IMG/VR virus record: IMGVR_UViG_3300033076_001065
Location: 1 to 42,932 of that record
DNA length: 42,932 nucleotides
Source: a virus
Lineage: Duplodnaviria; Caudoviricetes
Direction: 5' to 3' (one strand)
The position numbers and the translations under genes were made by a program. Shown here piece after piece: positions 1 to 42,932 of the stretch (position 1 is the first letter of the stretch; every line of letters begins with the position of its first letter). Below the pieces are notes generated by a model, which worked only from the letters and a program-made list of their open reading frames with translations, searched no databases and was not told where the DNA came from.

Positions 1-2
1 GG

Positions 3-245
3 CACCAGTGCTTCGTCGCACCATGCAACGCATGCGGGAAGGACTGCGAGCTTCACACGCTGAAGCCGCGCGCCATCTACGTGGGCGACCCGACCGCGCC
101 CGATGACCTCGGCATCTGCAAGGGCTGCCCGTGCTCCAACGGCATGTGCGACTCGTGCGGCGAGACCGAGGGCCACTGGCTCGGGTGTCCGCTCGTAGGC
201 CTCCCCGAGATGCCGCCGGAGCCGACGGTCAGGACCGTCCAGTGA
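3..245 (+). CDS. Cys-rich small protein (5' partial), paralogue of 38381..38656
   Basis: Frame HQCFVAPCNACGKDCELHTLKPRAIYVGDPTAPDDLGICKGCPCSNGMCDSCGETEGHWLGCPLVGLPEMPPEPTVRTVQ*; about 90% nt identity to the second copy. Confidence 0.8.
   Translation, partial: HQCFVAPCNACGKDCELHTLKPRAIYVGDPTAPDDLGICKGCPCSNGMCDSCGETEGHWLGCPLVGLPEMPPEPTVRTVQ
11..245 (+). repeat. Dispersed direct repeat, copy 1 (copy 2 at 38422..38656)
   Basis: Manual gapless alignment: 23 mismatches in 235 nt, mostly synonymous. Confidence 0.95.
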
Positions 246-424
246 ACGTACCGAGTCTCGCCCCCGGTGCCCGATGGGTCCGCGCGGAGCGGGACTACTG
301 GTGCACGCATCTGCGGCACCGGCACGAGCCGCACCAAGCCGTTCTTTGGACTCTACGAAGAGAACTCGCTCTTCAAGTTGCTGAAGAAGGACGCAGACTT
401 CGGGATCGCCGGGTAGCAGCAAAG

Positions 425-519
425 CCGAAGCTCCCCGGGGGTCTCGATCCCCATAGCCACCCGAAGGCGGTCGTACGCGCTCTCGCGCCCGGTAACCCAT
501 CCGGTTCGGGGAGCCTCGG
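425..519 (-). ncRNA. tRNA-like structured RNA lacking an anticodon loop (8/4 acceptor/T-stem)
   Basis: Minus strand reads GCTCCCCG-aa-CCGG atgggtta CCGG-GCGC gaga GCGC-gtacga-CCGCC ttcg GGTGG-ctat-GGGG atcgaga CCCC-CGGGGAGC; the closing stem extends to 13 bp. Confidence 0.7.
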
Positions 520-603
520 TGGACGTGGTCGGAATCGAACCAACCCGGGAACCAAGCCGACCGGGTTACAGCCGGCCCCGCATCCATAGCGGTCTACACG
601 TCC
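520..603 (-). tRNA. tRNA-Tyr (GTA), class II, atypical D-arm linker, CCA not encoded
   Basis: Acceptor GGACGTG/CACGTCC plus A73, anticodon arm GCCGG-CTGTAAC-CCGGT, long variable arm, T arm GTTGG-TTCGATT-CCGAC. Confidence 0.85.
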
Positions 604-626
604 TCACGCGCGCGAAGCGCTTCCTC

Positions 627-655
627 AGAATATGTCTGCGGCGATCCGGCGTCAA
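627..655 (-). promoter_or_regulatory. sigma70-like promoter for the tRNA locus
   Basis: TTGACG-17 nt-TATTCT, ending 23 nt upstream of the tRNA 5' end. Confidence 0.75.
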
Positions 656-681
656 CGGACCGCCGGCTTGCTCTTTCACAT

Positions 682-788
682 GCTACGTTTCCACCACGAC
701 GAGCGTAGGCGCCGTAGCGCTCCGAAGTGGTGGGCGCAGCCCGGGGAGGACACCCCATCAATGCCCTGTTGCCACGGAGGGCTCCCCG
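682..788. other. Intergenic tandem stem-loops downstream of the endolysin
   Basis: Pairings 682-687/735-740, 691-697/727-733, 701-705/718-722 and 742-748/782-788. Confidence 0.45.
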
Positions 789-794
789 CGGCGT

Positions 795-1553
795 TCAATC
801 CGCCTCGTCGTCGTCCTCGATCGCGATGGGGCGCGGGTTCTCGTCGGTGAAATGCCGGAACGGCACCTTGTCGACGTGGATGGTCGGCTCGCTCGCCGGA
901 TTCGGCACCTCCGTGAGCGTCGTCTGCTCCGTGATGTCCAGCTCCGTGTCCCAGTTCAGGTAGTCCGGGTCGAGCTTGAAGTCCCGCACGCGCGCTGCGT
1001 TGCGGTACAACCGCTTGTTGCGGATGTTCCTCGGCACGATGCCCGGGTTCCCCGTCTCGTTGATGTGGCATTCCTTCGCCGCTGCGGCCCAGTCCTGCGC
1101 GTTCAGGACCGCCGCGAGCATCGGGAACTGGAACGCCGGTCCGCACGCCCAGGCCATGCTGAGCGTCGCGAGCTGCGCGCACGCGGGCCACTCGTCCCAT
1201 TCCAGGAAGCGGCGGCGGAGGTGGTCGACGTTCTGCTGCAGCTTGCGCGAGACGACGAGCTGCACGCCCTCGTCATCGAGCCGGAGTTGCGCGATGCGCT
1301 CGGCCGCACGGTGCCCCGCCGTGGCGAGTCCCGGGTGCCCCTTCACGCGAAGCCAGTCCGCCGCGATTTCGTCCCGCGTCGCGTACTCGCCATCGGGCCG
1401 CTTCATTGGGAGCGGGAGGGCGTACTGAATCGGGTCCACGAGGTTGCCGATGGCGATGGTCACCAGGCCCTTGATGTCCTGGTAGAACCAGCGGACCACG
1501 CCTTCCATCGGCCCAGTGAAGGCCACGAAACTATCGCGGACGACGTCTCTCAT
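795..1553 (-). CDS. Endolysin, phage lysozyme (GH24-like)
   Basis: E-x8-D-x5-T motif EGVVRWFYQDIKGLVTIAIG; ATG at 1553 overlaps upstream stop; located in the lysis cassette. Confidence 0.85.
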   Translation of the reverse strand: MRDVVRDSFVAFTGPMEGVVRWFYQDIKGLVTIAIGNLVDPIQYALPLPMKRPDGEYATRDEIAADWLRVKGHPGLATAGHRAAERIAQLRLDDEGVQLVVSRKLQQNVDHLRRRFLEWDEWPACAQLATLSMAWACGPAFQFPMLAAVLNAQDWAAAAKECHINETGNPGIVPRNIRNKRLYRNAARVRDFKLDPDYLNWDTELDITEQTTLTEVPNPASEPTIHVDKVPFRHFTDENPRPIAIEDDDEAD

Positions 1554-1735
1554 CCCTCCAGCTCCTCCCGGGCTTGCTGCCGCTTCACGCTGCGCATCAG
1601 CTCCAGCGCGGCGGCGATCTGCTCCCCCGTCATGTCCATGTTCGCTTCGTCGGCCGAGGCCGCGGCGTCCCAGAACTTCTCGAGCGCCGGCAGAATCGCG
1701 ACGATGCGGCCGAGCCACTTCAGGACTTCGATCAT
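1550..1735 (-). CDS. Small lysis-cassette protein (61 aa)
   Basis: MIEVLKWLGRIVAILPALEKFW...; ATGA-coupled on both sides. Confidence 0.65.
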   Translation of the reverse strand: MIEVLKWLGRIVAILPALEKFWDAAASADEANMDMTGEQIAAALELMRSVKRQQAREELEG

Positions 1736-2046
1736 CGCGGCACCTCGCACTGGCGCCACTGGACGCGCGACGACATCGGGAGTTTGGCGCACGTCTTCTG
1801 CGTCGCCACGTCCTCGCACTTCAGATACGCGTCCCAGCGCTGCGGTCGCGGGAGCTTCTTCGCCTCCTCGCGGCACAGGTCGAGCTCGGCCCCGTACGGG
1901 AGCGTCCACTCGGCGATCTCCACCGCGTTCAGGACGCGTGGCGGGGCCGCGCAGCCGGTCGAGTGCATGCACATCGTGACGCCCATCGCGACGGCGAGCA
2001 GCACGAGCACGGCGCACACGGCGTCACGGATGGCGGTGCCGTTCAT
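1732..2046 (-). CDS. Putative lipoprotein (spanin candidate)
   Basis: Hydrophobic N-terminal helix followed by STGC lipobox-like Cys; lies in the lysis cassette. Confidence 0.55.
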   Translation of the reverse strand: MNGTAIRDAVCAVLVLLAVAMGVTMCMHSTGCAAPPRVLNAVEIAEWTLPYGAELDLCREEAKKLPRPQRWDAYLKCEDVATQKTCAKLPMSSRVQWRQCEVPR

Positions 2047-2528
2047 TTGAGCCCCTTGCTGGCGAGCCACGTCGTGGCCGCGGTTCCGAGGACAGCGAGA
2101 ATCAGCTTGATGTGCGGGTTCGAGGCGACCTTGTCGAGGCGGGTCAGGATCGCGAGCTGCACCTCGTTCGAGGCGCTCAGGTCGACGACCTTCGCCTTGA
2201 CCGACGCAAGCTCTGCGGCCACCGCCTCCCTCGCCGCCCGCTCCTGGGCGAGCTGGGCGTCCTGCTCCGAGTCGTGGCTGGAGAGCTGCCGCACGCCGTT
2301 GCTCGTGCGTGTGCGTGACTCCTCCAACACACCCACACGCTGCTCGACGAGGCCGACGCGATCCTTCACGATCGTGACGTCGTTCGACACGAGCTGGATG
2401 TCCGCGCCCAGGGTGCGAAACCCGGCGTCCTGCGCTTCACGGAGCTGCTTGAGCATCTCCATGACGGGGTCGACGCGCGGGATCTCCTTCGTCGTGGGCT
2501 GATTCTCCGGGGGCTTCTCGTCGCTCAT
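2043..2528 (-). CDS. Coiled-coil protein with C-terminal TM helix (holin/XhlA-like candidate)
   Basis: MSDEKPPENQ...; heptad-rich body; C-terminal IKLILAVLGTAATTWLASK; GGAG RBS. Confidence 0.65.
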   Translation of the reverse strand: MSDEKPPENQPTTKEIPRVDPVMEMLKQLREAQDAGFRTLGADIQLVSNDVTIVKDRVGLVEQRVGVLEESRTRTSNGVRQLSSHDSEQDAQLAQERAAREAVAAELASVKAKVVDLSASNEVQLAILTRLDKVASNPHIKLILAVLGTAATTWLASKGLK

Positions 2529-2536
2529 GATGCTCC

Positions 2537-4294
2537 TCAGATTGCGTTGGCGCATACGCAGCGCCATCGCTGCGTCGTGGCGTCGTAGAAGAAGATCGCG
2601 ATGGCGTTCGTGGCAAACGCGACATCGGCGCCCGTCACGAACAGCAGCCGATTGGCCGCCGTCGATGTCGCGTCGTTGACGAGCGTTGTCACGCCGCCGG
2701 CGTTGATGATGATGAGCATCTCGCCGTCCTCGACGCCCGACGCGCTCACGCCTGTGATGCTCGGGGGCGTTGCGTTCGTGAGGCGGATGATGCGCGCGCC
2801 GCCGTGGGCGATGTTGTCGCCTCCGGTCGTGCCGCTGATGGTGAACACGCCGGAGAGGCGGAACGTGTTCGCCTCGACGCGCCCGCCGTCGATCTGCGGC
2901 GTCGTGAGGGTCGGAGACGTGGCGAACACTAGCGCCCCGCCCGTGCCCGTCTCGTCGGTGCACGCGCTCTTGATGTTCGCCGACGAGAACGTCCCGAGCA
3001 TCGTCGCGACGCCGGAGCCCAGCGCCGTGAGCCCGGTGCCGCCCTTGGAGTCCGGAAGCGCGGTCGTCAGAGCAGACGCGAGATTCGCCCCGCTCGGTGT
3101 CGCGAGCCACGTCGATACGCCCGTGCCCGGGGTGAGCGAGCCGAAGGACCCCGCGTTGTTCGTCTGGATGTCGCCCGACGAGCCCGCGGGGGTCGCTGAG
3201 ACCGTGGCCCATTCGGTGTCCGTCGCGCCCGCGTTGGTGCGTAGTACCTGGAGAGCCGAGCCGAGCGCCGTCTGATTCGTGCCGCCCTTCGACACCGGCA
3301 GCGCGGACGTGAGCGCGCTCGCGAGATTCGCGCCGCTGGGGGTCGTGAGGAACGTCTCGACGCCCGTTCCGAGCGCGAAGGTGGACCACGTGCCCGCGGC
3401 AATCTTCGGGACGCCCGTTGATGCGCTCGTGTCGATGCCCGTGCCTCCCTTCGCGGCGGTGAGTGCCGACGACAGCGCTGAGGCGAGGTTGGCTCCCGAT
3501 GGGGTGCCAAGCCATGTCGCCACGCCGCTGCCGAGCGAGGTCAGCCCGGTGCCGCCTTTGCTCGCCGGGAGCGCCGTCGTGAGGGCAGAGGCGAGGTTGG
3601 CGCCTGACGGCGTGCCGATCCACGTCTCCACCGCCGAGTCGAGCGTGACGGCGCTGGTCGACCCCGCGGCAATCTTGACGAGGCCCGAGTACGCGGAGAC
3701 GTCCGCCTCGAGCCCGCCGCGCTCGTGCACCAGCGTGCCGCTCGCGATGACGCTGGCCGCGAACGACGGCGCCGCGCTCGTCCAATCGGTGCCATCGCTC
3801 ACGCACAGGTTGCCCGACGTGCCGGGGGACAGGCCCGCGAACGAACCTCCGTCGTTGACCTGCAGGTCATGGTCGGAGCCGCCAGGGGTCCCGCCGCCAC
3901 CTCCGCTGTCGACGTAGACGCGATGCGTGAGCACGCCGAATGCGACATGCGCGCTTCCGTCCGTCTCGCAGTAGCCCACCACCTCGTCGCTGCTGCTCGG
4001 GGTCGCCACGCGTTCGAGCGCGCCCGCACTCGAGACTCGGATCGGCCCGGCGACACCAGAGCCGAGACCCGTCACGGTGGCCGGCACGGGGCCGACGACG
4101 ATCATGGTCACCGGGTTGCGCTGGTCGCCCGTTGTGAACGAGATGCCGTCAGGCCTGCCGTAGGTCGTGCGGTTTGCGGACGTCGCCACCACGTACCCGG
4201 CCGTGCCGCTCGACACGAGGCACTGTCCGATGGCAATGGACCCGGCAGCGCTGGAGATGGGCGCCGAGTAATTGACGGCAACGAGCGCGGTCAC
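2537..4294 (-). CDS. Tail fibre / receptor-binding protein
   Basis: 585 aa, G/S/T/A-rich, with four TPSGANLASAL...KGGT repeats and a DETGTGGALVFATSPTLTTP fibre-type motif. Confidence 0.75.
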   Translation of the reverse strand: MTALVAVNYSAPISSAAGSIAIGQCLVSSGTAGYVVATSANRTTYGRPDGISFTTGDQRNPVTMIVVGPVPATVTGLGSGVAGPIRVSSAGALERVATPSSSDEVVGYCETDGSAHVAFGVLTHRVYVDSGGGGGTPGGSDHDLQVNDGGSFAGLSPGTSGNLCVSDGTDWTSAAPSFAASVIASGTLVHERGGLEADVSAYSGLVKIAAGSTSAVTLDSAVETWIGTPSGANLASALTTALPASKGGTGLTSLGSGVATWLGTPSGANLASALSSALTAAKGGTGIDTSASTGVPKIAAGTWSTFALGTGVETFLTTPSGANLASALTSALPVSKGGTNQTALGSALQVLRTNAGATDTEWATVSATPAGSSGDIQTNNAGSFGSLTPGTGVSTWLATPSGANLASALTTALPDSKGGTGLTALGSGVATMLGTFSSANIKSACTDETGTGGALVFATSPTLTTPQIDGGRVEANTFRLSGVFTISGTTGGDNIAHGGARIIRLTNATPPSITGVSASGVEDGEMLIIINAGGVTTLVNDATSTAANRLLFVTGADVAFATNAIAIFFYDATTQRWRCVCANAI

Positions 4295-4297
4295 GCC

Positions 4298-4708
4298 TTA
4301 CTCCGAATCGCTCGCGGCCCACACGCGAAGGATGCCGCTCGTCGAGGCCGCCTTCACGATGAGGAACTTGTCGAGTGAGCGGTTGATGCGGAACTTGACC
4401 GGCGACTCTCCCGCCTCGAGCACCGCGCAATGCGTCGCCACGAACGCGGCATCGGCCGACCCTGCGGAGGTGGCCGCCGTGTCGTCGAGCGCGTTGTCGG
4501 TGGCGCTGTGGAAGTAGAAGAAGACGTCGTTCGTCTGCGCCTGCATCCACAGGTAGACCTCGGCGCGCTTCGCAAGGGACGCCTCGGGGGTGTACCCGCC
4601 GAGGGCGATCTTGCTGATGTTGTACGCCCTTGCGGTCGAGTCGACCGTGATGGCCAGGACGGCGCCCTTACGCGGCGGATCGCATTCCTCGAAACCGTAC
4701 GTGCCCAT
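4298..4708 (-). CDS. Hypothetical virion-module protein
   Basis: 136 aa, GGAGG RBS, in the operon. Confidence 0.7.
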   Translation of the reverse strand: MGTYGFEECDPPRKGAVLAITVDSTARAYNISKIALGGYTPEASLAKRAEVYLWMQAQTNDVFFYFHSATDNALDDTAATSAGSADAAFVATHCAVLEAGESPVKFRINRSLDKFLIVKAASTSGILRVWAASDSE

Positions 4709-4723
4709 GAGGGCCTCCCAGCG

Positions 4724-7471
4724 TCACCGCGATTCGACGCGGTCGAACGAGCTTGGCTGGGTCTTCGTCGGTAGAGGCCGCGAGGGGCCCTGGGGCTTGT
4801 CTGGCGTGGTGCCCTCGGGCACCTGCACGCACGATTGTAGCAGCTGCATGTGCTCTGGCCGCTGCGAAGGCACGGCGGGAAAGTCGAGCAGGGCCCCGAG
4901 CTTTTCGCGCTGGCCGTAGGGCGGGGCGACGCCCTTGGAGATCATGTCCGCCATCTCGACGGCGACCTGCGTTTGCAGGGCCTGGAAGAGGCCGCCCGGC
5001 ATCGCCTTGAGCGTCTCGACGCCTTCGTAGGTGAGCTTCCCGCGGGAGGCTTCCTCGAACACGCGTTCGGGCTTCTCCCAGTACCACATGTACTGCGCGA
5101 GGGTGTGCGCCTCGGCATCGGAGAGACGTGGGGCCTTGTGCGGGTCGAACGGGTCGACGTCCGGCTTTACCGGCACCTTCGACGCGAGGAAGGCAAGGCC
5201 GGAGGTGAAGCGTTGCGCGAAGGCGCCCGCGAGCTGCGGCGTGGTGGAGCTCATCGCCTCGGTGTTTCGCGCGACCTTGTCGGCGAAGGCCTCGGGGTTC
5301 GCCTGCCACTCGGCGATCTGCTTCATGGCCGCTTCCCCGCGCTGGCGAGCGGTGCCGACGGGCTTCTCCGGCGCCTTGAGCGCCTTCGGTGCCGCGAGGA
5401 CGCCCTTGGCCGCCTTGCCGATGGCCGCGTCGATCGATTGCACCATCTTGGTGAGCGCGCCGCTGTCGGCCATGCGGTGGACGAGGACGGCCGCCGCCGC
5501 GTTGCCTCGCTCGCGGATGACCTTGTGCCCCGCAGTTGTGAGAGCGCCGGTGATGCCGCCGCCCGCGCCCGCGATCATATCGCGTAGCCCGAACGTGCCC
5601 GCCTTCGACATCCGCGCGGCGGAGTCCTCGGCCGCTTCGGCGGCGATGCTCAAGGCGAGGAAGTCTTTTTTCAGGCCCTTGTATTCGCCAAGGAGCGCGC
5701 CTGGCACGTCGCCGCTCGCGTCGTCGAGCGACTTGGCGATGAGTCCCTCGAGCTCCGTCCGGAACTCGCGCAACGAGGCCACGCGGCCCTTGGGGTCGAG
5801 CGTCTTGGCTTCCTGGTAGACGAGCTGGTCGAGCGCCTTGCGCTGCTCGAGCACATCTTGGATCGGCGCTAGGAGCTTGAGCCCCTTCACCTCGGACCTG
5901 GGCAGAAGCGGATCGGCCAGCCCGAGCTTGTCGTAGAGGCTTGCTCGGTACTGCTCGACGGCGTTGGCGACCGGCTCGAAACCCGCTTTCTTGCGGAGCG
6001 GTCCGAGGATGCGCTCGAACGCGTCGTCAATGTCGCCCACGGGCACGCGCGCGGGGTTCGCCTCGGTGATCGCGCCGAGTCGCTGCCCTACCGATTCGCG
6101 CGCCGCCTCGATCTTCGGGAGCATGTGCTCCGGCGTGCCGGAGCGCATCGCGTCGATCAGGCCGTCCTCAGCGTTGATGACGCCCTTCCGCATGAGGACT
6201 TCGCCCACGTCGCGCGTGCCGTTCGGAAGGTACTTGGCCGCGCGCTTTGCGTACGCGGTCGACTGTAGGCCCTGACCAGCGCCGATCGCCTTCCATGCCT
6301 GATCGAACGCCCAGCCCTTTTGCTCTGCCGGGTTCGCGGCCTTCGCTACGGCCTTCTCGAACGCGGTCGCCTCCTGCGCGGCGCTCGTGCTCGTGACCTC
6401 GGCGATGCCCTTCGCGCTTGCCACAGCGTCCTCTGCCGCCCGCGCGACGCCTTCCTTCGCCGCCGCGTGGGCCTGCGCTCCGGTGCGGGCAATCTCCATC
6501 TGCGCGTTGTCGAGCGTCGTCTGGAGCGCGGTCTGCGCCTCGGTCGCGGTCGCCTCGGCCCTTGCGGTCGCGTCCGCAACGACGGCTTCGCCCTTGCGCA
6601 TCGCACGCGAGATCGCATTGCTCACGCCGCCCACGGCCTTGCGTGCGCCGGACGCTGCGAGCGAGCCACCGAAGCCGAGCACGCCACCGCCTACGCCACC
6701 GCCCAGGGCGCCCATGCCGACCGCCGCGAAGAGCTTGTCGGCGTTGAGCTCGTGGTCGCCCATGTTCGCTTCGCTGTACTGCTGCGCGCCCGCGTAGAGC
6801 GCACCCTCGACGGCTCCGCGCGCGGCGAGCTCGGTGCCGGTCGACAGCGCGCGCGCCACGACGCTGCGCTCCGCGGTCTGCGCGAGGCGACCCGCGACGG
6901 CGCGCTCGACCGCCCCGCCGACCTGGGAGATGGCGGTGCCCGGGATGAGCCCGCCGGCCTTGCCGAGCCCCGCCTTGGGGCCGCCAGCAATGGCGCTGCC
7001 GACGAAGCCTGCGCCGACGCCGGCCGTGTGGTACTCGGGCTTCGCCTCGACGGCGCGCTGAGCGGTCTGGCCGTACTCGTGTGCGGCTTGGTCCCCGCCG
7101 ACGGCGCCGATGGCCTCTTTCATGCCGACCGACGCCAGCCCGCCGGTCATGCCCTCCGAGACGCCCTGGGTATACGACTCAAGCTCTGGCGGCAGCTGCG
7201 AGCCCTGGGCGCGTAGCGCGAGGTGCGCGGGATAGCCGATGGGGCCGGCCATCGTGGCGACGGTGGCGATCTTGCGCGCCGTCGACTGCTTCGCGTAGTC
7301 CGCCTCGGCCTGCGCCTCGGAGACCTCTTGCTTGCGCGCGACGCGCCCGCCCATGGCGTAGAGCTCGCCGACGCGGTCCTTGGGAACCGTGATCTTGTTG
7401 CCGAGGCGGTCGTACGCCTTCACTTCGCCGTTGGGGGCGAGCGGCAGATCTTTCGGGATCTCGTCGCTCAC
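4724..7471 (-). CDS. Large helical internal virion (ejection) protein
   Basis: About 915 aa, Ala/Gly-rich with hydrophobic Gly-rich stretches; third of three large ORFs after the nozzle; GTGA-coupled start. Confidence 0.7.
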   Translation of the reverse strand: MSDEIPKDLPLAPNGEVKAYDRLGNKITVPKDRVGELYAMGGRVARKQEVSEAQAEADYAKQSTARKIATVATMAGPIGYPAHLALRAQGSQLPPELESYTQGVSEGMTGGLASVGMKEAIGAVGGDQAAHEYGQTAQRAVEAKPEYHTAGVGAGFVGSAIAGGPKAGLGKAGGLIPGTAISQVGGAVERAVAGRLAQTAERSVVARALSTGTELAARGAVEGALYAGAQQYSEANMGDHELNADKLFAAVGMGALGGGVGGGVLGFGGSLAASGARKAVGGVSNAISRAMRKGEAVVADATARAEATATEAQTALQTTLDNAQMEIARTGAQAHAAAKEGVARAAEDAVASAKGIAEVTSTSAAQEATAFEKAVAKAANPAEQKGWAFDQAWKAIGAGQGLQSTAYAKRAAKYLPNGTRDVGEVLMRKGVINAEDGLIDAMRSGTPEHMLPKIEAARESVGQRLGAITEANPARVPVGDIDDAFERILGPLRKKAGFEPVANAVEQYRASLYDKLGLADPLLPRSEVKGLKLLAPIQDVLEQRKALDQLVYQEAKTLDPKGRVASLREFRTELEGLIAKSLDDASGDVPGALLGEYKGLKKDFLALSIAAEAAEDSAARMSKAGTFGLRDMIAGAGGGITGALTTAGHKVIRERGNAAAAVLVHRMADSGALTKMVQSIDAAIGKAAKGVLAAPKALKAPEKPVGTARQRGEAAMKQIAEWQANPEAFADKVARNTEAMSSTTPQLAGAFAQRFTSGLAFLASKVPVKPDVDPFDPHKAPRLSDAEAHTLAQYMWYWEKPERVFEEASRGKLTYEGVETLKAMPGGLFQALQTQVAVEMADMISKGVAPPYGQREKLGALLDFPAVPSQRPEHMQLLQSCVQVPEGTTPDKPQGPSRPLPTKTQPSSFDRVESR

Positions 7472-9093
7472 CAACCCGCCTTGCTGCCCTTGGGGGCCGC
7501 TGCGGGCTGACCTTCGGCGGCTTGCCGGCGCCTGTCGAACTCCTGCTGTGCCTCGGGCGACGCGCCAGACTTCGCGTTTTTCTCAAGGTCCGACAGCGTG
7601 CCGAGGACGGCCTCGATCGAGCGCTTGCGCGCCTTCGGGTCTCCCGTCGAGCCGTACGACTTCGCGGAGCGGACCTCCTCGGAGGCGGTGACGTTGCCGT
7701 ACGTCGCCTTCATCGCGGCGGCCATGAAGTCGTTGTAGGCCTGCTCGCGCGCGTTCGCGTCGTCGCTCAGGACGGCCTTGGAGATGGTGTCTCCGAGGCC
7801 CCAGCGGACGGCCGCTTCCAGCTTGCCACCCTCGCTCACGTTGAGCGCCTTGAGCGCGCGTTCGGCCGAGGCGCGCGCCTGCGGTACGCCCGCGGTCTGG
7901 AGCTGCTGCGAGATGTGACGAGCGCCCTCGTCGGCCTTCTCTGCGGCCTTGCCCTGGTTCTTGAGGATGTCGCCCGCGGTCGTGCGGTCGATCTTGTTGA
8001 TGTCGTGCTGCTGGCCTCGGAAGTCCTTTGCGACCTCTTGCGCCTGGCGCTCGTTGTACTCGATGCCGTTCTCGTCGACGAACTTGCGGCCCACCTGCGC
8101 CTGCGCGGCCGGGGTGAACGCCACGCCCTTGGCGATCTGCATCATCTTCTCGTCTTCCAGCGCAGCGTGGAGCAGCTGCGCATGGTTCTGCGCCTCGGTG
8201 CTCTTCCACAGCGCCGCTTGCTGCGCGACGACCGCTTGCGAGGCGTCCGCGAGCGCGGCCCTCGTCGCCGCGCGCGCCGCGTCGACGTTGTTGTACTTGG
8301 CCATCGCCATCGAGAAGGCCGTGTTTTTCGCCTGCATCGTGTCGCGCGTGAGCTGGAAGGCCATCTCCTGCGCGCGCGCCTCGCGCTCGTTCCACATCTT
8401 GATGACGTCGAGCCCGACGTTGCCCGGCCGGCCGGTCCTGCCGGCGACGAACCCCGCGAGCCCCGCGGAGATGAGCGCGGCGACCTTGGAGCCCACGTTC
8501 GGCTCGGAGTAGAAGTTCTTCGGATCTGCCGCCTGCTTCGACATCGCCTTGACGGACATGTCGAAATCGGCCTGACGCTGCTCCATCTCGGCCTGGCGCT
8601 CCGCGGCGCTGTACTGCGCGGCGTCGGCCCGGATGTTCGCCTGACGCTCTTGCTCGAGTGCGATGGCGTAGTCACCCGCGGCGGTCTTCTGCGAGCGCTC
8701 CGCGACCGCGTCGACGGCAGCGGCCGCGGCCTCGTTGCGCGTCTCCTGCGCGCGGTGGAGAGACGGCCCGCGCAGGTCGGTCTCGTGCGCGGGGATGTTC
8801 ACGACGCCGCCTTGGGACGTCATCCGGAGCGGGAACGGGGCGCGCGAGGCCGGTTCGGGCGGGGGTGCGACGGGCGCCGCGGGGCGCGGTGGACCCTGGG
8901 GGGCCGGTTCGCTCATGTCGACGGTCGGCACGTTGATCACGGGCGTGGCCGCGAACTGCGGGCTTCCGGGGACCGTGACCGGGGGCATGGGCGGCGGGGG
9001 GCCGGGCGAGCGCGCGGCAGATGCCGTGCCTGGCGTTCGGAGCCAGGACGGATCGATGCCCTGCGCGATGGCTTCCAGGTACGGGTCGGCCAT
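7468..9093 (-). CDS. Internal virion (ejection) protein
   Basis: 541 aa, Pro-rich N-terminus, coiled-coil, one hydrophobic helix; synteny. Confidence 0.7.
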   Translation of the reverse strand: MADPYLEAIAQGIDPSWLRTPGTASAARSPGPPPPMPPVTVPGSPQFAATPVINVPTVDMSEPAPQGPPRPAAPVAPPPEPASRAPFPLRMTSQGGVVNIPAHETDLRGPSLHRAQETRNEAAAAAVDAVAERSQKTAAGDYAIALEQERQANIRADAAQYSAAERQAEMEQRQADFDMSVKAMSKQAADPKNFYSEPNVGSKVAALISAGLAGFVAGRTGRPGNVGLDVIKMWNEREARAQEMAFQLTRDTMQAKNTAFSMAMAKYNNVDAARAATRAALADASQAVVAQQAALWKSTEAQNHAQLLHAALEDEKMMQIAKGVAFTPAAQAQVGRKFVDENGIEYNERQAQEVAKDFRGQQHDINKIDRTTAGDILKNQGKAAEKADEGARHISQQLQTAGVPQARASAERALKALNVSEGGKLEAAVRWGLGDTISKAVLSDDANAREQAYNDFMAAAMKATYGNVTASEEVRSAKSYGSTGDPKARKRSIEAVLGTLSDLEKNAKSGASPEAQQEFDRRRQAAEGQPAAAPKGSKAGW

Positions 9094-11699
9094 TACTTCT
9101 TCCCCCGGAGCCGCTGCATCAGGAACTCGATGCGCTTGCGGTCATGATCGATCTGCTGCTGCGCGGCGGCGAGCCCGGTGCCGAGGACCTTGGTGTACTT
9201 CGGCACGTCGATCACACCCCTTCCAGTCTCGTCGTGTTTCACGGCCGTCCGCGCGACGTCTGACTCCTCCATCCGCTGCGTCATTGGTCCGACGTTCACC
9301 TCATTCGGCGGCTGGCCGGCTTCGTCAGCGAATTCCGGCTTGTACGTGTATGCGCTACCGGCGAGAGAACGATTCGCCTTCGCCGCCTCCTCCGTCGAGA
9401 TGACCGGAAAGCGATCCTTTGTGCGCTCGTCGGACACCATCGCGCGCGCGCGACCGAACGCCTGCGATGCGTATCCAGGCTCCGCAGCCGGGGGAGCCGG
9501 CTCACGAGCTCCGGCCTCGTACTCCGCTTGGAGCTTCTTTCGGACGGCGTCCATGCGCGCCTCGAGCGTGTCGCCCTCCTTCACCTCGCGCTCGCGGGCG
9601 CCGTGCTGCGCGTGTGCCGGTACGTACTCGTCACCGTCCCACGAGCCGGCCTTGCTCAGTGCCTGCGACGCGTAGCGACTCTCGCGAGAGAACGTCGGAT
9701 GGTTTGGCTTCTTGAACTCGTCGGACCAGTGCCCGTCTGGGCCCGGCGTCAGGCCGGCCTTGAAGGCTCCGCGGAGATCGTAGTCGCCGCCCGAGTCGTT
9801 CGGCGCGTACTGCGCCTTCCACTGCTTGAACTTCGCCTCTTCCTCGGTCGACAGCGGCGTGTCGTAGTTCGCTTTCGCGCGACCCATCTCCGGGCCCTGG
9901 CGAGAGAAGCGCACGCCGTTCTGTCCGTGGGCGCCGCCGGGCTGCGCGCTGCGCGGGACGTAGTCCGGGATCTTGATCTTGCTCGGGTCGACGCCAGCAG
10001 CGATCTGATCCGCGTGGTTCACGCCGTCCTGAAACGCCGCTGCGAGCTTCGTGCGGTCGTCGCTCGGGAACGTCTGGATGCCCTGCGGACGCGCGAGCGC
10101 ACCCTGGACGCTGGACCCTGCGTCGAGCTGCGCGTTGGCGGCGTTCATGGCGCCGAAGGCCTGGCGCGACAGCGGGTTGGAGACGTCCGGCATGGGGTCG
10201 AGCGCCACCGGCTCTTTCATCTGCATGCCGCTCGGCTGCCGCATCATGTACGGCGTGAGGGTCGGCATCTGGAAGCGCGAGACCGCGTCTCGACGGCGCT
10301 GGCCGGCCATCTGACCGAGGGACGCGCCCAGCCCGCCGAGGGCCGCTGCGCCGCCCTTGCTGAGCCGCTCGGCCATCGTGAGCTTCTTGGGCTCCTCGCG
10401 CGCCGCGCGCTTCGCTTGCTTGTCGGCGGCGTCCGCGGCTTCCTGCTCTCGTCCGAGGCGCCCCTCGGCGGCGGTGGCGTCCTTCTCTTCGCGCCACGAC
10501 GTCACCGCGCCCGTGCGCTGCTTCGCGCGGAAGAGGCCAGCATCCTGCTCGTCGCGACGACGAAGCGCACCGACGGCGTCCCGGGCCGGGCCGGGGCCGA
10601 AGCCCTCGACGGCCATCGGCTGCGTCGCGCCCGCGTAGCTGTCGAGCGCACGATGCGCCTCGGCCTTCTTCGCCTCGAACCCGCTGTCCGGCACCGGGGC
10701 GGGCTCCTTGAGTCGCTCGTCGGAGAACATCGACGCCAGCCCGGCGAGCACCGAGGCGCCTGCGCCGATGCCGCCCATGACGTTGGCGTCCGAGCGCGCC
10801 TGCTTCGCTTGCTGGTTCTGGACGGCGGCCTGTTGCTGCCCCATCTTCACGGCCATCTTGTTGCCCTGGCCCTGCATCTGGGTCGTGTTCACGCCGATCT
10901 CGTTGCCGTACATGCCGGCCTCGCGCGCGTCGTTGCGTCCGCGCTGCGCGTCGTCGAAGCCCGCCTGCGCCACCGCGCGCCCGGCCGCTTGCCCCGCGCC
11001 CGCGAGATCTGCGCCCTGCTGCTGCGTGTCGCCCGCACGGATGCCGGCGTAGCCCGCGAGCGCGTTCTTCTCGGCGTCGGCGCGCTCCTGCGCCGTGTTC
11101 ACTTGCGCGTCGTTCGAGATGCGCTGCGTGAGCGCCGCCGAGTTGCCCGCGGCCGTCTGATTCGCAAGAGCCAGCGCGGCCGGACCTCGCGCGCTCGCTG
11201 CGATGCTGCTCTGGTCGGCGATGCCTCGGCCGATGTCGAGGTCTGCGCGCTGGCCCGCGATGCTCGGCACCTCGCCGCGCGCTCGCTTGGCCATGAGGTC
11301 CGCCATGGACATCGCTCGCCCGCGCGACTCGTAGCCGGCGAGCCGATCTTCAGCCGCGGCGGTGTCCCACTGGTTCGCGCGGCCGAAGTCGACCTGTACG
11401 CCGGGGCGGTTCTGCGACTCCTCGGCCTTGCGGCGGAAGTAGTCGGCGTCCTCCTGCGCCTTGCCCTTGCGACCGCCGTACTCGAACGCGGTCTCCATCT
11501 CCTTGGCCTTGTTCGGCTGCGTTCCGGCCATGATCTTCTGCCGGATCTCGCCGCGCATCTGCGAGCCAAGGACCTTGTCGTCGTAGAGCTTGCGCGCGTC
11601 GGCATCCATGCCGGCGTAGATCTGCGCCAGCGCCGCCTCTTCCTCAGGGCCCCAGCCTGCCGCCTGTGCGTCGTCGGGGCTCCAGTCACCGGTGTACAT
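9093..11699 (-). CDS. Virion/ejection protein with C-terminal peptidase S74-like chaperone domain
   Basis: 868 aa; C-terminus SDERTK...YTYK...GPMTQ...VIDV followed by coiled coil; two further SDxRxK motifs. Confidence 0.75.
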   Translation of the reverse strand: MYTGDWSPDDAQAAGWGPEEEAALAQIYAGMDADARKLYDDKVLGSQMRGEIRQKIMAGTQPNKAKEMETAFEYGGRKGKAQEDADYFRRKAEESQNRPGVQVDFGRANQWDTAAAEDRLAGYESRGRAMSMADLMAKRARGEVPSIAGQRADLDIGRGIADQSSIAASARGPAALALANQTAAGNSAALTQRISNDAQVNTAQERADAEKNALAGYAGIRAGDTQQQGADLAGAGQAAGRAVAQAGFDDAQRGRNDAREAGMYGNEIGVNTTQMQGQGNKMAVKMGQQQAAVQNQQAKQARSDANVMGGIGAGASVLAGLASMFSDERLKEPAPVPDSGFEAKKAEAHRALDSYAGATQPMAVEGFGPGPARDAVGALRRRDEQDAGLFRAKQRTGAVTSWREEKDATAAEGRLGREQEAADAADKQAKRAAREEPKKLTMAERLSKGGAAALGGLGASLGQMAGQRRRDAVSRFQMPTLTPYMMRQPSGMQMKEPVALDPMPDVSNPLSRQAFGAMNAANAQLDAGSSVQGALARPQGIQTFPSDDRTKLAAAFQDGVNHADQIAAGVDPSKIKIPDYVPRSAQPGGAHGQNGVRFSRQGPEMGRAKANYDTPLSTEEEAKFKQWKAQYAPNDSGGDYDLRGAFKAGLTPGPDGHWSDEFKKPNHPTFSRESRYASQALSKAGSWDGDEYVPAHAQHGAREREVKEGDTLEARMDAVRKKLQAEYEAGAREPAPPAAEPGYASQAFGRARAMVSDERTKDRFPVISTEEAAKANRSLAGSAYTYKPEFADEAGQPPNEVNVGPMTQRMEESDVARTAVKHDETGRGVIDVPKYTKVLGTGLAAAQQQIDHDRKRIEFLMQRLRGKK

Positions 11700-11702
11700 G
11701 CC

Positions 11703-14700
11703 TTACCTCGCGATCGGCGGCAGCTCGGCTGCGCCCTCTTTGGGGGTCCCTTCGACGGTCATCGCCACCCACGTGGCGCCCTGTCCCGTGCCGACCGTGC
11801 CGCCCGTCGGCGTGGCGTCCTCGAGCTTGATGCGCATCGACTGCCCCTCGGAGTCGACATGGAGCGGGAATTCGATCTGCTGCGCCGGCCATGACGCGGT
11901 CAGCGTCGCGATCGACGCGCGCGTCCACGTGACGACGGACTTGTACGACGTCGAGTAGTCGTACGCGGCGTACACGTTGAGGTTGTGATCGGTCGCGTAC
12001 CGCGCGAACACCTGCAAGCGATCGAGCAGCTGCCGCGACTGCAGGCCGGCGAGCTTGAACCAGCCCGTCTCGACGCGCATCGTCACCCACGTACTGCCGG
12101 GGTCGAGGTACGTCGTGCGGTCCTCGACGTAGACGCGTCCGTCGGTGCCGAGCCACGCGTAGCGGTACGCGGAGCCCGTGTAGATCATCGCGGCCGACTG
12201 CGCGGGGCTGTCGGCGGTGCCCGCGGCGTTCGCGCGTCGGTCCACGCTGGTCCACTTCTTCAGCGACAGGTCGTAGACGAGCGTGCGTCCGCTGCCGCTC
12301 ACGACGTTCGCCGACTCTGCCGCCGCGCACTCGATGAGCACGCATGACGAGTCGGCATCGAACGTGGCCGCCGTGACGATCGGGTAGCTCTCCAGCGTCG
12401 ACTGGACGGCCTCGCCGATCCATTCGACAGTGCGCGCGCGCGTCAGAATCTCGATGCCGCGCTCCGATTGGAAGAACGTGCCCATGGCCGTGACGCACAC
12501 GCTGCGCGGCTCGATGCACCCCACGTCGGCGCTGAGCTTCTGCGGCGCACCGAACCCGCCCACGGCCCCGTTGTCGCTCGGGGGCTCCCCGCCGATGGCG
12601 TAGACCGCACGCCGCGTGAACGCGACGAGGACGCCATCCTGCGACGCGAGGCCGGTGACCGCTTCCGGGAGCGGGACCGAAAAGATCGGATTGAACCACA
12701 TCCCTTCGCCGGAGATGGGCTGCCCCGAGTACCAGACCTCGTTGTCCGCTGCGCCGACGAGCATCCCGGCGAATTCGCAGACGATGCTGAAGCCGGGCGG
12801 CGGGCGGTGGTCCTGCGCCGTGCCGACCACGCCAGGCTGCGAATACAGCTTCGCCTGCGTGGCCAGGGACGCATCTGTGACCGCGTCGGCGAACGTCACC
12901 GCGCTCGCGGTCGGGTCCACGATCGTCGTGCCGAGGCGGTAGTACGGCGCCTCTCCACCAGTCGTCGTGCGCCACCATGCGACCCGCACCGCGGTTGCCG
13001 ACGCGCCCGCCGAAACGAATCGGCCTGACACGGTCAGCGGGGCGGTCGACCACGTGATGGTCTTGTTCGTGACCGTCACCGCATCGCTCGGGGTGCTCAC
13101 GCCGCTCTGGTGCCAGTTGCCGTCCGCGTCGACCTCCTCGTACGTGGCGACCACTCGGAACGTGCCTGTGATGCCGGTCCCGGCGTTCGTCTGCGTCGGC
13201 TTCGGGGGACGGAACAGAAACGACGACTCGGCTACGCGCGTTCCGTCGATGCATTGCAGGACGCCGCCGGCCATGTACGTGCTGTTGCCGACCGTCGCCG
13301 TCCCGAACCGGCGCGACGAGCCGAAGTCGAGCTCCACGAGCGCGGAGCCATCCGCAACGCCGGAGCGACGCACGGTCATCGGCGCGTAGCGGATGCTCGA
13401 CGATGCACCTGTGACCGTCGTGCGCTTGCCGACGAGGTCGACCGTACACAACCCAGGCGCGGCCACCGCGACGGGACGCAGATACGGAACGTCGTCGGTG
13501 AAGTCTACGAAGACGATCTGATTCTGCAGGTTCGACGTATCCGCGCCGAAGACGGGAATGAAGCAACGCGGACGCGAGCCCGTGCCGCTGAACGGACGCC
13601 CGGCGCCAGAGACCGCGTACACGGTCGTCGCGGTGCCGTAGCCCGTCGTCACGCCGCCGTCGGGCGCGAAGGAACGCATGTGGCTCTGCATCGTCGCGGA
13701 CGACGAATTGACGAACATGCGCGCTGTCTGCGCGGTCCCGTTGAATGGGGCCACGATGCCGATGAGCTGCACTCCGCTCGTAGCAGTCAGCACCGTGCCG
13801 ACCGTTCCGTACGGCGTCGCCGTGATCGCAGTCGGCTGGTAGCCGATGGCCTTCACCGCCGTGCCCTCGTTCCAGGCCGCCCACAGCACGTCCGACGTCG
13901 AGCCGGCCACGTCGACCGCATCTGGAGACGTTGACGAAGTGTCGATGGTCTGCGTTTCGAGAACGCCTGTCGTGTCGAATGTCGTGAGCGTCGCGCGCGA
14001 TGCGCCTCCCGACGTGTTCGTATAGATGAGCGCGCAGCGCGTGCCGAGCGACGCCACGGAGTAGCGGTTGTTGCCGCCAAAGTCGGCGGCGAAGTCGGTC
14101 ATCGCGGTCCACCCCGTGGTGATGGCCGACGCCAACGACGTGCCCATGTACCACGCCTTGATTGCGCCTGTGCCGGAGTCGGCCCGTACGAGTATGAACG
14201 TCGTCCCCACTGCCGTCAGGACGCCCGGAAACCCCGTAGTGAGGGAGCCCACCTTCGTCGGCGGGCTCACGATCGCGCCGGTCGCCACGTGCATGACGGC
14301 GGCGTACAGGTCGACGTTGGACGCGAGCGAGGTGTACCAGGTCATCGCGACGTAGCCGTTCACGTAGGCGACGTCCTGCAGGTACGACGTCTTCGACATC
14401 GACGGCATGTCGATGAGACGAACGGTGCACTCCGACGGGTAGCTGTTGAGGAGCGACCACTTGCTGAGCGCCGAGGCGTAGGCCCGGAGCTCGTAAAATC
14501 CGCCTTGCGCGTGCTGTCCGACACGCATGATCGTGTCACGGTCGGCGAACACCTTGTGGACCGACGAGGAGTTGTACGAGACCTCCATCGAGTCGATGCC
14601 GAGCGCCGAGAACGCGTACCGCTTGCCGAACCCGCCGCGCTGCCGCTGGCGTACGTTCTCCGCCACGACGAACGACGCCGTCGGATCGACGAGCTCCTGC

Positions 14701-14750
14701 CGGAGCGACTCGTCGACGCCGCCCGAGAAGGGAAGCTCTACGAGCGGCAT
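11703..14750 (-). CDS. Tail nozzle / tubular protein B (P22 gp10 / T7 gp12-like)
   Basis: Starts MPLVELPFSGGVD...ENVR...GGFGKR; beta-rich; VGCIEPRSV motif; about 1015 aa. Confidence 0.75.
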   Translation of the reverse strand: MPLVELPFSGGVDESLRQELVDPTASFVVAENVRQRQRGGFGKRYAFSALGIDSMEVSYNSSSVHKVFADRDTIMRVGQHAQGGFYELRAYASALSKWSLLNSYPSECTVRLIDMPSMSKTSYLQDVAYVNGYVAMTWYTSLASNVDLYAAVMHVATGAIVSPPTKVGSLTTGFPGVLTAVGTTFILVRADSGTGAIKAWYMGTSLASAITTGWTAMTDFAADFGGNNRYSVASLGTRCALIYTNTSGGASRATLTTFDTTGVLETQTIDTSSTSPDAVDVAGSTSDVLWAAWNEGTAVKAIGYQPTAITATPYGTVGTVLTATSGVQLIGIVAPFNGTAQTARMFVNSSSATMQSHMRSFAPDGGVTTGYGTATTVYAVSGAGRPFSGTGSRPRCFIPVFGADTSNLQNQIVFVDFTDDVPYLRPVAVAAPGLCTVDLVGKRTTVTGASSSIRYAPMTVRRSGVADGSALVELDFGSSRRFGTATVGNSTYMAGGVLQCIDGTRVAESSFLFRPPKPTQTNAGTGITGTFRVVATYEEVDADGNWHQSGVSTPSDAVTVTNKTITWSTAPLTVSGRFVSAGASATAVRVAWWRTTTGGEAPYYRLGTTIVDPTASAVTFADAVTDASLATQAKLYSQPGVVGTAQDHRPPPGFSIVCEFAGMLVGAADNEVWYSGQPISGEGMWFNPIFSVPLPEAVTGLASQDGVLVAFTRRAVYAIGGEPPSDNGAVGGFGAPQKLSADVGCIEPRSVCVTAMGTFFQSERGIEILTRARTVEWIGEAVQSTLESYPIVTAATFDADSSCVLIECAAAESANVVSGSGRTLVYDLSLKKWTSVDRRANAAGTADSPAQSAAMIYTGSAYRYAWLGTDGRVYVEDRTTYLDPGSTWVTMRVETGWFKLAGLQSRQLLDRLQVFARYATDHNLNVYAAYDYSTSYKSVVTWTRASIATLTASWPAQQIEFPLHVDSEGQSMRIKLEDATPTGGTVGTGQGATWVAMTVEGTPKEGAAELPPIAR

Positions 14751-15577
14751 CAGCCGGCCTCCTCGACGCAGATCGTCGCCTTGCCCGCGACGTACGTAGC
14801 GGCGCCCGCGCGCATGCGCTGCGCCCGGAGGCACGCCAGCGACCGGAGCGTGGTCGTGTCGCCCGCGGTGTTGCTGGCGAGCTGGATCGTCACGCTGCCC
14901 GCCGTCGAGCCGATGAGCAGGCGCGCGTTGATGTAGTCGTCGCGCTCGTTTGCCGCGACCGTGTGCACGGCGCTCGTGAGCGTGTTGACGGCCGTGATCT
15001 GGACCTTCGCGTCGGTGGTGGCCGACCCGAGCGACGAATCCAGGATGCCGTCGATGGTGGTGCCCGACGGCGCGCCGATGGCGTACTTCACGCCGTTGAG
15101 CGTGTCGCACCCGGCGAAGCCCCAGAACTCGACCAGCCAGTACTCGCCCGCACGGACCGGGAACGTGAGCACCGTGCTCGTCGCGGTCGCGGCGGTCGTC
15201 GTGAACGTGCTCGGCAGGTAGAGGAGCACCGGCTCGTACGCGTCCAGCACGAGCGTGTCGTTGTCCGTCGACGAACTCGTGGCGAGCACAGGGGGCAGGC
15301 CGCCCGCCGCCGACCACGCGCCGATCGAGTAGCGCACGCGCCCGCCGAACCCGTGGGCCAGCATGACGGACTTGGACGACGAGATCTCGACGTCCTCGAA
15401 ATCGATGCGCTCGCGCACGAATTGCCGCTTCAGGCCGGCGATCTCCCGGATCACCCGCGTCAAGATCTTGGCGAGCTTCGACGGCTCCTGCACATCGTCC
15501 TCGGTGACGATCGCGTCGGGTGCGGCCTTGCCGTCGAGCGGACGGACGGTGCCGTCCGATTCGATTGCCGCCGTCAT
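14750..15577 (-). CDS. Hypothetical tail-associated protein
   Basis: About 275 aa, beta-rich C-terminal half, coupled to both neighbours. Confidence 0.7.
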   Translation of the reverse strand: MTAAIESDGTVRPLDGKAAPDAIVTEDDVQEPSKLAKILTRVIREIAGLKRQFVRERIDFEDVEISSSKSVMLAHGFGGRVRYSIGAWSAAGGLPPVLATSSSTDNDTLVLDAYEPVLLYLPSTFTTTAATATSTVLTFPVRAGEYWLVEFWGFAGCDTLNGVKYAIGAPSGTTIDGILDSSLGSATTDAKVQITAVNTLTSAVHTVAANERDDYINARLLIGSTAGSVTIQLASNTAGDTTTLRSLACLRAQRMRAGAATYVAGKATICVEEAG

Positions 15578-16269
15578 CGGTGCCACCGCCTACGGCCCCA
15601 GCGGTCCGCACGGGTCTCGTCGACGATGCGCGCGGGGCTGTTCTGGTCGCGCTTGCGGGCGACCACCTGCACTTCCTCGCGGTACTCCTTGATCAACGCG
15701 TCGCAAATCTGCATCCGCTTCATGTCGCCGGCCTTGATGGCGACGAGGCGCGCGGCGTACGGGACGAGGTAGTCGTCGAGCCGGCAGATCGTGTCGTAGG
15801 TGTCGCTGTCCGCCGTGAGCTGCGTCGTCGCCGGCTGGAACCAGAGCGTGACGGTGTAGACCCCCGCCGGGGTCGGCAGGAGCTCGATGTTGCTGCCGCG
15901 CAGGCGGTAGGTGAACGGGATCCCCGTGAAGGTCGTATCCGCGCTGGTCAGCGCCGGACGCTCGTGCATCTCGTACGCTTCCAGCCACGACGTGTGGCCG
16001 TTCGCGGTCGCCGACACGCTGATCAGCGACTGGAACGTGGCCCCAAGCGCGTACAGGCTCGTTCCGCTCACCGTCGAGATGCTTTGCGAAGACAACAGCC
16101 GCTGGTCGGGGATGGCGTCCGTAAGGATGCGCTCGAGCGCCCCGAGCGCGCGGTTGATGTAGTCGTTGAGGTCGGTGTTCGGGTGCTTGACGAGCGCAGA
16201 CGTGCCCTCGACGTTCGCCGTGCGGCGGACGTTGTCGCGGATCTCGTCACGACGCTGCGTCAGGGACAC
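15574..16269 (-). CDS. Head-tail adaptor (tubular protein A-like)
   Basis: DLNDYINRAL...SGTSLYAL...IELLPTP...YLVPYAA pattern of podovirus adaptors. Confidence 0.75.
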   Translation of the reverse strand: MSLTQRRDEIRDNVRRTANVEGTSALVKHPNTDLNDYINRALGALERILTDAIPDQRLLSSQSISTVSGTSLYALGATFQSLISVSATANGHTSWLEAYEMHERPALTSADTTFTGIPFTYRLRGSNIELLPTPAGVYTVTLWFQPATTQLTADSDTYDTICRLDDYLVPYAARLVAIKAGDMKRMQICDALIKEYREEVQVVARKRDQNSPARIVDETRADRWGRRRWHR

Positions 16270-16278
16270 CCGTGCACC

Positions 16279-16473
16279 TCACTTCTCGGAGCGCATGTAT
16301 GCGCAGAGCGCATCGACCATCGCGTTCCAGTCGCCGTCTTTCGCGGCGTCCTTCGCGATCTGCTTGTAGTCGTCGCCCACGTCGGGCTCGGAATCGGGCT
16401 CGGCCCCCTCCATCCTTTCGGACTTCGGGGGCTCACCCTTTCCCGGCTTTAGGGCCAGGAGTAGGCCCTTCAT
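16279..16473 (-). CDS. Small hypothetical protein
   Basis: 64 aa, ATGA-coupled. Confidence 0.6.
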   Translation of the reverse strand: MKGLLLALKPGKGEPPKSERMEGAEPDSEPDVGDDYKQIAKDAAKDGDWNAMVDALCAYMRSEK

Positions 16474-16886
16474 GCCGACGTGCTACCCGTGAACTTGTCG
16501 TTCAGCGTGTTGCAGACGACGCCGATGCGCAGATAGACGATGTCGCCATCGGCCGGCACCGTCGCCGTTCCTGCGCTGTTCGTGCTCACGGACGTCAGGA
16601 CCACCGACGCGTCGCTGTTGGCGACGTTGTCGGTCGTGATCTGCATCTCGAGGGGATCGGCGCCCGTCGCCTTCTTCCACCCTTGCGAGAACGAGCTCAC
16701 GCGGGTGTAGGGCTTCGGGAACGTGACTTCCCACGTGGTGTTCGTGAGCTTGGTGAAGGTGGCGTCCTTGGAGTAGTACGACGCGTTGCCGTCAGACCCC
16801 GAGAACGTCGCCGCGATCGTGTACTCGTGCTCTTCGTACACGTTGGTGAGGCCACCGCTCTGGCCCGGGAGTACCGGCTCGGTCAT
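16470..16886 (-). CDS. Hypothetical structural protein
   Basis: 138 aa, Thr/Ser-rich beta protein downstream of the capsid gene. Confidence 0.7.
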   Translation of the reverse strand: MTEPVLPGQSGGLTNVYEEHEYTIAATFSGSDGNASYYSKDATFTKLTNTTWEVTFPKPYTRVSSFSQGWKKATGADPLEMQITTDNVANSDASVVLTSVSTNSAGTATVPADGDIVYLRIGVVCNTLNDKFTGSTSA

Positions 16887-16889
16887 GGC

Positions 16890-17387
16890 TCAGATCTCCT
16901 CGGCGTCCATCGAGAGCGACGTGACGTTGCAGACCACGCCGTTGGCCACCTTCGTCACCGAGTAGGTGACGGTGTCGCCGACTGCGAGGGTTGCGTTGTC
17001 CACGTTCGTCGTGACGGAGAACGCGAAAGGAGCCCAGGCCGTGATGGTGCCCTGCGCCGAGTTGTGGGTGTTGTACGTCGCGACGGTGACCGCCGCTCCG
17101 CCCGCGGTGCGCTTGGCGATCGTGAACACGAGGTAGTCGGTCGTGTTCTGGGTCGCCGTGGCGCCGACGCAGCCGCTGAACGTCTTCACGAGCGACTTGC
17201 GCCGGATCGTGAAGAGCGGAGCTTCGGCCGCGTTGCTGTTCGCGAGCTCGCTGGTGGCCTTGAGGCCGTGGTGCGTGCGGCTGTTGATGTCGACGGTGAC
17301 CACCTGCGAGCTGTTCGCGTTCGCGAGTGGGTACGCGGCGACGACGCCCGCCTGCCGGTCTTTGACGATCTGCCTATCGGTTGCCAT
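16890..17387 (-). CDS. Putative capsid decoration protein
   Basis: 165 aa, beta-rich, directly after the major capsid gene; GGAG RBS. Confidence 0.6.
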   Translation of the reverse strand: MATDRQIVKDRQAGVVAAYPLANANSSQVVTVDINSRTHHGLKATSELANSNAAEAPLFTIRRKSLVKTFSGCVGATATQNTTDYLVFTIAKRTAGGAAVTVATYNTHNSAQGTITAWAPFAFSVTTNVDNATLAVGDTVTYSVTKVANGVVCNVTSLSMDAEEI

Positions 17388-17402
17388 GTGTCAGTTCTCC
17401 GG

Positions 17403-18683
17403 TCAGGCCGTGACGGCAACGCGAACGTTGCTCCACGGGTCGTTGCAGTAGAGGGCCATGTCGCCGACCGCCCGGATCTCGCGCGCATCCGCGGAGTCCT
17501 CGAGCATCGGCGCGTCGGGCGTCGCGTCGTCGTCCCAGTGGATGAGGTCACCGGTAGACGCGAGCGTGAACGAGTCGAGGTTGAGCAGACGCTCGACGTT
17601 GTCGGGCGCCCACGGATCCGCGACCACTTCGATGGGGCCGCCTGCTCCGATGAGCTTGATCGCGTCGTACTCGACGCCGACCTTGAGCGAGCCGACCGGC
17701 GCGCTGGGCGCCTTCTGCATGACGAGCGCGTTCGCGTTCGACAGCTCGTTGTAGAGGTTCACCCACTGGCGGGTGGACATCACGTAGACGAGCCGCCCGT
17801 CCGAGGAGCCGGTGTCGGCCTGGACCTGCGACGCGTTCATGATGCGCTGCCGCGGGGAGATCGTCGTCGCGCTGATCACGTTGCCCGCGAGCTGGTCGGG
17901 GGCGTTCGTGCGCGTGACGCCGAGGAACGTCGACGGCGATCCCGCGTGGCTCGGGAGCCACGCGTCGAGGCCGTAGAGCACGCCGTCACCGCCCGCACCG
18001 GAGCCGACGGCGCCCGCGCGGAAGAGGTACGACGTGGTCGTGAGGCCCGAGATGGCGCCGCTCCACGTGGCCTCGTTGATCGTGATGGTCGGCGCGGTGG
18101 CGGTGCCTCCGACGCTGGCCACGGTGACGTAGCCCGGCAGGATCGACCCGCTCGTGCCGTCCGCGGTCGACGCCTGCAGCGTCATGCCCTTGACGATGCG
18201 GCGCTTGTCGGCCGCCGTGTCGAGCGCGACGGTCTGCGAAGCGAGCGTCGACGTCGACGCGATGCGACCGAGCGCACCTCCGCCGTTGCCGTGGATGAAC
18301 GACGAGAGGTCGTTCTTGATCTGCTTCATGAGGCCCTTGGAGTCGCGCCCCATGGGGTCGACGAGCAGGCCCTTGTTCCCGGTGTACTTGTACCGGCGGT
18401 ACAGGTCACCCGCGATCGAGAACGACCCGTAGTAGGTCGTGGTCTGGACCTGGAACTCCTCGGCGGTCGAGGCGGTCTTGTTCGCCTTCGCCTGACCGAA
18501 GTTGGCGCCGATGCCCTGCGGGGGGCTCGTGCCGACGGAGATGTAACGGATCTTCTCGCCGAAGGACGTGTCCTTCTTGATCATGCCGAGCAGGGGGGAG
18601 CCCTTGTAGATCTGCTCGACGATCGCTTCCCTCGGCCAGAGGTTGCGAATCATCTTGTAGACAGACATCTGTGCAGCAGCCAT
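17403..18683 (-). CDS. Major capsid protein
   Basis: 426 aa, follows scaffold; SPLLGMIKK, FIHGNGGGALG and IEVVADPWAP patterns typical of P22-like coat proteins. Confidence 0.85.
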   Translation of the reverse strand: MAAAQMSVYKMIRNLWPREAIVEQIYKGSPLLGMIKKDTSFGEKIRYISVGTSPPQGIGANFGQAKANKTASTAEEFQVQTTTYYGSFSIAGDLYRRYKYTGNKGLLVDPMGRDSKGLMKQIKNDLSSFIHGNGGGALGRIASTSTLASQTVALDTAADKRRIVKGMTLQASTADGTSGSILPGYVTVASVGGTATAPTITINEATWSGAISGLTTTSYLFRAGAVGSGAGGDGVLYGLDAWLPSHAGSPSTFLGVTRTNAPDQLAGNVISATTISPRQRIMNASQVQADTGSSDGRLVYVMSTRQWVNLYNELSNANALVMQKAPSAPVGSLKVGVEYDAIKLIGAGGPIEVVADPWAPDNVERLLNLDSFTLASTGDLIHWDDDATPDAPMLEDSADAREIRAVGDMALYCNDPWSNVRVAVTA

Positions 18684-18725
18684 CTCGAACCTCGCGGCTC
18701 GCGACTCGGCTCACACGCGCGGTCG

Positions 18726-19766
18726 TCAGACGGATCGGCGCATCCGGGCTAGCCGTTCCTCGAACGGCAACGCAGCCCAGTCGCTCTCCTCGTCCACGAT
18801 CGCCGTGCGTCCTTGCGCGAGCGAATTGGTGACGGTGTTCGCCTTGGCTGCGGCGTGCGAAGGTGGAGTCGGTGCTGTGGTCTGGCTGGTGTTCGTCGGT
18901 TGCGTGAGGGCCTGGAACAGCCCTCCGTACTTCTGGGCGATGCCCCGCACCTCGGTGTCGAGCGCGTCTTCCACCGCAAGGAGCAAGGCTTCCGGCCCCG
19001 CCCCTTCCGGCACGCGCTCGCCCGCGATGCTGGCAATCGCCATGAACTCTTCCTGGTCCTGTTGGAGCAGGCGCGACGCGAGCGGCGCCCGCTGCGCGTT
19101 CTGTTGGACGAAGCCAAGGAACGCGCGCGTGTTCTGCTCGTCCTGGGACTTCTGCTCGCGCTCCTGCTCGCGCTGCTCGAACGCCTCGATTCGGGCGAGG
19201 AGCTCTGCGTTCTGCTTCTTGAACGCCGCGAGCTCGGGGGAGATGGCCTCGCGCACCTCGCGGCTCGCGGTCGCGGCCGGATTCGTCAGGGCCTCGCGCA
19301 GCGCCTCGGCGACCTTGTCGGCCGGGACGCCTTCGCGCTCCATCTCGCGGATGGCAGCAACGGGGTCCTTGAGCATCGCGCGGTCGAAGCGCGCGTCGCG
19401 CGCCTTCTCGGCGTCCTCGGCACGCTTGAGCGCGGCGGCAAGGTCGGCCTGCATCCGCTCGGCTTGCGTCTGCCGCGTCTTGTCGGCGACGCGTTCGCGT
19501 TCGCGCAGCTGGAACGCTTCCAGCGCCCTGCGTCGCTCTTCGGCGCGCTTCTGCGCCTCCGGATCGGCCAAGGCTGCCGGCGAGCTCTGGTCCGACGCCG
19601 AGGCGCCGGCAGGAGACGGGGGTGCGGCACCATCAGGCGCGGTCTCGCCGGCAGTCTCGGGCGATCCGATGTCGGCCTTCAGCGCGCTGAGGCGCGCCTC
19701 GAAACCGCCGTCCACCGTGGGGGTGGCGGTCTCCGTCGTCGTGGCTTGGGTGGTCGGTTGGTTCAC
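18726..19766 (-). CDS. Capsid scaffolding protein
   Basis: 346 aa, charged coiled-coil with C-terminal EERLARMRR helix, between portal and capsid. Confidence 0.75.
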   Translation of the reverse strand: MNQPTTQATTTETATPTVDGGFEARLSALKADIGSPETAGETAPDGAAPPSPAGASASDQSSPAALADPEAQKRAEERRRALEAFQLRERERVADKTRQTQAERMQADLAAALKRAEDAEKARDARFDRAMLKDPVAAIREMEREGVPADKVAEALREALTNPAATASREVREAISPELAAFKKQNAELLARIEAFEQREQEREQKSQDEQNTRAFLGFVQQNAQRAPLASRLLQQDQEEFMAIASIAGERVPEGAGPEALLLAVEDALDTEVRGIAQKYGGLFQALTQPTNTSQTTAPTPPSHAAAKANTVTNSLAQGRTAIVDEESDWAALPFEERLARMRRSV

Positions 19767-19793
19767 GTGGTCATGGCTGTGGTCCTGGCTGGG

Positions 19794-21713
19794 TCATGCG
19801 GCTTGGGGAACGCCAATGTCGGGAATGTCGGCGGCCGGCGCGGCGGCCGTGCTGGGGGCGCCGAGGCCGGGGCCTGCGCCAGGCATCGGTGCCGCGGGGC
19901 CCATCGGGTTCTGCATCGCGGACTTCTTCGCGAGGTACTTCGCGATCTCCTCGTCGCAGCCCTTGAGGAAGCGGCGGAGCATGTCGAGGTTGTATTCGTC
20001 GGCGCCATCGAGCAGCGCGCGATTGAGCTTCTGCTGCGCGCGACGGGGCGCCCAGCCCGGGGCGTTCGCCTTGTCGTCCCAGAGCTGTTGATACGCGCTC
20101 GGGGGCAGGTACGCGGACTCGCCCTCGTCCTCCTCGGCGTCGAGCATCTTCTCGAGCATCTCGTCGACGACGAGGCGGTCCGCGGTCTCGAGGTCCATCT
20201 CCGCCTGCAGATCGGGAGCGTCGAGGTGGCGCAGGAACGTGGCGCGGTCGATGATGCCGCTGTTCCACATATCCTTGAGCTTCTCGAGCCGAGCCGCGAG
20301 CTGCTGCGGGAGCAGCGACGTCGGGAAGACGCGGATCTCGACGCCGTCGACGTAGACATCGTTCCACGTGAGGTCGAGCAGCCCGCCGCGCATGGGCACG
20401 CTCACGGCCATGTCGCCGTAGTCCTTTGCGATCTGCTTCGCGCAGTCGACGAGGAGGCGCGCGACCTGGAGATTCCACGCCTCGTAGGCGCGACCGAAGA
20501 TCATGAACCGCTCGGTCTCGATGTCGTCGAGCGTCTGCAGCGCGATGGCCGCGGTGACTCCGGCTGGCTTCTGCGACTGCACGCTCATGAGCGACAGGCC
20601 TGCGTCGTTGAGCGCGTCCTGGGTGAGCTCGCGCGGGCGCTGCCGCGTGTGCTCGTTCACGAGGTCCATGTCGAAGACCTGGGGCGTGCCGCCCGCCTTG
20701 TGTCGCAGCTGGAAGATGCCGTTCCGGAAGGCTTGGTCGTGGATGCGCGCGTCGTCCGGCACGAGCACGCCCACGCCGCTCATGCGGTGCTGCTCCGAGC
20801 TCTTCTCGGAGGCGAGGTTGATCTCGTACTGGTAGCCCTCGAGCTGCTCGACGAGGCCGTTCGCCCAGAAGCCGGTGAGCGGGTCGTTGTAGCCGAGGAT
20901 CGCAAACGGGAAGTACGACGCTTCCCACGGCTCATCGAGCAGGGTCGCGCCCTGACAGACGACGACGTGCCGGCCGTCCTTGGCGCCCTCGCGACTGGGC
21001 AGGTGCCACGCCTCGATGATGTCGACGCGGTCCACGGTCATGCCGCTGCGGTCGTCGTAGTCACCCGCGAGCTCGAACCGGCCAGCTTCCTCGATGGCGT
21101 TCTTGATGCTCGTCCGCGTGCCTCCGCCGTCGGTTCGGGCGAACAGCGCCAAGGCGACGCCTCGGTCCATGGAACGGCAGTGATAGAGGTTGCGCGGGGC
21201 GCCGTAGCGCGCGTCCCACTCGTCGACGAACAGCTCCCAAGGAAGCGTGCGCTCGGTGCGGATCTTATCGCCCTCGGTGCAGACCTTGAGCACGCCGTAA
21301 CCGAAGACGAGCGCGTCCTTCACGATGCGCTGCGCGTGCTGCTCGTAGATGCGCTGGCGATAGAACTCGCCCTCGAGAAACTGCGTCATCTTGCGAGCGC
21401 GCTTCTGGTTCTTCCACGAGCCGCGCTGCGTGAGGCACTGCGGGAGCGGGCGGTGCTTCGCGATCATCGCCGTGAGCGTGTCGACGCCCTGCCGGCATAC
21501 GTTGTACGGGAGCGTGGCCGGGCCGTACTCGTATCCGCGCTGCGAGCGGCCCTTGATGCCGGGCTTATCGCTCAGCGCGTAGAAGCCGGCGTGGCACTCG
21601 TGCGCGTCGAGGCGCCAAGCGTTCTCGTCGCGGATGACCCTGAACACGGAGGCCAAGGCCTCGTGGCAGTTTCCGCGCGGCTCGTCTTCCCAGCGTGCGT
21701 TAGTCGCCTTCAT
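19794..21713 (-). CDS. Portal protein
   Basis: 639 aa; YNVCRQGVDTL, DALVFGYGVLKV and GLVEQLEGYQYEIN portal-like motifs; position. Confidence 0.85.
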   Translation of the reverse strand: MKATNARWEDEPRGNCHEALASVFRVIRDENAWRLDAHECHAGFYALSDKPGIKGRSQRGYEYGPATLPYNVCRQGVDTLTAMIAKHRPLPQCLTQRGSWKNQKRARKMTQFLEGEFYRQRIYEQHAQRIVKDALVFGYGVLKVCTEGDKIRTERTLPWELFVDEWDARYGAPRNLYHCRSMDRGVALALFARTDGGGTRTSIKNAIEEAGRFELAGDYDDRSGMTVDRVDIIEAWHLPSREGAKDGRHVVVCQGATLLDEPWEASYFPFAILGYNDPLTGFWANGLVEQLEGYQYEINLASEKSSEQHRMSGVGVLVPDDARIHDQAFRNGIFQLRHKAGGTPQVFDMDLVNEHTRQRPRELTQDALNDAGLSLMSVQSQKPAGVTAAIALQTLDDIETERFMIFGRAYEAWNLQVARLLVDCAKQIAKDYGDMAVSVPMRGGLLDLTWNDVYVDGVEIRVFPTSLLPQQLAARLEKLKDMWNSGIIDRATFLRHLDAPDLQAEMDLETADRLVVDEMLEKMLDAEEDEGESAYLPPSAYQQLWDDKANAPGWAPRRAQQKLNRALLDGADEYNLDMLRRFLKGCDEEIAKYLAKKSAMQNPMGPAAPMPGAGPGLGAPSTAAAPAADIPDIGVPQAA

Positions 21714-21948
21714 TCAGCCGCGCGACGGGACCGCCCGACGCGGCGAACTGCACTCGACGGCGCTCTTCGCGCTCGCGTGCGGCCCGCTGTGCGGCGGTCT
21801 CCGGCTTGTCGGCTGGGTCAGCGACCTCGGCTGGAACCAGGGCACCGAGCTTGGCGTGGACGAGGTGTCCCTCCGTGGACCACGCGGCGTCGGTTACGCC
21901 GGCTTGGCGCATCCACGTCGTCTTGGTGGTCCAGTCCGCTTCGCTCAT
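21700..21948 (-). CDS. Hypothetical protein (frame open to GTG 22179)
   Basis: MSEADWTTK...; start ambiguous. Confidence 0.55.
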   Translation of the reverse strand: MSEADWTTKTTWMRQAGVTDAAWSTEGHLVHAKLGALVPAEVADPADKPETAAQRAAREREERRRVQFAASGGPVARLNEGD

Positions 21949-21968
21949 TCCCCTGGGTGAATCCTTAT

Positions 21969-22000
21969 CGCAATTGGGTTGCACCTGCAACCCAGTTGTG
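21969..22000. promoter_or_regulatory. Palindromic operator-like site upstream of the head genes
   Basis: CAAtTGGGTTGCA-cc-TGCAACCCAgTTG; contains two TGCAAC-n3-RTTG copies related to 27061..27075. Confidence 0.6.
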
Positions 22001-22175
22001 CATGGCCGCGCGGAGTCGAGTTGGAACGAGGCGCGTGTCTTTCGCCCGTCCTCGTGTCGCGCCATCGCCCACCTGTCGGGCCTGATGGCCGTGAGGATCC
22101 AAGGGCCACGTGAGAAGCAGCCGCACTCGGCCCACTCGTGCAGCGAACACGGCACTTCGACGCGGTCGCCGACCT

Positions 22176-23684
22176 TCACTCGGCCGCCTGCTTCGTCTCG
22201 AGTTTCATCTGCCATTGCTGCTCGAGCGAGCCTTCGTAGCCGTAGATGCCCCAGTGCTTGAACTTCGCCGGTACGTAGATGTAGACCTTGCCGCCGTGAC
22301 GCTGCCAGAGCCGGCACAGCTGGTAGTCCTCGGAGAGGTACTGCCGGTCCTCGATGCTCGTGTCGTACAGCGCCCACAGCGGCTCGTCGCGGTCGTCGTG
22401 ATTCAGTGACAGGTGCAGCAGCTCGGGATGCGCCTGTGCGAGCTCCACGTGCACGCGACGCGTCACGAGCATGAAGCCGGTCCCCGCGTCGAGGACCTCC
22501 ATGCAGCCGCCGCGCATGCCGACGCGACCCGCCTCGAAGTCCTCGCGACGGATGTTGCACACGACGCGGCCGGTGGTGTCCTTGAACGGGTAGGCGCCGG
22601 CCGTCACGTCGTTGCCGCGTTCGATCATCTCGCGCACGGACGTGGGCGTGAGGCATTCGATGTCGGCATCCCACCAGAGCAGGTGCGTGCACGGACTCTT
22701 GAGGAACGCGTGCATGACGCGCTGGCGCATGCGCTGCACGAGGCTGTCGCCCGGCGTGCGCATCTCGGTGACGTCGACGCCGTGCTCGAGCAGGTCTTCC
22801 TTCACCGCTCTCCGGCCCGCATCGGTCTTGGCGAGGATCTGCGCCGGCTCTCCGAACATCGGGACCACGATCATGACGTGCGGCGTGTCGCTCACCGGCC
22901 CGCCGCGCTCGGCCTCGTACATAGCCTCGATGTCCCACGCCTCGGGCTTGCACGAGCGGACGATGTCCCAGTGCTGGCCCTTGAACGTACGGCCGAGCGT
23001 TGGCGTGTCGCCCCGCTCGCGCCAGTCCATCTGCCGCAGGTCCACGTCAGGCTGCCAGACCTGCGAGTGACGCAGCACCCGCACCTTCTCGTCCTCCTCC
23101 TGCCATTGATTGCCGAGCATCGAGTCGAGCGAGGTGTCGTGCTCGCAGAGCGACGGCAGCGGCTTGAAGCAAGCGACGTTGCGCAGAAGGCTCCAGACAT
23201 TCACGCCGTGATCGAACGACAGCGTGGCGGTCAGGGTGGACTCGCGCCATGCGAGGTAGGCTTCCCACGCGTCGATGCGCATCGTGCCGCCGAATAGGAT
23301 GGAGCCGCACTCGGTGTAGTAACCCACGGCGCCAGCGTCGTAGGCCTTGCGTGCCCCGGGATGGTTCGACACGAGGCACAGCTGGTCGTCGGGGCGATGC
23401 TCGATGAGCCGAGTCAGCGACTCGACGAAGTGCGGGACGAGGATCGCGTCGTCCGGCAGGAGCGTGATGTGCGTCGCGTCGCGCTGCGCGCGGGCGAGCG
23501 TGATCGCCGTTCGGAGCGCGTCGGTGTAGTTGCCGACGTGGTCCTTTGCTTGGTCGCCTCGGTGAAAGCACACGCCCGTGTCGAGGGCCTGGCACTCGGG
23601 CACGAGCTGCGCGCGCAGGCGCTCGACCATCGCATCGCGCTCGGGGGCCCAAGGGGCGGTGGTTACGACGATGAACGGCTTCAT
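22176..23684 (-). CDS. Two-domain GT-A glycosyltransferase
   Basis: Domain 1 THITLLPDDA...PSLCEH; domain 2 THLLWWDADI...GTGFMLV...LSEDYQLC...HWG. Confidence 0.8.
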   Translation of the reverse strand: MKPFIVVTTAPWAPERDAMVERLRAQLVPECQALDTGVCFHRGDQAKDHVGNYTDALRTAITLARAQRDATHITLLPDDAILVPHFVESLTRLIEHRPDDQLCLVSNHPGARKAYDAGAVGYYTECGSILFGGTMRIDAWEAYLAWRESTLTATLSFDHGVNVWSLLRNVACFKPLPSLCEHDTSLDSMLGNQWQEEDEKVRVLRHSQVWQPDVDLRQMDWRERGDTPTLGRTFKGQHWDIVRSCKPEAWDIEAMYEAERGGPVSDTPHVMIVVPMFGEPAQILAKTDAGRRAVKEDLLEHGVDVTEMRTPGDSLVQRMRQRVMHAFLKSPCTHLLWWDADIECLTPTSVREMIERGNDVTAGAYPFKDTTGRVVCNIRREDFEAGRVGMRGGCMEVLDAGTGFMLVTRRVHVELAQAHPELLHLSLNHDDRDEPLWALYDTSIEDRQYLSEDYQLCRLWQRHGGKVYIYVPAKFKHWGIYGYEGSLEQQWQMKLETKQAAE

Positions 23685-23890
23685 GCCTGGGCCCTCCCGC
23701 GTGCCCGCTCGGCTTCCCGTGCGCGCTTCTTCCAGCCCGCGCGCTGCGCCTCGACGTGCGCGGCGTGCTTCTCCGACGCGTCGAGCGCCACCTTCGCGCG
23801 ATACAGCTCCGCCTCGGCGCGCTCGCAGCGCTGCTCCCAGTAGCCCGGCCCGCGCACCAGACGCGCGAGCAAGTCCGTCACTTTCGCCAT
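23681..23890 (-). CDS. Small coiled-coil hypothetical protein
   Basis: MAKVTDLLARL..., 69 aa, overlaps both neighbours. Confidence 0.55.
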   Translation of the reverse strand: MAKVTDLLARLVRGPGYWEQRCERAEAELYRAKVALDASEKHAAHVEAQRAGWKKRAREAERARGRAQA

Positions 23891-25503
23891 CCTGCACCAT
23901 CCCCTCGGTCGTGGACCGTGTACCTGCGCCACTCCGGCGTCTCCGCCTTCTCGGTCAGCTTTCGTCGCCGCGCATCGCGCCTGGCCTCTTCCCACTCGCG
24001 CGAGCCCGCTTCCGGTGCCGGCGCCGCGACGACGTCCCCGCTCAGCTGCCATAGGGCCAGCATGAGCGCGGCTGCGATGTCGCCGTGACCGCCCTGCGCC
24101 CATCGCGGGTTCGAGATGCTCACGCCGCCGCCGCTCGTGGGCCTGCCCTGCACCTCGCGCAGCTGCTGCACCAGGCGTGCGCTCACCTCGGGCGGCATGT
24201 TCGCCGTATGGATCTTCACCTTGCCGCCGTGGATGAGCACGCGGCCTCGGGTGTACGCGTCGGCGGGCTTCGCGGTCGCCTTCGCGAGGACGAGATCGTG
24301 CTTCTCGAGCGCCTCGTGCAGCGCCTGGAAGTAGTGCTGATCGGCCATCGCGTACGACGCGCCGACGATGTCCTTGACGAACGCCTCCACGGTCGCGTCG
24401 AGGCGCAAGGGCCGCCCCTCCTGCGGTCGCTCCTCGCGCGCGAAGTAGACGTGCAGCTCGTCCCCGCGCTTGGCGACCTTCACGAGCGCTGCGCTGTCGG
24501 AGATGAGGCCCATGTCGGCGCCAGCGCTCACGACGTCACCCGGCTCGAGCTCGAACAGCGCATCGGTGAGCGCGTCGTCGATGGCCGACGACGAGAAGAA
24601 CACCGTGGTGCCGCTCGTCATGAACTCGGCGCCGAACTCGCGCTTGGCGTTGTCGGCGTCCGCCTGCTCCGCGCGCGCGATGATGGTCCGCGTCAGGTCC
24701 GTGTCGTTGAGGAGCAGCGTCGGTGCGTGCGCCACCAGCGTATCGGCCGGCCGCGTCTTCCAGAGCCGATAGAGCAAGCCTCCCTCGGCCCACGGCGTCG
24801 ACGCGATGATGGTCTGTCCGCCCTTGAGCACGCGGCTAGAGCCTGCGCGGAACAGCTCCTCGTCGTTCACCTTGAAGGTCGAGTCACGGAAGAACGCGCA
24901 CTCGTCGAGCGCGAAGTCGGTCCACCAGCGTCCGCGCGCTGCGGTGCCGCCCATCGTGGCTACGCCGGTCTCGAACGACACGATGTGCCCGTCCGGCCGG
25001 CGCAGCTTGAACTTGTCCACCTTCTCCTCGACGAGCATGGCGGCGAGCTCGGGCTTCGCGCGCACGGCGCCGATGGCGTAGCGGTAGACCTCCATGCGGA
25101 GGTCGTCGCGCGGGGCGATGATCAGCGCTGCTGCGTGAGCTCCCGGCGGTAGCGCCGACACGTCCCGCACGAGCATGCCCCACACCAGTCGAAGAGCGAC
25201 GAGTAGATAGCTCTTCCCGGCGCGGCCCCCACAGACAGCGGCAACGATGCTACGCAGCCCCAGCGACAGATCTTGCGTGCCGAAGAGACGGGCCGCGAGA
25301 CCAGCATCCACGGGCTGAGCACCATCATAGGCCACGCGAGCGAGCTCAGCCTGCCCCGGGGTTGCGGTGACTCCGACCCAATCGAGGAAGCCAAGGTACG
25401 TCCCGGGCACGCTAGTGGTGAGCGGGTTGCGAGCCGCTCGCCGTTCCGCCGCTTCCGCCTTCATCTTCAGCAGATGACGGCTGCGGGTCATCGGGTCGCT
25501 CAT
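23878..25503 (-). CDS. terL: Terminase large subunit
   Basis: Walker A GGRAGKS, Walker B FALDE, coupling motif ASTP, nuclease GADMG...D and HGDIAAA; start uncertain. Confidence 0.9.
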   Translation of the reverse strand: MSDPMTRSRHLLKMKAEAAERRAARNPLTTSVPGTYLGFLDWVGVTATPGQAELARVAYDGAQPVDAGLAARLFGTQDLSLGLRSIVAAVCGGRAGKSYLLVALRLVWGMLVRDVSALPPGAHAAALIIAPRDDLRMEVYRYAIGAVRAKPELAAMLVEEKVDKFKLRRPDGHIVSFETGVATMGGTAARGRWWTDFALDECAFFRDSTFKVNDEELFRAGSSRVLKGGQTIIASTPWAEGGLLYRLWKTRPADTLVAHAPTLLLNDTDLTRTIIARAEQADADNAKREFGAEFMTSGTTVFFSSSAIDDALTDALFELEPGDVVSAGADMGLISDSAALVKVAKRGDELHVYFAREERPQEGRPLRLDATVEAFVKDIVGASYAMADQHYFQALHEALEKHDLVLAKATAKPADAYTRGRVLIHGGKVKIHTANMPPEVSARLVQQLREVQGRPTSGGGVSISNPRWAQGGHGDIAAALMLALWQLSGDVVAAPAPEAGSREWEEARRDARRRKLTEKAETPEWRRYTVHDRGDGAGWRK

Positions 25504-25831
25504 CGTCCACCACCGTTGCTGTCTGGTGCAGTTCGCCCACGATCTTCACCGCGCCCGCCACCTCGTAGAGCGAGCCTTCCTTGAGCTTCGCGCGCATCTC
25601 GACGAGGGCTTCGCGAAGGAACGACACGCGCAAGGTCGCGAGGTCGTGCTGGATTGCCGCGTTCTTTTCTGCGACAAGGTCCGACAGCGCCTTGTCGGTC
25701 TTCATGCGCGCGCGGTACCGCTCGACGGTGCGCGTCGAGACGTTCCACTTCCGCGCAGCCGGGCGGTCACCGAGCACGAACGCGTCCGCGAGGACAAGCG
25801 CCATGCGGTCGATGTCGCCCACGGCGCTCAC
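25412..25831 (-). CDS. terS: Terminase small subunit (HTH)
   Basis: AARKWNVSTRTVERYR HTH plus helices, directly upstream of terL. Confidence 0.7.
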   Translation of the reverse strand: MSAVGDIDRMALVLADAFVLGDRPAARKWNVSTRTVERYRARMKTDKALSDLVAEKNAAIQHDLATLRVSFLREALVEMRAKLKEGSLYEVAGAVKIVGELHQTATVVDDERPDDPQPSSAEDEGGSGGTASGSQPAHH

Positions 25832-26034
25832 TGAATCGGCTCGACTTCCCAGATCGGCGCCCACTCGGTGAGACCGTTCGCGAAGCGCATGAGGACGGCG
25901 GGTCCGCGGCGGTCGTCGCCTTCGGTCCCGAACCCTCGCTTGGAGTCGTCGGAGGCGATAACGTCCGCGTTGCCGTCGCCGGCCCAGGACGCGATCTCAC
26001 CCAGCTGCGTTCGGTTCTTCCAGTGCACCCTCAT
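25828..26034 (-). CDS. Hypothetical protein
   Basis: 68 aa, coupled overlaps. Confidence 0.6.
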   Translation of the reverse strand: MRVHWKNRTQLGEIASWAGDGNADVIASDDSKRGFGTEGDDRRGPAVLMRFANGLTEWAPIWEVEPIQ

Positions 26035-26435
26035 GTCGTCACCTTCCTTGCGCGTGCCTTTTTCGGACCGCCTTGAGCTTGTTTCGGAGCTTCCGATGCT
26101 CCTCCGGCGTCAGGCCGCTGTTCGCTTGCGGCGGCAGCATCTGCGCACGAGCCATCTCGCGACACGCTCTCTTGTTCGGCGACATGATCCACCTCCTTGC
26201 CCCACGCCTGCATCTGCTCGTGCTCGCTCACCGGCTCCGAGTACACGGCGCCGACGACGCGGAACGGCTTCACTTCGCGCACGTTCTGCTCCGGCATCGC
26301 GGGCCGGTAGAGCACTACGCCGCGCTCGTCGGTATAAATGCGCCAGCCGCAGTCCGTCCGGAACTCCTGCAGCAAGAGCCCTGTGCCGAACACGGGCACG
26401 AGCTGCGCGAACTGCACGGCGTCGAGCTTCGTCAT
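26031..26435 (-). CDS. Hypothetical protein
   Basis: MTKLDAVQFAQ..., GAGG RBS, ATGA overlap. Confidence 0.6.
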   Translation of the reverse strand: MTKLDAVQFAQLVPVFGTGLLLQEFRTDCGWRIYTDERGVVLYRPAMPEQNVREVKPFRVVGAVYSEPVSEHEQMQAWGKEVDHVAEQESVSRDGSCADAAAASEQRPDAGGASEAPKQAQGGPKKARARKVTT

Positions 26436-26992
26436 GTCCTCACGCTTTCGTGCGCGCTCGCCACGCGCCTCACCCCGGCCATGTGCCGACCGAGAAACAT
26501 CCGATCCCATCGCCACTCCGCCGGCAGCCGCACGCCGCACTGGCCCGTGACCATCTCCACGAGCTCGTGGGTGTACCGGCACTTGCGGTCGAGCCGCGTG
26601 CCGAGCAGGTCGCGCACGATGTCGGCCTTCATGAAGTCCGGCACGCTGCGCTTGACGCAGACGTAGTGCACGACGTCGCCGTTCGTCGCCGCGAAGCCCC
26701 AGATGACCGCCGGCCCCGCCTCGGTCGTGCGTACGCGGCCCGGATCGCAGACCACCTCGACGTCGGTGGAGCGGAGCAGCTGCTCGACCAGCGGCGCCTG
26801 CTCGGCCCACATGGCGCGAACGGCGCTGCGGACCTTCTCGTCCCGGGCCTGCTCGTCGGCGCGCTTCGTCGGGATGTAGGCCCCGCGCGCGACACCCTCC
26901 GCCGAACGGAGGTACGAGGTGCACCAAAGAGACACCAGCGCCGTCTCGTCCTCCTCGGGGAGGTACGCGCGCTTCGTCCACTCGGCGCTCAC
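26432..26992 (-). CDS. Hypothetical protein, possible GNAT-like fold
   Basis: VIWGFAA...VVHYVCVKR pattern; first gene of the late operon; start uncertain. Confidence 0.55.
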   Translation of the reverse strand: MSAEWTKRAYLPEEDETALVSLWCTSYLRSAEGVARGAYIPTKRADEQARDEKVRSAVRAMWAEQAPLVEQLLRSTDVEVVCDPGRVRTTEAGPAVIWGFAATNGDVVHYVCVKRSVPDFMKADIVRDLLGTRLDRKCRYTHELVEMVTGQCGVRLPAEWRWDRMFLGRHMAGVRRVASAHESVRT

Positions 26993-27060
26993 GGGCTGGG
27001 CATCGACGGTCCTTGGCTGGGTTGCGTGTCCTGATTCAGTTACCCGATGCGCGGCGCTTT

Positions 27061-27075
27061 TGCAACTCAGTTGCA
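27061..27075. promoter_or_regulatory. Palindrome TGCAAC-tca-GTTGCA upstream of the late operon
   Basis: Perfect 6-bp arms in a lower-GC intergenic region; overlaps a TTGCAA -35-like hexamer on the minus strand. Confidence 0.55.
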
Positions 27076-27137
27076 TTTACGCCTCGACGGCTCTGTCGCA
27101 TTTCCTCCCGGTCGCGCGACTCGATTTCACTGTGTCT

Positions 27138-27212
27138 ATTTCCTCCCCACCCTAAAGGGTGGGGGAGGAAATGTCCTGACCTCCTAAGGGAGGCTCTGGG
27201 AGGCTTGGGAGG
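27138..27212. other. Long hairpin plus GGGAGG direct repeats (origin or terminator candidate)
   Basis: ATTTCCTCCCCACCCT-aa-AGGGTGGGGGAGGAAAT, second hairpin CCTCC-taag-GGAGG, four GGGAGG copies. Confidence 0.55.
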
Positions 27213-27217
27213 AATCG

Positions 27218-28996
27218 TCAGGCGAGGGTCCAAACGAGCGATCCTTTCTTCCCGGAACGCTTCACGCGTTCGTTCTGCTGCAGCTGGGCCATGACCCGGT
27301 AGATCAGGCTCCGGTTGGTCTCCGTCGCTGCGCGGAGCTCGTCGATGCTTCCCGAGAACGGACGCCTTGAAAGGAACTCCACGACGGTCTTCTCGCAGGC
27401 CGCGAGATCGGCCGCGTGCTTCGCGCGCTCGCGCTCTCCCTTGCGCTCGTTGAGCTGCTCGGCTTCGAGGTGGCAGACAATCAGACCACGCTTGTCCTCG
27501 GTGTCGTACGCATCGAGCCCGAACGACTCGAGATTCCGCCCGCTGATGCGCTCCTTTTCGTGCTGCACGAGCGTGGGCTGGCCCTTCTCGCCCTCGAACA
27601 CGAACACGCCCTGACACGCATCGAAGATCGCGCTCGAGCCGCGCGGCGCGTGCTTCGCCTTCCGGGCCGTCCCCTCGCCCGGCGGCTTGCCCGCGTGGTG
27701 GATGATCACGATGCACGCCCCTGTCCGCTCGCTCAGACGTGAGAGCTCGTCGAGGTGCTTGCGCACGTCGCTGCTGTTCTCGTCCGCGCCCCTGAACGCT
27801 GGCTGCAGTGAGTCCACCAGCACGAGCGCGGCGCCTTCGGCGTACGGCATGAGCGAGTCCACGTCGCTCTGCTCGAAAAGGTACCGCTTTGGCATGCACG
27901 CGACCCGTAGCGAGCCTTTCGCGAGGTCCCTGAGGTCGAACCCCATCCCTCGCGCGAGACGCTGGTAGCGCTCCTGCGTGAGCCTGCGCCCCTGCTCGTA
28001 GTCGAGGTGGAGCACCGGCCCCTTCCGGCACCCGAACACGCCCCACACGTCCTTGCCGGCGGCGACAGCAACGCCCAGCGACTGCAGCGCCAGCGTCTTG
28101 CGGCTGTAGCCGTAGCCCGCAAACATGTTCAGCGGACCAGGCGCGAGCCTCAGCGACTCGCACAGCCACGGGATGGGCGGCAGGTCGGCGGCGAGCTCGT
28201 CGACGTCGACGAACCCCCACCCGTCATCGACCTTCGGCTCCGCGAGCATCGCGGCCAGGTCCCCACCGGCCGCGACGACGTCGCTCGCGTCCTTGTGCGG
28301 ACTCGGCGCCTCGACGATGCGAACGCTCTTTGCGGCGCCCTGGAGAGCCTCAGAAACGTCCTTCGCGTGCTCGCGCCCCGCCTTGTCCGCGTCGGCGACA
28401 ACGACGACCACGCGCCCCCTGAGCGCCTCCACGGCTTCGTTTGCCACGAACTTCCACTTCCCAGCACCGCCCGGGTTGCATGTCGCGAGGTAGCCCGCGC
28501 GCTCGAGCGTCTCGACGTCCTTCTCGCCTTCGCACACGTGGATCACGCGTTCGGGCGACGCCGCCAGGATCTGCGGCAGCCGATAGAGCACCCTTCGCAC
28601 ACCGCTCGTCTGCCAGATCCAATCCGAGCCGTTCGGGCGACGCTGCACGAAGCGCTTGCCGGTCCTCCGCACGACCTGGAAGAGCAGCGTCCCGCGCTCG
28701 TCGGTGTAGTCGTACGTGGCTTCGATGTCGTTTGCAGGCGCAGCGCGCATCGTGCCGGACGGCACCTCCCCGTGAACGACACCGCAGCGGCACGAGCCGT
28801 GGAGCTTGTGCGAGTAGAGCCCGTCGCTTCCCACCTCGATCGCGCCTGCGAGCTCTTCGCGCGAGCAGTGGCAGTAGCCGTCCTCCGACGTGAACCCGTG
28901 GCAGCGCTTCTCCTTGCCGCGCGGGTCTCCATCCGCGCCGTCGCACACGGGGCAGCGATTCGCCTTCGTGTGCCGCATGTCGCGAGAGACCGTCAC
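27218..28996 (-). CDS. Primase-helicase (Zn finger + TOPRIM + RepA/AAA_25-like helicase)
   Basis: CPVC N-terminus, VCEGEKD and DADKAG TOPRIM motifs, LDYE, LVLVDSL, IIHHAGK, RGSSA. Confidence 0.9.
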   Translation of the reverse strand: MTVSRDMRHTKANRCPVCDGADGDPRGKEKRCHGFTSEDGYCHCSREELAGAIEVGSDGLYSHKLHGSCRCGVVHGEVPSGTMRAAPANDIEATYDYTDERGTLLFQVVRRTGKRFVQRRPNGSDWIWQTSGVRRVLYRLPQILAASPERVIHVCEGEKDVETLERAGYLATCNPGGAGKWKFVANEAVEALRGRVVVVVADADKAGREHAKDVSEALQGAAKSVRIVEAPSPHKDASDVVAAGGDLAAMLAEPKVDDGWGFVDVDELAADLPPIPWLCESLRLAPGPLNMFAGYGYSRKTLALQSLGVAVAAGKDVWGVFGCRKGPVLHLDYEQGRRLTQERYQRLARGMGFDLRDLAKGSLRVACMPKRYLFEQSDVDSLMPYAEGAALVLVDSLQPAFRGADENSSDVRKHLDELSRLSERTGACIVIIHHAGKPPGEGTARKAKHAPRGSSAIFDACQGVFVFEGEKGQPTLVQHEKERISGRNLESFGLDAYDTEDKRGLIVCHLEAEQLNERKGERERAKHAADLAACEKTVVEFLSRRPFSGSIDELRAATETNRSLIYRVMAQLQQNERVKRSGKKGSLVWTLA

Positions 28997-29448
28997 GGAG
29001 CCCTCCGGGCTTCCTCGACGAGCGCGAGAGCCTGCTCGGGGGTCGTGCAGAAGCCCGCCACGGCGCCGTAGGTTCGCATCTTCGCGAGCCACTTCGCCTG
29101 TTCGACTTCCTCGACGCCGTTACCGCCCGCGCTGTTCTTGCACTCGATGCACAGCCAGCGACCGTAGGGCGCCACGATCGCAACGAGATCGCTCGACGAC
29201 GGCTCGAGCCCGTAGCGGATGAACCGGCTGCCCTTCTTGACGCCGCCGACGGAGTTGCGCATCACATGCACGCCGCCCACGGCCCAGAGCGCTTCCTTCA
29301 CGCGCGCAAGAACGCTCGCCTCCGGTTCGACGCGGCGCTTTTGCTCGCCCACGCCCATCCCGATCTGGCCGCGCCAGTCCTCAGGAGACCGCTTTTTACG
29401 GCTCTTTCGCTTGTCAACGGTGGCGTGGGAATCACAAGTGTTCGCCAT
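28993..29448 (-). CDS. VRR-NUC domain nuclease (resolvase-like)
   Basis: E...SDL...IECK...EQAKWL motif set. Confidence 0.85.
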   Translation of the reverse strand: MANTCDSHATVDKRKSRKKRSPEDWRGQIGMGVGEQKRRVEPEASVLARVKEALWAVGGVHVMRNSVGGVKKGSRFIRYGLEPSSSDLVAIVAPYGRWLCIECKNSAGGNGVEEVEQAKWLAKMRTYGAVAGFCTTPEQALALVEEARRAP

Positions 29449-29456
29449 GGGACTAT

Positions 29457-30857
29457 TCACTCCTCGGATACGAGGTCTTCCGCGTCACGAAAGACAAGGA
29501 CTGGCGGCGCGTTCGGTAGGAGGTAGGCGCGCTCGACGAGGTCGTTGACGATGGTGCGGCGCTTCTTTCCGTCGGCCCGCTTCCACGCCTGTTCGATCTC
29601 GCGGAGCTCGCGCAAGACCTCCCGACGAGGGCGCCGATCGGGTCGCGCCTGACGTTCCTCTTCGGCGTCGAGCCGCAGGAGCTCCTCGTCGACCTTCGCG
29701 AGCCGGGCGCGGTGCTCATCGCGGCTCATGGCGCCATCGGTGAAGGCGTCCGTGATGCGGGCCTTCTTCGCACGAAGCTTCGTCCGCTGTTCCGAGAAGT
29801 CCGGAGCCTGGGCGCGTACAGCCGGGGTCGCGAGCGCCTCACGCATCTCGCGTAGCTTCTCGAGAACCAGCGGAGCCGCCAGACGTTCGACGGCGCGGAC
29901 CTCGATGTAGCTGCCGGTGTTCGCCCGCGGCCCACGGCTCGAACACTTCGCGATGCAGCGGTAGTAGACCGCGCCCTTCGACCCGTACGAGCTGCCCATC
30001 TTCCTTCCGCAGTGACCGCAGACGGCGACATCCCGAAGGAACCAGTCATCGGTGCGCGTGGGAGCCCCCACACGAGGCTTCCAGCACCGACCGCCGATGG
30101 ACTCACGGGCGCGCTGAAACGTCGCCTTGTCGACGATGGCGGGATGCTTGCCGGCGATCCACTCGCCCTTGGAGTTGGTGAGCTCGCCCGTGTAGAAGCG
30201 TCGCGCGAGAATGTCTTTCACGCGGTCGCGACCGAACCCGACGATGGCCTGGATCTCCGCGATGCTCCGACCGCGAATGGCGAGACTGAACACGCGACGC
30301 ACGGTCTCCGCTTCGGTGAGCTCGACGACGAGCACGTTCCGCTCGAGCCCCTTCGCGTCCGGCCGGCGATAGCCGTAGGGAACGACGCCCTCGACCCAAT
30401 AGCCCTTGTCACGAAGGATGTGCCGCGTACCAACCATGCGCTGGCGGATGCGCTTGTGTTCCTCGCGGGCGAACAGGATGCGGAAGCTCATCGCCGAGTC
30501 GCCTTCGGAGGTCGACGGGTCGATGGCCTCTCCGACCGCGTAGAACGACGCGCCACATTCGAGGATCTTCCGGACGCTCGAGTAGGTGAACTCGGGATCG
30601 CGCGACCAGCGGTCGATCTTGTCGACGAGGACGAGGTCTCCTCGCGCGACGTCGCGCATGAGGGCGCGCATCTGCTCGCGGCGCTCCGTCTTCTCGCGGA
30701 TGCCGCTCTCCGCCTCGACGTAGAACTGCGTCACGCGGAGACCTTGTCGCTCCGCGTACGCCGCGATGGCCGCTTGCTGGTCCTGCAGCGACGTTCCTTT
30801 CGCTTGCTCCTCGGAGGAGACACGGGCGTAGCCGAAGACTCGTCGGGGTCGGGGCAT
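29457..30857 (-). CDS. int: Large serine recombinase (integrase)
   Basis: YARVSS catalytic motif, DRWSR, VPYGY, HPAIVD, CGHCG zinc ribbon, coiled coil. Confidence 0.93.
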   Translation of the reverse strand: MPRPRRVFGYARVSSEEQAKGTSLQDQQAAIAAYAERQGLRVTQFYVEAESGIREKTERREQMRALMRDVARGDLVLVDKIDRWSRDPEFTYSSVRKILECGASFYAVGEAIDPSTSEGDSAMSFRILFAREEHKRIRQRMVGTRHILRDKGYWVEGVVPYGYRRPDAKGLERNVLVVELTEAETVRRVFSLAIRGRSIAEIQAIVGFGRDRVKDILARRFYTGELTNSKGEWIAGKHPAIVDKATFQRARESIGGRCWKPRVGAPTRTDDWFLRDVAVCGHCGRKMGSSYGSKGAVYYRCIAKCSSRGPRANTGSYIEVRAVERLAAPLVLEKLREMREALATPAVRAQAPDFSEQRTKLRAKKARITDAFTDGAMSRDEHRARLAKVDEELLRLDAEEERQARPDRRPRREVLRELREIEQAWKRADGKKRRTIVNDLVERAYLLPNAPPVLVFRDAEDLVSEE

Positions 30858-30900
30858 TGGAGGGCGTCGAGGAGGGTTTCGGCGATCCGGTCGATGCGCC

Positions 30901-31158
30901 TCATCGGGCTCCCATGGTCCGCAGCACGCCCAGTACGAGCATGCCGCCGAAGGCGGCGCCTGCCGCGAAGACCGCGACGAGGATCGCGCCAATCGTGAGC
31001 TCGGGCTCGATGCTGTACGACGCTCGAACGCCGTCCACGTCACTGCTGTTCAGGTTCAGGCCGCCTGAGCGAACCGCCTGCGCAGTAGGTGACGCCGCGT
31101 GAACTCTGCCGTTCAGGTGCTTGTAGTCTGCACGATCCTGCCTCAGGGTGGAGCGCAT
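30901..31158 (-). CDS. Small membrane protein
   Basis: C-terminal hydrophobic helix LTIGAILVAVFAAGAAFGGMLVLGVL; start uncertain. Confidence 0.5.
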   Translation of the reverse strand: MRSTLRQDRADYKHLNGRVHAASPTAQAVRSGGLNLNSSDVDGVRASYSIEPELTIGAILVAVFAAGAAFGGMLVLGVLRTMGAR

Positions 31159-31162
31159 GGGG

Positions 31163-31456
31163 TCAACCGTCCGTTCCGGTACGGCGTCGCTCGGGTCCGT
31201 GCGGCAGCCAGCCTTTCGGGAGCGGCTGATCCCAGGCCTCGATCGGGATGCCCACAATGTCGCGAAGCTTCACCGAGAACTTCCGGCCGGGCTTGCGGTC
31301 GCCGTAGAGGAGTCGCGCGATCTTCGCGCCGTCCTCCTTGAGCTCCCGCGCGAGATCAGCCGGCTTCCAGCTTCGCCGCCGCATCTCGGCCCACACCATC
31401 GGAAGCGCGGCAGAGGTCTCGTCCCCCAAATGCTGTCGCAGTCGGTCCTCGGTCAT
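31163..31456 (-). CDS. Cro-like XRE HTH regulator
   Basis: PADLARELKEDGAKIARLLYGDRKP HTH; divergent from the repressor. Confidence 0.8.
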   Translation of the reverse strand: MTEDRLRQHLGDETSAALPMVWAEMRRRSWKPADLARELKEDGAKIARLLYGDRKPGRKFSVKLRDIVGIPIEAWDQPLPKGWLPHGPERRRTGTDG

Positions 31457-31462
31457 TCCCCG

Positions 31463-31491
31463 AAGGTACTGTTTCAAGACAGCGCTGTCAA
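31463..31491 (-). promoter_or_regulatory. Early promoter for the cro operon with CTGT-n6-ACAG operator
   Basis: TTGACA-17-TACCTT, ATG 6 nt later; spacer contains CTGTcttgaaACAG. Confidence 0.8.
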
Positions 31492-31537
31492 ATAACAAAA
31501 TCCACGCCGCCGCATGAGTCTGCTACCTTTTGTCAGT

Positions 31538-32131
31538 ATGAGCGCGTCAAGTCCTGGTCCTACCTCGGGTTTGGGCGAGCGCATCAAGAAGGCGATCGAT
31601 GAAGAGGGGCGTGGTCGTTCTCAGAATGCGCTCGAGCGGCAAGCGGGCTTCAAGCCCGGCGTGCTGAGTCGGTACATCAACCACAAGCCATCCGCGGACG
31701 ACGAGCGTTCGCGGACCGTCGACGTGGACAAGCTCGTCGCCCTCGCGGATCTGCTCCACGTGCGTCGCGAGTGGCTGCTTATGGGCGAGGGGCCCATGCG
31801 GAGAGAGGGGCGGAGCCAGACGAAGTTTGAGATCGCGATGGTGTTCGCGCGCCAGGCGGGGTGTCGCGAGGACGCAATCCAGCTCGCGTGGGAGCGTCTG
31901 AAACAGAACGAGCCCACGATGAGCGAGCTCGATTGGGCACAGGCTTTCCACAACGAGGCCCTCTTACTCGACCGCGCAGGCGTGAAGAGGCCTGAAAAGG
32001 TGAGCGAAGAGCAGGCGGCAATCGAACGGACCAAGAAAAAGCGGGCTCGCGCCATTGAGAAGCGCGAGGAGGAGGCGAAGAATGCGAGCGTGGTTTCTCT
32101 TCCTACCAAGCGTCGTGCTGCTGGTGATTAG
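31538..32131 (+). CDS. CI-like XRE repressor
   Basis: LGERIK...SQNALERQAG...LSRY...LADLLHVRREWLLMGEGPM; alternative start at 31514. Confidence 0.85.
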   Translation: MSASSPGPTSGLGERIKKAIDEEGRGRSQNALERQAGFKPGVLSRYINHKPSADDERSRTVDVDKLVALADLLHVRREWLLMGEGPMRREGRSQTKFEIAMVFARQAGCREDAIQLAWERLKQNEPTMSELDWAQAFHNEALLLDRAGVKRPEKVSEEQAAIERTKKKRARAIEKREEEAKNASVVSLPTKRRAAGD

Positions 32132-32519
32132 CTGCTCGAGCGGTGACGAAACGGGCGGCAGGCCTACGACATGCAAGCGCTCGGACCGCACGGGTACGTA
32201 CAAGATCTCCTACTTCAGGCAGGGCGGTGACTGCGGCGATCTCCCGCAAGAGGTTGCACGCATCGAATCTGGCGGCGCCATCATCACCGGGCCGGCCAAG
32301 TGCACCGTGTCGAACGAGCGCTGGTCCAACAACGACTGCACGTTCGAGTCGACCTCCGCGTGCACCACGCCCGAGTCAACATCGACGGGCACGGGCATCA
32401 CGCACCAGGAAACAAAGGACGGCTCGTGGCTCTCCGGAACGGTGACCGTCGAGGTCCGGAAGCCGGACGGCGCGTACGTTTGCCGCGGCACATACACGAT
32501 GTCCGCCAGCCGGCAGTAG
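32082..32519 (+). CDS. Cys-rich lipoprotein (superinfection-exclusion candidate)
   Basis: Signal MRAWFLFLPSVVLLVIS-C, six further Cys; co-oriented with and overlapping the repressor. Confidence 0.7.
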   Translation: MRAWFLFLPSVVLLVISCSSGDETGGRPTTCKRSDRTGTYKISYFRQGGDCGDLPQEVARIESGGAIITGPAKCTVSNERWSNNDCTFESTSACTTPESTSTGTGITHQETKDGSWLSGTVTVEVRKPDGAYVCRGTYTMSASRQ

Positions 32520-32582
32520 AATTTCTTCGCGCCTGACGCTGGCGGAATGACAAGACTTTCCGCTGCGACCTTGTTCGGCTGA

Positions 32583-32629
32583 ATCACTGTTTCTTGACAG
32601 TGATGTTTCGAGACAGTAAGCTCTGTCTC
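32583..32629 (+). promoter_or_regulatory. Early promoter with tandem operators
   Basis: TTGACA(32594)-17-TAAGCT; inverted repeats ATCACTGT-n6-ACAGTGAT and GAGACAG-n6-CTGTCTC. Confidence 0.8.
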
Positions 32630-32630
32630 C

Positions 32631-32870
32631 ATGAAGACGCCGGTGCGCAAGGTCGGGGTGGGGATCTTCCGAATCGAGGAGGGCCAGCGCGTGCAGCGCT
32701 TCGGCTCGCTGGCTGCGGCGATCACGGAGCCGCCGCGCGACCCTGACGCTGAGATCCGCGGCCCCGGTGGCGTGCTCGCGAAGTCCACGCCGGACGACGA
32801 GCCGTGCGGCTGGGTCGTCACCGACCTCGGGCGTGCGCGTCTCGAGAGCGAGATCCGAGGTGCCGCGTGA
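32631..32870 (+). CDS. Hypothetical protein
   Basis: 79 aa, first gene after the promoter. Confidence 0.7.
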   Translation: MKTPVRKVGVGIFRIEEGQRVQRFGSLAAAITEPPRDPDAEIRGPGGVLAKSTPDDEPCGWVVTDLGRARLESEIRGAA

Positions 32871-33214
32871 GTGCCAAGGGCTGGCCTTCGGCGGACGCGG
32901 TGCTTGCGCTCGCACTGAGCGATGACCTCGCGGACTTCTACGAGGGCAGCAAGTACGAATCATCGAACGACAACGAGCGCCTGTACGTCGAGGACATGAC
33001 CGACGACGAGCGGCGGTGCCGTCGCGTGAACAACGCGTACGCCGCCGAGTGCCTGCTCATGGAGGCGCGTCGGCTGATGCGCCACCTTCGTCACGACCTA
33101 GGGCCCGCGATGGCTCGCGATCTGGGACTGCGCGACCGCGTCGACTGGCTGGAGAAGGCCCTCAAGAAAGCCGACGAGCGCGTCGAGCGCATCCGGGAGC
33201 TCGACGGCGAATGA
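32867..33214 (+). CDS. Hypothetical protein
   Basis: GTGA-coupled start, GAGG RBS. Confidence 0.7.
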   Translation: MSAKGWPSADAVLALALSDDLADFYEGSKYESSNDNERLYVEDMTDDERRCRRVNNAYAAECLLMEARRLMRHLRHDLGPAMARDLGLRDRVDWLEKALKKADERVERIRELDGE

Positions 33215-33435
33215 TTCCCGACGACGAGCGCACCACGCGGATCACCGCCAAACGCGCCGCCCGCAAGGGGCTGCCGCTCTGCGTTCAGTGTCACCGGGCC
33301 TGGGTGAGCAAGGCGCATCGCCTGACGTGCTCGCCCACATGCCGCCGCCTCTATCGGATCCGCCAGATGCGAGAGCTTCTCGAGCCCGAGCACAAAGCCG
33401 TCACCCTCATCTTTCCCAAGGAGCCACTGCTGTGA
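33211..33435 (+). CDS. Small zinc-finger protein
   Basis: CVQC...CSPTCR. Confidence 0.65.
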   Translation: MIPDDERTTRITAKRAARKGLPLCVQCHRAWVSKAHRLTCSPTCRRLYRIRQMRELLEPEHKAVTLIFPKEPLL

Positions 33436-34049
33436 ACGACGTCACGATCACGATGTCCCCGACTGTCGGCGCGCTCGCAAAGGCGCTCACCAAGGCGCAG
33501 CTCGAGACGACGGCCGTGGTGAAGGACTCCACGAACCCGCACTTCAAGAACCGATACGCGTCGCTCGCCGCGTGCATCGACGCGACCAAGATTTTGAACC
33601 GGCACGGAATCGCCGTGGTCCAGCCGCCCGCGGCTGCCGGCCCTGACGGCGTGTGCGTCGATACGTTCCTCATCCACGAATCGGGCGAGTGGATCCGCGG
33701 GCAACTCTACATGCCGGCGACGAAGAAGGACGCCCAGGGCTTCGGCTCCGCGCTGAGCTACGCGCGCCGGTACTGTCTCTGCGCGACCGCGAACCTGGCG
33801 ACCGACGACGATGATGGCGAGCACGCTCGCAAGTCGAACGGCAACGCAGACATGACGGACGCGCTGCAGAAGTCCGTCGAGTGGGGTGAGTGGGAGAAGG
33901 CGAAGGCTGCCGCACTCAAGGCGGCGAAGACCAAGGGCGAGCTCTTGGAAGTCTGGAACGACGTAAACGAGAAAGGGCGCGAGTCGCCGAACGGCACGCT
34001 CAAGCGGCTCGCGGCAATCAAGGACGAGCAGAAAGTGGCGCTGGCGTGA
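33432..34049 (+). CDS. erf: ERF-family single-strand annealing protein
   Basis: NPHFKNRYASL, HESGEW and GSALSYARRY signature. Confidence 0.92.
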   Translation: MNDVTITMSPTVGALAKALTKAQLETTAVVKDSTNPHFKNRYASLAACIDATKILNRHGIAVVQPPAAAGPDGVCVDTFLIHESGEWIRGQLYMPATKKDAQGFGSALSYARRYCLCATANLATDDDDGEHARKSNGNADMTDALQKSVEWGEWEKAKAAALKAAKTKGELLEVWNDVNEKGRESPNGTLKRLAAIKDEQKVALA

Positions 34050-34774
34050 GCGTGCGTCTGAGCATGTCCAAGATGCACGCCGAGTGCCTCTACGCGTTTC
34101 GCTCGGACGTGGACGCCAAAGAGCGTCCGCCGGGCAGAGAGGCGCGCGTGGGGTCGGCGACGCACACGCTCGCGGAGTACCACGTCAAAGGCCGGGCAGA
34201 GTCGCCCAAGGTCGACCCGCACGAGCTCGCCGCCGCCACCGTCCTGTTCGAGGGGCCGCTCCGTGGCTGGCTCGACAAGCGCGCGTGGACAGCGTGCGAG
34301 ATCGGGCTTCGGTACGACGCCGAGAATGACGCGACCACGATCGGCCCGCGTCGCGGCGAGCCCGGCTACGAGGACATCGGGCCCATGGTGCTCCCGGGCA
34401 CGCTCGACCTCGTGCACGTTGTCGACGACGCGGTGTGGATCGCCGACCTCAAGACCGGCAAGAAAGACAACGCGCACAAGCCGCAGCTCTACGCGCAGGC
34501 GGTGGCGGCGTCGCGGCTCTACGGCGTATCCACGGCGTTCGTGGGTTTCGTGTTTGCGCGGAAGACGAAGTGCGATGAGCCCGAGTGGGAAGCGCTCGAC
34601 GCCGACAGGCTCGACGCAGAGGCGGGAAGCATCCGGCGCAAGCTTCGGATGGTCCCGACCGCAGAGCCCGTTCTCGGGCAGGGGTGCTTCTACTGCCCGG
34701 CGCGCGACGTGTGCCCGGCGCAACAGCGTGCGCCCATCGGTGCAGAGGACTTGGACGCCATTGCGGCGTTTTGA
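34046..34774 (+). CDS. PD-(D/E)XK exonuclease (RecB/Cas4-like)
   Basis: GTLD...IADLKTG...QLYAQA; C-terminal CFYC-x5-C. Confidence 0.85.
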   Translation: MSVRLSMSKMHAECLYAFRSDVDAKERPPGREARVGSATHTLAEYHVKGRAESPKVDPHELAAATVLFEGPLRGWLDKRAWTACEIGLRYDAENDATTIGPRRGEPGYEDIGPMVLPGTLDLVHVVDDAVWIADLKTGKKDNAHKPQLYAQAVAASRLYGVSTAFVGFVFARKTKCDEPEWEALDADRLDAEAGSIRRKLRMVPTAEPVLGQGCFYCPARDVCPAQQRAPIGAEDLDAIAAF

Positions 34775-34791
34775 AGGAAAGGAACGGAGAC

Positions 34792-35133
34792 ATGATCAGC
34801 GTGACGGCAATCGGCAATCTCGGACGTGACGGCGAGCTCAAGTCGGCGGGCAACACGGAGGTGGTGAACTTCTCGATCGCGTGCCGCGGTCGCGAGAAGG
34901 ACTCGACGACGTGGGTAGACTGCGCGCTTTTCGGCAAGCGGGCGGTGGCGGTGGCTCCATACCTGAAGAAGGGCGGCCGAGTCGGCGTCATGGGCACGCT
35001 CTCGACGCGTGAACACAACGGCAAGACGTACCTCAAGATCGACGTGCAGGAGCTCGAGCTTCTCGGTGACAAGTCGAAGAGCGACGAGCGGCCTTCGTCG
35101 AAGGAGCCCCCTCAGGACGAGATTCCGTTCTGA
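34792..35133 (+). CDS. ssb: Single-stranded DNA-binding protein
   Basis: IGNLGRD, YLKKG, acidic DEIPF tail. Confidence 0.95.
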   Translation: MISVTAIGNLGRDGELKSAGNTEVVNFSIACRGREKDSTTWVDCALFGKRAVAVAPYLKKGGRVGVMGTLSTREHNGKTYLKIDVQELELLGDKSKSDERPSSKEPPQDEIPF

Positions 35134-35333
35134 TGAGCCCCGCCGCCAAGCTCGTGAGCATCGAGCCCGGTAGCAAGATGATCGACGCGAAAGACGCGCG
35201 CATCGTGTACCGGGCCGAGGGGTACACGCAGGGTCGCTCGACGATGGATGGCGGGCGCGTCGAGTGGGTGAAGCTCGACGACGGCCGCGAGGTGCTCGTG
35301 GACATCAAGGACATGGCCGCGGTGCCCGTGTGA
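35133..35333 (+). CDS. Hypothetical protein
   Basis: 66 aa, TGATG coupling. Confidence 0.7.
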   Translation: MSPAAKLVSIEPGSKMIDAKDARIVYRAEGYTQGRSTMDGGRVEWVKLDDGREVLVDIKDMAAVPV

Positions 35334-35412
35334 GTTGCCGCTGCCTGCACTGCGGCGGGCGCTGGCGACAGTCGCTGTGGGACCGACTCGTCATGTGGAT
35401 CTGGAGGCGAAC

Positions 35413-36210
35413 GTGAGCACGGACGGCAAGGGCGATCGGGGCGGGGCCTACGAGCAGCTGCGCAGGACGGTTGACGGCGAACACGGCACCTTCGCAACGG
35501 TGGATCGCAGTAGCGATGCGACGCCGTGTACCGGCTGCACACTCGCACGCGAGAACGGCCTCGACGAGTACGAGTGCATGACGTGTGGCGCGAAGTGGAC
35601 GGACGGCAAGATCCCGCCCGTGCGGATGGTGCGCAGTTTCGATGCGCCGACAGGGCGCCTTCGCGACGACGACCTGGATGCCGCGCGGCGCTTCTGGCCG
35701 TGGCTGCCAGCCGACGACGTAGAGGCAGGCGCGAAGGTCGCCGAGATCGTCGCTCGCGAGAGCGAGCAGCGGAGTTCGGAGGCGCTGCCAGAGATGGAGA
35801 CGATTCAGTGCATGGGCGAAGGACCCGAATACGCGCTGCACACTGTCCAGCGTGAACGCCGTTCCAAGGCAAGCCCGGAGCCGTGCCAGCATCCGCCCGA
35901 GAAGCAATACCTCGACGAGAACGACGACGTGCAGTGCAGCACGTGCGATCCGCCCGTCGAGTGGAGTGTCGAGGCGTGGCGCGAGGACGGTCGCCCGTGC
36001 TCGCGATGTCACGAGTCGATCGCGTGGGAGGGCGACCCGCCCGAGTCCGCCGACGACGCGATGTGCAACGAATGCGTGCGCGACGAACTGAGCGCGCTTC
36101 GCCGCGAGCGCGATGCTGGCCGACCCGATGCTCCACCCGAGCCGCCGAAGGCCCCTTCGCCTCTGAGCGACGCGGGCATGTTCGTGGAACGCACCAAGAG
36201 GGGGCGGTGA
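35413..36210 (+). CDS. Multi-CxxC hypothetical protein
   Basis: GGAGG RBS; CTGC, CMTC, CSTC, CSRC and CNEC motifs. Confidence 0.65.
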   Translation: MSTDGKGDRGGAYEQLRRTVDGEHGTFATVDRSSDATPCTGCTLARENGLDEYECMTCGAKWTDGKIPPVRMVRSFDAPTGRLRDDDLDAARRFWPWLPADDVEAGAKVAEIVARESEQRSSEALPEMETIQCMGEGPEYALHTVQRERRSKASPEPCQHPPEKQYLDENDDVQCSTCDPPVEWSVEAWREDGRPCSRCHESIAWEGDPPESADDAMCNECVRDELSALRRERDAGRPDAPPEPPKAPSPLSDAGMFVERTKRGR

Positions 36211-36758
36211 TGCCTGTCGTCGGCATGCGCTCCAAGAACCACCGGAACGACGTCATGAAGCGCGGCGGCGTGGATGACGCCACGGACGACCGCGAGACGC
36301 CGCCCTACATCTTCGACCCGCTTCACGCAGAGCACGGGTTCACGCTCGACGCCGCTGCCGCCCCGCACAACGCAAAGCTGGCGCGGTACTTCACGCGCGA
36401 GATCGACGGCCTGGTCCAGTCGTGGGCCGGCGAGCGCGTGTGGTGCAACCCGCCGTATTCGCAGCTCCGTCAGTGGACGGCGAAGGCACTCGCCGAAGTC
36501 GCGACCGGCTGCCCCCTGGTCGTCCTGCTGCTTCCCGCGAACCGCACCGAACAGAGCTGGTGGCAGGAGATGATCGAGCCCGTTCGCGATCGCGAGGGCA
36601 CCGGAGTGCGCACCATCAACCTCCCGGGGCGCGCCCGCTTCCTGAACGTGACGCACCACAACGCGCGCGGCGGATCCCATGCCGGGTTCGGATGCGTCGT
36701 CATCGTGATCGAGCCCCCGAGGGCTGGCAGAGAGAGTGCTCAGAAAGGAGGCGGCTAA
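36210..36758 (+). CDS. Phage DNA N6-adenine methyltransferase
   Basis: ETP...FTLDAAA...DGLVQSW...VWCNPPYS...LLLPA.RT. Confidence 0.92.
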   Translation: MPVVGMRSKNHRNDVMKRGGVDDATDDRETPPYIFDPLHAEHGFTLDAAAAPHNAKLARYFTREIDGLVQSWAGERVWCNPPYSQLRQWTAKALAEVATGCPLVVLLLPANRTEQSWWQEMIEPVRDREGTGVRTINLPGRARFLNVTHHNARGGSHAGFGCVVIVIEPPRAGRESAQKGGG

Positions 36759-36802
36759 CCGTGCGGAATGTCGTTTTCTCGAACGATCGACATGCCAGCA
36801 CC

Positions 36803-36831
36803 TTGCGCGCTGGGTACCCAGCGCTTAGCTT
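36803..36831 (+). promoter_or_regulatory. Cassette 1 promoter/operator
   Basis: TTGCGC-17-TAGCTT; perfect 18-bp palindrome GCGCTGGGTACCCAGCGC (36807-36824); ATG 6 nt downstream. Confidence 0.8.
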
Positions 36832-36837
36832 CCTCTC

Positions 36838-37023
36838 ATGAGCAAGACGGCCCGATACGAGGTTGTGAGCGGTACGCGGGTTGCCCCTGGCGCGGTGCTG
36901 GCCGCGTTCCCGGTGGTGGGCGAGTACAAGTGCGGCGGCGCAGCGACGGCCTGCCTTCGCTGGTTCGACCGGGCGCAGCGCAAGGCCGGTGCCGCGCCGA
37001 TGTTCTTTCGCAAGGTCTCGTGA
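36838..37023 (+). CDS. Cassette 1 cargo, hypothetical (61 aa)
   Basis: Directly after the promoter, no RBS, GTGA overlap with the RHH gene. Confidence 0.7.
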   Translation: MSKTARYEVVSGTRVAPGAVLAAFPVVGEYKCGGAATACLRWFDRAQRKAGAAPMFFRKVS

Positions 37024-37220
37024 GTACGATCGCGGCCATGGCCGCCAAGAAGAAGCCCGGGAGAAATATTCATGAAACCGAACGCCACACCATCCAAGTC
37101 AAGCTGCGACTCCCGCCCGACGTCGCCGAACGACTCGACGAGCTTGCCGAGCGCCGCGGGCTCACGCGAGCGGGCGCCGTCGCGTGGCTGCTCGACCGGC
37201 ACGAGGGGCTCGAAGAGTAA
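37020..37220 (+). CDS. Ribbon-helix-helix (CopG/Arc-like) regulator 1
   Basis: IQVKLRLPPDVAERLDELAERRGLTRAGAVAWLL; alternative ATG at 37038. Confidence 0.85.
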   Translation: MSTIAAMAAKKKPGRNIHETERHTIQVKLRLPPDVAERLDELAERRGLTRAGAVAWLLDRHEGLEE

Positions 37221-37236
37221 GGCCCTCGACTCGCAC

Positions 37237-37497
37237 GTGCCCCTGACCGAGGAGGACGTCGCTGTGCTCCTTGCCTGCCGCGACGATGGCGAGCCTCCTG
37301 TGGAGATCCACGACGCGACGATTCACCGACGTCTGGAGGCCCAGGGCTTGCTGTCGCGTCGAAGCGGACCGAGCCCGGACGGAGACGGCGAAGCCGAGTT
37401 CTGGCGCACGACCGAGTTTGGCGTCTGGGCGCTTTGGTACCTGGGTCGGGTGGAGCAGATGCCGTGCTCACCGGGAGAGGAGAAGGACCGTGGCTAG
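37237..37497 (+). CDS. Hypothetical protein, winged-helix-like
   Basis: LTEEDVAVLL...RRLEAQGLL...WRTTEFG; start uncertain. Confidence 0.5.
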   Translation: MPLTEEDVAVLLACRDDGEPPVEIHDATIHRRLEAQGLLSRRSGPSPDGDGEAEFWRTTEFGVWALWYLGRVEQMPCSPGEEKDRG

Positions 37498-37840
37498 GTA
37501 CACGTACACGAGCGACGACCCGAAGGACCCGAACTACCGACTCTCGATCGAAGAGGAAGGCGAAGACGACGACGGGACCGGCTACGGGCTCATCACCATC
37601 GCGGAGGAGAGCACCACGTCGGCCGCGATCACGGCTCAGACCACCGGCATCCGCGGCGCAGTCGACCTCACGACCGAGCAGGCGAAGTGGCTCTACTTCG
37701 CGCTCGGCAAGATGCTCCTGAGCCGCGGCGGGCTCGATCCGAACGGCATCCACGGCGTCTCCGACAAGGAAGCCAATCGTCGTCGCCCGGTGCCGAAGTC
37801 CGCGGCGCTCAGCGTGAGCGATCCAGGAGGTGAGAAGTGA
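37490..37840 (+). CDS. Hypothetical protein
   Basis: AAGGA RBS, GTG start. Confidence 0.65.
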   Translation: MARYTYTSDDPKDPNYRLSIEEEGEDDDGTGYGLITIAEESTTSAAITAQTTGIRGAVDLTTEQAKWLYFALGKMLLSRGGLDPNGIHGVSDKEANRRRPVPKSAALSVSDPGGEK

Positions 37841-38157
37841 GCGCGAAAGTCCTCTGCGGGATGCGGTACATCGAGCGCTCGACGAAGCGCGACCGGACGG
37901 AGCTCACGTGCACGCTCGAGCGCGGCCACGAGAAGCCCGTTCACGAGATGACGCTGAACGGGAAGTGGCTCGGGGGCTGGGTCGACCAGTGGCGCCCGGA
38001 CGGCACCCCACGGCTCGGCATCAAGGCGAAGGAACAGGAGCCCCCGCTGGACATGCCGGCGAACTGGCGCGGCGAGCCGATCGCGCCGGAGCCGGAGCAG
38101 CCCTCGCTGTTCGACGAATCGCCGAGGCAGTCCTACTCGTCGAAAGAGGTGAAGTAA
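37837..38157 (+). CDS. Hypothetical protein
   Basis: 106 aa, GGAGG RBS, coupled. Confidence 0.7.
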   Translation: MSAKVLCGMRYIERSTKRDRTELTCTLERGHEKPVHEMTLNGKWLGGWVDQWRPDGTPRLGIKAKEQEPPLDMPANWRGEPIAPEPEQPSLFDESPRQSYSSKEVK

Positions 38158-38384
38158 TGGCGAAAAAGAAGCTGAGCGAAGTCACTGGAAACACCATCCG
38201 ACGCTGGATCGAGCGCCGCGCGCTGGAACTCGGAGACGAGGCCAAGGAAGACGCGAAGGCCACCAACGACCGGCACATGTCCGACTACTACAACGCGAAG
38301 GCCGAGGGCGCGTGGGAGGTCGTGAAGGCGATCCGTCTCGGCTCGTTCATCCCGACCGCGTTCCGCAAGCGAGCGCGCAAGTGA
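38157..38384 (+). CDS. Hypothetical protein
   Basis: MAKKKLSEVTG..., TAATG coupling. Confidence 0.7.
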   Translation: MAKKKLSEVTGNTIRRWIERRALELGDEAKEDAKATNDRHMSDYYNAKAEGAWEVVKAIRLGSFIPTAFRKRARK

Positions 38385-38656
38385 ATCGCCACCAGCGACG
38401 CGCGCAGGCGAAGACGCAGCGCTTCGTCGCCCCGTGCAACGCATGCGGGAAGGACTGTGAGCTTCACACGCTCAAGCCTCGCGCGATCTACGTGGGCGAT
38501 CCGACCGCGCCGGACGACCTCGGCATCTGCAAGGGCTGCCCGTGCTCCACCGGCATGTGCGACTCGTGCGGGGAGAGCGAAGGCCACTGGCTTGGGTGCC
38601 CGCTCGTCGGTCTCCCGGAGATGCCGCCGGAGCCCACCATCACGACGGTCCAGTGA
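38381..38656 (+). CDS. Cys-rich small protein, paralogue of 3..245
   Basis: CNAC, CKGCPC, CDSC and HWLGC motifs; GTGA coupling. Confidence 0.8.
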   Translation: MNRHQRRAQAKTQRFVAPCNACGKDCELHTLKPRAIYVGDPTAPDDLGICKGCPCSTGMCDSCGESEGHWLGCPLVGLPEMPPEPTITTVQ

Positions 38657-38702
38657 CCGCGATTTTGCTGATGCCATCCCACACCGAGGAGAAGTGACGA
38701 CC

Positions 38703-38891
38703 ATGCGTGTCCTCCTAGATCTGATCTTCGACCGCTTCCGCTGGTATCGCCGACTCCGCGGCGGGCACTGGGAGCAGTGGTGGATCATGCCGCCTGTCGC
38801 CTCCACGGTGTGGATTCAGAAGCCGCACGACGCCGCGCCGCCTTTCGGGGCAAAGATTCTCGATGCGTGCGAGGACCACAAATCGACCTAG
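38703..38891 (+). CDS. Hypothetical Trp-rich protein
   Basis: GAGGAG RBS; MRVLLDLIFDRFRWYRRLRGGHWEQWW. Confidence 0.6.
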   Translation: MRVLLDLIFDRFRWYRRLRGGHWEQWWIMPPVASTVWIQKPHDAAPPFGAKILDACEDHKST

Positions 38892-38897
38892 GGCCAC

Positions 38898-38925
38898 TTG
38901 CGCGCTGGATATCCAGCGCTAGGTT
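38898..38925 (+). promoter_or_regulatory. Cassette 2 promoter/operator
   Basis: TTGCGC-16-TAGGTT; perfect palindrome GCGCTGGATATCCAGCGC (38902-38919); ATG 7 nt downstream. Confidence 0.8.
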
Positions 38926-38932
38926 ATCCGAC

Positions 38933-39166
38933 ATGACGAACGAACACTGCACCCGTACCGACTGCTACTGCGACGGCCTGGCCCCCGGCGACTCGTGCCG
39001 CAATTGGGCGGAAGTGGTGGCGTACGAAGAGGAGATCGCCAACGGGTGGTCTCCGGCCCAGGCGCGTGCGCGCGTCGAGTCCTTTCACAAGCCGCGCAAG
39101 GCACCTTCGGCTGCGGAGGCCTCCGCCATGGAGGTCCTCTGGCGCCGCATCGAAGCCAACGGATGA
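38933..39166 (+). CDS. Cassette 2 cargo, hypothetical (77 aa)
   Basis: MTNEHCTRTDCYCDG...; no RBS; ATGA overlap with the RHH gene. Confidence 0.7.
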   Translation: MTNEHCTRTDCYCDGLAPGDSCRNWAEVVAYEEEIANGWSPAQARARVESFHKPRKAPSAAEASAMEVLWRRIEANG

Positions 39167-39384
39167 GCGATACCCTGGCCGGCATGGCCACCAAGAAAAA
39201 GCCCGGAAAGAACATCCCCAATGCCCAGCGTCACACCGTCCAGCGTCTCCTCCGACTGCCCCCCGACATCGACGAGCGGCTCACCGAGCTTGCCGAGGAA
39301 TGGGGGATCACCGTCTCCGGCGCCGTCGCGCGCCTCGTCGAAGAGCACGACGGAGCCCGGGACGCACGAGCACGAATACGTTGA
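39163..39384 (+). CDS. Ribbon-helix-helix regulator 2
   Basis: VQRLLRLPPDIDERLTELAEEWGITVSGAVARLV; paralogue of RHH 1; alternative ATG at 39184. Confidence 0.85.
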   Translation: MSDTLAGMATKKKPGKNIPNAQRHTVQRLLRLPPDIDERLTELAEEWGITVSGAVARLVEEHDGARDARARIR

Positions 39385-39419
39385 CGACGCCCGTCCCGGT
39401 TGGGGCGGGGGTTGTTTCT
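39383..39419 (+). terminator. Possible intrinsic terminator after cassette 2
   Basis: CCCGTCCC-ggtt-GGGGCGGG followed by GGTTGTTTCT (weak U tract). Confidence 0.4.
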
Positions 39420-39522
39420 GTCGGGTCTGCGGCTTCCGCGTTCCACCGTCGATGGCGCTGCACGAAGACGTCGTCCGCAGGAAGGTCGCTGCGGATAGCT
39501 CGGGCGATCCCAAGAGGTCGCC

Positions 39523-40026
39523 GTGATCCGCACCTGCTCTGACGAGGCCTGCCTCTCGTTCGACTGCTCGACGTGCATCGCGGGCAACGCGGAGATCTGC
39601 GCGTGCGGACATCCGCGGCGCGATCACCAGGTGAAGCTACCCGCGCCATGTCGCAACGGCGCCGGCGATCCGCCAGAGCCGAAGCCCGGAGAGTGCTTCC
39701 TGCGCGCCGTGGACGAGTGGCAACGGACGGGCTGCCAGTGCCTTGCGTTCTCACCAGCGCTCGAATGGCGCACCGATGAGATCCGCCTGGGCATGTCGAT
39801 CTACTGGGTCGCATCGTGGCGCGAGGACGTGCCCGAGGGAGGAGCCGTCCGTCCAGGCTTTCGCTGGTCCGGGGGACGCGGGGAGGTCGGCGGCTGGACC
39901 GCGGGCGGGCGCCACTTCGCGCTCCGCGAGGCACGAGAGGCGTACGCGGCGCGCGAGGCGTTGCAGCGTGTAGCCGACAGGAAGGCGGTGGCGGAGTTGA
40001 CGGGCGATCGCGAGGTGAAACCGTGA
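39523..40026 (+). CDS. Hypothetical Cys-rich protein
   Basis: 167 aa, GAGGT RBS. Confidence 0.65.
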   Translation: MIRTCSDEACLSFDCSTCIAGNAEICACGHPRRDHQVKLPAPCRNGAGDPPEPKPGECFLRAVDEWQRTGCQCLAFSPALEWRTDEIRLGMSIYWVASWREDVPEGGAVRPGFRWSGGRGEVGGWTAGGRHFALREAREAYAAREALQRVADRKAVAELTGDREVKP

Positions 40027-40136
40027 ACCCGTGCCTGTACGTCGACACCACGTGGTACTGGCTGACCGCCTCGACAAACTGGACGCCCTACGTCGTGTCT
40101 TGGCAGTCGTCCAGCGATCGCGAGGTGAAGTCGTGA
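40023..40136 (+). CDS. Micro-ORF (37 aa)
   Basis: VNPCLYVDTTWYW...; flanked by near-identical RBS linkers. Confidence 0.5.
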   Translation: MNPCLYVDTTWYWLTASTNWTPYVVSWQSSSDREVKS

Positions 40137-40480
40137 TGCGCTACGACGCGATCCCCGGCGTGTGGCTCCGCTACGACGGGTACGAGACGAGGCTTCAGGT
40201 CGACCGCGCGAAGGAGTTTCGCGGGCTCGAACTGGACGAGCTGGAGGCGCTCATCGAGGTGCTCACGAAGGCCGCGAGGTGCCGCAAGGACGGTCGCAAG
40301 GCCTGCGGGCGCCCCGCTGTCGTCGCCGACCGTCACGCGCCCGATGAGCACGCCCTTTGCGCAGAGCACTACTCGCGGCTGTCGCGGTCGGAGGACATCG
40401 ACCTCTGGCCCACCACGCCCGAGGGGCAAGCCGCGCTGACGTGCACGGAGAAGTTCTCCGCCGCCAAGGAGGGCACATGA
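40136..40480 (+). CDS. Hypothetical protein
   Basis: MRYDAIPGVWLRYDGY..., TGATG coupling. Confidence 0.65.
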   Translation: MRYDAIPGVWLRYDGYETRLQVDRAKEFRGLELDELEALIEVLTKAARCRKDGRKACGRPAVVADRHAPDEHALCAEHYSRLSRSEDIDLWPTTPEGQAALTCTEKFSAAKEGT

Positions 40481-40671
40481 TCGCCATCAACACCGGACGG
40501 AAGGCGGGGAAGACATACGAGCTGCTGCGCGAGGCGTACGACAGGGCGAAGCTCGGCGACGTCGTCCTGATCGCCGGGATCGTCGAGGAGTTTTCGGTCG
40601 TGATGCTCAATGCGAAGCGCTATCGCGAGCTCGTAGCGGCGGAGCAGGCCGGCAAGCGAGGTGAGCCGTGA
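40477..40671 (+). CDS. Small protein with P-loop-like GRKAGKT
   Basis: 64 aa, GGAGG RBS. Confidence 0.65.
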   Translation: MIAINTGRKAGKTYELLREAYDRAKLGDVVLIAGIVEEFSVVMLNAKRYRELVAAEQAGKRGEP

Positions 40672-40824
40672 AGGGCTGCGGGCCGTGCGCGTCGATCCGG
40701 TTCACGTGGGGATGGGGGCACGGTCCCACGCCCAGGTGCCCTCGACACGATCACTGGGTTCGAGCTGGCCGGTGGTTCATGAAGAACGCGCTGAGATCGC
40801 AGTGCATGAGCGATCCAAGGGCAT

Positions 40825-40871
40825 AGCACTGTTCAACCAGTGCTTGACAACTGTTCAAACAGTGCTATACT
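40825..40871 (+). promoter_or_regulatory. Cassette 3 promoter with two operators
   Basis: TTGACA-16-TATACT; direct repeat ACTGTTCAA(C/A)CAGTGCT at 40828 and 40850, each copy itself palindromic. Confidence 0.85.
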
Positions 40872-40878
40872 GTAACCC

Positions 40879-41118
40879 ATGAACAACGCACCGAAGCTCG
40901 CGAAGGCGGGCGACAAGATGACCGACAAGGCATGCAAGAAGCTCCGGGGCTACCCGCCCGGGACGACCGTGCAACCCAAGGCCGAGGGCGACCGAGGCCA
41001 GTGGCTTTGCATCGACTGCGGCGAGCCGTTCGCCAACAACATGCAGGCGAACGGCCACGCCAAGTCTCATCGGCTGGCCTGGCGCAACTTCGAGACCGGC
41101 AACCTCGAGGAGGCGTGA
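40879..41118 (+). CDS. Cassette 3 cargo A, zinc-finger-like (79 aa)
   Basis: CIDC-x12-H-x3-H C2H2-like spacing; no RBS. Confidence 0.75.
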   Translation: MNNAPKLAKAGDKMTDKACKKLRGYPPGTTVQPKAEGDRGQWLCIDCGEPFANNMQANGHAKSHRLAWRNFETGNLEEA

Positions 41119-41354
41119 TGGGCGACGTCCGACAGCTCAACTCCGGTCGCTGCATCCAGGTCGTGTCGCTCGACGAGCAGGGCGCCCGAGACTTCTGCAT
41201 CAGCTTCCTCGGCGTGCCGCCCGAACGCATCGATCGGGTGCTCGACGCCGGACCCAACAAGCGGCCCGAGAAGTACAAGCCCGAGGCGCGGGAATACCAC
41301 GTGTTCCTGCGGGGCACTCCGTCGAAGCCCTACCGCTTTCGGTCGAAGCGATGA
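41118..41354 (+). CDS. Cassette 3 cargo B, hypothetical (78 aa)
   Basis: MGDVRQLNSGRCIQVV..., GGAGG RBS, TGATG coupling. Confidence 0.7.
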   Translation: MGDVRQLNSGRCIQVVSLDEQGARDFCISFLGVPPERIDRVLDAGPNKRPEKYKPEAREYHVFLRGTPSKPYRFRSKR

Positions 41355-41566
41355 GCGATAATCCGAGGATGCCGAGCAACCCGAAGGAGTCGAAGTGGTA
41401 CGCAACGCCGAAAGAAGCCAGGAACCGGAAGCCGATCGGCATCACGCTGAGCGACGAGGCGCGGGACCGGCTCGACCGAATGGCCAAGGCCAGGAAGCAA
41501 TCGAGGTCGGCGGTCATCGAGGAGATGATCATGTCGACTTACATCCGGCCGCCGTCGGAGGAGTGA
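41351..41566 (+). CDS. Ribbon-helix-helix (CopG-like) regulator 3
   Basis: KPIGITLSDEARDRLDRMAKARKQSRSAVIEEMI. Confidence 0.85.
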   Translation: MSDNPRMPSNPKESKWYATPKEARNRKPIGITLSDEARDRLDRMAKARKQSRSAVIEEMIMSTYIRPPSEE

Positions 41567-41615
41567 GACCTGCGGCGCCTTGTGCATCCGTTCGAGAACA
41601 GGAAGGAAAGTGACG

Positions 41616-41852
41616 ATGGGAGCCATTCAAGACCTCGCCGACGACAACGAGAAGACCATGCGCCGCGTGTTCGAGATCCTGCTCACCGAGCGGACCACGG
41701 AGACCATCGACTACCAGCTGAAGCTCCTTCACGATCTCGCGCACGAACGCTCGATGGCGCTCAAGTTCGCCGCCATCGGTCGCGAGCCCATCCCGTCGAA
41801 CGTCACCGGCGTCATCGTCGATGCGGCGCCTTCTGGAGGCGATCATGGCTGA
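41616..41852 (+). CDS. Hypothetical protein
   Basis: AAGGA RBS; MGAIQDLADDNEK... Confidence 0.6.
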   Translation: MGAIQDLADDNEKTMRRVFEILLTERTTETIDYQLKLLHDLAHERSMALKFAAIGREPIPSNVTGVIVDAAPSGGDHG

Positions 41853-42087
41853 GCACGTCCTCGCAGGCCGCGACGTGAAACTCGTCGGCGACGAGCGCGC
41901 GATCAAGCAGTACCGCGCCGAGATGGCCCTTCGCTATGTGGCGGTGCAGGAAGCGGCCGACCTGCTTCGGTTCGCGAAGGGCAAGATCGAGCACAAGCTC
42001 GCTGGGGAGGTGTCCCGGTGGCACGACTCGGTCGACGAGTGGCTCGCAGCTGCGCAGCCTGAAGGCGCCGCATCGGAGGATAAGTGA
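41845..42087 (+). CDS. Hypothetical protein
   Basis: GGAGG RBS; MAEHVLAGRDVK... Confidence 0.65.
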   Translation: MAEHVLAGRDVKLVGDERAIKQYRAEMALRYVAVQEAADLLRFAKGKIEHKLAGEVSRWHDSVDEWLAAAQPEGAASEDK

Positions 42088-42290
42088 CCGACCATCGAAA
42101 GAAGCGCATCCGCAAGCTGGCCGACGAGCTCGGGGTCTCGCACAGGTCGGCGGCGAACATCATCGCGAAGCGGACCGCGTGCGTGCGCGCTGGCCATCCG
42201 GCGAATCGCGATCCACACGGGCCGAAGTGCACGGACTGCGGCCACGTGTTCGCTGCGCCGGCACCAGGCCAGCGAGGAGAACCGAAGTGA
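42084..42290 (+). CDS. Hypothetical protein (HTH-like N-terminus, CxxC)
   Basis: RIRKLADELGVSHRSAANII; CTDCG. Confidence 0.6.
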   Translation: MTDHRKKRIRKLADELGVSHRSAANIIAKRTACVRAGHPANRDPHGPKCTDCGHVFAAPAPGQRGEPK

Positions 42291-42487
42291 ACCCGTACCG
42301 AGAGACACCGTATGCGGTTGGCGATGAGGTGGAGTTCGTGAAGGCGGACGGTTACCACCTTCCGTTCGGCACGCATCGCGTAACAGCCATTCACACTGAC
42401 GGCTCGATCGGCGTCGCGAACGGGTGGGCGTTCCCGTGGGATCTCCGCCGTCCAGCGGCGCCGTCCGAGAGCGAGCCCCCGCGATGA
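42287..42487 (+). CDS. Hypothetical protein
   Basis: VNPYRETPYAVGDEVEFV..., coupled. Confidence 0.6.
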   Translation: MNPYRETPYAVGDEVEFVKADGYHLPFGTHRVTAIHTDGSIGVANGWAFPWDLRRPAAPSESEPPR

Positions 42488-42762
42488 GCCAGCACGAGCT
42501 GAAGACGTGGCCCGATCCGTTCCAGGCCGTCATCGACGGAGACAAGACGTACGAGATTCGCGTGAACGATCGCCTGTTCGCGGTCGGCGACGAGCTCGTG
42601 CTGCGCGAGTGGAGTCCGGTCACGCGGAGTTACACGGGCCGATCCGCAACAGCGATCGTGAGCCACATGACCGACGGCGACTGGGGCCTTCCCGAGGGCC
42701 TCTGCGTGATGGCGCTGGCGGAAATCCGCATGGGCTTGCTGCACAAGGGCGATCCCAAGTGA
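42484..42762 (+). CDS. ASCH/PUA (DUF3850-like) domain protein
   Basis: HELKTWPDPFQAVIDGDKTYEIRVNDRLFAVGDELVLREW. Confidence 0.88.
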   Translation: MSQHELKTWPDPFQAVIDGDKTYEIRVNDRLFAVGDELVLREWSPVTRSYTGRSATAIVSHMTDGDWGLPEGLCVMALAEIRMGLLHKGDPK

Positions 42763-42932
42763 GATGCACGCACTGCAACGTGTACGAGCGGCACGCGGAC
42801 GGACTCTGTCGCCGCTGCCTCTCCGCCCGCACGTGGAACCCGGAACGGTTCGAGCGTCTTCGGTGGCTCGGCTGGCCACGATTCGCGTGGGAGCTGATCA
42901 AGGCCGCGGCCCGCATGGCGTGGGAGCATAGG
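42759..42932 (+). CDS. Cys-containing ORF running off the end; probably continues into 3..245
   Basis: GTGA-coupled start, 58 codons open to the end of the window. Confidence 0.55.
   Translation, partial: MRCTHCNVYERHADGLCRRCLSARTWNPERFERLRWLGWPRFAWELIKAAARMAWEHR

Follow-up and report, generated by a model that had tools for sequence, protein, structure and literature searches.

Directly behind a tRNA-Tyr gene, a phage contig carries a short sequence predicted to fold like a tRNA with no anticodon loop, and the question that this locus raises is whether such an element is a working RNA, and of what kind, or the remains of one. The window analysed here is the whole of IMG/VR virus record IMGVR_UViG_3300033076_001065, a 42.9-kb phage contig (42,932 nt; Caudoviricetes) with an estimated completeness of 55% and a G+C content of 67.7%, in which we recognised genes for a terminase, a head-tail adaptor, a primase-helicase, a serine integrase and an endolysin. 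The RNA element lies between the minus-strand endolysin gene and small plus-strand ORFs, in the following arrangement.

426..514, minus strand: anticodon-less 8/4 tRNA-like RNA (predicted fold, match to a model of (8/4) tRNA-Ser, position-wise comparison)
515..519, minus strand: spacer CCGAG, 5 nt, both tRNA-Tyr trailer and element leader, predicted to pair with 429-425 (probability 0.99-1.0)
518..603, minus strand: class II tRNA-Tyr(GUA), called by ARAGORN
604..626, minus strand: conserved 23-nt discriminator and leader block before the RNA cargo, also present in the loci L171, L172 and L271
627..655, minus strand: sigma-70-like promoter (TTGACG, 17 nt, TATTCT), the sole site in 1-1500 (shuffle mean 0.0), pointing at tRNA-Tyr
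428..680, minus strand: the whole swappable RNA cassette of promoter, leader and cargo, 253 nt, absent in the locus L173
795..1553, minus strand: endolysin gene, upstream of the RNA cassette (weak match to PHROG 7 endolysin; homologues named GH24 lysozyme)

The endolysin gene served as bait for the collection of related loci, and its closest relatives (P0002-P0009, identities of 75-86%, with P0002 at 86%) came mostly from Logan and ENA. The names attached to homologues were scattered (Polyangiaceae, Solirubrobacterales, Gemmatimonadaceae and Microbacterium) and did not identify the host. Elsewhere in this part of the contig (window positions 1-245), most differences from related strains in sequencing run X1 fell on third codon positions of the ORF at 3-245, and one strain departed from the window sequence at 245; we read this as a coding ORF beside the margin of a variable region. 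A second conserved noncoding block, constant at its ends and variable between them, occupies 680-790 (minus strand) and recurs at L173:1454-1588 and at L178:2508-2590, the last immediately before the endolysin start codon; none of the three copies had an Rfam match.

The minimum-free-energy fold of positions 519-425 (minus strand) coincided with the centroid at -55.1 kcal/mol (z -3.74), none of 200 shuffles being as stable, and it was the cloverleaf that a first-pass annotation had described, with its 8-bp acceptor, 4-bp T stem, GG in the D loop and variable arm capped by cUUCGg. The acceptor stem (514-507/437-430) is Watson-Crick throughout and is joined by an AA linker to the D arm (504-489), which has a 4-bp stem with GG in the loop and a length that fits the 6+4+6 of the tRNA-Sec-like, long-stemmed D arm of allo-tRNAs, but in which four pairs form and pairs 5 and 6 are A.A and U.U. 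In the place of the anticodon arm stands a short arm (488-477, GCGC-GAGA-GCGC), followed by a 5-bp variable stem (470-457), a T arm (452-438; 4-bp stem, loop AUCGAGA) and a 3' end at U73 (position 429) with no encoded CCA. When a longer precursor (621 to 405) was folded, the extension, acceptor, D, variable and T helices formed with pair probabilities of 0.71-1.0. The short arm took two registers in this ensemble, each with a 4-nt loop: the GNRA tetraloop of the first-pass annotation held in the main register (69%), and a register with an AGAG loop took the other 31%. A 7-nt anticodon loop was not possible in the precursor fold, which excludes an intact anticodon in an alternative fold, and, lacking such a loop, the element is predicted to be unable to read codons.

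That annotation had also spoken of an element fused behind tRNA-Tyr, whose extended stem sequesters the CCG following A73 of the tRNA. The two are adjacent, 5 nt apart, and so are fused in the sense of neighbours in one predicted transcript. The 5-bp extension of the acceptor stem was predicted in the whole precursor with pair probabilities of 0.99-1.0, but the final CGG of the resulting 13-bp stem belongs to the flank and is present in the cassette-less relative L173, and some of the extension may thus be fortuitous.

A strict cloverleaf descriptor matched once in the genome against 0.055 matches per shuffled genome (10 of 200 shuffles had any match). ARAGORN, run for tRNA and tmRNA, made no call on 426-514 and called tRNA-Tyr alone; over the window, no Rfam family reached its gathering score, and neither RF00005 (canonical tRNA) nor RF01852 (tRNA-Sec) was called on the element. 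These were among the scans that the annotation had proposed as a check, and they assigned the element to no known family or tRNA. The only Rfam match touching it, to permuted tmRNA, reached 16.2 bits against a cut-off of 47 and was driven by the T arm of tRNA-Tyr; with no ARAGORN tmRNA call either, a tmRNA was rejected. A coding sequence was likewise rejected, as the cassette (428..680) had no codon periodicity and a single antisense tblastn match lay over the promoter only.

The exact T arm of the element, used as an IMG/VR search pattern, returned 50 loci, among them (8/4) tRNA-Ser genes in L002 and L025, and these led to the same (8/4) tRNA-Ser in phages of Caulobacter, the Roseobacter group, Xanthomonas, Stenotrophomonas and Rhodococcus. 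Most of these genes are unannotated in the GenBank phage records (L369-L377). The 8/4 fold is backed by covariation, with two-sided changes at 18 of 26 pairs in 16 family genes. We placed a set of 28 distinct members in the class of PMC5389517 by its text description and table rows rather than by identical records; its supplement gave 0 matches to the T-loop motif and three phage names.

A model built from the (8/4) tRNA-Ser genes without the element found the element as its top match in the window (37.8 bits, E 1e-6), ahead of tRNA-Tyr (34.3 bits) and the next match (12.7). Since family members score 66-96 bits and other tRNAs 16.8-47.1, the element falls within the range of other tRNAs and far below members, and the whole-model score alone is no proof of descent. 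A profile restricted to the D junction and T arm gave the element 37.2 bits, against 19-36.9 for 16 members scored by leave-one-out. Of 70 tRNAs called by ARAGORN, one tRNA-Val reached 27.8 bits and every other one not called Ser at most 18.7. As the T-arm motif of the element itself had been the seed for the family set, this test is partly circular. In the position-wise comparison with the 28 members, the short arm carries the family majority at 26, 29, 30, 36, 38-41 and 44 if positions 31-35 are taken as missing. The 12-bp branch split 8/4, the long variable arm and U73 (the last in 3 of 28 members) are present; the 7-nt loop with its anticodon is absent, and C2-G71 replaces the G2-C71 of all 28. 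Without the anticodon the element is built like an (8/4) tRNA-Ser and is not a member, and on these comparisons it is likely derived from a phage scaffold of that type. The earlier description of a non-decoding, tRNA-shaped RNA with an 8/4 branch is thus supported and given an origin.

No second copy of the element was found among the 50 loci of the exact T-arm pattern, among the matches listed for two looser IMG/VR patterns (at least 120 loci each, from 37 and 35 of 64 parts; for the second, the model was applied to 100 of the 120 listed loci and the descriptor to all 120) or among the 18 loci of a third. A GTDB pattern gave 45 loci, all chance matches or ordinary tRNA-Val; blastn against INPHARED and plasmids, the 97 endolysin loci with 32 related phage records, and an endolysin single-sequence scan of viral contigs gave no homologue either. 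With no homologue there is no covariation within the element's own family. The titles and abstract openings of the literature searched, which held few subscription papers, contained no description of an anticodon-less 8/4 phage tRNA.

The surroundings of the element were compared across the 97 loci with a related endolysin. In L173 (73% identity) the cassette is absent and the flanks at 681 and 427 meet directly, so that 680-428 behaves as an insertion-deletion unit. One edge of it, the left, is also the start of homology with L171 (77% identity), which shares 680-604, including the promoter (84% over 77 nt), and then carries a different structured RNA. L172 (73% identity) has 24 of 24 leader nucleotides identical and a more diverged promoter block, followed by a tRNA-like gene (L172:2308-2382) whose anticodon loop has 8 nt, whose T loop reads GUCGAGA and which ends in A-CCG. 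No such match came from the remaining 94 of the 97 loci. L271, whose kinship is not established, was picked up by a leader pattern and has this promoter and leader too; a leader search in the 32 related phage records matched only that of L271 and one site with three mismatches, at control level. The tRNA-Tyr of the window has an atypical D arm (a 4-nt acceptor-D linker), ends in A73 followed by CCG and lies below Rfam gathering scores, with tRNA-Sec as its best match (34.3 bits). No intrinsic terminator was found in 1-1500.

Several observations on these slots stand on their own. The L171 RNA (L171:836-1030), which follows the shared promoter and leader, is a multi-stem structure of no assigned kind, and pairing with the leader is predicted to close it; about 30 nt of it recur in L178 (about 2425-2455, minus strand), and neither had an Rfam match. 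In the L172 gene the CCG after the discriminator is likewise predicted to be trapped in a hairpin. The L271 leader (697-719, minus strand) precedes a different GC-rich stretch overlapping a small opposite-strand ORF, and L199 has a tmRNA gene (3974-4320, minus strand) near its related endolysin.

The letters of the element were also compared with those of the 28 decoding members. The first-pass annotation had taken the two stable tetraloops as an argument for a selected RNA, an argument that proved weak: positions 30/36/37/38 already spell GNRA in 24 of 28 members, so that the loop is largely a by-product of losing 31-35 and not an independent sign of selection, and cUUCGg caps the variable arm in 2 of 28. 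Pairing appears to be the better sign and, with the private letters given below, speaks against simple decay, as judged from the same comparison. Five of the eight acceptor pairs are changed on both sides relative to the commonest family pair, and all eight are Watson-Crick. In its shifted register the short arm pairs 4/4, as in none of the 28 members (best 3), although the native register also pairs 4/4; two letters belong to the element alone, G28, which 0 of 28 members have, and G37, where all 28 have A. N26 and the T stem are still 36 nt apart, as in 19 of 28 members, since the shortening of the arm is made up by a longer variable region; the linkers of the variable stem, 6 and 4 nt, are longer than the family's. 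An unsampled ancestor could already have carried the element's odd letters. With all functional readings taken together, we regard a selected non-decoding RNA as probable.

Abnormal tRNA-like genes also occur in related phages. Of 32 phage records searched for tRNAs, 15 related by terminase, 16 by endolysin and 1 sharing the leader, 9 gave matches. The resulting 15 full-length tRNA-like genes include the window, L172 and one match of model R1, and leave out six partial or weak RF00005 matches, five weak R1 matches and one unverified ARAGORN call in L378. Abnormal anticodon loops were present in 6 of the 15, a proportion inflated because the searches detect intact bodies only: the element (4-nt loop), L172 (8-nt), a gene of L265 (9-nt) and three long capped arms.

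L356:1499-1584, minus strand: long capped anticodon arm, labelled Trp by ARAGORN
L357:1501-1583, plus strand: long capped anticodon arm, labelled Cys
L265:5157-5238, plus strand: long capped anticodon arm, labelled Ala

Taken together, these three bodies contain a single non-standard pair. They are analogues of the element on a 7/5 body and come from phages only 41-46% identical in the endolysin. No tRNA directly adjoins those of L356 and L357, which therefore are not 3' processing signals for one. Four of the 15 genes are tRNA-Tyr(GUA). This tRNA recurs in related phages, with atypical D or T arms, at the following places.

Window 518-603: tRNA-Tyr(GUA)
L358:1500-1582: tRNA-Tyr(GUA)
L378:1501-1585: tRNA-Tyr(GUA)
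L354:1712-1797: tRNA-Tyr(GUA)

Gene finders miss the element, and the long-arm RNAs of its relatives are labelled ordinary Trp, Cys and Ala tRNAs.

The reading that we favour, tentatively and at somewhat less than an even chance, is that the element stays uncharged and serves as a decoy for those host proteins that read the shape of a tRNA, the most plausible targets being tRNA-cutting defence nucleases. In this model tRNA-Tyr and the element would be co-transcribed from the one sigma-70-like promoter, and RNase P would cut at 515/514 to free a tRNA shape that neither decodes nor, presumably, is charged. Its shape, selected after loss of the anticodon, would soak up the nuclease through the long variable arm and the elbow while tRNA-Tyr replaces the host tRNA that is cut. 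The family-matching D-junction and T-arm profile, the five two-sided acceptor changes with no pair lost and the 4/4 short arm are consistent with this, as are the element's own promoter in a swappable slot, the six abnormal loops and four tRNA-Tyr(GUA) among the 15 genes, and the stand-alone anticodon-less bodies of relatives. The element is moreover a class II shape adjoining tRNA-Tyr, whose variable loop Septu and retron-Eco7 cut; overexpressed phage tRNA-Tyr is described as partly sparing the host tRNA (PMC13096335). Against a decoy, anticodon changes abolished rescue in two systems, those of phage tRNA-Tyr against retron-Eco7 (PMC11555353) and of phage tRNA-Thr against OLD, the text on the latter judging competitive inhibition unlikely (PMC12445682). 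Also against it are the lack of homologues and hence of covariation, the whole-model score far below that of members together with the partly circular profile test, the mismatched outer two D pairs and long variable-stem linkers, and the inflation of the 6/15 count. The paired 5-nt leader is a further objection, since such a leader may hinder or slow RNase P.

If the element is selected, a tRNA body without anticodon or serine identity pair would point to a second, non-translational use of the tRNA shape, and T4 RNA C and D, like other RNAs of phage tRNA regions with no assigned role, would gain a small model open to testing; as a pseudogene or processing signal it would be a minor curiosity. 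The wider proposal, that in this group of phages tRNA genes built on different scaffolds have been converted time and again into anticodon-less, uncharged tRNA shapes, expressed in the present case from a swappable promoter slot as RNA-only inhibitors of tRNA-cleaving defence nucleases and acting by competition, not by decoding, we hold to be unlikely.

The strongest rival, although we think it unlikely, is a processing or end-protection element: the same cut at 515/514 would free a tRNA-Tyr that bears a 5-nt trailer, to be trimmed and given its CCA, and the released RNA would have no job. RNase P reads the elbow and the acceptor/T helix and ignores the anticodon, a serine identity pair and CCA, and the parts kept (elbow, 12-bp acceptor/T helix) and lost in the element divide along that line. 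Theta (HDV-like) ribozymes also trim phage tRNA trailers; the Rfam scan of the window gave no family at its gathering score. The lack of an intrinsic terminator in 1-1500 also suits a processing role, and a tRNA-like module of Mycobacterium smegmatis YrlA is cut by RNase P (PMC4201824). The fully paired leader speaks against it, as do the L172 gene, which sits behind the same leader and is followed only by a short hairpin (the contig ends 20 nt later), and the long-arm bodies of L356 and L357 with no adjacent tRNA.

Rather unlikely in our view is a young pseudogene, an (8/4) tRNA-Ser that lost five anticodon-arm bases in one slip and rides as a functionless passenger of the cassette. A single 5-nt loss would explain the arm, with the GNRA loop automatic in 24 of 28 members, and in 7 of 28 the stretch that was lost lies between CG repeats; the native register pairs 4/4, the element was a singleton in all searches, and inactive allo-tRNAs have been described (PMC5389517). 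Yet the acceptor identity pair and the invariant A37 have changed with no acceptor or T-stem pair lost, G28 and C42, each of which mends a mismatch of the shifted register, would have required a double flip (0 of 28) in the old one, and anticodon-less bodies recur in relatives.

A charged tRNA or synthetase ligand seems quite improbable. After CCA addition it would be serylated by way of its long variable arm and donate serine outside translation, or it would titrate SerRS or EF-Tu; the long variable arm and U73 fit, and SerRS ignores the anticodon (PMC5389517, PMC7609411). The element has no CCA, its 3' end is predicted to be paired, and the scans of 26 and 24 ORFs recognised no gene for a transferase. 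Moreover, G2-C71, which we take to be a SerRS determinant, is inverted in the element, and 0 of 28 members have pairs of its type at acceptor positions 5 and 6.

Finally, a chance fold in GC-rich DNA, an attachment-site remnant, coding sequence or an assembly artefact is very improbable: the genome is indeed 67.7% G+C and the region appears in only one sequencing run, but the folding z of -3.74, the model E of 1e-6 and the descriptor null of 0.055 oppose chance, the integrase gene lies 29 kb off and encodes a serine recombinase, and one contig spans the element without variants, although it is probably the source of the record and so not independent support.

How, then, does the putative decoy compare with known systems? 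With YrlA Y RNAs, to which the first-pass annotation had likened it, it shares a non-decoding body with D and T arms, and some YrlA are cut by RNase P; YrlA, however, has its T and D arms separated by an acceptor-like stem-loop (PMC4201824), whereas the order here is that found in a normal tRNA, with D, short arm, variable, T. The comparison fails on this topology, on the lack of a YrlA Rfam match at E up to 10 and on the missing partner gene, Ro60/TROVE giving 0 matches in a contig estimated to be 55% complete. T4 RNA C and D also have a tRNA-like fold. Known too as species 1 and 2, they are small noncoding RNAs of a phage tRNA region with no assigned role, and are longer, those of a T4-like phage measuring about 138 and 118 nt (PMC3014915, PMC12685909). 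The phage (INPHARED) blastn search with the element gave no T4 match.

Inactive allo-tRNAs in polycistrons of irregular tRNAs resemble it in their 8/4 type, their possible exclusion from translation and their polycistronic setting, but as described they keep a named anticodon, often have broken stems and lie near toxin-antitoxin genes (PMC5389517); the element is in a phage, has intact acceptor and T stems and has no anticodon loop. Similar in build are the phage (8/4) tRNA-Ser of the allo-tRNA group (PMC5389517), which share the 8/4 branch, AA at 8-9, a 16-nt D arm with GG, the long variable arm, U73, the 36 nt that separate N26 and the T stem (19 of 28) and the T loop AUCGAGA, the commonest in the set (10 of 28). 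From these the element differs in missing 31-35, in its flipped G2-C71 and changed A37, and in its longer variable-arm linkers, lack of CCA and paired leader. Similar in setting are the counter-defence phage tRNAs (T5/SP15 and T6 tRNA-Tyr; tRNA-Thr against OLD): whereas rescue by the SP15 and tRNA-Thr genes was lost on anticodon change and the element is predicted to be unable to decode, its cassette shares with them its own promoter and a tRNA-Tyr cargo.

Follow-up and report, generated by a model that had tools for sequence, protein, structure and literature searches.

The window analysed here, a stretch of 42,932 nt, comes from a temperate phage of 68% GC and contains, inside its rightward early operon, three small units encoded on the plus strand. 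The phage terminase matches a virus from an enrichment culture at 41%, and the integrase reaches at most 28% among its best 10 matches. As proposed in a first-pass annotation of this DNA, the units share one architecture. Each combines a sigma70-type promoter, predicted here to be leaderless, with an 18-bp palindrome (GCRCTG-N6-CAGYGC), small orphan ORFs (the cargo) and a gene for a ribbon-helix-helix (RHH) protein. The cargo ORFs measure 61, 77, 79 and 78 aa, which, like the RTGA overlaps, agrees with the earlier annotation.

Unit 1 is preceded by an ATCGAC motif (36786..36791), located 10-11 nt ahead of the -35 hexamer, which recurs in unit 2 as well as in L005, L006, L007, L040, L071, L080, both L095 units and L110, and might serve as an UP-element-like sequence or a recombination border. 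The predicted leaderless promoter (36803..36831) consists of TTGCGC at 36803, a 17-nt spacer and TAGCTT, followed after 6 nt by the ATG at 36838, and overlaps candidate operator 1 (36807..36824), a perfect 18-bp palindrome with the core GGTACC. Cargo 1 (36838..37023; 61 aa), which has no Pfam or PHROG match, is followed by RHH1 (37020..37220; strand QVKLRL), starting either at a GTGA overlap or at the ATG at 37038, ahead of which lies an internal -10 hexamer, TACGAT (37025-37030). A third ORF of 86 aa without a Pfam match (37237..37497) follows RHH1. Contigs from other studies match 36756-37464 with one difference (X2), 36801-37464 with four (X5) and 36801-37467 with five (X6), and the match in X11 likewise ends at 37464. 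The resulting block of ~709 bp (36756..37464), which spans the upstream motif, promoter-operator, cargo, RHH1 and most of the third ORF, shares 99% identity or more with X2, X5 and X6, which represent three studies and have unlike flanks, and most of the contigs matching unit 1 continue past the block with unaligned sequence. Among the holders listed, none is of RNA origin, X10 being probably DNA. Judging from these near-identical copies, unit 1 is a mobile block; the cassette delineated in the first-pass annotation is real, but its bounds of 36803-37220 were too small and should be extended to ~36756-37464, with the third ORF.

Unit 2 begins with its own ATCGAC motif and a predicted leaderless promoter (38882..38925), with TTGCGC at 38898, a 16-nt spacer, TAGGTT and, 7 nt further, the ATG at 38933. 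Candidate operator 2 (38902..38919) is a perfect palindrome with the core GATATC, which is also found in L087/L088. Cargo 2 (38933..39166; 77 aa) has no family or PDB match, and RHH2 (39163..39384; strand QRLLRL) starts at an ATGA overlap or at the ATG at 39184, with an internal -10 hexamer, TACCCT, at 39171-39176. A terminator-like GC hairpin with a weak U tract (39390..39409) lies 3' of RHH2, the only one of the three units to be followed by such a structure. In one X5 contig, the unit-2 promoter is joined to RHH2 with the cargo skipped, one side of the joint being only 29 letters at 85% likeness, with uncharacterised sequence in between.

Unit 3 carries a candidate operator array (40788..40865) composed of two imperfect palindromes, at 40826-40843 (core TTCAAC) and 40848-40865 (core TTCAAA), and an arm-only match at 40788-40805 (core AGATCG). 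Its predicted leaderless promoter (40844..40871) has TTGACA at 40844, a 16-nt spacer, an extended TG and TATACT, 7 nt ahead of the ATG at 40879. Cargo 3a (40879..41118; 79 aa) has a single zinc finger of the C2H2 type (C44-x2-C-x12-H-x3-H64), the best match to C2H2 proteins being at E 1.8e-4, and two homologues that are 90-91% identical. Cargo 3b (41118..41354; 78 aa) has its own Shine-Dalgarno sequence and is followed by RHH3 (41351..41566; strand PIGITL), which starts at an ATGA overlap or at the ATG at 41369, downstream of an internal -10 hexamer, GATAAT (41357-41362). Searches of viral contigs with RHH3 and cargo 3a yielded no true relative, and no relative of the unit-3 cassette with genomic context was found.

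The promoters differ in how closely they match the sigma70 consensus. A consensus scanner detected one promoter, that of unit 3, against 0.5 expected by chance. The unit-1 and unit-2 promoters match less closely and are backed by their recurrence in other phages. Perfect palindromes of at least 18 bp number two in 33001-42932, whereas 200 dinucleotide shuffles averaged 0.13 and never reached two. All cargo starts are predicted from sequence to be leaderless, and in every RHH gene a -10-like hexamer of its own lies 6-7 nt ahead of a second ATG; among the 113 ATGs in 32600-42900, nine have an A..T hexamer 6-7 nt upstream, six of which are the three cargo starts and the three second RHH starts. 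The overlap starts of the RHH genes lack a Shine-Dalgarno sequence, which is present at 15 of 18 other early starts (those of ERF, SSB, k, l and o excluded).

The window proteins fit the RHH (CopG/Arc/MetJ) superfamily, with a beta-strand of alternating polar residues followed by two helices. RHH1 (E 3.6e-6) and RHH3 (E 1.3e-8) pass the cut-off of Pfam RHH_1 (PF01402), and RHH2, which falls below it, is 58% identical to RHH1, in agreement with the paralogy noted at first pass. There is also a match to CopG (E 0.005). RHH1, RHH2 and RHH3 belong to one wide family, with 147 clusters at E up to 1e-10. No match to RHH1 was found in plasmids; in phages, its best matches are mycobacteriophage RHH proteins, at a weak E of 0.1. 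The one from cluster B (38%, E 0.1) was not counted as a cassette, given that its neighbourhood, inspected by eye, lacks the frame of ATCGAC and operator. A literature search that mostly did not extend to subscription journals retrieved no paper on the RHH family or the operator, although the Aca14 data tables may list homologues.

Ten related cassettes were identified in nine other records (L005, L006, L007, L040, L080, L087/L088, counted once, L091, L095, with two, and L110). Nine of the ten contain a palindrome; L110, which has no clear palindrome, shares the upstream motif and promoter type and encodes a distant RHH. The yield differed among searches of viral contigs. All four matches to the exact unit-1/2 promoter pattern were due to chance, judging from context. 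A looser pattern gave 69 matches, including four with an RHH gene downstream, one perfect palindrome at a contig end (L071, a record without an RHH) and 64 read as chance. Five of the seven matches to a core-free pattern, the source of L087 and L091, are cassettes and two are chance, and an operator-blind pattern gave 32 matches, two with an RHH, one of them L110. With an RHH profile, the matches listed from metagenomes include at least one cassette (L007) and one unrelated RHH (L008), and GTDB genomes gave one weak match (L009). No match to the units was found in cultured phages with blastn, nor to cargo 3a and the L080 cargo with tblastn.

Across these cassettes, a fixed frame of promoter, operator and RHH encloses mostly non-homologous cargo, as the first-pass annotation had anticipated. 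For instance, L007 carries the same -35 hexamer and an operator identical to that of unit 1, together with an RHH that is 73% identical and a different cargo. When 18 cargo proteins or domains were compared with one another by BLAST, only three homologous pairs and one weak match (E 0.024) emerged, none involving window cargo, and the cargo proteins of L080 and L110 do not align with each other. Sequence comparison shows that cargo is exchanged between phages. Insertion places also vary: the units are within the early operon here, while L005, as read from its ORFs, has its cassette between the genes for primase and terminase.

The four window cargo proteins and, depending on the library, 8-10 from the relatives (a small sample) showed no match to Acr, anti-restriction, toxin or defence families in Pfam, PHROGs, NCBIfam and PADLOC, a set that does not include dedicated Acr databases; window cargo matched no anti-defence family in the PDB, nor was an acr gene noticed in the vicinity of the cassettes. 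The anti-defence label attached to the cargo at first pass thus finds no counterpart among these families, so that it is the layout that suggests such a role. A weak match of cargo 1 to AAC(6'), at 18.6 bits against a cut-off of 225, was dismissed because the protein has only 61 aa and its structure is modelled at low confidence (pLDDT 62); cargo 2 and cargo 3b gave no usable ESM Atlas match. For the better modelled L080 cargo (pLDDT 76.5), Foldseek returned no match at E up to 0.001, but ADP-ribosyltransferase folds occupy the top three rows and several others, with non-significant scores (E 0.35-2.5, TM up to 0.37) that can be taken only as a hint at this fold.

Gene order and overlap, together with this hint, are also compatible with a reverse-order type II toxin-antitoxin system, as in HicAB or BrnTA, in which the cargo would be a toxin and the RHH would both neutralise it by binding and repress the promoter; the RHH proteins also show weak similarity, well short of the cut-off at E 1e-4 to 0.02, to antitoxin models of the RelB-like and BrnA types. 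Nevertheless, nearly the same RHH occurs behind unrelated cargo (unit 1 compared to L007 and L005), and it would be hard for a protein antitoxin to neutralise such cargo. The RHH proteins are only 56-73 aa with short variable tails, some units have two cargo genes or cargo-RHH fusions, and the cargo includes no coherent or known toxin family. Toxin-antitoxin function is therefore, in our assessment, quite unlikely.

The link between each RHH and its operator is suggested by their co-variation. The strand triplet QKR goes with the core GGTACC (unit 1, L006 and L007), AKR/TKR with GGGCCC (L005 and L095a), QLR/ALR with GATATC (unit 2 and L087) and RTH with GTACAC/GTGTAC (L040 and L080). Among ten cassettes, 39 of 45 pairs are concordant (permutation p 0.0046, kinship ignored). 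The set is small, leaving out L080 and L088 (near-duplicates), L091 (strand register), L110 (no operator) and L071 (no RHH), and the looser pattern fixed the outer core bases of the operators found with it. The tree is mostly unresolved, with one of nine inner branches starred (96/97); L006 shares this branch with L040/L080, yet has QKR and GGTACC, indicating that strand and core changed together within one clade. That the core follows the RHH strand supports cognate autorepression, which each RHH probably exerts, and the three RHH/operator pairs are probably orthogonal.

Alternatively, the palindromes, chiefly those of unit 3, could be read by the phage CI/Cro or a host regulator rather than by the adjacent RHH, given the resemblance of the unit-3 ACTG-N6-CAGT to the immunity-region sites ACTG-N8-CAG at 31468, 32586 and 32602 and the presence in L110 of an RHH without a palindrome. 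The unit-3 spacer, though, is 2 bp shorter, a change rarely tolerated by an HTH dimer, the unit-3 arms equal those of units 1 and 2, and the cores track the RHH strand in phages whose immunity regions differ, all of which makes this reading very improbable. SOS boxes were rejected because these have the form CTG-N10-CAG, as opposed to CTG-N6-CAG here. The view of the units as autonomous and independent of CI is nevertheless only partly upheld: they have their own promoters but lie within the rightward early operon, with a terminator-like hairpin only after unit 2 and a unit-3 operator close to the immunity sites. Since a clear terminator is missing from both unit 1 and unit 3, transcripts of these two may also reach downstream early genes.

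Taken together, the sequence evidence makes it probable that each unit is a mobile accessory operon, with an RHH that likely shuts off its own synthesis through the palindrome in its promoter. In a cell without the repressor, the strong leaderless promoter would fire at once; the RHH, encoded by the last or second-last gene, would then bind the palindrome and shut the unit off, so that cargo expression would be confined to a brief pulse upon entry of the phage DNA and be silent afterwards. The RHH dimer might read the 6-bp core with its pair of beta-strands, while the N-terminal arm, with its invariant Arg, might read the shared CTG/CAG arms; because the three cores differ, the units are probably regulated separately. 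The internal -10 hexamer probably provides the RHH gene with a low-level transcript of its own, keeping the unit silent in the lysogen, and cargo is probably exchanged when the ERF/exonuclease system of the phage recombines the conserved flanks, the promoter on one side and the RHH on the other. The cargo would most likely act in early host conflict (counter-defence or host takeover), to which, by analogy, we would give an even chance. Hence, of the swappable self-limiting cassettes envisaged at first pass, swapped cargo within a frame and unit 1 mobility are supported and self-repression is probable, whereas the anti-defence role is not supported.

The same regulation could also govern cargo with no part in conflict, the units being neutral or lysogenic-conversion morons or a selfish promoter-RHH module that restarts early-operon transcription and captures neighbouring ORFs. 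Consistent with this, no cargo has a known function, insertion sites vary among phages, no terminator follows unit 1 or unit 3, the gene past RHH1 travels with unit 1 as its third, and PeSL cassettes of T4-type phages shuffle non-essential ORFans likewise (PMC2839356). Conversely, the retention of strong promoters with matched operators across diverged phages and of a near-identical block over several habitats suggests selection on controlled cargo expression, and we consider this scenario rather unlikely.

Like P22 Arc/Mnt and plasmid CopG, the accessory operons described here would employ an RHH fold in which alternating beta-strand residues, Q9/N11/R13 in Arc, read the operator, but these proteins control an antirepressor or plasmid replication, whereas the unit RHHs sit with variable cargo. 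The layout of promoter/operator, cargo and regulator is already known. The RHH precedent is Aca14, a repressor that acts on its own promoter by binding an inverted repeat there (Feussner et al., bioRxiv 10.64898/2026.07.27.740549 = NAR 2026, PMC13551039): in this case, too, small cargo comes first and the RHH, of ~60-70 aa with an extension past the core fold, last, with the repeat on the promoter. However, Aca14 homologues adjoin known acr genes (AcrIF23, AcrIF6 and AcrVA3), the Aca14 repeat is rich in AT and extends over the -10, and a single Aca14 represses two operons, whereas the units lack a known acr, have GC-rich operators placed between -35 and -10, and possess an RHH and a core apiece. 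Aca10, invoked in the first-pass annotation as an RHH precedent, is described as a dimeric H-T-H protein in the accessible text, where 'ribbon' and 'RHH' do not occur (PMC9410881); the acrIC7-acrIC6-aca10 operon resembles the units in its ~20 bp palindrome between -35 and -10, bound by the dimer encoded last, but has an HTH regulator and proven Acr cargo. The RHH repressor Reg576 of the Bacillus plasmid p576 gives transient expression of establishment genes, small genes expressed after DNA entry under self-regulation, but a single repressor acts on four promoters with dual heptamer repeats, on a plasmid with a known anti-restriction gene (PMC6294495). In PeSL, conserved strong-promoter elements flanking swappable ORFans are the recombination points, but a promoter is combined with a terminator stem-loop without a dedicated repressor (PMC2839356); in the present phage, which is temperate and has 68% GC, the promoter spacer holds the palindrome, which tracks the RHH, and there is a downstream hairpin at unit 2 only, so that the units are not PeSL.

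Two features of Aca operons are present, a small DNA-binding gene co-encoded last with small cargo and an inverted repeat overlapping the promoter, and one, adjacency to a known acr or anti-defence gene, is absent within the cargo sample scanned. By analogy, the units would work like acr-aca14 or Reg576 operons and are candidate Aca-like operons only. A bolder reading, which we advance tentatively, is that the RHH family could be an unrecognised Aca-like marker for GC-rich uncultured phages, with a strand code (the middle residue K, L or T selecting GG..CC, GA..TC or GT..AC) for stacking self-limiting effector cassettes that do not cross-talk, and that the cargo pool, including the C2H2-finger protein and a possible ADP-ribosyltransferase, could represent new counter-defence proteins. 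Guilt-by-association searches for anti-defence genes depend chiefly on Aca-type regulators, among which Aca14, the first of the RHH type, was not described until 2026. Another RHH family, this one broad and with a defined operator, would offer a search handle in a phage group without cultured relatives, with ~17 orphan cargo proteins as candidates. The natural matched strand-operator pairs allow a direct test of an RHH recognition code and might be a source of small repressors and promoters that work as orthogonal pairs.

The 42,932-bp record, a whole virus record of 68% GC with a completeness rating of 55%, is that of a temperate tailed phage, for which a database search found no cultured relative. 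Genes for terminase, a head-tail adaptor, an endolysin-like protein, a primase/helicase and a serine integrase occupy the minus strand, and a rightward early operon, starting at ~32600, encodes ERF, exonuclease, SSB, a Dam-type methylase and many small ORFs. Three to four related ACTG-N8-CAG palindromes (31466-31485 and 32584-32631) lie at two promoters, one on the Cro side and the other that of the rightward early operon (TTGACA at 32595, TAAGCT, predicted leaderless ATG at 32631); they are likely CI operators, ~1.1 kb apart and flanking the CI-like HTH gene (31514-32131) on both sides. The integrase gene (start ~30857, minus strand) has an unusual location, in the region 29457-31456 of a leftward operon, right behind a Cro-like ORF without a Pfam match (31163-31456, minus strand) and small ORFs, and upstream of endonuclease and primase genes. 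Long hairpin-type inverted repeats (17943-17964, 21975-21994 and 27145-27164), whose arms measure 9-10 bp, occur in the late and replication regions and are possible terminators or operators. A 32-nt direct repeat (81%; 39995-40026 and 40105-40136), ending in GCGATCGCGAGGTGAA..GTGA at consecutive gene junctions around a tiny ORF, looks like a scar of duplication or insertion.

The early operon contains three real cassettes, each combining a promoter with a palindrome, small cargo ORFs and a ribbon-helix-helix (RHH) gene, where the first-pass annotation placed them (units 1-3, here taken as ~36756-37464, 38882-39409 and 40788-41566). In units 1 and 2, a TTGCGC box and a TAnnnT hexamer stand 16-17 nt apart, a perfect 18-bp palindrome takes up the spacer between them, and the ATG follows 6-7 nt on. 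Two such perfect 18-mers occur in 10 kb, a number reached in none of 200 shuffles (mean 0.13). Unit 3 has TTGACA/TATACT and two imperfect palindromes spaced 22 bp. Read outward from the centre, the arms GCRCTG...CAGYGC are common to all three units, and the 6-bp cores are GGTACC (unit 1), GATATC (unit 2) and TTCAAC/TTCAAA (unit 3). The earlier claim that the cassettes are autonomous and independent of CI is only partly right: the units are not sealed off, because they sit within an operon under CI control and a terminator-like hairpin follows unit 2 alone. Furthermore, the unit-3 sites are similar to those of the immunity region, which leaves a small chance that CI controls them, although their centre is 2 bp shorter.

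Among the 113 plus-strand ATGs in 32600-42900, nine are preceded, at a distance of 6-7 nt, by an A..T hexamer, and six of these are the three cargo starts and the second ATG within each RHH frame. The RTGA-overlap starts of the window RHH genes lack a Shine-Dalgarno sequence. By contrast, the 18 further early starts that were correctly placed (ERF, SSB, k, l and o left out) include 15 with such a sequence and none with the hexamer. Several RHH1 homologues start with STI/DTL/NTL-x-x-M, the in-frame reading of a TACnnT box. We infer that each window RHH gene has a second, -10-only promoter. In four loci from other records (L005, L007, L040 and L080), the RHH begins right at the overlap, and thus both start arrangements exist. 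A layout variant is seen in L006 (3920-3970), where the cargo is leadered and the stretch between it and the RHH contains a GC hairpin plus a separate ribosome-binding site.

RHH1 and RHH2 share 58% identity, whereas RHH3 is 15-20% identical to RHH1. A profile built from 21 RHHs recovered 147 clusters at E <=1e-10, both subtypes among them, and 2325 at 1e-3; an Arg four residues ahead of the strand is found in 150 of 153 aligned segments. The family is undescribed among the papers searched, although subscription journals or supplementary tables may hold a description. The first-pass annotation named varied cargo in a fixed frame as the supporting outcome, and the profile search yielded three loci (L005, L006 and L007) in which different cargo follows a promoter and palindrome of this type. 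Promoter-pattern searches added L040, L080, L087/L088, L091 and the promoter-only L071 (4/69 and 5/7 matches, the remainder being chance), and the L091 cargo led to MW202476.1, with two tandem cassettes (L095:980-2750), each under the same 22-nt upstream motif. The second RHH of MW202476.1, like that of L091, is a fusion with an N-terminal domain of 80 aa. However, an operator-blind scan gave RHH-linked matches in 2/32 cases, one of which, L110, has a distant RHH and no clear palindrome, which counts against universality of the frame. L110 and L132 belong to one phage (record G009) with three divergent RHH genes of the M-x-R-P-(K/S)-L-P subtype, two of them behind strong, predicted leaderless promoters; no palindrome was recognised at the one checked, L110.

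For the four window cargo proteins, Pfam, PHROG, NCBIfam and PADLOC gave no family match above cut-off, and among 18 cargo proteins or domains homology was limited to three pairs, none including window cargo. That one RHH type is found behind unrelated partners argues against toxin-antitoxin modules, a weak alternative. ENA contains two close homologues of cargo 3a and an RHH3 homologue; one pair has a common 997-bp longest contig, which suggests that the two genes may be linked. Cargo 3a itself (40879-41118, 79 aa) contains a single canonical, eukaryote-like C2H2 zinc finger, in a phage protein. The L040/L080 cargo shares the invariant pattern YRI...GVSxCxS, and YRI...GVS/GVD patterns reminiscent of ADP-ribosyltransferases recur in L080:2552-2917, L040 and L110:2053-2397; all structural matches of the L040/L080 model were non-significant, the best being ADP-ribosyltransferase folds.

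The three outward strand positions of the RHH, which we take to be 9/11/13 in Arc numbering, co-vary with the operator core: QKR with GGTACC, AKR/TKR with GGGCCC, QLR/ALR with GATATC, RTH with GTACAC/GTGTAC, RSR with GGCGCC and PGT with TTCAAM. Across 10 cassettes, the middle residue and core positions 2 and 5 were concordant in 39 of 45 pairs (permutation p 0.0046, kinship ignored). The RHH tree is poorly resolved and core classes are unclustered on it (5 changes versus a shuffled mean of 5.6). Its sole starred branch unites L006 (QKR, GGTACC) with L040/L080 (RTH, GTRYAC), indicating that strand and core changed together inside this clade; the L006 core equals that of unit 1, though unit 1 is more distant. 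This co-variation is the best, albeit indirect, evidence that each RHH may read its own operator.

Contigs from eight sequencing runs were compared with this region of the window. An X2 contig matches 36756-37464 with one difference and is unlike the window on both flanks; X5 (36801-37464) and X6 (36801-37467, within a 36.6-kb contig) match with 4-5 differences, and X8, X9, X10, X11 and X17 contain parts of the block. Thus, a third ORF (37237-37497) belongs to unit 1, as does the upstream motif, and the unit moves among otherwise different genomes, in wastewater, soil, biofilter and activated sludge. In the X5 contig, the promoter region is present again 869 letters off; a different X5 contig connects 38921 with 39183 and bypasses the unit-2 cargo, though with just 29 letters on one side. 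In these runs, unit 3 was not represented by any long piece, an uninformative absence.

The units work like acr-aca operons, the closest being that of RHH-type Aca14 (PMC13551039), and also resemble Reg576 (PMC6294495), and their shuffling is like that of PeSLs (PMC2839356). Aca10, previously cited as the RHH precedent, is an HTH protein (PMC9410881). No known acr adjoins any cassette-family member examined, and hence we do not class the units as Aca; nor was any link of cargo to CRISPR found. With anatomy, family, cargo exchange, unit-1 mobility and co-variation established, a working model can be proposed: cargo transcripts would be leaderless, each RHH would repress its own promoter, with the three units under separate control, and a maintenance transcript of its own would keep the repressor gene supplied, while cargo would be swapped by recombination at the conserved flanks. 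By analogy, we consider the chances about even that the cargo serves in counter-defence or host takeover.
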